Source: Squalus acanthias (Eukaryota). Taken from it: a stretch of DNA of 64,000 nt. The translations under genes and the position numbers were made by a program. The stretch covers positions 36,518,001 to 36,582,000 of the forward strand of contig CM059449.1 in assembly GCA_030390025.1 (NCBI GenBank), given 5' to 3'. The notes below the pieces were generated by a model. The model was not told the origin of the DNA and made no database searches. It worked only from the letters and a program-made list of their open reading frames with translations. How positions within the stretch are numbered: the stretch's first letter is position 1; every line of letters begins with the position of its first letter. Shown piece after piece: positions 1 through 64,000 of this stretch.

Positions 1-42
1 CCGCCAACCCTCACCTCACTCCCCCCACGACCCTATTTGCAG

Positions 43-932
43 CAAACTTGGTGGCCATTGTGATTCTCTCCCGGGGAAAGTGCGGCCTCTCGAAATGCAT
101 CACTATTTATCTGGTGGCCATGGCAGCGGCAGATCTACTGGTCCTGATATTTGATGTGGTCCTGTATGAGATGAATGAAATTTATTTCCCGGATTCATTC
201 CTGGACTACACTCCGGTCTGCAGTATGAATTTGTTCCTGATTTTTGCTTCTATTGAATGTTCTGTCTGGTTTACTGTCGCTTTCACCTTTGATCGATTTG
301 TCGCCATCTGTTGCCAGAAAATAAGGACTCAATATTGCAACGAAAAAACTGCGGCGGTGGTTGTAGCAACCATATCGGGGCTGAGCATTTTGGAAAACAT
401 CCACATTTACTTTACTTTAGAACCTCGCGTAATAATTGACAATTTACCGTGGTTCTGTGATGTGAAATCAAGCTCCTATACTGTACCTATATGGGTTACA
501 TTCATATGGCTTGACATAGTTTTAATGCCTTTTATTCCGTTTCTTTTGATTCTGATATTCAATGGTCTCACCATCCGGCACATTCTTCTGACAAGTAGAA
601 TCAGGAGGGGTCTCCGAAGCAGCGACAGTGACCCAGAAATGGACAACCGCAGGAAATCCATCGTTTTACTGCTTGTCATATCTGGCACTTTTATAATGTT
701 ATGGACGGTAACTTTTATTCATTATATCTGTGCACAAATTACAGAAATTCAATATTTGCACACAGATTACAGTAATCCTTTCACCATCATGGAACAAACT
801 GGATATATGCTGCAACATTTGAGTTCCTGCACAAATACCATTATTTATGCAGTGTCCCAGACTAAATTCAGAGAGGAGTTAAAGATTCTGATTCAATATC
901 CCCTGTCTCTAATTACTAAGTTAAGGAAATAA
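43..932 (+). CDS. Terminal coding exon of a GPR139/GPR142-like orphan class A GPCR (N-terminus/TM1 start lies upstream of the window)
   Basis: Acceptor ctatttgcAG at 41-42, then an open frame to TAA 930-932. TM2 YLVAMAAADLLVL, TM3 SVWFTVAFTFDRFVAIC (DRF), TM7 CTNTIIY and helix 8 KFREEL. The SVW-x-T...DR...C pattern resembles GPR139/142. Confidence 0.88.
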
Positions 933-1444
933 TTGAAAGGTCTGAGTCTAACCAGAACTGACTACAGAGAATTGAGACTCGCTTCCATCTTAATTCAGCA
1001 ACACGGGCAGCAGACGATCAGCCGCCTTTTATTCGCCCAACACGATGTTACTTTCGGTAGAGTTTAATGGAGAGGAAAGTCGGAGTGGGGGTGGGGGGGG
1101 GGGGTGTAATGAGCGCCCGACCTGCTCCCGCCTGTTTTGCGCCGCGCCTGAAAGTGAATTTCACCCCCGGTCGGTGGAACTTTCCCCTCTGGCGGGAGCG
1201 AGGTCAATGGAAGGAGATTCGGGCGGCGTTTATAAACAACAGGCGATCCAATTCTCCCCGTTTTACTCCACTCCGGCGTAGAAAGTTCGCTTAAAATATT
1301 CCCTAAATCTATTTGTAGTTATGTGACATTTTAACTTTCAACATGCCGCTGGAGCCTGAAACGGGTTTGCAGATTGTCCACCGGTGATCGAAACCTTCTT
1401 ATACTCATTCCCATTGTAAACACAGGGTTAGCAGCAGAGATCCC

Positions 1445-2172
1445 GGGCCTGAATTTGCGGTAGGAGGCTTCCCGCAGGCGGATGCCTCCGAACTGCAATT
1501 AAGCTACGCAGCTACCTGGAACCACGGAGACTCGCGCTCCTGGGCCTCTACCCGTACGCCTGCCTGGAGGACCACGTATCGCAGGGGCGCAATCGGTTCA
1601 CAGGCGTTCCTGGGTTCACGTAGGCCAGCCCAACCAATCCGAAAAGGGATTCCCATTATGCTTATGGAGATTCTATTTACGTACAGATTCCCGATAAGTT
1701 TGGTAGGAATCACCGAAAATCACATGTACACAACCTTGAAAAAAAAATCGTTACACGTTTAAAATTAATTAAAATACAATTTCATTAAACAATTTCAATT
1801 TAAAACAAAAATGTAATTTTTTGAAATATAAATTGAAACAGTTCTAAGGAACCAAAAATAACACAAACTTATTTTACAGGTTTTGGAATGTTAAAACGAT
1901 TCCAAAAAAAAATGTGTAATATTTATTTTCACCCTTATGCTGGTAAAAGAAGACCGTGCGCCTGCTTTTACCAGTCATAAGAGTTTCATGGGCATTCGCT
2001 GAGCAAGATTTGGGCAAATAGCCAACTCTCCGCCCACGAATGTGCATTTCCTGCGCATGAATCTTGACAGTTCGCAAGTTCAGGATTTTCACGCATGCGC
2101 AGCCCATATGTAAACCTGGAACTTGCGAGGCACGAACGGCCACGTACACACCACGTACGCAGTCATAGGCGA
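1445..2172. mobile_element. Non-autonomous DNA transposon (MITE), PIF/Harbinger-like, same family as 55121-55897
   Basis: Left end GGGCCTGAATTTGCG, GC-rich arms around an AT-rich core, and shared motifs with the 55121 copy (aggcttcccgc, ccaatc, gcatgcgc). The right TIR is degenerate. Confidence 0.55.
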
Positions 2173-4204
2173 CAGAACAGCCAGGCTATTATATTGGCCT
2201 CGCTCCCTTCAGTTACAGAGGAGAAGAGGCCTCGGAATTTGCTCCGGACCACTGTGTTGGCGATGCTGCTGGTGAAATGTGAGTGTGTGGACAGGATTGG
2301 GCTCGGCTGTGTTTCCAGTAATTGAACAGTGTTTCCACAGTCACTGTTTCTGCTCACAAGTGGAGACTGTTTACCTGAGGTCAATGTCGGAGCCAAGCTT
2401 TCAGGAGATGAGGGTAGAACATTGAAAATGAAATCAAGTTTGTGCTTATTAGGAATGTATTAATAGTAACAAAACTTATTTTTAAAATCCCTGGCGTGCC
2501 TTTATTCCGCACCGCTGTGATGTAATATCTAAAGCGCCAGCTTGTGCAATTGTAGATGAGATTTGACAAAGTTCCTTCAATGTTAAGCAAGTTAGTAATA
2601 TTCTAATAAAGTGACTGAAACATTAATCAGGGGTGAAATGTTGATGCCAATAGAGTTGTTTCAGTAATAAAGCAATTGATCCACGATGATTATTCCTGCG
2701 TCTTCTTGGATCCAATGCAAATCTCACGATGGAAACTTTCAGGTTCTGTTGAAACAACATTGTAATCTAGGGAGTGAAACACAAATGTTAGAAAATCCAG
2801 AGATGATGGTGCAGAGCACAGTACAGAGAATGCACTGACTTGTTCATTAACTTTTCATGGTTCTTCCCCTTACATGTAGCTCAGTGGCAGTTAGTTTGGT
2901 GCACAGGAGCAGCGGGCCTAAAGGGCGGTCAATTCTCACAGCCCTCGCCCGGAGTAAACGGAGTAAATGGCCTCCAAATGGGGCCGGTAGCCTTATCCTC
3001 CCGCTGACGTTGTGAAGGCTCCAATCAGTTCCACAGGGGATGGAACCGAAGAGACTTGCTTGTACTGCCGGGCTGCAGAGTCAGTATCGCCCAATTTAAA
3101 CTACCACCCACGGCAAATTTATACCCCCATGGGTGTCATTGTATTTGTTGGCGTTCATGTGAACAGGATATCGGATCGGGTATCTGTTATACACCTCCCA
3201 AGTTGTACTTTCCGTGAAGTCTGAACGGACGGCTGATCCGATAACGCCTGTTTTACATTATCTCCAAATCTGAAAATGACTCCCAATGACTCTCCTCCCT
3301 GTCTTGCCCCTATGAAGGTGCCATGACCGCAGTAGACACGGGCAATATTTGCCCTAATGATGCACTCTGGGAACTCAAATCTGTCGGAAGGTGTTTAAAA
3401 CCTGGGAGTTCTAGTCCACTTTGTAATCTTCTGATTATATTTCCATCTTTTACCTCATTGCCACTCGGAAACCATTTACATCTCCACCTTAGATTTGGTT
3501 TGAAAGAATATTCTGAAGGAGGCAGTCTCACTGTACTTCACCTGGTAGTCAGGTGGGGTCCTGAGTCTGGAATTCCACGAAAACATCCGGCGTTAAGCCA
3601 AACCAGTCCTTAGGGATCCAAAGGCTGCAGTGTGAATGTGGCTTATTCGAAGAGAAGGTAAATGTTCTAATGCAAAATCAGGAAGGTTATTAAACCTCTA
3701 TCACTGGAAGCGGATTCCGCAGCCTTACAACCCTCTGTGAAAAGAATCGTCACCTACCCTCTGTTCTAAATCTCTAAAATTTAACCTGGTATCTATAAAT
3801 CCTCCAGCTTGATCCTCAACTAATGGACACAGTCTGCTTCTATCTACCCTGAGTTATTCTTTCATCATTTTAAACACTTCTATTATATCACCCATAATAT
3901 GCATTGTTGAATAAAAATGCGCATTTTCCAAGTCTTTCTCTGCATTTGTGTTTCCTTCTTTCGGGCAGCATCTTAGTGAATCCACCTTGTAGCTTCTCGA
4001 AAGCTAAAGATCCCCCATATTGCGTGAAATTCAATACTGCACACATTGCTCTAACTCAGGTCTTACTAAGGTTTTATAGAGGCTCATAGTTATTAATTGG
4101 CTGTTAGGTTCTATACCTCCTGTGATTAAATATAGAATTCCATTAGTAAACTTTCCCTCGATAAAATTCCAGTTGTTCTTACACAAGTTAATAAATGAAC
4201 CATT

Positions 4205-4612
4205 TTAATCCCACTCCAGAGACTTGAGCACAAAAATCTAGACTGACACTCCAGTGAAGTACTAAGGAGTGCCACACTGTCGAGGGTGGCGTCTTTCGGA
4301 GGAGACATTAAATCGATGCCCCGTGTGCCTCTCAAGTGGACGTAAAAGATCCCATGGCACTATCTCCAAGAAGAGCAGAGAAGATCACTCCGGTTTCCTG
4401 GCCAATATTTATCCCGCATTCAACAACATTAAAAACAGGTTATCTGATCATTATCACACCGTTCTTTGTGGGAACTTGCTGTGCGCAAATTGGCTGCTGC
4501 GTTTCCTACATTGCAACAGTGACTGCACTTAAAAAGAAAGTACTTCATTGACTGTAAAGCGCTTTGGGACGTCCTGAGGTCGTGAAAGGTGCACGATATA
4601 AACGCATTTTTT
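4205..4612 (+). mobile_element. tRNA-derived Deu-domain SINE (SacSINE1/AmnSINE-like), 5' truncated
   Basis: cccactccagagacttgagcac head remnant, Deu core ...AAAGATCCCATGGCACT...CCTGGCCAATATTTATCCC, and tail ctttgggacgtcctgaggtcgtgaaagg. Near-identical to the copies at 16135 and 38100. Confidence 0.75.
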
Positions 4613-5764
4613 TCTTTTTTTCTTTATAACAGATATTTTAAATTCAAATATAATTCTGGGGCAGGACAAATGATGTTCTGCAAAGCCGCTGTGTAATAAT
4701 TTTACAAACAAGAGTGTAACATTATTCACTCGCCTTACCTCTCCATTTTCTCCTCCAAATATAGATTAACACGATAACATTAGCCAGCGATACCAGTACA
4801 CACACGACAATCAGCCCCACATGCTTGTCTTTCTCTACTTTTCCTTCTGAAAAAGATTAGCAAGGGTTGTATAATTATATGTGCGGATTGACAGTTTTAT
4901 ATACAATCTGTGGAAACCTATGGCCCTGCTCATGGTAATTAGGATGATGTGCTACTTTCTATGGACAGTATCCCCACACCATATAGTGCACAATGAATTA
5001 TTTCACTAAGGTGGAGCTAGGTCTCTTTAAAACCACAAAGTTCACTTTTGTGAATAAACACAGGTTCTGGTCAACGAGAGGTGGTCAGGCTGTAAAGGTG
5101 ACTGGGGGTTGGTGAGGGAAGAAGCAGTGGCTGTGAAGAGTGAAGCATGGTCTGTGGACTGATCGTGGCTGGGCCAGCGATAAGAATGTGCTGCTGGGAG
5201 GCTAATGTAAAAGGGTTGTGGTCGTGGTGCCCAGCGAGGCAGGGGGTAAGCTAGCTGTCCCCTCCTCCCCAACCCCCCATGGATCGCTGACTGAGGGGAG
5301 CCAGGTAGGAAAGCGGCAGAGGCCTGTGTCTGCGGGCCTGGTGAAAGGAGCAATATGAGGGGTAAGGAATGGCAGTTGAATAGATTATGCCACTATGCCA
5401 GCTCCCAGGGGTGTGGATCGAGCTTCTGACCGTCCCCACATGTCCGTGTGATGGAAGGCGGCTCAAGGTGCAAAGTTTACATTTAATTCACGGAGCAAAA
5501 TGTTTATCTGCTTTTTCTTATCTGCAGCAACATGGCTGCAGTCTCAAAAACCCAGAATGCCCCACAGTGACACTCAGTGGTCAGAGTCTGTAACTGCATA
5601 CAGACTCAATTTTTTTTAACGTTCATTCTCAATATACTGCAAGTTCAGCTTTGTGGTATCGTTTAACAATAGGCGGCACCTTATCATTTTCAATCTGTCA
5701 CCTAATGTAATATTAGATTGGGGAAGCAGCTTTGGAATCTTGACCACACTCAGCATTTCCAAAA

Positions 5765-6254
5765 TAGACAGATAGAAATCCAGATACAGCGACAGAGAGA
5801 CAAAAAGTAGGAGAGAGAGAGAGTGACAGTGAGAGAGACAGATAGAGAGACNNNNNNNNNNNNNNNNNNNNNNNNNNNNNNNNNNNNNNNNNNNNNNNNN
5901 NNNNNNNNNNNNNNNNNNNNNNNNNNNNNNNNNNNNNNNNNNNNNNNNNNNNNNNNNNNNNNNNNNNNNNNNNNNNNNNNNNNNNNNNNNNNNNNNNNNN
6001 NNNNNNNNNNNNNNNNNNNNNNNNNNNNNNNNNNNNNNNNNNNNNNNNNNNNNNNAGAGATNNNNNNNNNNNNNNNNNNNNNNNNNNNNNNNNNNNNNNN
6101 NNNNNNNNNNNNNNNNNNNNNNNNNNNNNNNNNNNNNNNNNNNNNNNNNNNNNNNNNNNNNNNNNNNNNNNNNNNNNNNNNNNNNNNNNNNNNNNNNNNN
6201 NNNNNNNNNNNNNNNNNNNNNNNNNNNNNNNNNNNNNNNNNNNNNNNNNNNNNA
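5765..6254. repeat. (AG)n/(AGAC)n microsatellite running into assembly gaps
   Basis: gagagagagaga/gacagataga runs next to N blocks 5852-6055 and 6062-6254. Confidence 0.8.
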
Positions 6255-7454
6255 TGAAACGGTGTATATGCAGCTTATAAAACTGACCTTTAGTGATCCG
6301 ATTGTCTAATTGAAGGGATTGTCATAAACAACTGCGACCTGCACAGGTTGGGCCACAACATCTGGAAATTGCCCTCAGCAGAGGATCGGCGCAGTAACCG
6401 ATCAGAATTACATTTCCAGATCAGAAGGATCATCCTACCTGTTCCCCTCAGGGAGGCACCTTTCCATGGAGAGACCTGAATGAGCAGCACCGTTATCTAT
6501 TAAACAATTTTTGGTAGATGTTCACTGCGCCGCTCTGGTGTGAACCTGCCCCTGTGGATCACCGGCCTTGTCACAGAAACTGCCCGCTTTTTATTCCCAT
6601 TGGAGGCAACTCCGGTTTTACACCGGGCGGCAGGTTGGAAATCTACCCCGCTGTGTCTAAACCAATAGCAGAAGTTTCCCTGGAGTCATTTGTTGACCCT
6701 GTTAATCACCAACAGCAATTTATAGGCTTATCTCCTGGGGTTCCCCCTCCAGCTGTCCCAGCCTCCATTCTTGCTGCAGATTATTGCTTTCTGGGCAAAG
6801 CCCACCGCCCCCCACCTTCCCTGCCTGCAGCTCCCAGTGCACTTCGGCCCATCCCCGCCTCAGGAGCCCAGCCTCAGACTCACCCTTACCGCCAGGCCGC
6901 ATTATTTAAACCCCCTCCCCCCACTGCGCTACATTTTAATGACCTTTCCTCACAACACTTCCCCACTCCTCCTCTAATATCCCAAAGTGACCCGTCCTCT
7001 CATTCCCCAAAAGAGCAAAGAGAGAAGAGAAGCAAAAACACACTGAGGCTGAGAGGGTAATAGCTCAGCACAGAGCAAAAGTTCAGCTCAGAAACCGAGC
7101 AGAGCCATCACCACAGTGAAAGGGAACAACAATGAGAAAGCAGAAACAAAGAGTGAAGGAACAGCAAGTCATTCAAATAAAGAGTCTGATATCTGAAAGT
7201 GGGTGGTGAATGTAGATTAATCCATTCTCTAACCCAGATAGACTGGCAACAGCGATTAATTTGTTGTCCAACTCTGAGACCGTGCGGTGTGTGTGGGGTG
7301 TGGGTATGTGGTGGAGATAGACAGTAAGAAGCAATGGGAAAGATATATAGAGAAAGCAACTGTGTGAGAAGCACACACTGAGGGGTAGGTGCATATTATG
7401 GAAGAGTCAGAAGATAACAGAAATGGACTAAATGAGAGCAAGAATGATTAACAG

Positions 7455-7669
7455 TCACAGACAAGCTGAAGTACAGAGATAATAAACGTGTTGTCTGATG
7501 TATAATGTAATAGAGAGAAAGAACAAGACAGAGAAAAGTGACGGACAAGAAAAGACAGTTAGTGGGAGTGGAAGATTCCAGTTTTCCTGTTCTTGTCCAT
7601 CAGCAAAAGCACAGACGACCCAATAGTAACAAATAAACATCACTGGGAGACAGAATATCCGGTTCATTT
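7455..7669 (-). CDS. MHC class I-like gene, candidate transmembrane/cytoplasmic exon
   Basis: Polypyrimidine tract plus ctctAG acceptor (7671-7670), phase-1 compatible with alpha3. In frame it reads EMNRIFCLPVMFICYYWVVCAFA...; a shifted frame reads CLFVTIGSSVLLLMDKNRKTGIFHSH* (stop at 7561-7559). Confidence 0.55.
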
Positions 7670-7815
7670 CTAGAGAATAGAATAGAAAAGCAGGGGGGTA
7701 ATGTGCAATTTGGTTCAGTCATTCATTTCATTGATCTCTTTCTGCTCTCTATCTCTGTATGGGTGAGTGTTGCTATTATTGATGGATTGTTCAGTATCGC
7801 TGTTCATGTCCTTAC

Positions 7816-8082
7816 CCCAGGAGACTGTCTTCCCACCCGGCAAGCTGCTGTGCTCAATAAGACAGGAGTATTGTTTCCCATCATACGGATCAAATTCAAG
7901 GGTTGTCGTGAGTTGATACGTCCCATCTTCATTGGGTAATAGCCCAGTAGATTTAGTCTCAGGGACATGTTCTCCATTCTTCAACCAGGCCACGCTGATG
8001 GATTGCGGGAAAAATCCAGTCACAATGCAGTGGAGAAACCAACGATCACCAGCCCTGGCAATAACTGAGACCTCAGGGAAAA
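7816..8082 (-). CDS. MHC class I-like heavy chain, alpha3 (C1-set Ig) exon
   Basis: AG/GT-bounded 267-bp phase-1 exon: VFPEVSVIARAGDRWFLHCIVTGFFPQSISVAWLKNG...LLPNEDGTYQ...YSCLIEHSSL. These are C1-set motifs (C..TGFFP, W, PN.DGTYQ, YSC..EH.SL). Confidence 0.95.
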
Positions 8083-8310
8083 CTACATGATAGAACGACA
8101 GTTATATTCTACTTCAATAAAAGTCGCATATTTCACAATAGACTGAAGGAAGTCATTTTAACTTTTGCCACTAATGTAAAACAGGTGATGTCGGATCAGC
8201 CGCCTGTTAAAGGAGAATGGGGAGAGGTTTATAACGGAAGCTGATCCAATATCGCCAGTTCTACACTATCGCCAAACTTTAAAATTACTCCAAGTTTCTT
8301 TTGAACTTAC

Positions 8311-8586
8311 CTTGTCTGGTCAGTGATGCTTTTCCAATTGAATAGTATGTCCTCCATAAATCCACACAGTCCTTTTCTAACAAGCTCTTGAAATAAAGGT
8401 TCATCTTTGTTTCCTTATCCCATTTCACTTTGAGGGTCTGAGCTACTGGATCATGTACGGTCCAAACCAATTTGTCTTTATCGAAACTAAATGCGTATCT
8501 TCCATCATAAGCCAACTTCAAAACCCCTACACTAGGATTGGCATCATTCAGCTCACAGCCAAACAGTCCTTGAATGTAGTGAGTAC
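8311..8586 (-). CDS. MHC class I-like heavy chain, alpha2 exon
   Basis: 276-bp phase-1 exon (ttctAG...G|gtaag): THYIQGLFGCEL...AYDGR..F..DKDKLVW...AQTLKVKW...LEKDCVDLWRTYYSIGKASL. The C101-C164 pair and the H..Q...GC and AYDG motifs are present. Confidence 0.95.
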
Positions 8587-9509
8587 CTAGAACAGTAATT
8601 GAATCGATCAATAGATACATAATTATCACATCTAGTCACACCAAATATAAGAATTTCAGTTATTTTCTAGTCACTCTTTCCATTACTAAGGGTAGAAATT
8701 GAGTTTAGTGTCTAAAACAAGGTTCATCACACAGAAACATATAATTTACAGCACAGAAAGAGAACAATTGGCACCAAAGTTAAACAAAAGCTGTCTTCTG
8801 TAATATTCTTGCTATATTAGATGCTTAGAACTGCATGAATGACCCCAACAGTGTCCTAACCAATATCTTCTGTAAGTCAACATCAAGTCCCTGATGTTAT
8901 ATTCAAAGCCCCATTTAACAAAATACAGACGACGTGAAATTGGTCTTTTCCAGTAGTGCGAAATGGGCTCATAGCGAATCAGCAGCCAATTTTACACTCC
9001 AACCATTGTTCTTCTATTAACTTCAAAGATGTAAAATGGGCTGTCAATTCACCATGGCCCCAATGGAAGGGAAGATTGGGCGGAGTGTGTAATGGGTGGC
9101 CGAGCCAATATCACTCATTTTACACTGTCACCAAAAGTTAAAATTCACCCTCACATATGCAACACCACAGGAAATTGAGTAGAAAATTTAAAAATCTTAC
9201 ATCTGTGTGCAATTCCTGTCCACAAAAGCATACTTCCTATTGTCATATTTCTATTACATTTATGTTAACATTTCCATTTATAAATTCCTATGTCCACCTT
9301 TATAATGGAAGCTGCCACCGTAAGCTGGTCATGCTGTAATTACACCCTCCCACCGGTGGTGGCACTTTCGGACTTAGCTTTGCATTTCCCAGAGAAACTG
9401 CTGTGCTCCAAAAAATTCTACTTCTCAGCTTTCCAAATTAATAAATGTTGGTATTTAACTATAAATCTATCTATATTATATTAGAAATGTTATGTACTAC
9501 CTGTCCACA

Positions 9510-10495
9510 CAACGTACGCGTATAGTTTTGGTTCCTTATTTAAGGAGGGATATACTTGCATCGGAGGCAGTTCAAGAAGGTTCACTAGGTTGATTCCTGG
9601 AATGGAAGTGTTGTCTTCTGAGGAAAGGTTGAGCAGGTTAGGCCTATACTCATTGGAGTTTAAAAGAATGTCAGTTGATCTTATTGTAAAATATAAGATT
9701 TTCAGGGGGTTGGACAGGGTTGATGCTGAGAGGATGTTTTCACTCGTCAGGGAATCCAGAAGGAGGGGGCACAGTCTCAGAATAAGGGGTCGCCCATTTA
9801 CGACGGGGATGAGAGGAATTTCTTCTCTCAAGGTTCGTGAATCTTTGGAATTCTTTACCCCAGAGAGCTGTGGAAGCTGAGTAATTGATATATTCAAGGC
9901 TGAGATAGACAGATTTTTGAGCAACAGGGGAGTCAATGGTTATGGGGAGCGGGCAATAAAGTGGAGTTGAGGCCAAAATCGGATCAACCATGATCTCATT
10001 AAATGGTGGAGCAGGCTCGAGGGGCCATATGGCCTGCTCCTGCTCCTATTTCTTATTTTCTTAGTTTCTTATGTTCTTACTTCCTGTTGTCACATTTTTA
10101 TGAACCTTTTCCCATCATCAATTCCTCTGAATTCATGTTGAAAATCATGAAGGACTTGGATAGAGTGAATAAGGAGAAATTGTTTCCTGCGGCAGAGAGG
10201 TCGGTAACCAGAGCACACAGATTTATGGTAATTGGAAAAAGTACCAGAGCCGATATGAGGATTTTTTAACGCGGTGATTTGTGATAATCTGGAATGCATT
10301 ACCTGAAAAGATGCTTGAAGCAGATTCAATAGTGAATTTCAAAAGGGAATTGGATAAATACTTGAAGGGGCAACGTTGCAGGGCTATGGGGAAAGGGCAG
10401 GGGAGCGGGTCTAATTGGATAGCTTTCAAAGATCCGGCACAGGCACGAATGGGCCGAATGGCCTCTTTCTGTGCTGTATTATTCTATGATTCTAT
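9510..10495 (+). mobile_element. Two adjacent 5'-truncated CR1 LINE 3' ends (9510-10080, 10130-10495)
   Basis: ORF2 C-terminus RLSRLGLYSLEFKR...DRVDAERMF...RGHSLRIRGRPF and IWNALPE..EADS..FKRELD, plus short tandem 3' tails (ttcttatg / attctatg). Confidence 0.9.
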
Positions 10496-11490
10496 ATGTC
10501 CACATTTGAAATGGGAGTTGCCGATGTCAAGTCAGCCCGTTGCAATTGCACGCTCACTCCAGTGGTGGCGCTATTATGCCTCAGTTTTTTGTTGCCCAAC
10601 TCTTCAACATATATTTCTGGAAAACTCCCGTGTATAAACCAACTCTACTTCTCACCGTCACAATTTTCTAGTAATGTTGTTACCTAACTATAAATAACTT
10701 ACCAGAATATTAGCCAAAGCTGCCAGAATACATGCCAGAATGTATGACATTAAATTGGGGACTGATATATGTTTGCACAGCATAGGCTAACATTCCCTAT
10801 CATCCATCCTTATTACAATTGACTTTTCTCCATGGAGGTAATTTTGAATTTGGGTGAGAGTGTAAAATGGGCGATATTGGATCATCCGCCCATTTTGCAC
10901 CCCGCCTGATTTTCATATCCATAGAGGTCAATGGAAGGGAATATCAGACAAGGACTGTATTGGGTAGTCAGTTCGATATCGCTCATTTTAGACTATTGCC
11001 CAAATATAAAATTAACTCCAAATGAATAGAAAACTGCGGGCAGTGCATTATGCTTTTCTGATAAGCCACCTGCGGGATATAAGACGGCATTGTAGCCTCA
11101 AACTTACACATCTACATTAGATATCAAATATGTGCTTACCAATAGCACTGAACAAATGCAATGATATGAATAATAATCCTTCAATTAGATATTGCCAATA
11201 TAATTGAATAAACACAATATTGCCAATATGATTCAATAAATGTATTATTTCCAATGTTATTAAAAAATGTGTTATTAATATCATTCATTAAAAGTGATAT
11301 TACCATGAATGGGGTGGTTAATTTTAAATTGTGGTCATAGTGTAAAGCGGACAATATCCGGTCAGTGGCCTGTTATAAACCTCGCCCAATGGAAAGGGAA
11401 TGCGAGCGATGTGTAGAACGGGCGGTCGGTCCAATATTGGCCGTTTTACTCTTTTGCTGAAGAGTTAAAAATTACCCCAATAAACATAAT

Positions 11491-12084
11491 CGGGCAGAAA
11501 TTAGGCTCGCCATGGGTGAGTACGCGCTGTGTACTCACCCGTGGACGGAACGAACGTGCCGGTTTCTTGCATGCACTGCGCATGCGCGGGAAACCGGCAC
11601 TTCCGTTCCCCTGAAAGAAGGAGTTCAGAGGTCGAACGCGCACGCCGGAGGGCCAGCGCGTTCGCCTCGCACTTCGGGTTTTTTTACAGGTTCCTACGTG
11701 AGGGTAAGCACGGAGAAGATGCACATTGAAAAAGGAGGCGCAATGCCTTCTTTTAACAAGGTAAGTGTTGATTTTATTAACATTTAAACATTTTTTTCAC
11801 AGATTTATCTTTTTTAATTACTTTCAAGAAAGCCAAGTTTAGTTTTAGCCCTGTTAAAAAGTATAATTAACTTTTTCAAAAATTAAAATTTTTATTTAAA
11901 ATTGTTATTTTATTAAAAATTAATGTAATTTATAGTTATTTTAAAAATATGATTTTTTTTTTAATCTGTAGTTTTAGGGATGTTTTGGGGCTGATCTGTA
12001 TTCATAGATTTGACAGGTCTTCTTAGGAAGGTGTGCGTGCGATCCTTGCACCCGCGAGAAGCCAGGGAGCCGAATTTCTGGCCC
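11491..12084. mobile_element. PIF/Harbinger-like MITE
   Basis: TIRs cGGGCAGAAATTAGGCTC / GAGCCGAATTTCTGGCCC, 3-bp TSD AAT/AAT, subterminal hairpin at 11512-11542, AT-rich core. Confidence 0.7.
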
Positions 12085-12231
12085 AATTGAATAGTTACAT
12101 GTAAAATACCAGCAAAACAATTAAATAAACATAACATTACAAATACCTTTAATTAAATGTAATAATACAAATATCATTCAATAAACACTGGTGGTGGTGG
12201 GGAGGGGCGGATTTTTAACTGTTATCATTGT

Positions 12232-12725
12232 GAAATATGACCAATGCTGAATTGGCCGCACACTTTACACCATGTCCGAGCGTGGAGGAGTCCGTGTTCC
12301 ATGTATATATCGAATGTGAGAGGTTGCGGCTCCTTTTCCATTATTTGAAGGGGCTGTTCCTCGTTTTTTGGCTGCACTTCAGTCCCACGCTCCTGAACTT
12401 TGGTCACCCGGTGCGGAGGGGAGCGGACAGATCGGGGGACCTCCTGGTAGGACTGCTCCTGGCCAAAGAGGCCATCAACTGTTCCAGGCAGCGGGCGGTC
12501 GAGAGGTCGTTCGGCCCGACTGCCGACCTCTCTCCCGCGGCCACGTTCACGCCCGGGTGGCGCTGAAGATGGAGCACGCGGTTTCCGCCTGCACGCTCGT
12601 GACCTTCCGCGACCGGTGGGCACCACAGGGACTGGAGTGCATCTTCAACCCCGTAACCAAATTTTAATAAAAGTTGTTAGCTTTCCTTTAATGGTTTTTT
12701 TTTTGTTACAGTTTATTTGTTTTAT
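12232..12725 (+). mobile_element. Tx1/L1-clade LINE 3' fragment
   Basis: C..EES..H...EC zinc-knuckle-like motif, then LLFHYLKGLF...FWLHFSPTLL.FG and LAKEAI, typical of Tx1 ORF2 C-termini, followed by AATAAA and a T-rich tail. Confidence 0.65.
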
Positions 12726-13240
12726 AGTGTGCACCAAATAGTACACCATGTCCGATTTCAGAAAATCGATTGAGGTGTAAAACAACAGCTGATTCACAGG
12801 CGCCCGGGTTTTATCTGGTGTTGAATGTGAAATCAACTTATGCAGGGTTGCTGAACGGGTGGCAACGGGAAAAGTCGCCTGTTATACAACCCGGCCCATT
12901 TTACTGTGACGTGAAGGGAAAGGAAAAAGCAGGCAGCATGTATAAAGGGCAGCCTCGCTGCTATGCCCATTTTACACTCACCAACACTGAATTTCACCCC
13001 CAGTATCACCAATATCATTCATTGGGGTTAATGTTACCTTCCAGAGAGGGTGTAAAATGGGTGATATCCAATTAGTTGTCCATTATACACCTCGCCTAAT
13101 GTTCCTTTCTATTGAAGTCAATGGAAGGGAAAATGAGGCGGGGTGTATATCAGGCGGTTCGATATCACTCATGTTACACTATCCCCCAAGTTTAAATGAC
13201 CCCTGTCGTTCGCTGCATTCATTCAAACGAATACACTCAC

Positions 13241-13403
13241 TTGATGTTTGGTTGTTCTGCTGCAACCATCTATCAACCTGTCCCTTGATGAGTCCGTGGA
13301 AACCAGCTTGAGTTATTGTGTATTCGTCCCAGTAACTCTTCTCAAATGCTTCTGCCATCCATTGCTGTCTTGGAACAGTTATTTCCATATTTTTGTCGTA
13401 ATA
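13241..13403 (-). CDS. MHC class I-like heavy chain, 3' part of alpha1 exon (5' part and leader lost in the gap)
   Basis: YDKNMEITVPRQQWMAEAFEKSYWDEYT...DRWLQQNNQTS|gtgagt shows the P..WM, YWD and N86 NQT glycosylation motifs. Its phase-1 donor matches the alpha2 exon. Confidence 0.9.
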
Positions 13404-13903
13404 NNNNNNNNNNNNNNNNNNNNNNNNNNNNNNNNNNNNNNNNNNNNNNNNNNNNNNNNNNNNNNNNNNNNNNNNNNNNNNNNNNNNNNNNNNNNNNNNN
13501 NNNNNNNNNNNNNNNNNNNNNNNNNNNNNNNNNNNNNNNNNNNNNNNNNNNNNNNNNNNNNNNNNNNNNNNNNNNNNNNNNNNNNNNNNNNNNNNNNNNN
13601 NNNNNNNNNNNNNNNNNNNNNNNNNNNNNNNNNNNNNNNNNNNNNNNNNNNNNNNNNNNNNNNNNNNNNNNNNNNNNNNNNNNNNNNNNNNNNNNNNNNN
13701 NNNNNNNNNNNNNNNNNNNNNNNNNNNNNNNNNNNNNNNNNNNNNNNNNNNNNNNNNNNNNNNNNNNNNNNNNNNNNNNNNNNNNNNNNNNNNNNNNNNN
13801 NNNNNNNNNNNNNNNNNNNNNNNNNNNNNNNNNNNNNNNNNNNNNNNNNNNNNNNNNNNNNNNNNNNNNNNNNNNNNNNNNNNNNNNNNNNNNNNNNNNN
13901 NNN
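13404..13903. other. 500-N assembly gap
   Basis: Run of N. The round length suggests a scaffolding gap of unknown true size. Confidence 0.95.
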
Positions 13904-14460
13904 TTGGGGGTCGGTGATCACGGGGGGGTCAGTGTGGGGGAGAGATTGGGGGTCGGTGATCACGGGGGGGGTCAGTGTGGGGGAGAGATTGGGTGTCGGT
14001 GATCACGGGGGGTCAGTGTGGGGGGAGAGATTGGGGGTCGGTGATCACGGGGGGGTTAGTGTGGGGAGAGATTGGGGGGTCGGTGATCACGGGGGGTCAG
14101 TGTGGGGATAGATTGGGGGTCGGTGATCGGGGGGGCGTCAGTGTGGGGAGTGATTGGGGTCGGTGATCACGGCGGGGTCAGTGTGTGGAGAGATTGGGGG
14201 TCGGTGATCACGGGGGGTCAGTGTGGGGAGAGATTGGGGGGTCGGTGATCACGGGGGGTCAGTCTGGGGATAGATTGGGGGTCGGTGATCAGGGGGGGGT
14301 CAGTGTGGGGAGAGATTGGGGGTCGGTGATCATGGGGGGTGTCAGTGTGGGGGGAGAGATTGGGGGTCGGTGATCACGGGGGGTCAGTGTGGGGAAAGAT
14401 TGGGGGTCGGTGATCACGGGGGGTGTCAGTGTGGGGAGAGATTGGGGGTCGGTGATCACT
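13904..14460 (+). repeat. G-rich minisatellite, ~38-41 bp unit, ~14 copies
   Basis: Unit TTGGGGGTCGGTGATCACGGGGGGTCAGTGTGGGGAGAGA with variable G-run lengths. Confidence 0.95.
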
Positions 14461-14769
14461 CCTTTTATCTGCCGGTTTACCGGAGAGAACCGGGCCTCGC
14501 TGGGTTAAACATAGAAAGCTTGTTGATACAAAAGCAAAATCCTGCAGATGCTGGTAATCTGAAGCTTGTTGATAGTTTTTGTGAGAGCGGATTGGTCACC
14601 CGCCTCTCATCCCGCCTCCGGCAAAACCGGTAGTGGGTGTGTCGAGGCGGGTTGGGATCCTGTTTCAGATTTTTAATATTTTAACCTCCCACCCGACCCA
14701 AACCCACTCGTTTATGAGTGTTAAAATTGCCTCCAGTTTTTCCGTATTCTGACGCATCAGTTTAGGGAC

Positions 14770-15314
14770 CTACGGTTCGAAATGGCGCAGTTTAAGAGGA
14801 GCAGCATTTTTACCCTCATCGCACGTTCCAGGATAGAAATAAGGAAAGAGTTTCTCAGTGAATGTGTCAGTGAAAGTGTAGAGATTGGACATATCATCAG
14901 CATTGTAAAAGCTCACCTGTCCTCCCTCATAGTCCAGGTAAACTCCGATGGTCCTGGGCTTCACACTCGGGGTCAGTGGGACATGTGGGATTTCAACAGC
15001 TCTATATTCATTCCCATTTCTCAGCCACACAGCCCAGTTTCCATGTTCTGGCCCCAGGTATATCTGTCCCTTCCTATTGGCTGACTCTCTGGCCACACCC
15101 ACATCCCACTTCGTCTTGTTCCCGACCTCCACCTCCCAGTAGTGTTTCCCTGATGTGAATCCCTGTGACCCCAGGACACAAAGACACGTATCGAATCTCT
15201 CCGGGTTATCAGGAAGTTGTAATCCTCTGTTGCTGGGACTCACACTCGTCCGGTCCTCAGACAGGATGAGCTTAAGATGCGCTGTGTTTGGGTCCAGGGT
15301 CAGTGAGGCTGGGA
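14770..15314 (-). CDS. TRIM gene exon 6: PRY-SPRY (B30.2) domain
   Basis: Acceptor tttcccccAG. [13 protein letters not shown]...PERFD...[18 protein letters not shown]...WDVGVA...[16 protein letters not shown]...[12 protein letters not shown] stop. Confidence 0.95.
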
Positions 15315-15434
15315 CTGGGGGAAATATAAATGACATCACGTTAAATATTTTAGACAGAGGAAGATGGACGGACACAGGTTAATATCTGATGTCTGTAGAA
15401 CAGGACTCTGCACCCAGTCCATAATTTCTGTATC

Positions 15435-15635
15435 AATAAATACTGCAGACTGGATACAGTGTACAGTTAGATATATTCCCAGACTCCAGTATGTACAGTG
15501 AACAGATATTACAGACTGGATACAGTGTACAGTTAGATATATTCCCAGACTCCAGTGTGTACTGTGAACAGATATTACAGACTGGGTACAGTGAACAGTT
15601 AGATATATTCCCAGACTCCCGTGTGTACAGTGAAC
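15435..15635. repeat. 60-bp tandem repeat, ~3 copies
   Basis: Repeated cagactggatacagtgtacagttagatatattcccagactccagt... Confidence 0.85.
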
Positions 15636-15789
15636 ACAAGGACTGTGCAGTGGTCACTCCTACCAATACGGACATGGATTGGTGAGGACGAGGTCAAGTA
15701 GGTTATTCCCTCGTGTTCATTTTCTCACCACTTGCCATCAGCCCAGTCTTGTGCTTTGGTGGTACTGAGCCAGTCTTGGTGATGACTGA

Positions 15790-17245
15790 GCCTCCTATTT
15801 CTCATCTACATGCTTCCCCTCGGAGACAGCATCCGAAAACACAAGGTCAAGTTCCACACATACGCTGACGACACCCAGCTCTACCTCACCACCACCTCTC
15901 TCAACCCCTCACTGCCTCTGATTGGACACGCTACTTGTCCGACATCCACTTCTGAATGAGAATACATTTTCTCCAATTAAATAGTGGGAAGGCCGAAGCC
16001 ATTGTCTTTGGTCCCGGCCACAAACTCTCTTCCCGACTCACTGAATCCATCCCTCTTCCTGGCCACTGTATGAGGCTAAACCTCAGCGTCCTATTTGACC
16101 CTGAGCTGATCTTCAGACCCCATATGATGTCAGGCAAGGCTCAGTGGGCAGCACTCTTGCCTATGGGTCAGAAGGTTGTGGGTTCAAGTCCCACTCCAGA
16201 GACTTGAGCACAAAGTATAGGCGGACACTCCAGTGCAGTATTGATGGGGTGCTGCACTGCCAGAGGTGCCCTCTTTCAGATGAGACGTTAATCTGAGGCC
16301 CCGTCTGCTCTCCCAGCTGGATGTAAAAGATCCCGCATCATTTGAAGAAGAGCAGGGGAGTTCTCCCCGGTGTCCTGGACAATATTTATCCCTCAATCAA
16401 CATCACTAAAAAACAGATTAACTGGTCATCATCACAATGCTGTTTGTGGGAGCTTGCTGTGCGGAAATTGGCTGCTGCGTTTCCTACTTTAAAACAGTGA
16501 CTACAATTCAAAAGTACTTCATTGGCTGTAACGCGCTTTGAGACATCTTGAGGTCATGAAAGGCGCTATATAAATGCAAGTCTTTTATTCTTTCATATCC
16601 TCGCCATGCTCCTTCCACCTCAGCAACATCGCCCATCTCCACCCCTGCCTCAGCCCATCTGCTGCTGAAACCCTCATCCAAGCCTTTGTTACCTCCAGAC
16701 TCGACTATTCCAACACGCTCCTGGCTGGCCGGCCTCCCATCTTCCACCTTCTGTAAACTTCAGCTCATCCAAACCTCTGCTGCCCATATCCTAATTCACA
16801 CCAAGTCCCGTTCACCATCACCCCTGGGCTCGTTGGCCTACTTTGGCTCCCAGTCCAGCAACACCTCAATTTTAAAATTCTCATCCTTATTTTCAAAACC
16901 CTCTGTGGCTTTGCCCCTTCCTATCTCTGTAACCTCCTACAGCCCGCCGAGATCTCTGCTCTCCTCCAATTCTGGTCTCTTGCACACCTTCGATTTTAAT
17001 GGCTCCACCATTGGAGGCCGTGCCATCAGCTGCCAAGGCCCTGAGCTCTGGAATTCCCTCCTGAACCTCTCCGCCTCTCCACCTCTCTCTCCTCCTTTAA
17101 GATGCTGCTTAAAAACCTACCTCTTTGTCCAAGCATTTGGTCACCTGTCCTAATATCTCCTCATGTGGCTTGGCGTAAATTTTGTTCGATAACGCTCCTG
17201 TGAAGCGCCTTGGTAGGTTTTATTACGGAGACCTGCGGCAGCCCA
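15790..17245 (+). mobile_element. L2-clade LINE 3' fragment interrupted by a Deu-SINE
   Basis: RT motif YADDTQLY (tacgctgacgacacccagctctac), then AAETLIQAFVTSRLDYSN and ELWNSL; L2 tail ctgtgaagcgccttgg. Confidence 0.8.
16135..16590 (+). mobile_element. tRNA-derived Deu-domain SINE, near full length
   Basis: A-box-like ggctcagtgg, B-box ggttcaagtcc, Deu core and L2-like tail ending gcgctatataaatgcaag. Confidence 0.8.
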
Positions 17246-17249
17246 GCCC

Positions 17250-20200
17250 AGCATTGAAACAGGGCGGGAACTGGAGCAGTTTAAAGGAGACCCGCGGAGG
17301 AGAAACAAACCCAGAGAAAAATCACAGAGACGTCATAATCAGCACAAGTGAGGAGCGTTGGGCCGGAGGAAATTCAGCGAGGTATTTAATTTACTACACA
17401 CTCTATTCTTAACTTAACTGTATTCAGTATCATTAATAAATAATATAAAACTTAGTTTAAAAACAGTGGGCAGTGAAACTAACGCAAGGGAAAATCTGAA
17501 AAAGTGACATCTCAGTGAGCAGCTCTGAGTGTGAGTAATCAGTGAACCATTTGTTTTTTTTTAAACAAAAGCTGTCTACCTAATTTTAATTCAGGCTATC
17601 AATAAACAAGTAAATAAAAAAGACTAGAGATGGCAGGGCAGGCTAGGTGTCGGGACTGTAGTTTGTGGGAGTTTGTGGAGAGCGAGACTGTCCCGGATTC
17701 CCACATCAGCAGAAAACGTCTCTGCCTTCAGTCACTCCGGCTCAGAGACTTGACCTGGAGTGTGAGTTAGAGACACTCCGAAACATAAGGGAGGGGAGGA
17801 ATTTCTGGATAGTTTCATCCAGTCACACCCCAGAGGAAAGCACAGGTTCAGGAAAAGATGTACTCGCTACCTGTGAGGACAAAGAGAAAGACTGTGGGGA
17901 GGACAGCCGCAATGCAGACTAAGGCACCATGGCTCAGAAGGCTGTCCAAGGGAGGTAGAGCAGAATAGAAATGTGGTCGTGACAGGGTATTCTATAATTA
18001 GGGGGATAGATAGCATCCTCTGCAGCCACGAATGTGAATCCCAAAGGATGTGTTGCCTACCGGGGTAAGGGATAACTCGAGGTGGCTGGGGAGAAATTTG
18101 GAAAGGGAGGGTGTAAATCCAGTTGTTGTGGTCCATGTTGGACCAAACAACATAGATAGGAACAGGGAGGAGGTCCCGCTGAGGGAGTATCAGGTATTAG
18201 GAACTTTTTTTAAAAACAGGATCTCTGGATTATTACCTGAGCCACGTGCAAATTGGCATATAGACTGACCGATCAGGTGAGTTAACATGTGGCTAAGTGG
18301 CTGGTGTGGGAGAGAGAGGTTCCTTTCCATGGGACACCGGCACCAGTACTGGGACAGGGAGGAGCTGTACCGATGGGACAGGCTTCACCTGAACCGGAAT
18401 GGGAACAGTGTCAAAGCGGAAAGGGTAAATAGGGAGGTAGCAAAGGCTTTAAACTAGTAAGACGGGGTTGAGGGGGAGGGATCAACAAGAAATGAATAAA
18501 GCTTAAATATAAACGAAACCGGAAAGGAGAGCATGGAACAGAGCAAACAGGGAGGACATAAATAGCCAGGGAATAAATAGAGTTATAGAACAGGGGAGTA
18601 AAAACATGGTTTAAAATTAAATTAAGAGGAACTGCTATTAAAAATGGCCAGAAGAGGGAGGTAAAGGGGATAAGGGAATGGAGTTCCTACAATGTGTACA
18701 GGACTCCTTTCTAACCCAATATGTAAGAAGCGCAACAAGGGAGGATTCGCTACTGGTTCTGGTAATGGGGAATGAACCTGAGCAGATAATAGAAGTAAAA
18801 GTAGGGGAACATCTCGGCAATAGTGACCATAATATAATACGGTTTACGATAATGATTGAGAAGGACATAACCATGACAAAGACCAGGGTAATAGATTGCA
18901 GAAAAACTGATTGAGAGGCTGAGAATAGAACTTGGGAAAATAAAATGGACAACAATATTGGCAAAGAATGATGTAGAACACCAATGGGAAACATTTAAAA
19001 CAGTGTTCAACAGAGCCCAGGAAAAATATATTCTGCTAAAAAAGCAAGAAGAAGCTAAACACTAATGAGACACCACGGATGAATAAAGACAGGAGGGAAA
19101 ACTGAGGGTAAGGAAAGCGACATACACTGAGTACATGGACAACAGGGGAGAGAATGACAAGGGAGAATATGAAGAGACTAGGAGAGAAGTCAAAAAAACA
19201 ATTAGGAAGGCAAATAGGAACTATGAAATTAAATTATCAAGGAACATAAAACAAATAGTAAAATATTCCACAGGCACATAAATAAAAAAAGGAAAATCGG
19301 GGTGGGAATAGAGCCACTCAGGGACGGTCAGGATAAAATCACAGGCAGTGATAATGAAATGGTAGAAATATTAAATAATTACTTTGCTTCAGTCTTTACC
19401 AGTGAGACAGATCAGGTGGACATGACATCAGAAGATGAAATTAGAAATGATATAACGCATTTAAAATAAAGAGGAGAAATATTAAATGAACAAATCAAAC
19501 TCAAAGAGGATAAAACTCCTGGTCTGGCCGGATTACATCTGTGCATTTTAAAAGAATCTAGAGAAGAGATGATAGAGGCATTACTACACATATTTAATAA
19601 TTCGTTAGAAAAAGGTGTAGTGTCAGAGGACTGGCAGACAGCTAATGTTACACCTATATTTAAGAAGGGAGATAGAACATGTCCAGGGAACTATAGACCA
19701 GTCAGCTTAACATTGGTCGTCGGAAAAATAATGGAATCCCCACTAAAGGATAGAAAATAGAAAAGTAAATTTGCATACTAAGGAGGACTGCAACAAATTA
19801 CGGGAAGACATTAACAAACTTGCAGAATGGGTATACAATTGTTAAATCAATTTCAACATAGATAAGTGTGAGGTATTACATTTTGGTAAGAAAAATAAGG
19901 AAATCAGATATTACTTGGAAAATATGAATCTAAATAGGGTAGAAGAGTAAAGGGATCTGGGAATACAAATACACAAATCACTAAAAGTAGCAACACAGGT
20001 TAATACGGCCATAACAAAAGCAAACCCAGCACTATGGATTATTTCTACAGGGATCGAATTGAAAAGTAGACGAGTTGTGCGAAACTTGTATCGAACCTTG
20101 GTTAGACCACATTTGGAGCACATCTGCTCGCCATGTTATAAAAAGGATATAGAGGCACTGGAGAGGGTGAGGGAAGATTTACAAGGATGATACCAGAAAT

Positions 20201-20668
20201 GCGAGGGTTTACCTATCAGGAAATGATGAACAGGTTGGGTCTCTTTTCTCTTTCTCTTGAAAAGAGATGGCTGAGGGGTGACCTAATAGGGGTCTTTAAA
20301 ATTATAACAGGTTTTGATAGAGTAGACACAGAGAGAGTGTTTCCACTTGTGGGGAAGAGCAAAACAAGAGGCCATCAAAATAAGATAGTCACCAAGAAAT
20401 CAAATAGGGAATTCAGGAGAAACTTCTTTACCCAGAGAGTGGTGAGAATGTGGAACTTCCTACCACTGGGAGTGGTTGAGGTGAATAGTATAATTGCATT
20501 TAAGGGGAGGCTACATAAGTATATGAGGGAGAAGGGAATAGAGGGTTCTGCTGATAGAGTTAGATGAGGAAGGATGGGAGGAGGCTCGAGTGGAGCATAA
20601 ACGCCGACAGGGACTGGTTGGGTCGAATGGCCTGTTTCTGTGCTGTATATTCTGTGTAATTCTATGTA
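17250..20668 (+). mobile_element. Degenerate CR1 LINE (ORF1 esterase plus partly deleted ORF2) in TRIM intron 5
   Basis: VVVVHVGPNN (SGNH block), FLTQYV...LGNSDHN (APE), WQTANVTPIFKKG..PGNYRPVSLT (RT), FRRNFFTQRVV.MWN. Many stops and internal deletions. Confidence 0.9.
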
Positions 20669-20999
20669 AAAGTGCTGAATAAATGCAAGTTGTTGTTATG
20701 GGCTTTGAAGTCCACACTCAGAGTACATTCTGTGCCCTTGCTACCCTCAGTGCTTCTTCCAAGTGGTGTTCAACACGAAGGAGTACTGCTTCCTCAGCAG
20801 AAGGCCAAGAGACCGCAATGTTGAGGACTCCCACACCCACCCACCGTGCCCCCACCTCTGGTGGGTCTGTCCTGCCAGTGGGTCTGTTAGTGGGGAGCAC
20901 TTTGCAATGTAGACTGGGCTGGATGTGTTTTTGTCCTGCCCTAATTCAATGTCTAGTTCGCAGCCGAGAGGTCGGTAGGTTTTATTCTTGTTTTCCTTT

Positions 21000-21320
21000 C
21001 TAGTGGTTTTGATGTAACTGAGTGTCTCGCTCGTCCCCTTCAGAGGGAAGTCAAGAGTCAATGTTGGTGTGGGACTGGAGTCACATATAGGCCAGACCGG
21101 CTAAGGACAGCAAATTTCCTTCCCTAAAGGACATCAGTGAACCTGTTGGGTTTTTACGACAATCCGACAGCTTCACGGTCACTTTTACTGACACCAGCTC
21201 TTTATTCCAGATTTACTCATTGAACGGAAGTTAAATTCTCAAACTGCCATGGTGGGATTAATCTCACACTCTCTGGATTATTAGTCCAGTAACACAACCA
21301 CTCCACTATCGCACCCTCTA
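21000..21320 (-). mobile_element. Probable tRNA-derived SINE of a second family
   Basis: Minus-strand tRNA-like head near 21240-21320, followed by a tccttagggaaggaaatttg-like body. Confidence 0.45.
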
Positions 21321-21715
21321 CAGTACAATAAGCATTCTCTCAATGACTGTTCCAGTGGGTGCACCATTAGAAAGTTTATGAAGTATTTGCCGTGTGGGGT
21401 AAGGATAGGAGACATGGTAAATAACAGAGGTTGATGTTTAACTTGCTGCCTGAGTATAAAAGTGGAGTTGGGGATTGGCCTCCCATTATAGAAACCGCCC
21501 ACTGACATCACCACAACTAAACACTCCCAACAAGCATATTCCACAAAAAGCTCACATTAACGGGAAAATTACACTCAAAATCTCCCAATACAGCAATCAC
21601 ACCAGTGGAAAGTGTATCAAGGTCAGTGACGGTATGTGAGGGTGGGCGGCAGGGGTGGGTGTACGGCTCAGTGAAGGTACAAAGTCGCACAGAGCAGAGG
21701 ATCTACCATCAGTAT

Positions 21716-22020
21716 TCCTGGGTCAGAGAGGAACACAATCAGCCCGGGGTCCCAGTCTGATCACTGTGCAGTGAGTCCTGGGTCAGAGAGGAACACAATC
21801 AGCCCGGGGTCCCAGTCTGATCACTGTCCAGTGAGCCCTGGGTCAGAGAGGAACACAATCAGCCCGGGGTCCCAGTCTCATCACTGTCCAGTGAGTCCTG
21901 GGTCAGAGAGGAACATAATCAGCCAGAGGTCCCAGTCTGATCACTGTCCAGGTGAGTCCTGGGTCAGGGAGGAACACAATCAGCCCGGGGTCCCAGTCGG
22001 ATCACTGTCCAGTGAGCCCT
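21716..22020. repeat. 60-bp tandem repeat, 5 copies
   Basis: Unit cctgggtcagagaggaacacaatcagcccggggtcccagtctgatcactgtccagtgagt, in register across consecutive lines. Confidence 0.95.
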
Positions 22021-22282
22021 AATGGAAAGTGCGAGTGTCTGGATGTCAAATAAGATGATGTTCTGATGCCCTCATGCTTGAATCGCTCAATCTGAGCTCC
22101 CACATACAGAACATAAGAAGTAAGAGCAGGAGTAGGACATACGGCCCCTCGAGCCTGCTCCGCCATTCAATAAGATCGTGGCTGATCATCGACCTCAACT
22201 CCACTTTCCCGCCCGATCTCCATATCCCTTGATTCCCCTAGAGTCCAAAACTCTGTCTATCTCAGCCTTGAATATACTCAAA

Positions 22283-24113
22283 GGGGGAGAAATTCAGTAT
22301 CGCCCCATTTGGGGCGCAATTATCGGCCGGGTGCAAAGATTAGCGCCTGGCGCTAATTATCGCCACCGACTGCAAACTTGACTTTTATCGCCCCTGGAGG
22401 TGATTGCAGCGCTAAATCAGGCGCTTCACACCTGTCTTAAGGCGCAAAGGCCGAGGAGCGAGGCGCTACCTCAGAGCGCTGGTGAAGCTCATGTAATGTC
22501 AGTCAGCAATGGAACACACACACAATGGCACGGGCCAGTTCTTAAAGGGGATGGTTGATCTTGCTTTCCATCCACATCCTGCTCATTGCAGCCTTGAATC
22601 TCTGCCTGGAGAGAACATAAGAACATAAGAAATAGGAGCAGGAGTAGGCCAATCGGCCCCTCGAGCCTGCTCCGCTATTCAATAAGATCATGGCTGATCT
22701 GATCCTAACCGCCAATCTACTATCTACTATCACAGAACCATCTCCTGCATCTAACAGAATTGCACACACGAAATAGGAGCAGAATCAGGCTACACGGTCC
22801 CTGGGCCCGCTCCACTACCCACAGGGCCATGACCGATCCGAACCTAGACTCATGTCCAAATTCCTGCCCGCTCCCCGTAACCCTTAATGCCCTTTACTTC
22901 TAGGAAACTGTCTATTTCTGTTTTAAATTTATTTAATGATGTAGCTTCTACAGCTTTTTGTGGCAGCATATTCCATGGACCTACCACCCTCTGAGTGAAG
23001 TAGTTCCTCCTCATCTCAGTTTTGAAAGAGCAGCCCCTTATTCTAAGACTATGTCCCCTAGTTCTCGTCTCACCCGTCATCGGGAACATCCTCCCCGCAT
23101 CCACCCGATCCAACCCCTTCTCAATCTTATATGTTTCAATAAGATCGCCTCTCATTCTTCTGAACTCCAATGAGTAGAGTCCCAATCTACACAACCTCTC
23201 CTCATATGACCACCCCCTCATCCCCGGGATTAACCGAGTGAACCTTTTTTGCACTGCCTCGAGAGCAAGGATGTCTTTCCTTAAGTAAGGACACCAAAAC
23301 TGTATGCAGTATTCCAGGTGCGGTCTCACCAATACCTTGTACAACTGAAGCAATACCTCCCTATTTTTATATTCTATCCCCCTAGCAATGAAAGCCAACA
23401 TTCCATTTGCCTTCTTAATCACTTGCTGCACCTGCATACTAACCTTTTGAGTTTCGTGCACCAGGACCCCCAGATCCCTTTGCACTTCAGTACTCTCCAG
23501 TTTCTTGCCATTAAGATAATAAATTGCTCTAGGATTTTTCCTGCCAAAGTGCATCACCTCACACTTTCACATCAAATCTGCTGGAAAGAACAATGGAGAG
23601 TACCAGGGAAAGAGCTCAGAGTGCAGCCCCCACAGTCTCTTCTAAATCGATACAAGGAAGGGCAAGTCAAAATGAACCTGCAAAGTGCTGCTCAGTACCC
23701 AAAACTCCATCACACAGCATTGAATCTCTCCAGAAGGCTCTCTCTCTCTCTCTCAGAATGCGTGGTTCAAAAATGGCACCAACAATAAAAGGCAGGAAGC
23801 GGTCGCCTTTAAATAGCGCTCCCCCAGTCCCTTCATGACTGCAAAATGCTCCCCTCAACCTGTCATTGCTAGCGTCAGGCGGTAAGGCAGGGGGCGCCAC
23901 TCAATATCCGCTCCGGGGCGATACGCACTCGACTGACGTCACGATCTGCCGGCGCAGGAGATCGTGGTGGTAGTGTTTAGCCCCGCTGCAAAATGTCTAG
24001 TTAATTTCGCGAGCGGCGCAAACATTTCCGCGCCTGGGCACTAGATGCTTTGCGCCCCATTAGCGCCCTCTTAAGGCGCTAACGGGAGGCGCAACCAACT
24101 GAATTTTTCCCCC
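22283..24113. mobile_element. PIF/Harbinger-like non-autonomous element containing a nested CR1
   Basis: TIRs GGGGGAGAAATTCAGT / ACTGAATTTTTCCCCC, TSD AAA/AAA. Confidence 0.75.
22612..23570 (-). mobile_element. Young 5'-truncated CR1 nested in the Harbinger-like element
   Basis: Uninterrupted 235-aa ORF2 C-terminus (22850-23557) and a (ttcttatg)n tail. Confidence 0.92.
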
Positions 24114-24570
24114 AAAGACTCAGCATTCACAGCCCTCTGGGGCAGAGAATTCCAAAGATTCACAACCCTCTGAGTGAAGAAATTCCTCCTCATCTCAGTC
24201 TTAAATGGCCTACCCCTTATCCTGAGACTATGCCCCCTAGTTCTAGACACTCCAGCCAGGGGAAACAATCTCTCAGCATCTACCCTGTCAATCCCCTTCA
24301 GAATCTTGTATGTTTCAATGAGATCACCGCTCATTCTTCTAAACTCCAGAGAGTATAGGCTCATTCTGCACAATCTCTCATCATAGGACAGCCCTCTCAT
24401 CCCAGGAATCTATCTAGTGAATCTTCGTTGCACTCAACGAATGGCCCCTTGAGTGAGGCTCCAGAGCTGCTGCCCCAGTGATCTGTACCAGCAACAGGCA
24501 GCACCTTCAGGAGAGGGGGAAGAGAGCAGGACACGACAGAAAGTGGACACAAAGCTGTGGAGTTTCTTAC

Positions 24571-24716
24571 CTGGAGAGATGATCTGTTTCATTTCCTTCC
24601 ACACTGCGTAGAGTAACGGGCCTCGAAACACTGTGTATTTCAGACTTGCAGACACCAGGATCTCTTCATCTTCACCTCTCTCTGCACCTTCACCTTCCTC
24701 GCCTTTGTCCAGGTAC
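24571..24716 (-). CDS. TRIM gene exon 5 (linker with acidic stretch)
   Basis: aacAG...G|gtaag, 146 bp: YLDKGEEGEGAERGEDEEILVSASLKYTVFRGPLLYAVWKEMKQIISP. The GP..Y.VWK.M motif is typical of the linker before PRY. Confidence 0.9.
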
Positions 24717-24806
24717 CTGTTTGAATGGGATTGATTCAGTCACTCACTGCAGGATACAAACTGTGATCACAGTGTCAGACGGTGTGGGTTTGGATTGGAT
24801 ACTCAC

Positions 24807-24829
24807 CTTTCTCTCAATCTTTTCAGTTC
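24807..24829 (-). CDS. TRIM gene exon 4 (23-bp micro-exon)
   Basis: cctgcAG|GAACTGAAAAGATTGAGAGAAAG|gtgagt. A 23-bp exon at this position is characteristic of PRY-SPRY TRIMs. Confidence 0.9.
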
Positions 24830-25636
24830 CTGCAGGACAGAGAATCAGAAACATTTTAATAAATATAAGGCACTGTTTAGATTGTACAGTTTAATGATGT
24901 ATAATCAGTGGTTTTAGTGAAATGTGAAGGGATCTGGGTGGAGTTTTCACTGACGGGCTCCAGTGATGTGAAACCACATCAGTTACCCCCGGAATACACT
25001 GGACAGGGTTTCCTCTGCTGCTGAAGACTTTGAAGGTTCACTGATCCTTTCCAACATGTCACTGCTCTCAGGGCCAGCACCCATGGGACTGATCCTTTCC
25101 AACATGTCACTGCTCTCAGGGCCAGCACCCATGGGACTGAACCCCAACAAGTCACTAATTTAAGGATAGGCAAGAAGGGGAGAGAACTGAGAGGAGACAA
25201 ACTTTAACCTGAACAAAGAAACATTCTGTAACCTACAGGAGATATTCGGATGGTGAGTCTATTGATGATATATTGCTCGATGTTAGTCTGCACTGTTCGG
25301 CTTGTAATAACAGTGTAAGGTTAGAGTGACAGGACAAGGACACGATCAATATCTCTCCCTCACTCAGTCTCTCAGAACCAGGTGCCGGGAAACACAGAGG
25401 GATTTCTGGCAGCAATGGTCTGTAACCCTGGTAACATCTGTAAACACAGCTCGGAGTTATACTGCCGACTGCACACCACAATCAAGCTGGGGGAAGTTGA
25501 GGACTATGGACCACTATTTCAAGATATTGGTCAAGTTCTCAGTGTCAGTGAAGTGCTTAATATCTGTGAAGAGTGGTCTGCCCTCTCAGCTCTTTACTAA
25601 CATTGGAAACATGAAGGGGACCAGCAAGAGGTTTAA

Positions 25637-26175
25637 TAAAAACAGAAAATGCTGGAAATACTCAGCAGGTCAGGCAGCATCTGTGGAGAGAGAAACAGAG
25701 TTAACATTTCAGGTCGATGACCCTTCGTCAGAACTGGAAAAAGTTGGAGATGGAACAGGTTTTTAAGCAGGTGTCGGGGCAGGGAAATGGGGGAGGGGAG
25801 GAAAGAACAAAAGGGAAGGTCTGTGACAGGATGGAAGGCAGGAGAGATTAAGAGACATTAAGAGATGGTGCAAGGCAAAAGGAGATGGTAATGGGACAAG
25901 TTAAGAAACAAAAGATGGCTCTAGATGAAGTGTAAAGGCACAGAATGAAAGACAGCTGCCATGTGAGAGAGAGAAAAATATATATAAATAAATAAATAAA
26001 ATGGATGGAGAAAAAAAAGAATAGGGGCAGAGGTTATGGTCTGAAATTGTTGAACTCTATGTTGAGTCCAGAAGGCTGTAAAGTGCCTAATCGAAAGCTC
26101 GAGGAACAGCACCTCATCTTTCGATTAGGCACTTTACAGCCTTCAGATTGCCAGCATCCGCAGTATTTTGCTATT
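25637..26175 (-). mobile_element. Penelope-like element 3' remnant with a hammerhead-like core (25701-25731)
   Basis: Homologous to 62245-63840. Includes an inverted GIY-YIG tail piece KLEEQHLIFRLGTLQPS. The minus strand reads CTGACGA-AGGGTC-ATC-GACC-TGAAA. Confidence 0.75.
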
Positions 26176-26407
26176 GTAAGAGGTTTAATAAGTTGCCTTC
26201 ACTCTGGTTCCAGTTATACTGCAGCCAGTGTGAGGTCCTGACAGTGTGGGACAGTCTCCCCGACACTCAGAGCTCAATCCTGACTGATACCTGTTTGTCC
26301 TCAGTTATACTGCACATTGTGCATTGTTGTGATGGGGTTTGAGCCCTATTATAAAGTGCTGTTTACACTTACACCAACAGCTTGGGGATTGGGTTATAAA
26401 GGGTCAC

Positions 26408-26641
26408 CTTGAGAAAAGAGATACTGTCTTGCTGCTCGATGTCTACACAAAGGTTCAGTCTGTTCTCCTCAAGTGACGTCAGTTCCTCTTCAATTCTTTC
26501 CAAGTTCTTCTCCATTGGTCGCAGATCTTCCTCCTTTTGTCTCTTCAGCTTGTCAATTAAATGTTTCTCTTTGTCTTCAAGATATCGATGGATTTTGGCA
26601 AATTGTGCGGAGATGTCTTGCTCCAGGGATCCTGTGAGTTG
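26408..26641 (-). CDS. TRIM gene exon 3 (coiled coil)
   Basis: 234 bp, phase 0: QLTGSLEQDISAQFAKIHRYLEDKEKHLIDKL...QDSISFLK|gt. Confidence 0.93.
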
Positions 26642-26718
26642 CTAAGATGGTGAGAGAGATTTAAGCAGCGGGTTGTTAAAGGGTGGCAGTGTTTAAAGGT
26701 AACAGCAGTAATACTCAC

Positions 26719-26814
26719 ATCCAGTTCTGAAATCTTCCCCTCCTGCTGCCGTTTTAATTCACTTTGACTTTTCTTTTCATCCTCCATGGAATCCAAGGCC
26801 GATTTCAGCTGGTC
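26719..26814 (-). CDS. TRIM gene exon 2 (96-bp coiled-coil exon)
   Basis: ttttAG|DQLKSALDSMEDEKKSQSELKRQQEGKISELD|gtgagt; canonical 96-bp TRIM exon. Confidence 0.93.
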
Positions 26815-27539
26815 CTAAAAATGGAATCAGATCTCAGCATAACCCATTGCAATGTCTGCTGTTTATTCCCAAACTGTGGGGACAGCTGTTCAGGCTTTTA
26901 ACCAGACACTAGTGTTTATATTGTGTGTTAAATTACTTATGTGGGTCACACAGTCCATTGAAAACTCCGAGAGAAACAGTTCCTGTGGGAATTCCAATGT
27001 TTAAATTGTCCAAACTTACTGCCGGGACTCTGAACAGCCACTTAGTGACACTTTAGTAGGACTTCCAATGTTAATCTAAACAGTGGCCTGGCCCGGCTTC
27101 ATGTTAAAGCCCCACATGGTGCTGGTTATCTTATTCCCCGCAAATCACTCAAAATGCTTCCTGAAAAAATGTTCAGCTGCAATTTTCCCCTCAGTAACTG
27201 AAATTTCTAATTTCCAAAATTAGTTTTAAAACCAAAAAAACATAGTTTACAATAACATAATTAAATGTATCCATTGACTTCTCTTTTTTTAATCTTTAAA
27301 TGCATTCATTAAAGTTTTTATTTGAAGGCCTCACAGCCTCTCCCAAAAGCCTGGGCTTGGAGTTGATATTTTTGCCGGGAGCTTTGATTCTGTTCACTGA
27401 ACGCAGATCGTGCGGTCTGTGCAAGCGCAGTGAACCCAGTTTCACCGCGAGCATCAATAACGCTCAGTCAGCTCAATGGATGGAATATTTTTCTGCAGCT
27501 CGAGCAGTTTCTGCTCAGCTGTTTTTCCAAATGAATTGA

Positions 27540-30500
27540 AGAACAGCGAGAGGAGAAATTTCAGAAGCTTTATTGAGGTCTGCACAGAGCGGGATTAAAC
27601 CGAGTGGACTTGAACAGAGTGTTTTATTTGGGAATTTGGAAAGAGTGGGAATTCGGAGAAGAGGGGGAAGGAGTTGCTGCTTTTTGCCTACACTACTTGT
27701 AGTGCTTTGTGATACAGGTAGATATTTAATTTCATTACCCTTAACTTAATCTAGATCAAGTAAGTAGTCAAGAAACTACACTGTAAACTAAGTTACCTAA
27801 ATACAAATGTAATTAAATAAATCAAGGTCAGATAGGGATGGCAGTGCAGGTGGTGTGCCACAACTGCAGCATGTGGGAGTTTGTGGAGAGCATTGTCATC
27901 CCGGACAACCACGTTTGCAGTAGGTGCCTGCATCTTGAGGAACTTCAGCTCAGAGTTTTTGAGCTGGAGTCTGAGGTGCAGACATTGCGGGGCATCAGGG
28001 ATGGGGAGAGTTACTGGACACTTTGATCCAGGAGGCAGTCACACACCTTATGTTAGGTAGTGGTCCAGGTCTGATTAGTGATCAGGGACAGGAGGGTGTG
28101 ACTGCAACTCAGGCAGGTAAGGGGACCCCAGGTGCAGGGCTGGAGGAGACTCAGCCTTTGCCTTTGTCCAACAGGTATGAGGTTTTTGCTGCTTGTGTGG
28201 ATGAGGGAAAAGCCTGTAGGATGGATGAGCAAGTTCACCATAGCACCATGGTTCAGGAGGCCATTCAAGTGGGGGGAGTGAAAGGGAATGTAGTTGTGGT
28301 AGGGGACAGTATTGTCAGAGGGATAGATACTGTTCTCTGCAGCTGCGACCGAGCGTTCCGAAGGTTGTGTTGCCTGCCCGGTGCCAGGGTTAAAGACATC
28401 TCCTCGCGGCTGGAGAAGAATTTGGAGTGGGAGGGGGAGGATCCAGTTGTCGTGGTCCACGTAGGAACAAACGACATACGTAGAACTAGGAATGAGGTTC
28501 TGCTGAGGAGCTAGGATCCAAATTAAAAAGCAGAACCTCAAAGTTAATAATCTCTGGATTGTTACCTGAGCCACGTGCAAATTGGCATTGGGACAAACAG
28601 ATTAGAGGTTTAAATGCGTGGCTCAAAGAGTGGTGTGGGAGGAAGGGGTTTCAATTGATGGGACACTGGCACCAGTACTAGGGAAAGAGGGAGCTGTTCT
28701 ATTGGGACGGGCTCCACTTAAACTGGGCTGGGACCAGTGTCCTGGCAAACCGAATATCTAGGGCAGTAGACAGGGCTTTAAACTTTTGAAGGGCTGGGGG
28801 GGTGGGAGGATTCAGGAAAGAGTAAATTTAAAAGCAGCGAGAGAAATGTCAAGGCTTTAGAACAGAGTAGAATTTGGGGTAAAAATAAGCAGAGTGGGTC
28901 AGGAAGAGACAGAGAGAGTAACAAAGGTAATAAGGCATCAGTGACTAAGGTGACATCAGGGAAAAATAGAAATAAGTCAAAGCTAAAGGCACTATATCTG
29001 AATGCGCGAAGCATTCACAACAAAATAGATGAATTAATAGCGCAGATAGAAATTAACAGGTTTCATCTAATATCCATAATGGAGACATGGTGGCAAAGTG
29101 GCCAAGGTTGGGAACTCAATATTCCAGATACTTCACTTTTAGAAGAGATAGGCAAAATGGAAAAGGAGGAGAGGTAGCCCTGATAATGAAGGATGGGATA
29201 AAGACAGTAGAGAGAAAGGATTTTAGCTCGGAAAATCAAGTAGAATCAGTTTGACTGGAGCTAAGCAACAGCAAGAAAACATTGATGGGAGTTGTTTCTA
29301 GGCCCCCAAACAGTAGTTGTAATGTAGGGCAGAGTATAAATCAGCGGTTCAAGATGGCGGCTCACCGCCACCTTCTCAAGGGCAATTAAGGGTGGGCAAT
29401 AAATACTGGCTATGCCAGCGATGCCCAGATCCTATGAACGAATAAAAAAAAAGGAATTTAGAGGCTCGTGTAACAAGTGTAATACAGTTATCATGGGGGA
29501 TTTTAACCTACATTTAGACTGGCCAAACCAAATTTGCAGTAATAGTGTGGAGGATGAATTCATGGAATGTAGGCAAGATAGTTTTCTAGATCAGTATGTT
29601 GAGGAACCAACTAGGGAACAGGCTATTTTAGATCTAGTATTGTGCAATGAGAATGGGTTAATTATAGTAAAGGGGCCTTTAGGGAAGAGTGACCATAATA
29701 TGATAGAATTTAATATTGAGTTTGAAAGTGATTTAGTTAAATCCAAAACTAGGGTCTTAAATCTAAACAAAGCAAACTACATAGGTATGAGGGGTGGAGG
29801 TGGCTACGGTAGATTGGGAAACTACATTAAAAGTTATGATGGTAGACAAGCAATGGCTAGCATTTAAAGAATTAATACATAATTTACAACAAATATACAT
29901 TCCTTTAAGGCACAAAAACCCCACAGGAAAAGTGGTCCAACCGTGGCTAACAAGAGAAGTTAAAGATAGTATTAGATGAAAGGAAGAGGCTTATAATGTT
30001 GCCAAAAAGAGTAGTCAGCCTGGGGATTGGCAGGATTTTAGAATTCCACAAAGGAGGACCAAGAAATTGATAAAGGGAAAATAGAATATGACAATAAACT
30101 AGCGAGAGACATAAAAACAGACTGCAAAAGCTTCTATAGGTATATAAAAAGGAAAAGATTAGCAAAAATAAATGTGGGTCCCTTACAGGCTGAGACAGAG
30201 AGAAATTATAATGGGGAATAAGGAAATGGCAAAGAAATTAAACAAATACTTTGTGTCTGTCTTCATGGAAGAAGACGCAAAAAACTTCCCGGAAATGGTG
30301 GAGAACCAAGGCTCTCGCGAGAATGAGGAATTGAAAGAAATTAGTGTTAGTAAAAAAATAGTGCTGGAAAAATTAATGGGACTGAAAGCTGATAAATCCT
30401 CTGGACCTGATGGCCTACATCATAGGGTTTTGAAAGAGATGGCTACAGAGATAGTGGATGCATTGGCTGTCATTTTCCAAAATTCAATAGATTCTAGAAC

Positions 30501-31965
30501 AGTTCCCGTGGATTGGAATGTAGCAAGTGTAACCCCACTATTTAAGAAAGGAGGGAGAGAGAAAACAGGAAACTACAGACCAGTTAGCCTGACATCAGTA
30601 GTAGGGAAAATGCTAGAAGCTATTATTTAGGACATGGTAACAGGGCACTTAGAAATTATAATATGATTAAGCAGAGTCAACACGGATTTATGAAAGGGAA
30701 ATCGTGTTTGACAAATCTGTTAGCGTTTTTTGAGGTTGTAACTAGCAGAATAGATAAGGGAGAACCAGTGGATGTGGTGTATTTAGATTTTCAGAAGGCA
30801 TTCGATAAGGTGCTACACAGGAGGTTATTAAACAAAATTAGGGCTCATGGGATTGGGGGAAATATAGTAGTATGGATTGAGAATTGGTTAACAGACAGAA
30901 AACAGAGAGTAGGAATAAATGGGTCATTTTCGGGTTGACAGGCTGTAACTGGTGGGGTACCGTAAGGATCAGTGCTTGGGCCTCAGCTATTCACAATCTA
31001 CATCAATGATTTGGATGAGGGGACCATATGTAATATATCCAAGTTTGCCGATGATACATAGCTGGGTGGGAATGTAAGTTGTGAGGAGAATGCAAGGAGG
31101 CTTCAAGGGGATATAGACAGGCTAAGTGAGTGGGCAAGAACATGGCAAATGGAATATAATGTGGAGACGTGTGAAGTTATCCACTTTGGTAGGATAAATA
31201 GAAAAGCAGAATATTTTTTAAATGGTGAGAGATTGGGAAATGTTGGTGTTCAGAGGGACCTGGGTGTCCTTATACACGAATCGCTGCAAGTTAACATGCG
31301 GGTACAGCAAGCAATTAGGAAAGCAAATGGTATGTTGGCCTTTATTACAAGAGGATTTGAGTATGAGTCTTACTGCAATTATATAGGGCCCTGGTGAGAC
31401 CACACCTGGAGTGTTGTGTACAGTTTTGGTCTCCTTACCTAAGGAAGGATATACTTGCCATAGAGGGAGTGCAACGAATGTTCACCAGACTGGTTCCTGG
31501 GATGGGGGGATTGTCCTATGAGGAGAGATTGAGTAGACTAAGCTTATATTCTCTAGAGTTTAGAAGACTGAAAGTTGATCTCATTGAAACATACAAAATT
31601 CTTACAGGGCTTGACAGGGTAGATGCAGGGAGGATGTTTCCCCCGGCTGGGGAGTCTAGAACCAGGGGTCACAGTCTCAGAATAAGGGGTCGGCCATTTA
31701 GGACTGAGATGAGGAGAAATTTCTTCACTCAGCGAGTGGTGAATCTTTGGAATTTTCTACCCCAGAGGGCTGTGGAGGCTCAGTCATTGAGTATATTCAA
31801 GACAGAGATCGATAGATGTTTGGATATTAAGGGAAACCAAGGAATATGGGGATAGTGCAGGAAAGTGGAGATGAGGTAGAAGATCTGCCATGATCTTATT
31901 GAATGGCGGAGCAGGCTCGAAGGGCCAAATGGCCGACTCCTGCTCCTATTTCTTATGTTCTTATG
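27540..31965 (+). mobile_element. Near full-length CR1 LINE, antisense in TRIM intron 1 (inactivated)
   Basis: ORF1: CxxC...CxxC plus leucine zipper, then SGNH esterase GDSIVRG/CLPGA/VHVGTND. ORF2: YLNARS, GDFN, SDHN endonuclease and RT QHGFMKGKSC/YLDFQKAFD/FADD. Tail tttcttatgttcttatg. Several stops and frameshifts, plus an inserted RTE/SINE tail at ~29345-29452. Confidence 0.95.
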
Positions 31966-32376
31966 CAGTTTATACAGCGAGGGTCTGTGTGTAAAAGCGA
32001 GAGAGTGAGCTACAGAACGAATCCCTGAGATTCCTGAGGATTGGAGGAAAATGTCTGGCTCCCATAGGGTGAGAGGACACTGGGAATACCGGGAATGGTG
32101 TGAGCACCCGCCAGGAATATGATTCCCACATAGTTATATATAACTTAAATATTGTAAAAAAAACTGGTACCCTTTAGTTATTTAACCTAAATATTGTAAT
32201 GAAACTGATTCCCCATTATTATTTAATGTAAATATTGTAAATCTCTTTCCCTGTAGTTATTTTATTTAAATACTGTAATGAAACTGATTCCCAGTTCTCC
32301 ACTCCCTCTATCCCACGCTCCACACCACAGCCTCCAGGGTGAGAGTTGGGGAACATCCCCTCCCATGTCCCCTTAC

Positions 32377-32790
32377 CTTGTACCGTCTCACTGCATCCCG
32401 CACCGGCAGGAACTTGTGGTTTGAATGTGTGGGAGAATCTACACAACTGGCACAGATCAGAGTCTCGTCCTGCTCACAGAACATTATCAGCTTCTCCTCG
32501 TGTTCCTCACAGTGAGACCGGCCCTTCTCCGGCTTCAGGTTCAGCTCCAGCTGCCGAGCTTTCTCGGAGAGATTGGCCAACACCCTGCTGCTGGTGTAGT
32601 TTCTCCCGGGCAGAACCACCCGACATTCCGGGCAGCATGCGGACTGCTCCTGGTTTTCCCAACACTTCTGGATACAGGATTTACAGAAGTTGTGCTCACA
32701 GTCCAGTCGCACCGGCTCCACAAACAGAGACAGGCAGACGGAGCAGGTTAAATCCTCGGTCAGGGTGAAGACCTGTTTATTGACGGCCAT
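32377..32790 (-). CDS. TRIM gene exon 1: C3HC4 RING + B-box 2 (TRIM39/TRIM69/A33-like E3 ligase; joined CDS 1458 bp, 485 aa)
   Basis: MAVNKQVFTLTEDLTCSVC...CEHNFCKSC...CPEC and CEEH...FCEQD..LIC..C....HSNH, donor AAG|gtaagg. All six exons join in frame without stops. Confidence 0.95.
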
Positions 32791-32824
32791 CTCAGTTGCT
32801 GCTCCTTATTCTGTCGCTCACTTT

Positions 32825-32842
32825 ACTTTCAGTTTCATTTCC
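32825..32842 (-). promoter_or_regulatory. ISRE/IRF-E-like element upstream of the TRIM ATG
   Basis: The minus strand reads GGAAATGAAACTGAAAGT (GAAANNGAAA plus an extra GAAA), 35-52 bp upstream of the start codon. Confidence 0.7.
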
Positions 32843-33330
32843 CTCAGTTTATTGTGAAACTCACTTCACAATCTGTCCTCATAAAGGGACACTGTCATGA
32901 GGCAAACTTGTCTGGCAAATCTTTATTTCTTTGAATGTCAAACATATAAAACACAAAGGCACCAACATTCTTGGGCCAGGGGACGTGGATTGAGGATGTA
33001 AGTCTGGGGGAGGGCTGGAATTTGGGCTGTGAGCCCTTCCATGGTGATGTCCCTCAAAGACTAGCGGAATTACATCTCCACCCCTCCCCTGCCAGAAATC
33101 CCACCAGTTCCACCTTTACTGCAGCCCGGAGAAAGTACACCTGCAGGAAGCGGGCGGACATCCTGGAGAATTGTATGTTGGACATCCTGGAGAGTTACGG
33201 GTTAATAATCAAACTTCCTTGTATCTTGGAACAGCTGGGTTTCCAAGATAGACAGAACAGATTTTTTCATATACAGCACAGGTGATCATTCTATACTATG
33301 GTTAATGGACCCTCTGCCTATGTTTATTAC

Positions 33331-34304
33331 GATGCGGAGATGCCGGTGTTGGACTGGGGTGGACAAAAATGAGAAGTCGCACAACACCAGGTTATAGTCC
33401 AACAGTTTTATTTGAAATTACGAGCTTTCGGAGCGCTGCTCCTTCGTCAGGTAAAGTGAGGGAACACAAATCAGTTACAAAGCATATATAGACAGAGAAC
33501 AATGTGTCTGCAGAGATACAATCCGTCAGGGAGGCATTACATCAAAGACACAGCACGGCAACCTCTGCAAGACATGCCAGATCATCAACACAGATACCAT
33601 CATCACACGTGAGGACACTACCCACCAGGTACATGGTACATACTCATGTGACTCGGCCAATGTTGTCTACCTCATACGTTGCAGGAAAGAATGCACCGCA
33701 GCATGGTACATCGGCGAGACCATGCAGACACTGAGACAATGTATGAACAGACACCGCGCAACAATCGCCAGGCAGGATTGTTACCTCCCAGTCGGGGAAC
33801 ACTTCAGCAGTCAAGGACATTCAGCCTCGGATCTGCGGGTTAGCATTCTCCAAGGCGGCCTTCAAGACACACGACAACGCAAAATCATCGAGCAGAAACT
33901 GATAGCCAAGTTCCGCACCCATGAGGACGGCCTCAACCGGGATCTCGGTTTCATGTCACGCTACAGGACGTGACTAGAGTCCAGACTAGAGTCGTCGTTG
34001 TCTTGTTCACAGATGTGATTTCCAGTTTTTAAAAAAAGTAAAAAACTTAACTGCAGACTGCAGCATTTGACACGTTGGCCCCCCTGTGACCCCACCTCAT
34101 TGTCTTAGCTGTATTCTGCTGTGTCTTTGATGTAATGCCTCCCTGACGGATTGTATCTCTGCAGACACATTGTTCTCTGTCTATATATGCTTTGTAACTG
34201 ATTTGTATTCCCTCACTTTACCTGACGAAGGAGCAGCGCTCCGAAAGCTCGTAATTTCAAATAAAACTGTTGGACTATAACCTGGTGTTGTGCGACTTCT
34301 TATT
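33331..34304 (+). mobile_element. Penelope-like element (GIY-YIG 3' part) with an inverted pseudo-LTR
   Basis: NVVYLIRC...WYIGET..LRQCMNRHR...VGEHF...EQKLIAKFRT..GLNRD. 33373-33555 is an inverted copy of 34117-34299. TSD TATGTTTATTAC at 33319-33330 and 34305-34316. Confidence 0.9.
34219..34256 (+). ncRNA. Minimal hammerhead ribozyme-like motif in the Penelope pLTR (inverted copy at 33415-33455)
   Basis: CTGACGA, then stem II A-GGAGC/agc/GCTCC, then GAAA and the palindromic AGCT. Confidence 0.7.
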
Positions 34305-34939
34305 TATGTTTATTACACTAGCCGCTAAAGTTATACTTTAATCACTCATGGTTAATGTCGTTCCCGTCACTTATTTCCTTGCACAAGCATTTCTCATAGA
34401 TAATACTCAGGCACTAAAAGCACAAGATAAGCCAGGCTTGTATCTGTCGTGGCCGTGTGCCCACGTTGGCATCTGCTGTAGAGTTTTGGAGTGGTGAATA
34501 GAACGGCCGGCAGCCACGTGGGTTTGAATATGTTTGGGCTGGAAGGGCTCCTGCTCCTGTTCCCAGTCCCAGTCTGAACTCGTCAAATATCAAGAGCCTC
34601 AAAGTCCGGAGTGAAAAAATACCATTTGACTCATCAAGCCTGTCCATCCAACGTCAGGATGTGATTATTCTATCATGGGTATGAGGGAGAAAGGAATAGA
34701 AGGATATGCTGATAGGGCGAGATGAGGAGGGGGGGAGGAGCCTTGTGTGGAGCATAAACTCCGGCATGGACCAGTTGGGCCGAATGGCCTGTTTCTGTGC
34801 TGTACATTCTATGTAAATCACAGAAATTGGTAAAAAATGTGGATTAAAAACCATTGAGTGTGAAAATGTTCTGAGATGCAGCAAATTGCACCATTTCTAT
34901 GTAAATATGCCAACGTAGGGGGCAAACATTGCCCAGTGT

Positions 34940-35410
34940 CTGGGAGGAGGAGTCCCAGTCTGGGGCCCAGGCCCTGTGACGCTTGAGGCCCCGCCCAGTC
35001 CCGGCCCAGTGACGCTCAAGGCCCCGCCCACTTCAGTCTCTGCGAACGCCTACCGGCCCCGCTCCTCCTGCCAATCAACGGCCACCACGTGACCTGCCGC
35101 CATCTTGGTGAAGGAGCCGGGGGAAGATGGCGGCCGGGAGGCGGTGAGCGGCTCCGGGGCGGGGCCTCTCCTCCCTTCAAAGGGCGGCGCGGGGTGAGAG
35201 CGGGAGCCGCAGCCGCGGGTTTAAAGGGCGGAGCGGAGCGCAGTGCGGTGCGCAAGCACTGCTGAGGCGGGACTGGGGGAGGGGCGAGGATTTCTCCCCC
35301 AGAGCCCGGTGTGAGAGAGCGGGAAAAATGTCTGGTCACAAGGGAGGGGCGAGGGCAGGGTGAGGGGTCACTGGGGGTCAGTCAGGGGTCAGCGAGGTCG
35401 AGGCTCGGCC
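34940..35410. promoter_or_regulatory. CpG-island promoter with a probable + strand first exon ending at 35143
   Basis: Dense CpG, GC boxes, CCAAT 35071, CACGTGAC 35086, two opposed YY1-type motifs GCCGCCATCTTG (35096) and AAGATGGCGGC (35124), and donor CG|GTGAGC at 35144. Confidence 0.75.
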
Positions 35411-38005
35411 AACAACAACTACTTGTATTTCTCGAGCGCCTTTAACCGAGTGAAACGTCTCGAGGCGCTTCACAGGAGCGAATATCAGACAGAATCTGAG
35501 ACCGAGCCACAATAGGAGATATTAGGACAGGAGGCAGGTTTTGAGGTGAAGAGGTTTAGGGAGGGAATTCCAGAGCTTGGGCCCAGGCAGCTGAAGGCAC
35601 GGCCGCCAATGGTGGACTGATTAAAATCCAGGAGCGCAGAGATCTCGGGGTTGTGGGGCTGGAGGAGATTACAGAGATAGGGAGGGGCGAGGCCATGGAG
35701 GGATTTGCAAACAAGGATGAGAAATTTAAAATCGAGGCGTTGCCGGACCGGGAGCCAATGTAGGTCAGTGAGCCCAGGGGTGATGGGTGAACGGGTGGGA
35801 GTTAGGACACGGGCAGCAGAGCTTTGGATGAGCTCAAGTTTACGGAAGGTGGAAGATGGGAGGCCGGCCAGGAGTGCGTAGGAATAGTCAAGTCTAGAGC
35901 TAACAAAGGCATGGATAAGGTTTCAGCAGCAGATGAGCTGAGGCAGAGCTGGAGTCGAGCAACATTACAGAGGTGGAGGTAGGCGTTCTTGGTGATGGAG
36001 CGGCTATGTGGTCGGAAGGTCATCTCAGGGTCAAATCGACGCAAAGGTTGTGAACGGTCTGGTTGAGCCTCAGACAGTTGCCAGAGAGAGGGATGGAGTC
36101 AGTGGCTCGGGAACGGAGTTTGTGGCAGGGACCGAAGATAATGGCTTCGATATTACAAATATTTAGTTGCTGGAAACTTTTGCTCATACAGTACTAGATG
36201 TCGGACAAGCAGCGTAACAATTTAGAGATGGTGGAGAGGTGGTGGTGAGGTAGAGCTGGGTGTTGGAATCTGACGTGTTTTCGGATGATGTCACCGTGGG
36301 GTAACATGTCGATGAGAAACAGTATATATAGAACCTTGGGGGGCCTCGAGAGGTAACAGTGCGGGAGCGGGAAGAGATGCCATTACAGGTGAGTCTCTGG
36401 CTACAACAGGATACATAAGAATGGAACCAGGCGAGGGCAGTCCCACCCAGCTGGACAACGGAGGAGAGGCATTGGAGGAGGATGGTCGCGACAGACAGCT
36501 CAAAAAGAGCGAGGAGGGATAGTTCATCACAGTTACATAGGATGTCATTTGTGACTTTGACAAGGGCCGTTTCAGTACTGCAGCTGGGGCGGAAACCTGA
36601 TTGGAGAGATTCAAACGTGGAGTTGCAGGAAAGATGGGCACAGATTTGGGAGGCGACAGCACGTTCAAGGACTTTGGAGAGGAAAGGGAGTTTGAGATGG
36701 GGTGGTAGTTTGCAAGGACAGAGGGTCAAGGGTGGGTTTTTTGAGGAGGGTGGTGATGACGGCAGATTTGAAGAGGAGGGGGACAGTACCTGCGGAGAGG
36801 GAACCGTTTACAATATCAGCTGGGGGCCGGGAAGGGAATTTGGACGGTCAGCAGTTTGGTGGGAATAGGGCTGAGGAAGCGGGAGGTGGGTCTCAGGGAC
36901 AAGATGAGCTGGGAGAGGCCGTGAGGGAAGTTAGGAGAGAAACTCGATAAAGATGTGAGGCTAGGGCAGGGGGGAACCGTAGGGAAAGTTTGGCTTGGTG
37001 GGCTGGGGGGGAGGGAGGGAGGCGGCAGAGGCAGCTGAACGGATGGTCTCAATCTTAGTAACAAAGAAATCCATGAGCTCCTCGTACTTGTTGGAGGTGA
37101 GGGTGGAGGAGGCTGGGGAGATGAGTTTAAGAAGATGGTTTGTAGTGGAGAAGAAAAGCCAGGGGTTAAATTGGCATTCCCGGATGATCCTGGAATAGTG
37201 AGCAGTTTTGGCAGAGGAGAGCAGGAGCCGATAGTGCTTCATGTGGTCCAGCCAGATCTGGTGCTGAATGACTAAACCAGCTGTTCACCATAAAAATTCA
37301 AGCCTGCGTCCCCTGGCCTTAAGGGAGTAGAGACGAGGGCCGCACCGGGGGAACGACCAGAGTGAGAGCAACGATGGCGTTAAGCTGCACGGTCGGTCTG
37401 GAGGTCGGGCACAGGCCCCTCACTGGGGAAACCGCGCAGGCCCGTCTCTGGCTTTAACACCGGTGAAACCGCGCATGTGTGAAAATTTGAATGGGCCGCA
37501 CAGCCAATTAAAGGGGCTGCGCACGGGGAAAACAATTACAGGGAACATTGCATGAGAGAGAGTAATGGTTTTAGGGCATCACAGGTGGAGGTGAGGGTGT
37601 GATTGAGCAGATCGGTAGCAGCAGAAATATCACGGTGAATGGAGGGCCAAAGTCTAGACAGTTGGAAATTTGGAATTGTGGCTGTCAGTGACTTGGGAGG
37701 GTTTTTTTTCCAGGAAGTGGGATTGGAAGGAGGGATGGGAGTGGAGAGGATACAAAGAAGTGATCAGAGATGGCCTTATCTGTGATTGACACGATGGGAG
37801 TAGAGAGGCCACGTCAGTGAAGTGGCCGGGCTGGTTCTATATCCCGAGAGCGAATGGTCAGGGTTCAGAGCTGGAGGACGGGACAACCAAGGACAGGGAG
37901 GCTGTGAAACTGAGGCAGGTGTTGAGGGAAACCAAGAAAGTGGGGACGTGAATGGAGCACGGTGGAAAAAGCAGATAAAAAGGTGAGGAAGCCGGTGTCA
38001 CTGGT
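35410..38005 (-). mobile_element. Degenerate L2-clade LINE
   Basis: RT LPFLSKVLER..ASQI...LQSGFRPSCSTETALVKVTND and upstream AKTAHYS...FFVTKIETIR; L2 tail near 35415-35500. Confidence 0.85.
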
Positions 38006-38099
38006 CAAGGTTTTACATTAACAGCCTCTGAAATTGCCCAGGATATAACATTGGCTAAAGGTTTCAGGCAGTGACAATAAAGCAGATGGATATAAGAAA

Positions 38100-38535
38100 G
38101 AAAGAAAGAACTTGTATTTATAAACTGCCTTTCACAACCTCAGTTTGCCTCTGAGCGTTTTACAGCCAATGAAATACTTTTGAAGTGTAGTCATTTTGTA
38201 ATGTTGGAAACACGGCAGCCAATTTATATACAGCAAAACCCACAAACAGCAATGTGACAACAACCAGATTATCTGTTTACTGATGTTGGTTGAGGGATAA
38301 ATGTTGGCCAGGACACCGGGGAGAATTCCCCTGTTCCACTTCGAATAATGCCACGGGATATTTTACATCCACCTGAGAGGGCAGATGGGTCCTCAGTTTA
38401 ACGAATTATCCGAAAGACAGCACCTCTGACAGTGCAGCACTCCCTCCGTACTGCATTGGAGAGTCAGCCTAGATTTTGTGCTCAAGTCTCTGGAGTAGGA
38501 CTTGAACCCATAATCTTCTGACTCGGAGGTCAAGG
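38100..38535 (-). mobile_element. Deu-domain SINE
   Basis: Reverse complement of the 16135 copy (ggacttgaaccc B-box, ggccaggacaccgggg core). Confidence 0.8.
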
Positions 38536-38879
38536 AAGAAGAGGCAGCTAGAAATCCAGAGAAGATAGTTTGGATAAAGATGTAGTCTGCAAGACACAGA
38601 GAGATTGTAATTGTAGGGGAGTCCTTGCTCAGGAAACCAGATAGCTCCACCTCTCCACCAACACTCGACCCTTCCACTGCCTCTGTGTTGTCAGACTGAT
38701 TGTCCAAGATCCAGTCTTGGGTGAGCCACAATTTCCTCCAGTTATGCACTGGGAAGGCCAAATCCATCATCCTTGGCCTCACCACCGATTCCCCGGACAT
38801 TGTCTCAGGACGAATCCGACTGTTCTCACCCTCGGCGTCTTATTCGATCCCGAGCTGAGTTTCCTCTCCCGCCAAGAAG

Positions 38880-39281
38880 CCCACCTACTTCCACCTCTGT
38901 AACACTGGAATGTCTTCACCCTACTTCCACCTCTGTAACACTGGAATGTCTTCACCCTACTTCCTCCTCTGTAACACTGGAATGTCTTCATCTGACTTCC
39001 ACCTCTGTAACACTGGAATGTCTAAACCCTACTTCCACCTCTGTAACACTGGAATGCCTTCACCCTACTTCCACCTCTGTAACACTGGAATGTCTTCACC
39101 CTACTTCCACCTCTGTAACACTGGAATGTCTTCACCCTACTTCCACCTCTGTAACACTGGAATGTCTTCACCCTACTTCCACCTCTGTAACACTGGAATG
39201 TCTTCACCCTACTTCCTCCTCTGTAACACTGGAATGTCTTCACCCTACTTCCACCTCTGTAACACTGGAATGTCTTCACCC
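38880..39281 (+). repeat. 36-bp minisatellite, ~11 copies, expanded inside an L2 fragment (38640-41580)
   Basis: Unit ccctacttccacctctgtaacactggaatgtcttca. The flanks are L2 RT sequence (GVLFDPELSF before, SAETA..VTSRLDYSN after). Confidence 0.92.
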
Positions 39282-39599
39282 TTCGCTCAGCCCATCTGCT
39301 GAAACCGCCATTGCCATTGTCACCTCCAGACTCGACTATTCCAATGTCGTCCTATCTGGCCTCATCCTCCATAAACTTCAGTTCATCCAAAACCCTGCTG
39401 CCTGGATCTTGTCCCGCTCACCCATAAGTCCTGTCCTTACTGACCTGCATTGATCCCTGGTCCCCCAATACCTCTCATTTAAAATTCTCATCCTCACGTT
39501 TAAATCACTTTGTGTCCTTGGCCCTTTCTATCTACCAGGAACATCGGAACAGGAGTAGGCCATTCAAACCTTCAAACCTAATATTATTCATTTAAACCT

Positions 39600-41035
39600 T
39601 CGATATTTAAAAAAGGTGGTAGAGAGAAAACGGGGAATTATAGACTGGTAAGCCTGACATTGGTAGTGGGGAAAATGCTAGAGTCCATTATAAAAGATGT
39701 AATAGCAGAGCACTTGGAAAACAGTGACAGGATCGGACAAAGTCAACATGGATTTACAAAAGGTAAATCATGCTTGACTAATCGATTGGAATTTTTTGAG
39801 GATGCAACTGGTAGAATAGATAAGGGAGAACCAGTGGATGTGGTGTATTTGGACTTTCAGAAGGCTTTCGATAAGGTCCCGCATAAGAGATTAGCGTGCA
39901 ACGTTAAAGCACATGGGATTGGGGGTAAGGTACTGACTTGGATAGAAAACTGGTTGGCAGACAGGAAGCAAAGAGTTGGAATAAACGGGTCTTTTTCCGA
40001 GTGGCAGGCAGTGACTAGTGGGGTACCGCAGGGATCGGTGCTAGGACCCCAGCTATTCACAATATATATTAATGATCTAGACGAGGGAACTAGATGTAAT
40101 ATCTCCAAGTTTGCAGATGACACAAAGCTGGGTGGGCGTGTGTGCTGTGAGGAGGATGCAGAGAAACTCCAGTATGATTTGGACAGGTTGGGTGATTGGG
40201 CAGATGCATGGCAGATGCAGTATAATGTGGATAAATGCGAGGTTATCCACTTCGGTGGTAAAAACAGGGAGACAGATTATTATCTGAATGGCAATAGATT
40301 GGGAAAAGGTGAAGTGCAAGGAGACCTGGGTGTCCTTGTGCACCAGTCGCTGAAGGTAAGCATGCAGGTGCAGCAGGCGGTTAAGAAGGCAAATGGTATG
40401 TTGGCCTTCATAGCGAGAGGATTCAAGTACAGGAGCAAGGATGTCTTGCTGCAGTTGTACAGGGCCTTGGTGAGACCACACCTTGAGTATTGTGTGCAGT
40501 TTTGATCACCTTATCTGAGAAAGGATGTTCTTGCCATGGAGGGAGTGCAGCGAAGATTCACCAGACTGATACCTGGGATGGCAGGAATGATGTATGAAGA
40601 GAGATTGGGTCGATTAGGCTTATCTGGAGTTTAGAAGAATGAGAGGGGATCTCATTGAAACTTATAAAATTCTAACAGGACTAGACAGACTAGATGCAGG
40701 AAGGATGTTCCTGGTGGCGGTGGAGTCCAGAACCAGGGGTCACAGTCTAAGGATAAGGGGTAAGCCATTTAGGACTGAGATGAGGAGGAATTTCTTCACC
40801 CAGAGAGTGGTGAACCTGTGGAATTCTCTACCACAGAAGGCAGTTGAGGCCAATTCATTAAATATATTCAAGAAGGAGTTAGATATATTTCTTAAGGCTA
40901 AAGGGATCAAGGGATATGGGGAGAAAGCAGGGACAGGGTACTGAGTTTGGATGATCAGCCATGATCTCATTAAATGGCGGAACAGGCTCGAGGGGCTGAA
41001 TGGCCGACTCCTGCTCCTGTCTTCTATGTTTCTAT
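39600..41035 (+). mobile_element. CR1 LINE RT and 3' end (young, few disablements)
   Basis: 281-aa RT ORF 39660-40505 with QHGFTKGKSC, YLDFQKAFDKVPH, SGVPQGSVLGP and FADDTK. Confidence 0.95.
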
Positions 41036-41634
41036 CCTGTTCCACCATTCAATTAGATCATGGCTGATCTGTATCTTAACTCCATCTGTCCGCCTTGGCT
41101 CTTTAACCCTTGAGACCCTTGCCTAACAAAAATCTATCAATCTCAGTTTTGAAATTTTTATTTGACCCCCAGCCTCAACAACTATCTGGGGGAGTGTTCC
41201 AGATTTCCACTGCCCTTTGTGTGAAGAGGTGCTTTCTGACATCAGCCCTGAACATCCGAACTCTAACTTTAAGATTTTGCCCCTTGTTCTAGACTCAGCC
41301 CGGCCCCCGGCCCCCCAACCAGTGGAAATGGTTTCTCTCCATCTACCCTATCAAATCCTTTAATCTTAAAACACCACAATTAATCACCCTTAATCTTCTA
41401 TCAGCTGCCAAGGCCCTATAGAATTCCCTCCCTAAACCTCTCCGCCTCTCGACCTCTCTTTCCTCCTTTAAGACGCTCCTTAGAATCTTTTGGTCATCAG
41501 CCCTAAATCTCCTTATGAGGCTCGGTGTCAAATTTTGTCTGATAATCGCTCCTGTGAAGCACCTTCTCACCTTTCTCCACATGTCCTGCTCTAGTTACAG
41601 GAACACTCTGCACCATTCTATGTGGTACAAACAT

Positions 41635-42367
41635 GGCTGTTGTATGGCCCGGGGCGGGGGGGGGGGTGCTGGGGTCTGTTGTATCCCCGGGGGGGGGGGG
41701 ACTGGGGGCTGTTGTATCCCCGGGGGGAGGGGGAGGGGGACTGGGGACTGTTGTATCCCCGTGGGGGGAGGGGGACTGGGGACTGTTGTATCCCCGGGGC
41801 GGGGGGGGAGGGGGACTGGGGACTGTTGTATCCCCGGGGGGGGGGGGGGGGGGGGGAGGGGGAATGGGGGCTGTTGTATCCCCGGGGGGGGAGGGGGGAC
41901 TGTTGTATCCCCGGGGGGGTGGGGCTGGGCGGGGGGGACTGGGGGCTGTTGTATCCCCGGGGGGAGGGGGAGGGGGACTGGGGGCTGTTGTATCCCCGGG
42001 GGGGGACTGGGGACTGTTGTATCCCCGGGTTGGGGCGGGGACTGGGGACTGTTGTATCCCCGGGGGAGGGAGGGGTGGGGGGACTGGGGACTGTTGTATC
42101 CCAGGGGGAGGGGGAGGGGGGACTGGGGACTGTTGTATCCCCGGGGGGGGCGGACTGGGGACTGTTGTATCCCCGGGGGGGGGGGGGGGACTGGGGACTG
42201 TTGTATCCCCGGGGGGGGGGGGACTGGGGACTGTTGTATCCCCGGGGGGGGTGGAGGGGGGGGGACTGGGGTCTGTTGTATCCCCGGGGGGGGGGGGGGG
42301 GGGGTGACTGGGGACTGTTGTATCCCCGGGGGTGGGGGGGGAACTGGGGACTGTTGTATCTCCCGGG
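41635..42367 (+). repeat. Very G-rich minisatellite, ~19 units
   Basis: Constant GACTGGGGACTGTTGTATCCCC core separated by variable poly-G runs. Confidence 0.95.
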
Positions 42368-42404
42368 AGCCACAGGATTTTTACTGATTTTTTTGCTTTG
42401 ATCA

Positions 42405-43460
42405 GTTTTGGTAGGCGGAGCCTGCTCGGATACTTTGGGACAAATGGTCACCGTGGAAACACTGGGAGCCTCTGCAATGTTGATGAATGATCAGCCTGGA
42501 TCATCTGAAACCCCCAGAGCCAGTCAGGGAGTGCCTGCCTTTCAGGAAGAGGCGGCATTCACTGTGGGGCGTGTGGAAGGGGTTCAGGTGGGCCTGCCGA
42601 TCGGAGTTCACGCCGGAGAGAAACCATTTCAGAGTAAAGTGTCAAAAGAGACTGTCCACCTGGTCTAAGCTGATGATAGAGCTGACAGAGCAGCACCGAG
42701 CTCACACCGGAGAGAAACCATTCCAATGTACAGTGTGTAAAAAGAGATGACTCACCTCCTGTAACTTGAAGGTGCCTCAGTGAATCCACAGCGGAGGAGA
42801 GAAGCAGTTCGGATGTGCCCTGTGTGTCCAGTGGTTTACTCGGTCTCACTACTTGTCAGCCCATCAGTGGGTTCACACTGAGAGAAGCCGCTCGAATGTA
42901 CCGTGTGTGGAAAGCGATTTGACCCGTCCAGCCACTTGATAAATCATCAGTGAACTCACACCAGAGAGAAGCCATTCGAATGTACAGTGAGCGCCAAGAG
43001 CTTTAGCCGATCCAGTCACTTGACACTGCACCAGTGAACCCACACTGGAGAGAACATTTGAATGCATCGTGTGCGCCAAGTGGCTTGACTCTTCCAGTTG
43101 TTTGATGCAGCACCCGCGAATCCACTCCGAGGAGAAGCTGTTCGAATGCGCGGTGTGTGGGAAGTGAGCCCGGCCTGGCCTGCCACTTGACCATGCCTCA
43201 CTCCGGGGAGAAGCCGTTGCAGTGCGCGGTGTGTGGGAAGTGAGCCCGGCCTGCCACTTGACCGTGCCTCACACCGGGGAGAAGCCGTTGCAGTGCGCGG
43301 TGTGTGGGAAGTGATTCAGCCCGTCGTGTCGCTTGGCAGCGCACCAGCGAATCCACACCGGGGGGAAGCCATTCAGATGCACCATGTGCGCGAAGGGGTT
43401 TAATTCATCCGGCTGTTTGTTGCGACATCAACAAATCCACCCTGGGGAGACCACTTGAAT
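42405..43460 (+). pseudogene. C2H2 zinc-finger array pseudogene (~10 fingers)
   Basis: Repeated HTGEKPF.C.VC.K linkers with in-frame TGA stops and small indels. Pyrimidine-rich acceptors near 42404 and 42413. Confidence 0.88.
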
Positions 43461-44471
43461 TGTACTGAGTGAAATGCAATTGGACACAACTGGTTAGCTG
43501 CCACGCCAGAGGGAAACTGTTGAATGGACTGGATTCGCAACTGTCCCTGTTTCACTGAGATTCACAGAGTGAAACCAACTAAAAACACTTAAGGTTTGCA
43601 GTAATTTGATGTTTAGAATGGCCTCCTCTGCTGCAGCAACTGTGCCAATGAAGTTGATTATATCACTGCTCACAATCTCACGGCACAATATCGCACTTTC
43701 CCCCAGTGAATTACAGAATTAAGTGTCGGCTAAAAACATTGTATTTCCACAAGGGAGAGTGTAATTATAGGAACAGGAGTCGGCCATTTCGCCGTTTGAA
43801 CCTGTTCTGCCATTCAATGAGATCACGGCTGATCTGTGACCTAACTCCAAATACCCGCCTTTGCCCCAAACCTTTTAATACCTTTTGGTTAACAAAAATC
43901 TATCAATCTCCGATTTAAATTTAACAATTGACCTCGCGTCAATTGTGTTCCTGGAAGAGAGTTCCAATCCTCCACCACCCTTTGTGTATAGAAGTGTTTC
44001 CTAATTTCACTCCTGAAAGACCTGGCTCTGATTTTTAGACTATGCCCCTCAGTCATAGACTCCCCAACCAGCGGAAATAGTTTCTCTCTATCTACCCTAT
44101 CAGTTCCCCTTAATAACTCCATGCTGGTGTGCTTCATTGGGTAGTGTAAAGGGAGCTGTACGCTGCATTGAACACATTCTGTATCTGAGTCGGTTGTGCT
44201 TGGTGAACCAATTCAGCGAGAGCTTTACTCTGTATCTAACCCGTGCTGTACCTGAGCGAACAATTTTTGATGGGACAGTTTAGAGGGAGCTTTATTTTAT
44301 ATCTAACCCGTGCTGTACCTGCACTGAGAGTGTTAGATGGGACAGTGTAGAGGGAGCTTTAACCCAATATTGCCCATGATGTCTCCTCCAATTACTGCTC
44401 CGACGGTCCTAACACTTGATAACCCTGATGATCGCTCCACTAATGGCCTTTGACGCCTGTTCCTGTTACAG

Positions 44472-45982
44472 GGAATAGACTGGTTTCAGAAAACAGAGGT
44501 TGCGATAACCTGCCTTCTTCCAACAGCATTCCCTCAAACTGATTCTCACTGCCGAGCAGTTGGGAGACGCACTGCCTGATGTAAAGAGAGCAGAGACTTT
44601 GAGCTGTATAAAGCAAGAGGTGGACATGGGGGCCATTGAATATTACATAGAATTACACAAGATATACGGCACAGAAACAGGCCATTCGGCCCAACCAGTC
44701 CATGCCGGCGTTTATGTTCCACACGAGCCTCCTCCTGTCTTTCCTCATCTAAATCTATCAGCGTAACCCTCTATTCCCTTCTCCCTCATATGCTTGTCTC
44801 GCCTCCCCTTAAATACATCTATACTATTCGCTTCAACCACCCCCCGTGATAGCGAGTTCCACATTCTCACCACTCTCTGGGTAAAGAAGTTTCTTCTGAA
44901 TTCCCTATTGGATTTCTTGGTGACTATCTTATATTGATGGCATCTAGTTATGCTCTTCCTCACAAGTGGAAACATTCTCTCTGTATCCACGCCATCAAAC
45001 AGTTTCATAATTTTAAAGACCTCTATTAGGTCACCCTCAATCTTTTTTCAATCTGAATCTTAACCCCATTTACCCGCCTTGGTTCTGTATCCCTTAGTAC
45101 TCTTGCCTAACAAAAATCTATCAATCTTAGATTTGTAATTTTCAATTGATCCGCAGCATCAACAGCTTTTGGGGGAGACAGTTCCAGATTGCCACTACCC
45201 TTTGTGTGAAGAAGTGCTTCCTGACATCAGCCCCGAATGGCCTAGCTCTAACTTTAAGTTTATGCCCCCTTGCTGTGGACTCGCCTCCCAGAGGAAATGG
45301 GTCCTCATATTTGGAGGATGGGAGGGAGAACTCGCAAGGCGTAATTTTGGGAGTCTGTGCTCCCTACCTGGAGCCTCAGTATATGGGAGTGGGGTCGGAG
45401 ACAGGACTGATTGTACAACCTGCGATCATGCCCAGTGAGACTGCACACCAGGAGCAGTGCCTGGTCATGTGAGCTGGTAATACCTGGAGTGGGAGGGGCT
45501 TTGGCTGTTTAATTGTGATTGGCTTCTGGCTCCTTTGTGATGTCACCTGGCGACCGGTTTATGCCCCTGGTTACACACCAAGAGTGGGATGTCACTGTGG
45601 GAGTACCTGGAGTCGGCAGCAGATATGGAGAGTGAGTTTAGTCAATATAAATAGGGGCAAGGAAAGAAAAGAACAATTTAAGAGTAAAGTAAGTAATTCA
45701 ACCAAATGTCATTAATTGCAAATTTATTGAACTAATCATAGTCACAAAAACAGTTCCACTGTATTCCAGTTACAGATTCTAGAATTAATATTAATCATTT
45801 TTATATTACAAGTTTCTTGGAGTGAGCAATATCTCAGGAAGGTGGAGAGAGAGAAGTCGAATCATCACCACACTAACTGGGACTGGAGAAATGTCACTGG
45901 GTTTGCAGAGCAGATCTGGTGGGACAAGATCCCCAGAGTCAGAGACGGGATAAAACGGGAAGCTTCAACAATGATTGGAAAG
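44472..45982 (+). pseudogene. Unidentified two-exon cassette, copy 1 (exon X 44472-45631 split by a CR1 insertion ~44640-45298; exon Y 45813-45982)
   Basis: AG/GT sites are conserved in the duplicate copies. The frames contain stops and no domain is recognisable. Confidence 0.4.
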
Positions 45983-46554
45983 GTAAGGAACTCTACTGAG
46001 AATCCCATCAGTCCAGGATTTTGTCAAAGTGAGAGTCTAACCAGATACTGGGAGCTGTTCAACACTAGCCATCAGGCTCCGCCTTTGATGCGGCAAGTTG
46101 ACCGGAGCTCAACTTGTATATAAACCTTGCCCAGACCTCACCTGGGAGTGTTTGACACCTCCGTGCAGAGGGATTTTTATTCAGGATCAATCCCATGCTG
46201 TACCTGAGCTGGTGTGCTTCATTGGGTAGTATAAAGGGAGCTGTACACTGCATTTAACACATTCTGTATCTGAGTTGGCTGTGCTTGGTGAACCAATTTA
46301 GAGAGAGCTTTATTCTGTATCTAACCCGTGCTGTACCTGGCCTGGGAATGTTTAATGGGATAGTGTAGAGGGAGCTATACTTTACATCTAACACGTGCTA
46401 TACCTGACTTGGGAGTGTTTGATGGGACTGTGACAGGGAGCACTCTATCTAACCCGTTCTATACCTCACTTCTGAATTTTTTTATGGTAAAGAGTAGTGA
46501 CAGCTTTACTCTATATCTAACGCTTGCTGTACCTGCTCTGGGAGTGTTTGATGG

Positions 46555-47040
46555 ACAAAATTGAGAGGTCGCACAACACCAGGTTATAGTCCAACAGTTT
46601 TGTTTGAAATCACAAGCTTTCGGAGCTATCGATTGCCCCTTCCTCAGGTGAAGTAAATTAGATACAGAATCGCCAAAGCATATATAGATAGAGAACAAAG
46701 CATGTGTACCTTACAATTGCAGACCACTAAATTAAATCATCCTGACTATCTGCCGAGGTGTGATAAAGTTAATCAAGTCAGCCAGGAAGGTACCACATCA
46801 AAGACATAGTAAGATACAACTGAGACAATGAGGTGTAGTCGCAGGGGTTCTAACGTGTCAAAAGCTGCCGTCTGTATGTAAAACGAAAAGCTTTAAATTT
46901 TTCACTGGGAAAATTTTTACTTTTTTACTGGGAATCACATCTGTGAACAAGCCAACGACGACTCGAGTCCGGATCACGTCATGTATCGTGACATAAACCC
47001 AAGATCCCGGTTGAGACCGTCTTCATGAGTGCGGAACTTT
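46555..47040 (-). mobile_element. Penelope-like 3' fragment with a hammerhead-like core (46614-46648)
   Basis: The minus strand encodes KFRTHEDGLNRDLGFMSRY and reads CTGAGGA-AGGGGC...GCTCC-GAAAGCTT. Same family as 33331-34304. Confidence 0.8.
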
Positions 47041-47905
47041 GATGGGACAGTGTAGAGGGAGCTTTACTCTGTATCTAACATGTGCTGTACCTGCTCTGGG
47101 AGTGTTTGATAGGACCGTGTAGAGGGAGCTTTACTCTTTATCTTACCCATGCTGTACATCTCCTGTGATGGTTTGATGGGACAGTGTAGAGGGATACTTA
47201 CACTATACCTTACCCGTACGATACCTGCCCTGGGAGTGTTTGATGAAACTGTGTGCAGGGAGCTTTACTCTGTATCTAACCTGTGCTATACCTGCCCTGG
47301 GTTTGTCTGTTGGGACAGTGCAGAGAGAAATTTACACTGTATCTAACCTGTATTATACCTGACTTGGGATTGTTTGTTGGGACAGTGTACAGGGAGCTTT
47401 ACTCTGTATCTAGTCCCTGCTGTACCAGCCCTGGAACTGTTTGGGACCATGTAGAGGGAGCTTTACTCTGTATCTAACCCGTGCTATACCTGCCCTGGGA
47501 TTGTTTGATAGGACAGTATAGAGGGAGCTTTACACTATCTAACCCATGCTATACCTGACCTGCGAGTGTTTGATGGTACAGTGTAGGCGGAGCTATACTA
47601 TCTAACCCGTGCTGGACTTGCCCTGGGACTATTTGATAGGTACGTGTAGAGTGAGCTTTACTCTTTATCTAATCCGTGCTGTATCTGCCCTGGGACTGTT
47701 TGATGGGACCGTGTAAAGGGAGCTTGACTCTTTATCTAACACGTGCATTACCTGCCCGGGGATTGTTTGATAGGACAGTGTAGTGAGAGATTTACTTTGT
47801 ATCTAACCCGTGCTATACCTGACCTGTGAGTGTTTGATGGTACAGTGTAGAAGGAGCTTTGCTCTGTATCTAACCCTTGATGTACCTGCCCTGGGAGTGT
47901 TTGAC
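47041..47905 (+). repeat. 67-bp satellite, ~13 copies (scattered units also at 44220-44365, 46300-46555, 48770-48915, 62200-62240, 63840-63885)
   Basis: Unit gatgggacagtgtagagggagctttactctgtatctaacccgtgctgtacctgccctgggagtgttt. Confidence 0.92.
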
Positions 47906-47907
47906 AG

Positions 47908-49820
47908 TCCTGGTCATGGGTCCCAGTAATACCTGAAGTGGGAGGGGCTTGGGCTGCTTTGTGACATCGTTCCTGGCTGCTGTTATGATTGGCTTCTGGC
48001 TCCTTTGTGATGTCACCTGGCGACAGGTTTACGCCCCTGGTTACACACCATCAGTGGCATTTCACTGTGGGAGGAGATGGAGTCGCAGCACATATGGAGA
48101 GTGAGTTTAGTCAATATAAATAGGGGCAAGGAAAGAAAAGAACAGTTTAACAGTAAAATAAGTAATTCAGCCAAATGTCATTAATTGCAAATATATTGAA
48201 CTAATCATAGTCACAAAAACAGTCCCACTGTATTCCAGTTACAGATTCTAGAATTAATAATCATTTTTATATTACAAGTTTCTTGGAGTGAGCAAAATCT
48301 CAGGAAGGTGGAGAGAGAGAAGTCGAATCATCACCACACTAACTGGGACTGGAGAAATGTCACTGGGTTCACAGAGCAGATCTGGTGCGACCAGGACCTT
48401 CAGTGTCAGAGACGGGATAAAACGGGAAGCTTCAACAATGATTGGAAAGGTAAGGAACTCTACTGAGAATCCCATCAGTCCAGGACTTTGTCAAAGTGAG
48501 AGTCTAACCAGATACTGGGAGCTGTTCAACATCTGCCATGAGGCTCACCCTTTGATGGTGCAAGTTGACCGGAGCTTAACTCGTATATAAACCTTGCCCA
48601 GACCTCACCTGGGAATGCTGGACACCTCCGTGAATAGGATTTTTTATTCTTATTAATCCCATGCTGTACCTGAGCTGGTGTGCTTCATTGGGTAGTGTAA
48701 AGGGAGCTGTACGCTGCATTGAACACATTCTGTATCTGAGGTGGCTGTGCTTGGTGAACCAATTTAGAGAGAGCTTTACTCTGTACCTAACTCGTGCTGT
48801 ACCTGACCTGGGAGGGTTTGATGAGACAGTGTAGAGGGAGCTTTACTCTGTATCTCGCCTGTGCTGTACCTGCCTGGGAATGTTTGATGGGACGGTGTAG
48901 AGGGCGCTTTAACCCATTATTGCCCATGATTTCCCCTCCAATTATTGCTCCGAAGGTCCCTGAACCTGATACCCCTGATGATATCACTGATTATTTCTGC
49001 GGACACCACTTCCTATTGCAGGGTATAGACTGGTTTCAGAACAGAGAGGAGGTTGTAATATCCCTGCCGTATCCCAAAACCATTGCCTGAAGCTCCCACT
49101 CACCGCCAAAGCAGGAGGGAGACACACTGCCTGATTGAAAGAGAAGGGAGACTTTGAGGTGTATAAAGCAAGAGGTGGACATGGGGCATTGAACAGTGGG
49201 TCCTCACAGTTTGAGGATGGGAGGGAGAGTTTATAAGGGGTAATTTTGGGAGTCTGTGCTCCCTGCAGCACCAGCGGACCCACACCAGAGAGAAGCCATT
49301 CGAAGGCACGGTGTGTGGGAAGCCGTTTAGTCAGTCGGGTCACTTTACAGCACACCAGTGAACTCTCACCGGGGTGAAACGATTCAGACGCACAGTGTGT
49401 GCGAAGGGGTTTAATTCATCCTGCTGTTTGTTGCGACATCAGCAAATCCACCCTGGGGAGACCACTTGAGTTGTACTGTGTGTGAAATGAAATTTGACAC
49501 AACTGGTTAGCTTCCACGCCAGTGAATTGACACCAGAGGGAAACTGTTGAATGGACTGGATTCACAACTGTCCCTGTTTCACTGAGATTCACAGAGTGAA
49601 ACCAACTAAAAACACTTGTTTCAGTAATTTGATGTTTAGAATGGCCTCCTCTGCTGCAGTAACTGTGCCAATGAAGTTGATTATATCACTGCTCACAATC
49701 TCACGGCACGATATCGCACTTTCTCCCTTTCACTTTCTCTGAAGTACAGATTAAGTGTCGGCTAAAAACATTGTATTTCCACAAGGGAAAGTGTAATTAT
49801 AGGAACAGGAGTCGGCCACT
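47908..49820 (+). pseudogene. Local duplicate block: X 3' part (to 48100), Y (48279-48449), X 5' part (from 49022), then a zinc-finger fragment and its 3' flank (49268-49820)
   Basis: Visible high similarity to 45460-46340, 44120-44640 and 43340-43790. Confidence 0.7.
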
Positions 49821-52800
49821 TAGCCCCTCGAGCTGTTCCGCCATTCAGTGAGATCCTGGCTGATCTGTGACCTAACTCCATATACCCTCCTTTGCCCATA
49901 TCCCTTAATACATTTAGTTAACAAAAATATGTCAATATCAGATTTAAATTTAACAATTGATCTCGAATTAATAGCCGTTTGAGGAAGAGAGTTCCAAACT
50001 TCTACCACCCTTTGTGTGAAGAAGTGATTCCTAACTTCGCTCCTGAAAGGCCTCCCCAAGCAGTGGAAATGGTTTCTCTCTCTCTACCCTATCAGCAACG
50101 CTCCCTCAGTCCCGACAGCCTGGGACCGGTTTCTTCAGTGATAAATTTTGCGTGTGTGCGAAACTGAGACTGGGCCGCGCACCCAAAAAATTAGGCGGAA
50201 CATTGTCTCTCACTTCCCCTTAATATCTTGAAAACTTCGATCAAATCACCTCTGAACCTTCTAAATTCCAGAAATACAACCCGGGTTTGTGTAATCTCTC
50301 CTCGTAATTTAACCCTTGGAGACCAGGAATCATTCTGGTCAATCTACGCTGCACTCCCTCCAAGGCCAATATATCCTTCCTAAGGTGTGGTGCCCAGAAC
50401 TGCTCCCAGAACCCCAGGTGTGGTCTAACCAGGGCTCTGTATAGCTGCAGCATAACTTCTACCCTAATAATAGATTCAAAGAAATTCTAGTACATCGAGA
50501 GGCCACCCGGCCCATTGTACCCTTCTAGCTCAGTAACTGGGACCCTTTCACTCCAATCCCGGATTCCTCTTTTCCAAATGTCGATATTACAAGTTTGGGT
50601 TTGCTGTTAGATATTCTCTCGAGTACAGCGGTGCTCATCTCTCCTGTAAGCGGTCAGCACCTTACGTTTAGGACTGTGTCCTCGCTGCCCGATGTCTAAT
50701 TATACAATAGTGTAGCCCCCAAGTATAACATTAACACCCCCTTGTGGTCTGAACCAGATATCCGAGTTATTTCTAGATGCCTCTCCAATCTTCCCACAGA
50801 GGTGCCACAAAAACACTTGGGAAAATGCAAATCAATAAACTGCATTGGTTCACAGCGAGTGAACATACAGAGCAACAGTTCCAATGGGACTCCCTTCAAT
50901 CAGTACAATGTGCCCACGTATTAACATCGAATAACCAACATGCTATGCTGCCCTACAGCAGTGGGTGTCTTGCTTAAGTTAATCCAAATTACTTAATTCC
51001 TAACCCTCTGAGGCTCAGTAAGAGCCCTCATAGTTCATAGAATCATCGAATGTTTGTCCTCATGTCCAGGGGTGAGTTCGAGAGCAGGAAGCTCACAGCA
51101 GGTCAGTCAGCATCGATGGAGAGATCAGAAAAGTTAATGTTTTGGAGCTCCTGAAATGGCAGCTTTTCCGTTCTCTCCACCCCACTGATGCTGAGTGACA
51201 GGTTGTGTTTCCAGCATTTTCTGTTTCTTGTTTGAAGCTGCTGAATCAAGGCTGCTGCTGTGCCTCTCTCCATCCCTCCCTGTTTTGAAACCAGCTTCAT
51301 GTAAAGCTCCACAGGAAGGGCCATTCCAACACGGCATGGTGGGAATGTTTCTTTGGAGTCCCCAAGTTGAGATCGTGACTCTCCTCTTGTTCCCAATCAT
51401 CATGGGCAACAGATTTAATGTCTGACTCTTTTCTGCACATTCTGTAAATGCCTATAGCCTTTCTTTTAAAATCTACGTGGATTCACTTTCTTTTAGAATC
51501 CAGCACTTAAAACACAACTCTTTTCCAATTCTATCTGTGGAAAAATCGTCAAACAGGGTTAAAATGGGACTTTGGAACAGGCCATTCGGCCCCTTGTGCC
51601 TGTTCCACCATTCTGTGAGATCATGGTTGATCTGGACCTCAACTCCATTTACCCACCTTTTCACCATCTCCCCTGATATCCTTACCCAGAAACATCTGTC
51701 AGTCTCAGTCTTGGAAATTTCAATTGACCCCGAGCAACCACAGCCTTTTGGGGAGAGAGTTCCAGATTTCCACGACCCTTTGTGTGAAAAAGTTCTTCCT
51801 GATTTCACTCCTGAATGGCCAAGCTGTAATTTTAAGATTTTGCTCCTTGTTTTGGTTTCTCTGTATCTACCCGAGCGAATCCTATTATCATTTTTAACAC
51901 TTTGGTTGGCTCCCCCCTCAAGCTTCTAAACTCAAGCGAATACAAACCGAGTTTGTGTAACCTGTCCCCATAATTGAACCCTTTAAATTCTGGTGAATCT
52001 GCGCTGCCCCCCCTCCAAAGCCCAGATATCCTTCCTGAGGTGCGGTGCCCAGAATCCATCCTATTCCCCGATCAGTGCTTTTATAATCTCTGCCCCAACA
52101 ATCACCCCTTGCAGAGCATTCTGTGTCTTTGGAGAGGCTGGAGAAGCTGGGATTGTTATCATTAGAGCAGAGAAGGTTAAGGGGAGATTTGATAGAAGTG
52201 TTCAAAATGCTGAGGGGTTTTGAGAGAGTAAATAAGGAGAAACTGTTTGCACTGACAGGAGGGTCAGTAACCAGAGCTCAGATTTCAGATAATTGGCAAA
52301 AGAACCAGGGCGGAGATCAGAAGACATTTATTTATGCAGAGAATTGTTGTGATCTGGAACGCACTGCCTGAAAGGTTGGTGGAAGCAGATTCAACAGTAA
52401 CTTTCAAAAGGGATTTGGATAAATACTTGAAAAGGATAACATTTCAGGGGAGTGGGACTAATTGGAGAGCTCTTTCAAAGAGCCAACACTGACACGATGG
52501 GCCGAATGGCCTCCTTCAGTGCTCCATGATCTCAATGAAAAGTTTTCTCCAACTTTCCCCTCCTTGTTCCCCTGCCAAACCTGAGCCGATGCACTTCTAT
52601 TACAGCCTCACCGACCAATGTAACAATCCCTTGCCACCAACCCCCACAGAACTGTATAAATCGCTGAAGTTCCCCAGTAAGAAAGGCCCCAATTCTTTCA
52701 GCCATTCTTTATACTGTGTTCAGCTTGGATTCACAATCTTCATCTAGCCCTGTCTGTCCTGATCTCTCTCTCTCTAAGACACATCATAGTTGTTCATTAT

Positions 52801-53887
52801 TGCCTCTGGTTGAACAGATGCCCAGTTTTGACTGATCAGATCACTGCCAGCTGGTGACTGAGCAGTGGTTTGTTCAGTGGCTTTGCCAGAACTTGATGTT
52901 ATCGGCAGTAATACCCTGGGCTCTGGAGCAGCTCATTTCCTGATTGGTACATCAGGGGTTGTTTCCACTGAAGCTGAGATTTAATAAGAGTTTTTTAAAT
53001 AATTGGTCCAGGGAAAGCCCATCTCTCCCACAACTGGGAGATGCTCTTTCAGATGTGGCTTCTTCTCCCTGGAGAGAAGAGGAACAGACAAAAACAAGAA
53101 CAGACAGAAAGATATATTTATTGTGATATTTAAAGGAATCATTTTTCACCCCTCTGAAATCAGACTGGGTTCAGAAGCCGAGAGCTTTCAGGCAGGTTTG
53201 AAGGTTGAGAAAGTTGTAGAGAGGTTCAAACATTCTTCGAAAGCTGGAAGGTGTTTTAACGCTGAATTTGGAAGCCTTATGGTAGAGTTTAGCTAATCAG
53301 AAGCAAAAGAGTGCAGCAGTGAAATAGAACCGAGAATTCCAGCACTGACCAGGATAGCTAAAGCTAGAAACTGACTGAAGTAAGATGGCGATGACCGTGG
53401 ATGATGACCTGCTACAGGTCTCCCAGAGGAAGGTGGAACTGCCCAATGTCACAGCAGCCACCCTCCGACATATCTTGTGCTGATATCCCGAAAGGACAGT
53501 CAGACCACTAGAAGCTGAGCAGTGATTCATTGAATATGGACTGTAAATGTAGCCTTGCCCAGTCTGTGAGTTACTGTTACAGTGCCGAGATATTGTGAAC
53601 ATTACTGTTGAACCTCCAGTGCTTTAGGTTCTCTGATCACTTTGCTCTGACTATAAAGTCCAACTGAACCTGATGATGGGATTAATTGTGATTTGCAGCT
53701 GTTAAACAGGTTAGTGCTGGTTAATGCACCCTGTCTGGTTTATACTAAGATGACGGATCAACTGGGAGTTAATTTACATCCAGTGTTGTCCCACTGTTGA
53801 TTGATCCGTTTAGGTTAACTCGCCTAAATTTTTCTCTTTGATCTATTTATCCACTTTCTTTTGAAAAGCAAATCCACGTTGTCCAGA

Positions 53888-54298
53888 GGCCTCAGCACCA
53901 TGCTGCACCCACACTGTCCATAGGCCTCAGCACCATGCTGCACCCACACTGTCCATAGGCCTCAGCACCATGCTGCACCCACACTGTCCATAGGCCTCAG
54001 CACCATGCTGCACCCACACTGTCCATAGGCCTCAGCACCATGCTGCACCCTCACTGTCCATAGGCCTCAGCACCATGCTGCACCCTCACTGTCCATAGGC
54101 CTCAGCACCATGCTGCACCCACACTGTCCATAGGCCTCAGCACCATGCTGCACCCACACTGTCCATAGGCCTCAGCACCATGCTGCACCCACACTGTCCA
54201 TAGGCCTCAGCACCATGCTGCACCCACACTGTCCATAGGCCTCAGCACCATGCTGCACCCACACTGTCCATAGGCCTCAGCACCATGCTGCACCCTCA
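53888..54298. repeat. 35-bp minisatellite, ~11.5 near-identical copies
   Basis: Unit aggcctcagcaccatgctgcacccacactgtccat. Confidence 0.95.
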
Positions 54299-54994
54299 CC
54301 TCTTGCAATATGTCTACAGTATCACTCACTTGTTCATACATTCGAATGTATTTGCTCAATATCACCATGGAGACCACTTAAAGTCTCTCTTTCTAAACAT
54401 TATTTGTATATATAGATTTTCATTGTGTGATATCTTCATTAAAAACAGAAGTAGGATCCTGACTCTTGTCCCCTCAATCCTTCTGAAACTTCAACATTGA
54501 CAATATAGGCTGGGTGAGCATTCCTTTATGGTTTTCTTAATGTTTCCAACATTCACAGTCGAGTGGATGAAATCACGTCCTTCTCGGGATCAAACATTGG
54601 GAGTCGCACTAACATTTCAATTCTGAATGGATAGATGTGGGATCATTTTCAGGTGGGTGAGGCGGGGGTTTCTTGTTTATGTCGAGTGTCAGAGAGGATC
54701 CGCCCCGTTTTGAGCTGATTTTTCGGTTGTATTCCAGTATAACCGGAACAACTTGTCCAAAATCATAAAGGATAGCTGATGGAGTTTTATATTTTATATC
54801 CGTATTCTTTCCATCCAGATTATGCCATTGGCAATACCGGACTCGGATGGTTATAATATTTAATAGATCGACAGGGATGTATCCTTGTATTGTTTGTTCT
54901 AATGATCTGCTCGAGATGTTTACTATTTGTTGTTGATTCACTAGGTGAACACGGTCTCGAGGCAATCAATTGCTCACATCTACTTGTTTCTCAG

Positions 54995-56220
54995 TTATAA
55001 CTCTCAGGAAAGGATAAACAGGCTGGGCCTTTTTTTTCTTCAAAAGATAAAGCTGAGGGGTGACCGAATAGAGGTGTTTAAAACTCTGAAAGATTTTGAT
55101 AGATTGCACAGAGAGAGAGAGGCCCGTATTTTCCGATAGCAGGCTTCCCGCGGGCGGAGGACTGCGATCTGGAAAAATCTGCGCCCTTACCTGAGGGCTC
55201 CCGGGACGCGCACAGTTCCGATGCTGGGCCTCTCCAAACTGCCGGTGTGCAGGGCCCAGGTATCCCAGAGGCGCAGGTAGTTCGCAGCGTCCCTGGGATC
55301 ACGTGGGCCATGGGGAGCCAATCACAGAAGGGAATCTCCATTCATACATTTGACAGGAAGACCTGTCAAATATATGAATGGAGATCATCCCAAAAACATA
55401 GTAAAACTTTAAATAAATTTCAAAAAAAAAAATCACATTTTTAAAATGACTTGAAATTACAATAAATTACATATACATATACATAAAATGTATATTAAAC
55501 AAAAATTTAATTTTTTGAAAAAAATAATTCAAGTATTTTGTGGGGCTAAAAATAAACGTAACTTTTTTTAAAGCATTTTTAAATGATAAATCAGTGAGAA
55601 CATTTTTTAAAACTTTTTTCTACTCTTATCCTGGTAAAAGCAGGCCTTATGCTTGCTTTTACCAGGCGTAAGAATTCTAAGGGTTTTCTGCGGGCGGAGG
55701 GTCTCCAGAAAGCGGAACTATCTGCCTGCAGAGGCCCTTCTCCAGGGCAGCCGGAGGTTCTGTCAAGAGCATTCTTGACAGATCGGAATTGTGGGTTTTC
55801 AGCGCATGCGCTGTGCATGCCTGAAACCGGTATTTCCAATGTCCCTACGGGTGGTACACAGCGCGTACACACCCATAGGGATCGGAATATCTGGCCCAGA
55901 GTGTTTTCACTTGTGGGGAAGAGCAAAACTAGAGGCCATCAATATAAGATAGTTACCAAGAAATCAAATAGGGAATTCAGAAGAAACTGCTTCACCCAGA
56001 GTGGTGAGAATGTGGAACTTGCGAGGAGTAGTTGAGGGGAATAGTATAGACGCATTTAAGGGGAAGCTAGATAAGTATATGAGGGAGAAGGGAATAGAGG
56101 GTTCTGCTGATAGAGTTAGATGAGGAAGGATGGGAGGAGGCTCGAGTGGAGCATCAATGCCGGCATGGCCTGGTTGGGCCGAATGGCCTGTTTCTGTGCT
56201 GTATATTCTGTGTAATTCTA
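54995..56220 (+). mobile_element. CR1 3' fragment interrupted by a MITE
   Basis: LRGDRIEVFK..FDR | RVFSLVGKSKTRGHQYK, tail attctgtgtaattcta. Confidence 0.85.
55121..55897. mobile_element. PIF/Harbinger-like MITE
   Basis: Ends GGCCCGTATTTTCCGAT / ATCGGAATATCTGGCCC, TSD AGA/AGA, subterminal hairpin at ~55845-55878. Confidence 0.72.
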
Positions 56221-57929
56221 TTCTGGCCAGAGTTTTTCAGTCCATAATAGTCTCGATTTCTTCCAGAGCCAGTCCTATGATGTCCTGTGCCACCTCCCGA
56301 CTGTCCGTATAGCCTCTCTGGGGATATTTTTAAATTTGTCTTCCTGAATTTCCAAATCCTTAACTGATGCAGTATTCCAACCAGTTGCTGTACCGAATCC
56401 CCCCATTCCCAACTTGTCTCATAGGGACCTTTTCCCTTCCCTTCTCACTCTCTTCCTCCTCTGGATCATTCTGTGGTTCCTTACAGTCCAGGGCATGTTT
56501 TTTATATCAGTGCAGTAGATTGGCAAATTCCCAGTCCGGGATCAAGGTTTGTTCTTGGATCCTGAATTCAAAGAATCCTTGCTTGAATTCTTGAAATTGA
56601 TTGTTGCTTACTTCCTCTTGTCCAGTTCTCCTGTCACAGTACCTCGAAGTCTGAGCTTCCCTTCATACTGCAGTATCTTGTCCTATGATCAAACTTTGGC
56701 AGACCGTTCCAATTGGTCTGGACTATCGGTGCCCATTTTTGTAAATCAATAACCAGTGGTTTTACCACATATTATACATTCTGAATTATAATACATAATA
56801 CTCCTGGGTCAGGACTCCCCAATCAGTGGGCCAAATTTTATTTCTGGTCAATCGCTTACCACTTTCGCATTGTCCCTTTTGATAAGGTTTTGTTTGGCCC
56901 ACATGGTCCCACTTACCCTCCATTTGTCATTTGGTGTCCTTAGTTCTAACCGTTTGGACCCAATGTCTCCATTACTGTGAACGGTGCTCTCCACTTGGGA
57001 TTCAGTGAGTGGGAAGGATTACCGAACCATTTTAACAGAACCTTATCACCAGCTAGGTACAAATAGTCCATATGTGTAAGATCCTGGTTTCCTTTTATTG
57101 TATCAGCAGCCCTTCCCAATTGGTGGGCCATCCACCCATTCATTTCCCTGATGGCCGCCTTCAGATGAATGACAGACTCGGTTTGATCAACTACTCCCTT
57201 CAGAGAGTCCGACAACCCCTCGTACATGAGGTGCTCTGGGCGTCTCGTACTTCGCCCTGTCATTAGGGTCTCAATCCCAGAGCGCAGCAAGGAGTGGATC
57301 TGCTGGCCAGCGAGGCTAATGGCATCTTCACATCCCAATCCCTGCCATTTATTGCTCCAAATTTTCTGGAAATTATTTACAAAGTGCAGTTTGCTCTTTC
57401 CACTGTCCCTGGTGACTGTGTGAATTGTGGAACTGGTTTTATGTCCAACAAATTCATTCTTTGAGCCATGACCTCTTTTGGCGAACCTCACTGAGTGGTT
57501 TATTTTCCGACCAGAGCTTTAGCAATGGGGATAGCTTGCACCCATTTCGAAAACTAATCCGCTCCAAGTAAAATATATTTGTTTCCTATTGCGGTTGTAG
57601 TTTAAGGCTCTATCCAATCAATTTGTAATGAGCACCATGGTCCCTGTTTTAGTCGGGTCACAGGGTGGGTGGGGTTCCTTTATTTTGTAGTGATCATATT
57701 TACATGGGCGCGTGTGAGACATTGGTTCCAGCGTATTGTTCCATTCATTGCCATTTCTGGCCAACAGCCCAAGTCTCTCACCCACTGTAAGGTTTTCACT
57801 GCTGTTCAGCTGTTGAGGCATTGTGAGCTGTGTCCAGTAATATGGCCCAACTCTCTCAACCCTCCTTCGCTATTGGCAAATGGGTTGTATGGAACGCAGT
57901 TTCTTGTTCTACGGTCAACTTATTGAAAT

Positions 57930-60030
57930 CATAAAATGAAACAACATAGAAGGAGGCCATTGGGCCCATCGTGCCTGTGCCGGCTCTTTGGTCGAGCTAT
58001 CCAGTTAATCCCACTCCCCTGCTCTTTCCCCATAGCCCTGCACATTTTCCCCTTCAAGTATTGATCCAATTGTCTTTTGAAAATTACTATTGAATCTGCT
58101 TCCACCGCCCTTTCAGGCAGTGCATTCCAGATCACAACAACTCGCTGCTTAAAATACTGTCTTCTCATCTCCCCCCTGGTTCTTTTGCCAATTATCTGAA
58201 ATCTGTTTGCTCTGGTTACTGACCCTCCTGTCAGTGGAAGCAGTTTCTCCTTATTTACTCTCCCACCTCGATCAAATCTCCACTTAACCTTTTCTGCTCT
58301 AAGGAGAACAACCCCAGCTTCTCCAGTCTATCCCTGTAACTGAAGTCCCTCATCCCTGGTACCATTCCAGTAAATCTCTTCTGCCCCCTCTCCTAGGCCT
58401 TGACATCCTTCCTATAGTGTGGTGTATTGAACACAATACTCCAGCTGGGGCCTAACCTGTCTTTATAAAGGTTGAGCATAACTTCTTGCTTTTACATTCT
58501 ATTCCTCTATTAATAAAGCCAAGGATCCCATCTGCTTTTTAACAGCCTTCTCAACTTGTCCTGCCCCCTTCAAAGATTTGTGTCCATGCACCTCATGTCT
58601 CTCTGTTCCTGCACCCCCTTTAATTTTGCACCATTTAGTTCATATTGCCTCTTCTCACCAAAATGTATCAACTCACACTTCTCTCTGTTAAATTTCATCT
58701 GCCATGTGTCTGCCCATTTCACCAGTCTGTGTGTGCTCCTGAAGTCTGTTACTATCCTCCTCATTGTTCACTACATTTGAGTTTCGTGTCATCTGCAAAC
58801 TTTGAAATTATGCCCTGTATAGCCAAGTGTGAGGTGATACATTTTGGTAGGAAGAATGAGGAGAGACCATGCACACTAAACAGTACAATTTTAAATGGAG
58901 TACAAGAACAGAGAGACCTGGGGGTACTTGTGCACAAATCTTTGAAGGTGGCAGGACAGGTTAACACGGCAGTTAATAAACCACATGGGATCCTGGGCCT
59001 CATAAATAGACACTTCACCTGAGGAAGGAGCGATAGTTCCGAAAGCTTGTGATTTCAAATAAAACTGTTGGACTATAACCTGGTGTTGTGCGACCTCTCA
59101 TAAATAGAGGCAGAGAGTACAAAAGCCAGGAAGTTCTGCCAAACCTGTATAAAACGCTAGTTCAGCCCCAGCTTGTGTCCAATTCTGAGCACCACACTTT
59201 TGGAAGGACATGACGGCTTTGGAGAGGGTGGAGATATTTACTATAATGGTTCCAGGGATGAGGGATTACAGTTCCGGGGACAGACTGGAGAAGCTGGGTT
59301 GTTCTCCTTGGGTCAGAGAAGGCTAAGAGGAGATTTGACAGAGGTGTTTAAAAGCATAAAGGATTTAGATGGTGTAAATAAAGAGAAACAGTGCTGAGAG
59401 GTTGTTTCCCCTGGCTGGCGAGTCTAGAACTAGGGGGAATAGTCTCAGAATAAGGGGTCGGCCATTTAAGACTGAGATGAGGATGAATTTCTTCACTCCG
59501 AGGGTTGTGAATCTTTGGAATTCTCTACTCCAATGGGCTGTGGATGCTGAGTCGTTGAGTGTATTTAAGGCTGAGATAGATTTTTTGGACTCTCGGGGAA
59601 TGAAGGGATATGGGGATCTGGCGGGGAAGTGGAGTTGAGATCGAAGATCAGCCATGATCTCATTGAATGGCGGAGCAGGCTCGAGGGGCCGTATGGCCTA
59701 CACCTGCTCCTAATTCTTGTGTTCTTAGTTTCCAATGGCTGAAGGCTCGATCACGAGAGGGCACAGATTTAAGGTGGTTGGCAAACGAACCAGAGGCGAC
59801 ATGAGCAAAAACATTTTTACGTAACGTGTGGTTAGGATTTGGATTGCTCTGCCTGATAGGGTGGTGGATACAGATTCATTGTAGCCTTCAAAAGGGAACT
59901 GGATACATACTTGAGGGGAGAGAATTGCAGGGATATGGGGTACGAGCGGGGCAGTGGGACTAACTCGATTGCTCTTTGAAAGAGCCAGTGCAGACTCGAT
60001 GGACCGAATGGCCTCCTTCTGTGATGTTCT
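57930..60030. mobile_element. Back-to-back CR1 fragments (minus 57930-58820, plus 58822-60030) with further nested insertions
   Basis: Both fragments start in the RT region (ISKFADDTK / KCEVIHFGRKN) and run outward to their own 3' tails. A third CR1 tail is inserted at ~59390-59728. Confidence 0.85.
59011..59096 (+). mobile_element. 86-bp Penelope-derived insertion consisting almost only of the hammerhead-like motif and tail
   Basis: CTGAGGA-AGGAGC gata GTTCC-GAAAGCTT. Perfect 12-bp TSD CTCATAAATAGA at 58999-59010 and 59097-59108. Confidence 0.8.
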
Positions 60031-60055
60031 ACTGAGATTCTATTCTATGATACGG

Positions 60056-60495
60056 CCCCTCTGGCAGTGCAGCACTCCCTCAGTACTGCCCCTCTGACAG
60101 TGCAGCACCCCCTCAGTACTGCCCCTCTGACAGTGCAGCACTCCCTCAGTACTGCCCCTCTGACAGTGCAGCACTCCCTCAGTACAGCCCCTCTGACAGT
60201 GCAGTACCCCCTCAGTACTGCCCCTCTGACAGTACAGCACTCCCTCAGTACTGCCCCTCTGACAGTGCAGCACTCCCTCAGTACTGCCCCTCTGACAGTG
60301 CAGCACTCCCTCAGTACAGCCCCTCTGACAGTGCAGTACCCCCTCAGTACTGCCCCTCTGACAGTGCAGTACCCCCTCAGTACTGCCCCTCTGACAGTGC
60401 AGCACTCCCTCAGTACTGCCCCTCTGACAGTGCAGCACTCCCTCAGTACTGCCCCTCCGACAGTGCAGATCTCCCTCCGTACTGCCCCTCCGATA
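60056..60495. repeat. 33-bp minisatellite, ~13 copies, derived from a Deu-SINE internal segment
   Basis: Unit cagtgcagcactccctcagtactgcccctctga matches the SINE copy at 38423-38455 (cctctgacagtgcagcactccctccgtactgc). Confidence 0.9.
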
Positions 60496-61539
60496 GTGCT
60501 AATAAAATGTCCACGAATGGCCAACTCCTGCTCCTATCTTCTATGTTTCTATGTTTAAGACGCTCCTTAAAACCCACCTCTTCGACCAAGCTTTTGGTCA
60601 TCTGTCCTAAAATCTCCTGATGAGGCTCGGTAACGCTCCTGTGAAGAACCTTGAGGCGTTTTACTACGTTAAAGGAGCTAAATTAATCCATGTTGTTGCC
60701 GAACTGCCTGGATTTGCCCAGTGCTGGGAGACAGACCTGGAATCGCTTCTCTATTTACTGTACAGCTGACTCTGTGCAACCCTCAGATTTGATGTACTTG
60801 TGCTGCACAATGTTTAACCAGGCTCCACAATTCAGGGTTTGCAGCACTGTCCCCAGATTTAGAAAGCATTCATCGAAAGATCAAATAAAGGGGTAATTGT
60901 GCTGGAGATTGAAAAACGTCTCGTACAAAGCTGCTGTAAAAGGGAGGTGAGAATGTGGGACTGTGTCATGGAGTTTGTGTATCTGGGAAGTAGAAGGCGG
61001 CCTGATGCGGGTTACAGTTGTTAGGTGTGGGGTTATAGAAAGGTCCTAAGTGCGATATACATGGCGCCGACTGAGAGTTTTGCAAAATGTGCAAAGACTC
61101 GAATCCATTGCACAAGGGAGCTGCTGCCCCTGGATCCGCAGTGACCTCATCGTGAACTGTCTCCGGGACCCCATTTGCTCTTTGCTCTCTGACCCTGAGG
61201 AGCAAACAAAAGCTCGAGGCGTGTGTCAGGACAGCAGTAATATCAGCAACCCGAGTTTTAAACATGGCCGGAAATTCTCTGCAATATTAAATTGCATTGC
61301 TTAATTTTAGATCCTAGAATTGTCTTTCTGTATGAACCTAATTCTAACCCAGGAGACGATTTCCTCTGTGCATTGTGCTCAAGGAGATCCCAAACCCGCT
61401 CATAAGTGCGGATTTACCATCTCACTAGTGTGAATTTTCCTCTCAGTTGCCAAATATCTATTTCAATATAAATAAAAGTGAGCTGGTATATTTTAGTTTG
61501 AGGAATCAGGAGGCCACATACTGCTTGCAAAATAAGGGT

Positions 61540-61950
61540 CTAAATGGGGTAGAGCAGCAAAAAGATCTAAAGTAAACACTCACAGATCAGTAAAAGTAGC
61601 AGCGCAAGTTAACAAAGCCACACAAAGTGCAAACAAAGCACTGGGATTCATTTCTAGAGGAATAGAATTCTAAAGCAGAGAGGTTATGTTAGACTTGTAT
61701 AGAACCTTGGTTAGATCACATTTAGAGTTCGGTGCACAGTTATGGTTCATATTATAAAAAGGAAGTAGAGGCACTGGAGAAAGTACAAAACAGATTCAAA
61801 AGGATGATCCCAGACCGGAGAGGTTATAACTCTCAGGAATGACTGAGCAGACTGGGGCTCTTTTCTCTAGAAAGACTGAGAGGAGCCCTTTTAGAAGTCT
61901 TTAAAATTCTGAAGGGATTCGATAGAGCAGACATGGAGAAGATGCTTCCA
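61540..61950 (+). mobile_element. Old CR1 fragment
   Basis: Degenerate homologue of 19935-20345. Confidence 0.75.
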
Positions 61951-62244
61951 GCAGCAGATCTGGTGGGACAAGACCCCCAGTGTCGGAGACAGGATAAAAC
62001 AGGAAGCTTCAATAATAGTTGTAAAGGTGAGGAACTCTACTGAGAATCCCATCAGTCCAGGGTTTTGCTGAGGTGAGAGTCTAACCAGCTACTGGGAGCT
62101 GTTCAACATCTGCCATCAGGCTTGGCCTTTGATGCAGCCAGTTGACCAAAGCTTAACTTGTCTGTAAACTTTGGCTGTGCTTGGTGAACCAATTTAGAGA
62201 GAGCTTTTAGACTGTATCCAACCCATGCTGTACCTGACCTGATA

Positions 62245-63840
62245 CGATAGCAAAATACTGCGGATGCTGGAAATCCGAAATAACAACAGAAAACGCTGGA
62301 AAAACTCAGCAGGCCAGGCAGCATCCGTGGAGAGAGAAAGAGAGTTAACGTTTCAGGTCGATGACCTTTCGTCAGAACTGGGAAGAGCCGGAAATCAAAT
62401 AGATTTAAGGCCAGGGTAAAGCTGGGAAAAGGGGGAGGGGATAAAGATACAAAGGGGGAGATGAAGAGACAATGGCCCAGAAATTGATCTCGCTCTGTTC
62501 CCGCGGGGGTAAGCCTTTCCCGCGATGTCTCACCTCGCTTATGCTTTTTCTGATCCAGCTCGCACGAAATTGATGTTCCAGACATCAGCTGTGCTGGGCT
62601 TGCGTATCCCAGCGGCGTAGTTAATTCGTGCGAGCTGTGGGATCACGTGACTCAGTTAGAGCCAATGGCAGCACACCATCTTCCATTCATAAGTCTCACA
62701 GCATGGCTGAGAGACTTATGAATCTTACACCCCCCCAAAATAACAGCTAAACCTCAATTAAATTTAAAAAAAAACCCATCACATTAATAAAATAAGTATA
62801 GTTAATTAAATTAACCATTTTAAATAAAAAATTAAATTTTTGAAAAAATTTAAAATCTTTTAAAAAGTTATAAAAATAAACTTACCTGTCTTTAAAGTCT
62901 ATAAAAAAGATATACCTGTAAAAAAAAATTCAAAAAAATACTTAATTCACTACTTACCTTCTTAAAAGCGGGTCTTACTCCTCCTTTTTACATTTCCAAA
63001 ATCTTCAGTACTTACCTGCGCGTCCAAAGCATGAAGTGCACAGCGTGCGCGCAGCCTGTAGCGCGCACGCGATGCACTCCGGCCCCGCCCCCTTTTCGGA
63101 AGAGCAATTGCCGGTTTTCAGCGCATGCGCAGGGCATGCAGAAAACCGGCAATTGGAGTGGGAATACGCGAGAGTATGCAGTGCGTACTCTCGCGTCCCG
63201 GGATCAAGTTTCGGCCCATTAAGAGATATGCAAGGCTAGAGGTGGTGTTAATGTGACAGATTAAGGCTGAAAGAAGTGTGAAATCCACTGGCAGAATGAA
63301 GGACAGCTGCCAGCTTCTAGGAGGAAAAAAAATGTGGGGGGGTGCAAATAAAAGGGTGGAAAAAATAAAATATAAATGTGATTGGAGCTGAGGTTATGAT
63401 CTAAAATTGTTGAACTCGATATTGAGTCCAGAGGGCTGTAGCGTGCCTAAACGAAAGATGAGGTGCTGTTCCTCGAGCTTACGCTGCGCTTCCGTGGAAC
63501 AGTGTAATAGGCCGAGGACGGTGAGGTCAGAGTGGGAGTGGAGCGGTGAATTAAAGTGACAGGCGACCGGGAGCTCGGGGTCCCCCTTACGGACTGAACG
63601 GGGGTGTTCCGCAAAGCGGTCACCCAATCTGCGTTTGGTCTCCCCAATGTAGAGGAGACCACATCGTGAGCAGCGAATACAGTATACTAAATTGCAGGAA
63701 GTACAAGTAAATCGCTGTTTCACCTGGAAGGGGTGTTTGGGGTCCTGGACAGTGGGAAGAGGGGAGCTATAAGGGCATGTGTTGCATCTCCTGCGCGTGC
63801 ACGGGAAGGTGCCGGGCGAAGGGGAAGGGGTGCTGGGGAT
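62245..63840 (-). mobile_element. Penelope-like element with an intact GIY-YIG segment and a hammerhead-like pLTR (62345-62375), split by a MITE
   Basis: ORF 63394-63723 FTCTSCNLVYCIRC...LYIGETKRRLGDRFAEH...VACHFN...EQHLIFRLGTLQPSGLN. The minus strand reads CTGACGA-AAGGTC atc GACCT-GAAACGTT. Confidence 0.88.
62474..63217. mobile_element. PIF/Harbinger-like MITE
   Basis: Ends GGCCCAGAAATTGATC / GATCAAGTTTCGGCCC, near-TSD AAT/ATT, subterminal hairpin at ~63167-63196. Confidence 0.72.
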
Positions 63841-64000
63841 GTACCTGACCTGGGAGTGTTTGATGGGACAGTGTAGAGGGAGCTATCTCATGATTGCCCA
63901 TGATGTCCTCTCCAATTATTGCTCTGATGGTCCCAACACTTGATAACCCCGATGATCGCTCCTCTTACGGCTTTTGACGCCTGTACCTGTTACAGGGAAT

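Follow-up and report, generated by a model that had tools for sequence, protein, structure and literature searches.

To which lineage of MHC class I does a gene that keeps only half of the classical peptide anchors belong, and what could its groove hold? The question is raised by a gene on the minus strand of a 64,000-nucleotide stretch of Squalus acanthias DNA (GCA_030390025.1, contig CM059449.1, positions 36,518,001 to 36,582,000; hereafter the window, with coordinates counted from its first letter). A sequence-only reading had described it as a non-classical class I gene that might bind non-peptide or hydrophobic ligands and could represent a little-studied or new lineage. Judged by identity and domain trees, it is a copy of the named non-classical MHC class I gene UGA. 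The interest of the locus is carried by an expansion of UGA in this genome and by a sister gene, not by the gene as first noted.

Structure of the gene

The features of the gene and its surroundings are as follows.

13403-13241, minus strand: alpha1 exon, 3' 163 of 261 nt, with Y59, Q84 and the N86 sequon; ends at a run of N
8587..13240, minus strand: alpha1-alpha2 intron, 4654 nt, GT..AG; joint found in 4/4 public runs
8586-8311, minus strand: alpha2 exon, with G97, C101, A123, L143, K146, W147, L159, C164, L167 and Y171
8082-7816, minus strand: alpha3 exon, Ig C1-set, with both cysteines; Pfam and PDB match
4846-4739, minus strand: connecting peptide and transmembrane exon, located via orthologs; covered by contigs of the family
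2766-2690, minus strand: cytoplasmic tail exon, located via orthologs; covered by contigs of the family in 3/4 runs
13404..13903, no strand: run of 500 N, probably a scaffolding break inside alpha1; homology to paralogs ends there
3..929, plus strand: exon of a rhodopsin-family receptor, a neighbour and not an MHC protein (Pfam 7tm_1, E=1e-21)

The alpha1, alpha2 and alpha3 exons are bounded by canonical GT/AG sites, all in phase 1, and keep an open frame, which bears out the earlier statement that they splice in frame. In the translation of the gene Pfam finds MHC_I (E=8e-16) and C1-set (E=5e-20), values at which the match to MHC class I is not due to chance. The N86 glycan site (an N86-Q-T sequon), C101-C164 and the alpha3 cysteines, all listed in the first reading, are present. 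The gene exceeds the span 7816..13403 first assigned to it, with a transmembrane and a tail exon added 3' of alpha3. The hydrophobic membrane stretch contains an Asn in the subfamily of the window copy, and the tail of this copy reads YNVV (a YxxPhi motif) and then continues for 20 extra residues, because the stop that follows YNGV in most paralogs is absent. In both respects, the Asn in the anchor and the tail longer by 20 residues, the window copy differs from known UGA.

Homology to the paralogs stops exactly at the 500-N run, and neither a leader nor the 5' part of alpha1 was found elsewhere in the window, including the DNA beyond the run. An unplaced contig, G000:C812, opens with the 5'-most 98 nt of an alpha1 exon, which show 0-1 mismatches to the three closest paralogs. 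These 98 nt and the 163 nt in the window abut, with no gap and no overlap, to make up the 261 nt of alpha1. Two other fetched regions also contain runs of exactly 500 N, and the N run alone is insufficient to show a break; from the fit of the two sequences, the contig was probably broken here during scaffolding. C812 supplies two leader exons, the first with a 1-nt insertion and the second intact. As the first is disrupted by this insertion, the window copy would use the second leader, which gives a frame of 346 residues with the joined exons; the completeness of the window copy depends on joining the two contigs. Beyond the N run lie a 41-bp repeat and a TRIM gene, which are probably not the true upstream of the gene. 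In the supplement of PMC10751288, the sawfish MHC-Ib cluster similarly has receptor and TRIM genes nearby. C812 also carries UBA-type genes, and the UAA genes of this genome sit on unplaced contigs; a class II beta search for MHC linkage gave no match anywhere in the genome.

Identity and phylogeny

The best PDB match for every domain is 9CH4_A (E=5e-25 for alpha1, 7e-42 for alpha2 and 6e-41 for alpha3), with identities, counted from the alignments, of 39/54, 64/90 and 64/87, that is 71-74%. This entry, released on 2026-03-18, is titled 'Crystal structure of shark nonclassical MHC CLASS I, UGA', and its sequence is letter for letter that of G. cirratum (nurse shark) UGA in Suppl. File 10 of PMC10751288. 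The window gene is 54-90% identical per domain to UGA orthologs of sharks and rays. In alpha1/alpha2 its identity to UAA of the same genome is 30-34%, to UCA 23%, to UEA-like genes 22-26% and to UBA 26-38%; compared by eye only, it is no member of UDA or UFA. The other class I lineages of this genome were labelled by eye comparison with the PMC10751288 supplement, and the UCA alpha2 on contig C2098 is identical to the published Squalus acanthias UCA alpha2.

The domain-by-domain phylogeny that had been proposed as a check places the gene within this characterised lineage. Trees were built from 6 of the 22 own copies, 17 UGA orthologs, 11 rows of the sister gene described below and UAA, UBA, UCA and UEA-like exons of the same genome (without UDA, UFA, CD1 and MR1, and for alpha3 without UAA). 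They recover a UGA clade that includes the own copies, with support of 100/99 in alpha2 and 100/98 in alpha3, and the alpha1 tree sets UGA and the sister gene apart from UAA, UBA and UEA-like sequences with support of 95/93. The gene therefore does not represent a new lineage, given its nesting in UGA in three domain trees and its identity to 9CH4, and it is non-classical as had been said. The UGA lineage, with its crystal structure, and the gene itself are already known. 'Little-studied' holds in part: the lineage is named and structurally solved, but it is thinly covered in the open literature, where we found one review passage, one supplement and the PDB title. The primary UGA paper was not found there, subscription papers being outside the search. 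In the databases, relatives of the window gene are labelled only 'F10 alpha chain-like' or 'MR1-like'.

Groove anchors and hydrophobicity

HLA numbering was transferred by eye from the published alignment to HLA-A2 (PMC10751288 Suppl. File 10). With this numbering all eight residue calls of the first reading hold: Y59, K146, W147 and Y171 are kept, and positions 84, 143, 159 and 167 are Q, L, L and L. Position 123 is also changed, to Ala, and Y7, read from the 5' alpha1 on C812, is kept, so that 5 of the 10 classical anchors (7, 59, 84, 123, 143, 146, 147, 159, 167 and 171) remain. Elasmobranch UGA shares this pattern of kept and changed anchors, G97 and the exon layout; G97 occurs in 16 of 17 UGA orthologs and L159 in all 17. 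By these alignments, the anchor changes are shared across the UGA lineage and are not particular to the window gene, which differs from most paralogs by Leu in place of Phe at 116 and 143.

The groove had also been described as rich in hydrophobic residues. Over 43 groove positions the mean Kyte-Doolittle value is 0.41 for the window gene, against -0.50 and 0.05 for the two UAA genes and 0.16 for the one UBA gene compared. The groove is thus more hydrophobic than that of classical class I, but only moderately so, and a simple count of hydrophobic residues gives 21 positions against 18 and 21 (UAA) and 22 (UBA).

Expression

Four of 8 public runs, from two studies, were examined; their RNA label is a guess, and only spliced joints were relied on. 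The alpha1-alpha2 intron is skipped in contigs of 4/4 runs and the alpha2-alpha3 intron in contigs of 2/4 runs, in both cases at the predicted GT..AG; a transmembrane-to-tail joint was not found among the joints listed. The UGA family is expressed and spliced as modelled. A spliced transcript, on which the first reading had made its proposal depend, hence exists for the family, but none could be tied to the window copy. Transcript contigs carry the letters of other copies at 7/7 listed tail sites, and most also do so at the 7 sites listed for the transmembrane exon; across these two exons the contigs agree mostly with another UGA subfamily.

One 129-nt contig has 0 differences to the alpha3 of the window copy, with at least 6 to each of the 17 other copies compared. 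We rejected it as proof of expression of the window copy, because a 551-nt contig of another run matches the same stretch and has the transmembrane letters of other copies. The middle stretch of alpha3 common to the two contigs suggests a shared conversion tract.

An expanded UGA family

Searches of the genome at high identity gave at least 19 alpha2, at least 22 alpha1 and at least 21 transmembrane matches, which correspond to about 22 UGA loci, 16 on C26 (32.7-38.4 Mb) and 6 on unplaced contigs. This number is new, as the literature describes UGA as single- or low-copy, and sawshark and sawfish have 3 clusters each. Between close pairs the genomic sequence is 95-99% alike, and the copies differ in the length of the alpha1-alpha2 intron (3.8-8.5 kb); most of the loci are therefore real recent duplicates, and some may be haplotype copies. 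The duplicated unit consists of a relic alpha1 exon, two alternative leaders, UGA and a receptor gene. Related receptor sequence follows 15 of the 22 UGA copies within the fetched flanks, tail-to-tail and co-duplicated. The extra alpha1-like matches were rejected as a second coding exon: they are frameshifted near the 3' end, contain a stop in 7 of the 8 printed and lie upstream of both leaders.

An open frame from leader to transmembrane exon with canonical splice sites is present at 13 of the 22 loci (10 of the 16 on C26). Nine of these 13 have a normal 3' end and a tail with YxxPhi (YNGV, YNFV or YNVV), and the other 4 have shifted tails without it. Some of the 9 damaged loci lack alpha3 (1), the membrane exon (1) or alpha2 with most of alpha3 (3); in the others the acceptors are non-canonical (2) or the frame is interrupted by stops or a frameshift (2). 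Among the 16 copies with full-length domains, pN/pS is 0.40 in alpha1, 0.34 in alpha2 and 0.25 in alpha3, and within alpha1/alpha2 it is 0.45 at groove positions against 0.35 elsewhere; these are comparisons of paralogs, not alleles, and the pairs are not independent. The copies are under purifying selection, with no excess at the groove. The roughly 22 young segmental duplicates would evolve in a birth-and-death mode that conserves the groove and lets the tails vary.

Large clustered expansions by duplication, with sublineages and broken copies, are also seen in shark UEA and UBA and in Xenopus XNC. Those are other lineages (in alpha1/alpha2, UEA is 22-26% and UBA 26-38% identical to the window gene), whereas here a family of the lipid-presenting type would be the one expanded.

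A conserved sister gene

A single-copy sister gene lies at C26:30.70 Mb and is 50, 39 and 47% identical to the window gene in alpha1, alpha2 and alpha3. Its orthologs, of which 10 shark and ray proteins were aligned at 72-83% identity in alpha2, form a clade of their own, and in the PDB the sister gene matches UGA best. Like UGA it has G97 and L159; Y7 and Y59 are additionally lost, and in its lineage the groove is more hydrophobic (0.87-1.26). In two bamboo sharks the accession numbers of the sister gene and UGA are consecutive, which suggests that the two genes adjoin there, and the cluster of the sister gene counts 11 members in the sevengill shark. By eye it matched none of the named sequences in the PMC10751288 supplement, and no name for it was found in the open literature; one may exist in subscription papers, which were outside the search. 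This gene, conserved in sharks and rays and without a name that we could find, is the second new result.

Possible ligands of UGA

The review passage in PMC12562908 describes UFA and UGA as CD1-like, MHC-linked and single- or low-copy, and states, as a personal communication, that crystallographic and mass-spectrometric data on UGA point to CD1d-like lipids. In what PMC10751288 gives on UFA, its orthology to CD1 is left unresolved. We consider it likely that the window gene, as one UGA copy, encodes a beta2m-paired membrane glycoprotein that, like CD1, displays lipids to T cells. The suggestion of a non-peptide, hydrophobic ligand is thereby supported as likely, by the review and by the anchor changes; for the window copy, lipid binding is extended by analogy from a second-hand statement on the UGA of another species.

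With G97 on the groove floor and the polar anchors at 84, 123, 143, 159 and 167 lost, the groove may be deeper and greasier, and without these anchors it would be unable to fix the ends of a peptide. UGA resembles human CD1b/c/d and chicken CD1 in the small residue at 97, in L159 and in the loss of polar peptide anchors; in the published alignment (PMC10751288 Suppl. File 10) G97 and L159 match human CD1, and FcRn also has G97. The short UGA tail ending in YxxPhi and the low groove variation among copies are further likenesses. Human CD1b, CD1c and CD1d tails end in YQNI, YQDI and YQGV (PMC5002281); as the UGA motifs YNVV, YNGV and YNFV resemble these (YNGV against YQGV of CD1d), the tail is likely to recycle the molecule through endosomes, where lipids could be exchanged. 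The motif was seen by eye in 9 of 18 database orthologs, the other 9 lacking it as annotated, and in the window copy, in contrast to CD1, it is not terminal.

Several observations speak against a simple CD1 reading. As judged from the alignments, UGA keeps Y7, Y59, K146, W147 and Y171, unlike CD1, and the gain in hydrophobicity over UAA is modest. CD1 is absent among the 39 PDB sequences that match a UGA ortholog at E<=1e-40; the next matches after UGA are MR1 and classical class I. MR1 is the best non-UGA match in PDB and is likewise conserved across species. The Schiff-base lysine of its A' pocket, which we take to be K43, aligns to a Thr in the window gene (position 45, HLA numbering). A table in PMC12562908 has no report of MR1 in cartilaginous fish. 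An AlphaFold model of the sawshark ortholog (15-row alignment) had a mean pLDDT of 60.8, with alpha1 below 50; because it was poor, it was used only to search for PDB titles, not to judge the groove.

Alternative explanations

Instead of a two-tailed lipid of the CD1 type, the ligand could be hybrid or small, for instance a lipopeptide or an acylated amino acid, or else a restricted hydrophobic peptide. Chicken YF1 offers a precedent, as its structures with N-myristoylated ligands are among the fold-search titles, and the five kept anchors and the proximity to MR1 and classical class I speak for such a ligand. The crystal and mass spectrometry statement on CD1d-like lipids (PMC12562908) argues the other way, as do the loss of Y159 and W167 from the pocket for the peptide N-terminus and the Thr at the Schiff-base position, and we regard this explanation as quite improbable. 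That the gene belongs to an unnamed class I lineage, or is a divergent classical UAA allele, is almost certainly wrong: identities of about 30% to the UAA, UBA, UCA and UEA-like genes of the same genome and uninformative database labels could be read in this way, but the 71-74% match to the crystallised UGA and the firm placement in the trees have already refuted it.

The window copy could, on the other hand, be UGA by descent and still a decaying duplicate that yields little or no working protein. Visible damage at 9 of 22 loci, and in this copy the frameshifted first leader, the Asn in the transmembrane stretch, the lost tail stop and the lack of a transcript tied to it, all point in this direction. 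Its second leader, three domains, cysteines, sequon and splice sites are nevertheless intact, it is 91-98% (alpha1) and 92-95% (alpha2) identical to its nearest subfamilies, and its groove residues are the same as theirs except at 116 and 143, all of which makes decay unlikely. We keep to a UGA copy that likely presents lipids as the preferred reading.

Implications

UGA is one of two candidate molecules by which CD1-like lipid presentation would date back to the earliest jawed vertebrates, and its roughly 22 copies here contradict the single- or low-copy description. With this in mind, one may speculate that a lipid-presenting UGA expanded into a family comparable to CD1a-e, in which the groove stayed nearly fixed and trafficking diversified, and that beside it stands a sister lineage, unnamed and even more hydrophobic, which predates the divergence of sharks and rays and is a candidate third lipid-presenting molecule. 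We offer this model tentatively, and as a whole it is doubtful. The same structural and lipidomic work could readily be applied to the sister gene, and tail variants on a near-constant groove form a natural series for testing endosomal recycling in shark lipid presentation. In this model the trafficking variants would comprise a terminal YNGV, the extended tail of the window copy, tails without tyrosine, and forms without a membrane anchor or without alpha3.

Genomic context of the window UGA copy

The probable scaffold break at window position 13404 implies that C812 (region G000:C812:1-20000, L081 and L082), an 893-kb contig bearing UBA-type genes, belongs next to the window at this point, and that the sequence past the N run is misjoined. 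Class I genes of the UAA-, UBA-, UCA- and UEA-like types are scattered over unplaced contigs of the Squalus acanthias assembly G000 (C3751, C3487, C812, C3328, C2098 and C3663), and the MHC is thus fragmented in this assembly. The neighbouring features in the window are:

3-929, plus strand, exon of a GPR139-like receptor (named from the sawfish annotation)
13904-14459, 41-bp tandem repeat, directly followed by the TRIM gene
14773-32805, minus strand, TRIM gene (RING, B-box, PRY-SPRY)

The GPR139-like receptor was duplicated together with UGA, and its copies are intact in some UGA subfamilies and in pieces in another. In skate, the gene model P0010 joins UGA to a receptor of this type, a fusion that is probably an annotation artefact.

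Duplication and possible exchange among UGA copies

The 3' flank (window 1-5851) is 99.3-99.6% identical to two paralogs, whereas the gene body (6254-13403) shows ~95% identity. This step in sequence identity suggests recent gene conversion or recombination. Most UGA copies (for example, L058-L060) are preceded by a frameshifted relic alpha1 exon, with ~75% nucleotide identity to UGA alpha1, that was co-duplicated with them; a genome search with alpha1 also gave at least ~30 weaker, alpha1-like matches. UGA paralogs (such as L071 and L081) carry two alternative leader exons, which precede alpha1 by ~4.4 and ~2.2 kb. In three of the four copies in the window gene's subfamily one leader is broken and the other open, and which of them is broken varies.

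The sister gene of UGA

A class I gene that is sister to UGA lies on C26:

G000:C26:30697401-30710387, UGA sister class I gene (loci L020, L053, L083-L086 and L186)

A search of the open literature found no lineage name for this gene, and no transmembrane exon was detected in ~20 kb downstream. Its leader and alpha1-3 exons have open frames. Judged by eye, the tail tyrosine motif is absent from most of its database orthologs. The gene is single-copy in G000 and is kept across sharks and rays, and its groove is more hydrophobic (F7, H59, G97, C99 and L159).

What the first reader, a model, noticed from the sequence alone, without database searches (positions are those of the whole stretch)
54300..57925. 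Fossil retrovirus-like element with a furin site and Gly-rich fusion peptide early in a long env
Seen (minus strand): integrase core and C-terminal motif. About 490 bp later comes RRKRVRREGKR|SL*DKLGMGGFGTATGWNTASVKDLEIQEDKF, a heptad-like REVAQDIIGLALEEIETIMD and, across the CR1 insertion, LVNQQQIVNISSRSLEQTIQGYIPVDLLN followed by a Cys-containing region. Known: a short pre-cleavage subunit with a long post-cleavage ectodomain is the paramyxo/pneumovirus F layout reported for lokiretrovirus envs, unlike gamma-type env. Inference: a rare env-bearing basal retrovirus or Gypsy-type relic in a cartilaginous fish.
Basis: partly seen in the sequence, partly recalled or inferred. Interest (0 to 1): 0.7.

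Follow-up and report, generated by a model that had tools for sequence, protein, structure and literature searches.

The report
Decayed Loki-like retrovirus remnant
This is a long-dead scrap of a retrovirus-like element, probably in a shark or ray genome: its integrase is most like that of the lokiretroviruses, a group not reported from such fish in the papers searched, while the envelope gene that seems to follow it is too eroded to identify.

Summary
The integrase is real (57832-56879, minus strand, three frames, 8 stops in 316 codons). Both halves score best against lokiretrovirus-type integrases, and the core groups with them (95/86). Its branch is long, AU tests do not reject other placements (p 0.08-0.11), and RT, which defines the group, is absent. 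The quoted env strings exist but lie in three frames. Position, length and strand composition fit an env remnant, and several motifs resemble Loki Env by eye. No test reached significance: Loki-Env profile, Pfam, PDB, 1.8 billion representatives; AlphaFold pLDDT 34. The furin motif is chance-level (59% of shuffles) and spans a one-base length difference against three runs' contigs. The 'fusion peptide' is not hydrophobic (0.12 against 1.4-1.65). The insert is nested: a CR1-type end split by a palindromic element. Near-identical sequence (93-100%) occurs in runs of three organism labels. No gag, RT, TM or LTR. Verdict: probably an old lokiretrovirus-like relic in a cartilaginous fish, a host class the defining paper screened without a hit. 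The scan has already noted F-like Env retroviruses elsewhere in this genome.

The parts
57927..58333 (.). CR1-type repeat end that truncates the element upstream; no RT, RNase H, protease, gag or LTR found in the window
Evidence: 75-80% matches elsewhere in the window; Loki pol and gag, foamy and epsilon pol hit only the integrase; depth over a thousand times that of the relic.
57266..57832 (-). Integrase zinc-binding remnant and catalytic core, Loki-type (LQIDW, GNKY, VERAN, RDWDVK); 7 stops in 189 codons, about 23 residues missing, second catalytic Asp not conserved
56879..57263 (-). Integrase C-terminal half (MTGR...P.HL; W.AP...GP, a GPY/F-type motif), two further frames
   Evidence: Pfam MLVIN_C weak, E 0.069
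56461..56878 (-). Post-integrase spacer of about 140 codons, the expected place of signal peptide and F2; stops in all frames; no homology shown
   Evidence: (same A-rich minus strand as the integrase; stops counted over 56222-56878)
56428..56460 (-). Basic run RRKRVRREGKR; chance-level as a motif; contains a one-base length difference against other runs' contigs
   Evidence: (table 4)
56362..56427 (-). Gly-rich stretch with one stop; candidate eroded fusion peptide, not hydrophobic
56240..56299 (-). Heptad-like stretch REVAQDIIGLALEEIETIMD, in another frame than the Gly-rich stretch
54995..56221 (+). Nested insert: CR1-type 3' fragment (54995-55119 and 55898-56221, contiguous in the copy at 20210-20665) split by a palindromic, MITE-like element (55120-55897); no clear target-site duplication seen
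   Evidence: (folding z -12)
54609..54965 (-). 118-codon open frame (LVNQQQ...QGYIPVDLL...TPSAILYD); candidate F1 beta-domain remnant; motif resemblance to Loki Env in two competing registers, not significant
   Evidence: (P 0.067)
54300..54648 (-). Further eroded stretch with Loki-Env-like words in other frames (EMLVRLPMFD, TVNVG) and Cys residues; not significant
   Evidence: (P 0.097)
53880..54299 (.). 35-bp tandem array (12 copies) at which the trace of the element ends

Best explanation
A 3' fragment of a lokiretrovirus-like provirus (integrase plus the eroded first part of an env) that entered the germ line of a cartilaginous fish long ago and has decayed neutrally since. It does nothing now. 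Shown: a dead integrase with Loki-type signatures; later CR1-type and palindromic insertions; the same sequence in runs of other organism labels. Inferred: the DNA after integrase was the env. In the live virus it would have worked as Loki Env is described: a class I, paramyxovirus-F-like fusogen cut at a basic site into a short N-terminal and a long C-terminal subunit, with fusion peptide and heptad behind the cut. Also inferred: the element was dead before those organisms diverged.
For: Core: 5 of 238 candidates passed, the best three at E 4e-17 to 6e-11; these match published Loki IN rows by eye. Among 48 reference cores the four Loki-type ones rank 1-4 (80-100 bits), next 61. Among 121 loci the three Loki-type fish contigs rank 1-3 (92, 75, 50 bits; next 48). 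C-terminal half, not used to pick the references: 2 of 4 Loki-type references score 89, all 39 others 60 or less. Tree of 29 rows: sister to the four Loki-type rows, 95/86. Post-integrase and post-insert segments share the integrase's minus-strand A excess (0.24 and 0.16 against 0.19; 6% of 175 window tiles reach 0.17). The basic run lies about 140-150 codons after integrase; Loki-type Envs are cut at residue 114-139. Of five consecutive Loki-Env blocks, three have their best match and one its second-best in collinear order in the post-insert segment. Stop density rejects divergence of 0.05 or less (p 0.001), best fit near 0.3. Of 17 listed between-run differences in assigned frames only 4 are at third positions.
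Against: No env homology test was significant: HMM of 9 Loki-type Envs against 852 window chunks; hhalign P 0.067, 0.097, 0.74; frameshift-tolerant alignment with three parameter sets, 1 of 60 to 48 of 100 shuffles as good, with the better 5' score in a non-collinear place (a degraded fish Loki control scored 310 against 17). Pfam, which holds Fusion_gly, gave no fusion family at E 1. The strongest single block match (16.1 against null 6.6 +/- 1.8) implies a different register from the collinear blocks. The candidate fusion peptide is not hydrophobic. The other two Loki-type C-terminal references, both from degraded contigs, scored only 48 and 34. AU tests do not reject grouping with Gypsy, foamy or gamma/epsilon (p 0.084, 0.085, 0.109), and the branch is long (2.47). 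Three of the Loki references were chosen as best hits. RT is absent, and PMC7947760 reports repeated integrase replacement, so integrase alone cannot fix membership.
Confidence: 0.6

Rival explanations
1. A class III (SnRV-like or other unsampled) retrovirus with an F-type env whose integrase is of the Loki/CGIN1 type through domain replacement or shared ancestry.
For: PMC7947760 reports repeated integrase swaps and Loki IN close to CGIN1. An unchecked scan note places another F-like Env provirus of this genome with the SnRV clade. The Gly-rich stretch differs from Loki fusion peptides. SnRV, ERV-L, CGIN1, Odin and fish foamy-like integrases were not in my tree.
Against: By eye the published SnRV IN row lacks the PW, GNKY, FSKW, VERAN, RDWD.K.PL and P.HL words that the window shares with Loki rows.
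Confidence: 0.15
2. A Loki/Odin-type integrase fragment followed by DNA that never was an env (an env-less element, or unrelated sequence), the motifs being chance.
For: All env tests negative; furin motif at chance level and weak hydrophobicity. Odin elements, sister to Loki, lack env (PMC9040795).
Against: Strand composition continues from integrase through both segments but not through the insert or the downstream flank. Loki-Env-like words recur in roughly the right order. Odin is reported only from sea anemones.
Confidence: 0.13
3. A Ty3/Gypsy (errantivirus-like) retrotransposon with an F-type env.
For: F-type Env is widespread in invertebrate Gypsy elements (PMC13524379). The only PDB hit of the core is Ty3 (E 0.015). 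AU p 0.084.
Against: Gypsy-type references score 35-61 bits on the core and 23-38 on the C-terminal half. No Baculo_F or Gypsy Pfam hit was listed.
Confidence: 0.07
4. A fish foamy-like endogenous retrovirus, whose Env also has an F-like core.
For: Foamy Env is structurally related to paramyxovirus F (PMC11468914). AU p 0.085.
Against: Mammalian-type foamy integrase cores score 29 bits or less. A foamy Env profile gave nothing. The foamy Env ORFs fetched are about 990 aa. Fish foamy-like integrases were not available.
Confidence: 0.05

Closest known systems
Lokiretroviruses (Wang and Han 2020, PMC7947760; main text parts 1-3 of 4, supplement parts and search hits read)
   Same: Integrase signatures along both halves; gene order integrase then a candidate env with a basic site about 140 codons in; a few Env-like words in similar order.
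   Different: Reported hosts are lampreys, ray-finned and lobe-finned fish, amphibians and reptiles; five chondrichthyan genomes were screened and carry no star. Integrase identity only 26-36%. No significant Env similarity; candidate fusion peptide not hydrophobic; RT, tether, RNase H, gag, TM and LTRs absent.
Odin LTR retrotransposons (PMC9040795; passages and supplement hits read)
   Same: Sister group of Loki, also by integrase.
   Different: Reported from sea anemones only and without env; not compared by computation here.
F-like Env retroviruses noted by this scan in the same genome (e1-7806250; Ig-head family e1-7806701 and repeats)
   Same: Same host genome; F-like Env or Loki comparison.
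   Different: No shared short words with this relic in three look-ups, so a different or far more decayed family; their claims were not tested here.
Foamy virus Env and errantivirus F-type Env (PMC11468914, PMC13524379; passages read)
   Same: F-like fusogen carried by a retroelement.
   Different: Their integrases score far lower against the window; foamy Env ORFs are about 990 aa.

Membership tests
Lokiretrovirus | RT groups with lokiretroviruses | not testable with these tools
   No RT in the window; no host genome held
Lokiretrovirus | Dual RNase H (tether plus RH) | not testable with these tools
   Region lost upstream of 57927
Lokiretrovirus | Loki/CGIN1-type integrase | tested here: met
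   Best scores on both halves and 95/86 grouping. Caveat: AU does not exclude alternatives; CGIN1, Odin, SnRV and non-teleost Loki were not in the tree
Lokiretrovirus | Env with detectable similarity to Fusion_gly (PF00523) or to Loki Env | tested here: inconclusive
   No hit. Intact Loki-type Envs themselves reach at best E 6e-8 with PF00523, in 9 of 11; the pieces here are short and decayed, and the power of the test was not measured
Lokiretrovirus | RXKR cleavage site about 115-140 residues into Env | tested here: inconclusive
   Basic run at the expected distance but at chance level and spanning a length difference between copies
Lokiretrovirus | Hydrophobic Gly/Ala-rich fusion peptide after the cut | tested here: not met
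   Gly+Ala 7 of 22 (Loki-type 6-10) but hydropathy 0.12 against 1.40-1.65 in 9 of 9; decay may account for part of this
Lokiretrovirus | Signal peptide, transmembrane anchor, gag and paired LTRs | tested here: inconclusive
   None recognised in the frames or repeat comparisons; the element is truncated at both ends
Ty3/Gypsy errantivirus | Metavirus-type integrase and baculovirus-F-like Env | tested here: not met
   Low integrase scores with 4 Gypsy-type references; no Baculo_F hit listed; AU p 0.084 leaves it formally open
Spumaretrovirinae | Foamy-type integrase and Env of about 990 aa | tested here: not met
   Core 29 bits or less; Env profile negative; fish foamy-like elements not tested
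SnRV / class III clade | SnRV-type RT and integrase | tested here: inconclusive
   Only a by-eye comparison with the published SnRV IN row; SnRV was not recognised among the loci of three pattern scans
Gamma-type Env retroviruses | Long SU, short TM with gamma motifs | tested here: not met
   Gamma Env profile negative on all six frames; gamma and epsilon integrases 48 bits or less

The most novel reading that the evidence does not exclude
An ancient chondrichthyan lineage of lokiretroviruses, branching outside the teleost clade, with its own divergent F-type Env. It was fixed at one locus before several shark or ray species split and was then copied along with an MHC class I / TRIM / GPCR gene cluster. 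It would fill the cartilaginous-fish gap in the published Loki host range and give a datable minimum age for F-type Env retroviruses in that class.
Probability: 0.3. Interest if true: 0.58.

Novelty: new member of a known kind. Interest (0 to 1): 0.36.

Why it matters
Lokiretroviruses are the sister group of the other retroviruses and carry an Env related to paramyxovirus F, which bears on where retroviral envelopes came from. The defining paper found none in five cartilaginous-fish genomes. An old insertion shared by several species would show that the group infected that class and would give a minimum date. This copy is a poor witness for the Env question: it is dead, partial and without a demonstrable fusogen. 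Younger F-like Env families that the scan noted in the same genome are better material.

Tried and rejected
Own-genome search: no genome held. Homolog search with the 5' env frame: 0 of 416 candidates. HMMER over 1.84 billion representatives with one frame read across the env region: 1 hit, caused by the CR1 insert. PDB sequence searches of three env pieces: chance hits only or none. NCBIfam: one chance hit. Phage collection and viral contigs searched with integrases: nothing. AlphaFold2 of the post-insert piece without alignment: pLDDT 34.5, so no fold search was run. No ESM Atlas result exists for the relic itself; a natural Loki-type Env gave Fusion_gly clusters, as a positive control only. 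Rfam: 0 matches in the window. Expression: no RNA holder listed; run X14 is only a guessed RNA run with patchy low depth, no evidence either way. Runs with small shares that I did not lay are not counted. No joint skipping the whole insert appears among 15 joints shown of 440, so a copy without the insert is neither shown nor excluded. Co-option of the 118-codon frame: not supported, 2 of 8 listed differences at third positions, a small and selected sample. Not-in-print claim: searches; ten papers hold 'lokiretrovirus' after merging versions, and none of the passages read places it in cartilaginous fish. Subscription journals and Repbase are not covered, PMC9972966 was not held, and the last 18 of 318 supplement pages of PMC7947760 and the bioRxiv supplements were not visible.

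Full report
Observation. The integrase is secure. tblastn of the database hit P0006 aligns three collinear pieces, 57793-57266, 57263-56955 and 56950-56879, with E 3e-26 in the window, and P0005 extends the core to 57832. It is dead: 8 stops in 316 aligned codons, two frame changes, about 23 residues missing from the core, and the second catalytic Asp not conserved.

What the integrase is. A homolog search with the core passed 5 of 238 candidates, the best three at E 4e-17 to 6e-11. These match the published lokiretrovirus integrase rows by eye (PMC7947760 supplement). A profile of them retrieved fish-type contigs; one, L002, carries an env nearly matching a published Loki Env. Among 48 reference cores the four Loki-type ones score 80-100 bits, Gypsy-type 35-61, gamma and epsilon-like 48 or less, foamy 29 or less. 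Among 121 loci the three Loki-type contigs rank first. The C-terminal half was not used to pick references: 2 of 4 Loki-type references score 89 and all 39 others 60 or less; the other two Loki-type ones, from degraded contigs, score 48 and 34. Reference labels are mine: KoRV, MuLV and Xen-1 by match to rows, foamy, WEHV and Gypsy-type from recalled motifs and genome layout.

Tree. A tree of the window plus 28 of the 48 cores (near-duplicates and bacterial transposases left out) puts it sister to the four Loki-type rows at 95/86, on a branch of 2.47. AU tests do not reject grouping with Gypsy, foamy or gamma/epsilon (p 0.084, 0.085, 0.109). SnRV, CGIN1, Odin and non-teleost Loki could not be included; the published SnRV row lacks most of the shared words by eye. 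The stop density rejects neutral divergence of 0.05 or less and fits best near 0.3, at which only about 55% of residues remain as in the ancestor. Decay can therefore explain much of the long branch, and 'basal' is not shown.

Is there an env? For: the two non-repeat segments after integrase keep its minus-strand A excess (0.24 and 0.16 against 0.19; insert -0.08, downstream flank 0.03; 6% of 175 tiles reach 0.17). The basic run sits about 140-150 codons after integrase, and nine Loki-type Envs are cut at residues 114-139. Of five consecutive Loki-Env blocks, three have their best match and one its second-best in collinear order in the post-insert segment, each individually weak. By eye, SRSLEQTIQGYIPVDLL, EMLVRLPMFD and TVNVG recall Loki Env words (16 of 23 published Envs seen).

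Against an env: I obtained 17 natural Loki-type Env proteins (9 of 11 aligned hit Pfam Fusion_gly weakly; the Atlas puts one among Fusion_gly clusters). An HMM of nine finds nothing in the region. hhalign gives P 0.067, 0.097 and 0.74. Frameshift-tolerant alignment under three parameter sets stays within the shuffles, while a degraded fish Loki scores 310 against 17. The best single block (16.1 against 6.6 +/- 1.8, one of 25 blocks) implies another register than the collinear set. Pfam, NCBIfam, PDB and 1.84 billion representatives give nothing relevant, and AlphaFold is uninformative. A furin-type motif occurs in 59% of 2000 shuffles, and the following 22 residues are not hydrophobic. The profile is narrow (mostly teleost-like, about 53% identity) and the pieces are short and decayed, so the negatives do not exclude an env; their power was not measured.

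Surroundings and history. The insert is a CR1-type 3' end split by a palindromic element; the two CR1 halves are contiguous in a copy at 20210-20665. Another CR1-type end cuts the element at 57927 and a 35-bp array ends it at 54299. No RT, gag or LTR was found in the window. Twenty of 21 listed runs, in 8 studies, hold some of the stretch, and 10 hold half or more of its words. I laid 4 of the 21. Their listed contigs match the relic at 93-100% in organism labels B, F and H, and one contig of X16 bridges the env-side CR1 junction with 41 letters on the CR1 side, so that insertion is shared. Only 4 of 17 listed differences in assigned frames are at third positions (40 of 379 rows were shown), as expected if the element was already dead. 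The window also holds an MHC class I gene, TRIM pieces and a rhodopsin-type GPCR. The host class is inferred: the inserted repeat matches a Callorhinchus milii protein tail, and unchecked scan notes on this genome say cartilaginous fish.

Mechanism. The locus has no activity today. The ancestor was most likely a Loki-like virus whose integrase inserted the provirus (shown by homology). Its Env was probably cut at a basic site into a short and a long subunit and fused membranes as a paramyxovirus-F-like class I protein; this step is inferred from position and from PMC7947760, not shown.

Comparison with print. PMC7947760 (parts 1-3 of 4 and supplement parts) lists Loki in five vertebrate classes, and five chondrichthyan genomes carry no star. 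PMC8922424 (passages) repeats that range. PMC9040795 (passages, supplement hits) describes env-less Odin. PMC11468914 and PMC13524379 (passages) show F-like Env in foamy viruses and errantiviruses, so the layout is not diagnostic of Loki. Passages of PMC11089739, PMC10435555, PMC12440569, PMC13709493 and bioRxiv 2021.11.23.469661 mention no Loki in sharks. The scan has noted other F-like Env retroviruses in this genome; they share no short words with this relic.

Verdict. It works like nothing now and descends most likely from a lokiretrovirus-like virus (0.6). Membership cannot be filed without RT, and one Env feature, the hydrophobic fusion peptide, was tested and not met. A new member of a known kind and a probable host-range extension; interest 0.36.

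Noticed in passing
window 54300-54994 and 56222-57927: In run X3 relic contigs have depth about 480-535 and run into both flanking CR1 pieces, while many unique repeat-junction contigs have about 8-25; in X11 about 93-124 against 25-45; in X16 about 5 against 2-6. Five small runs (110-255 million letters) hold over half the words. This hints at amplification after decay, for example by segmental duplication, differing between organisms. The tool warns that depth is no copy number, so it is only a lead.
   Followed up: partly
window 7715-8635 (-): MHC class I gene exons (alpha2: Pfam MHC_I E 9e-16; alpha3: C1-set E 2e-20).
   Followed up: no
window 3-932 (+), 14770-15378 (-), 32308-32805 (-): Rhodopsin-type GPCR open frame, a PRY-SPRY exon and a RING/B-box exon of TRIM genes, suggesting a tandemly duplicated immune-gene region.
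   Followed up: no
window 55120-55897: Palindromic MITE-like element with strong internal hairpins (folding z -12), nested in a CR1 end; related pieces near 1454-1985, 11492-12022 and 62577-63149.
   Followed up: partly
window 33363-34309 and 63394-63882: A 193-nt 98% inverted repeat around a 172-codon frame, and a GIY-YIG remnant (E 4e-4); probably Penelope-like elements (label recalled).
   Followed up: no
L001 and L002 (metagenome collection): Host-derived fish-type lokiretrovirus contigs sit in the metagenome collection; L002 has degraded gag, pol and env.
   Followed up: partly
window about 5800-6260 and 13400-13900: Runs of N.
   Followed up: no
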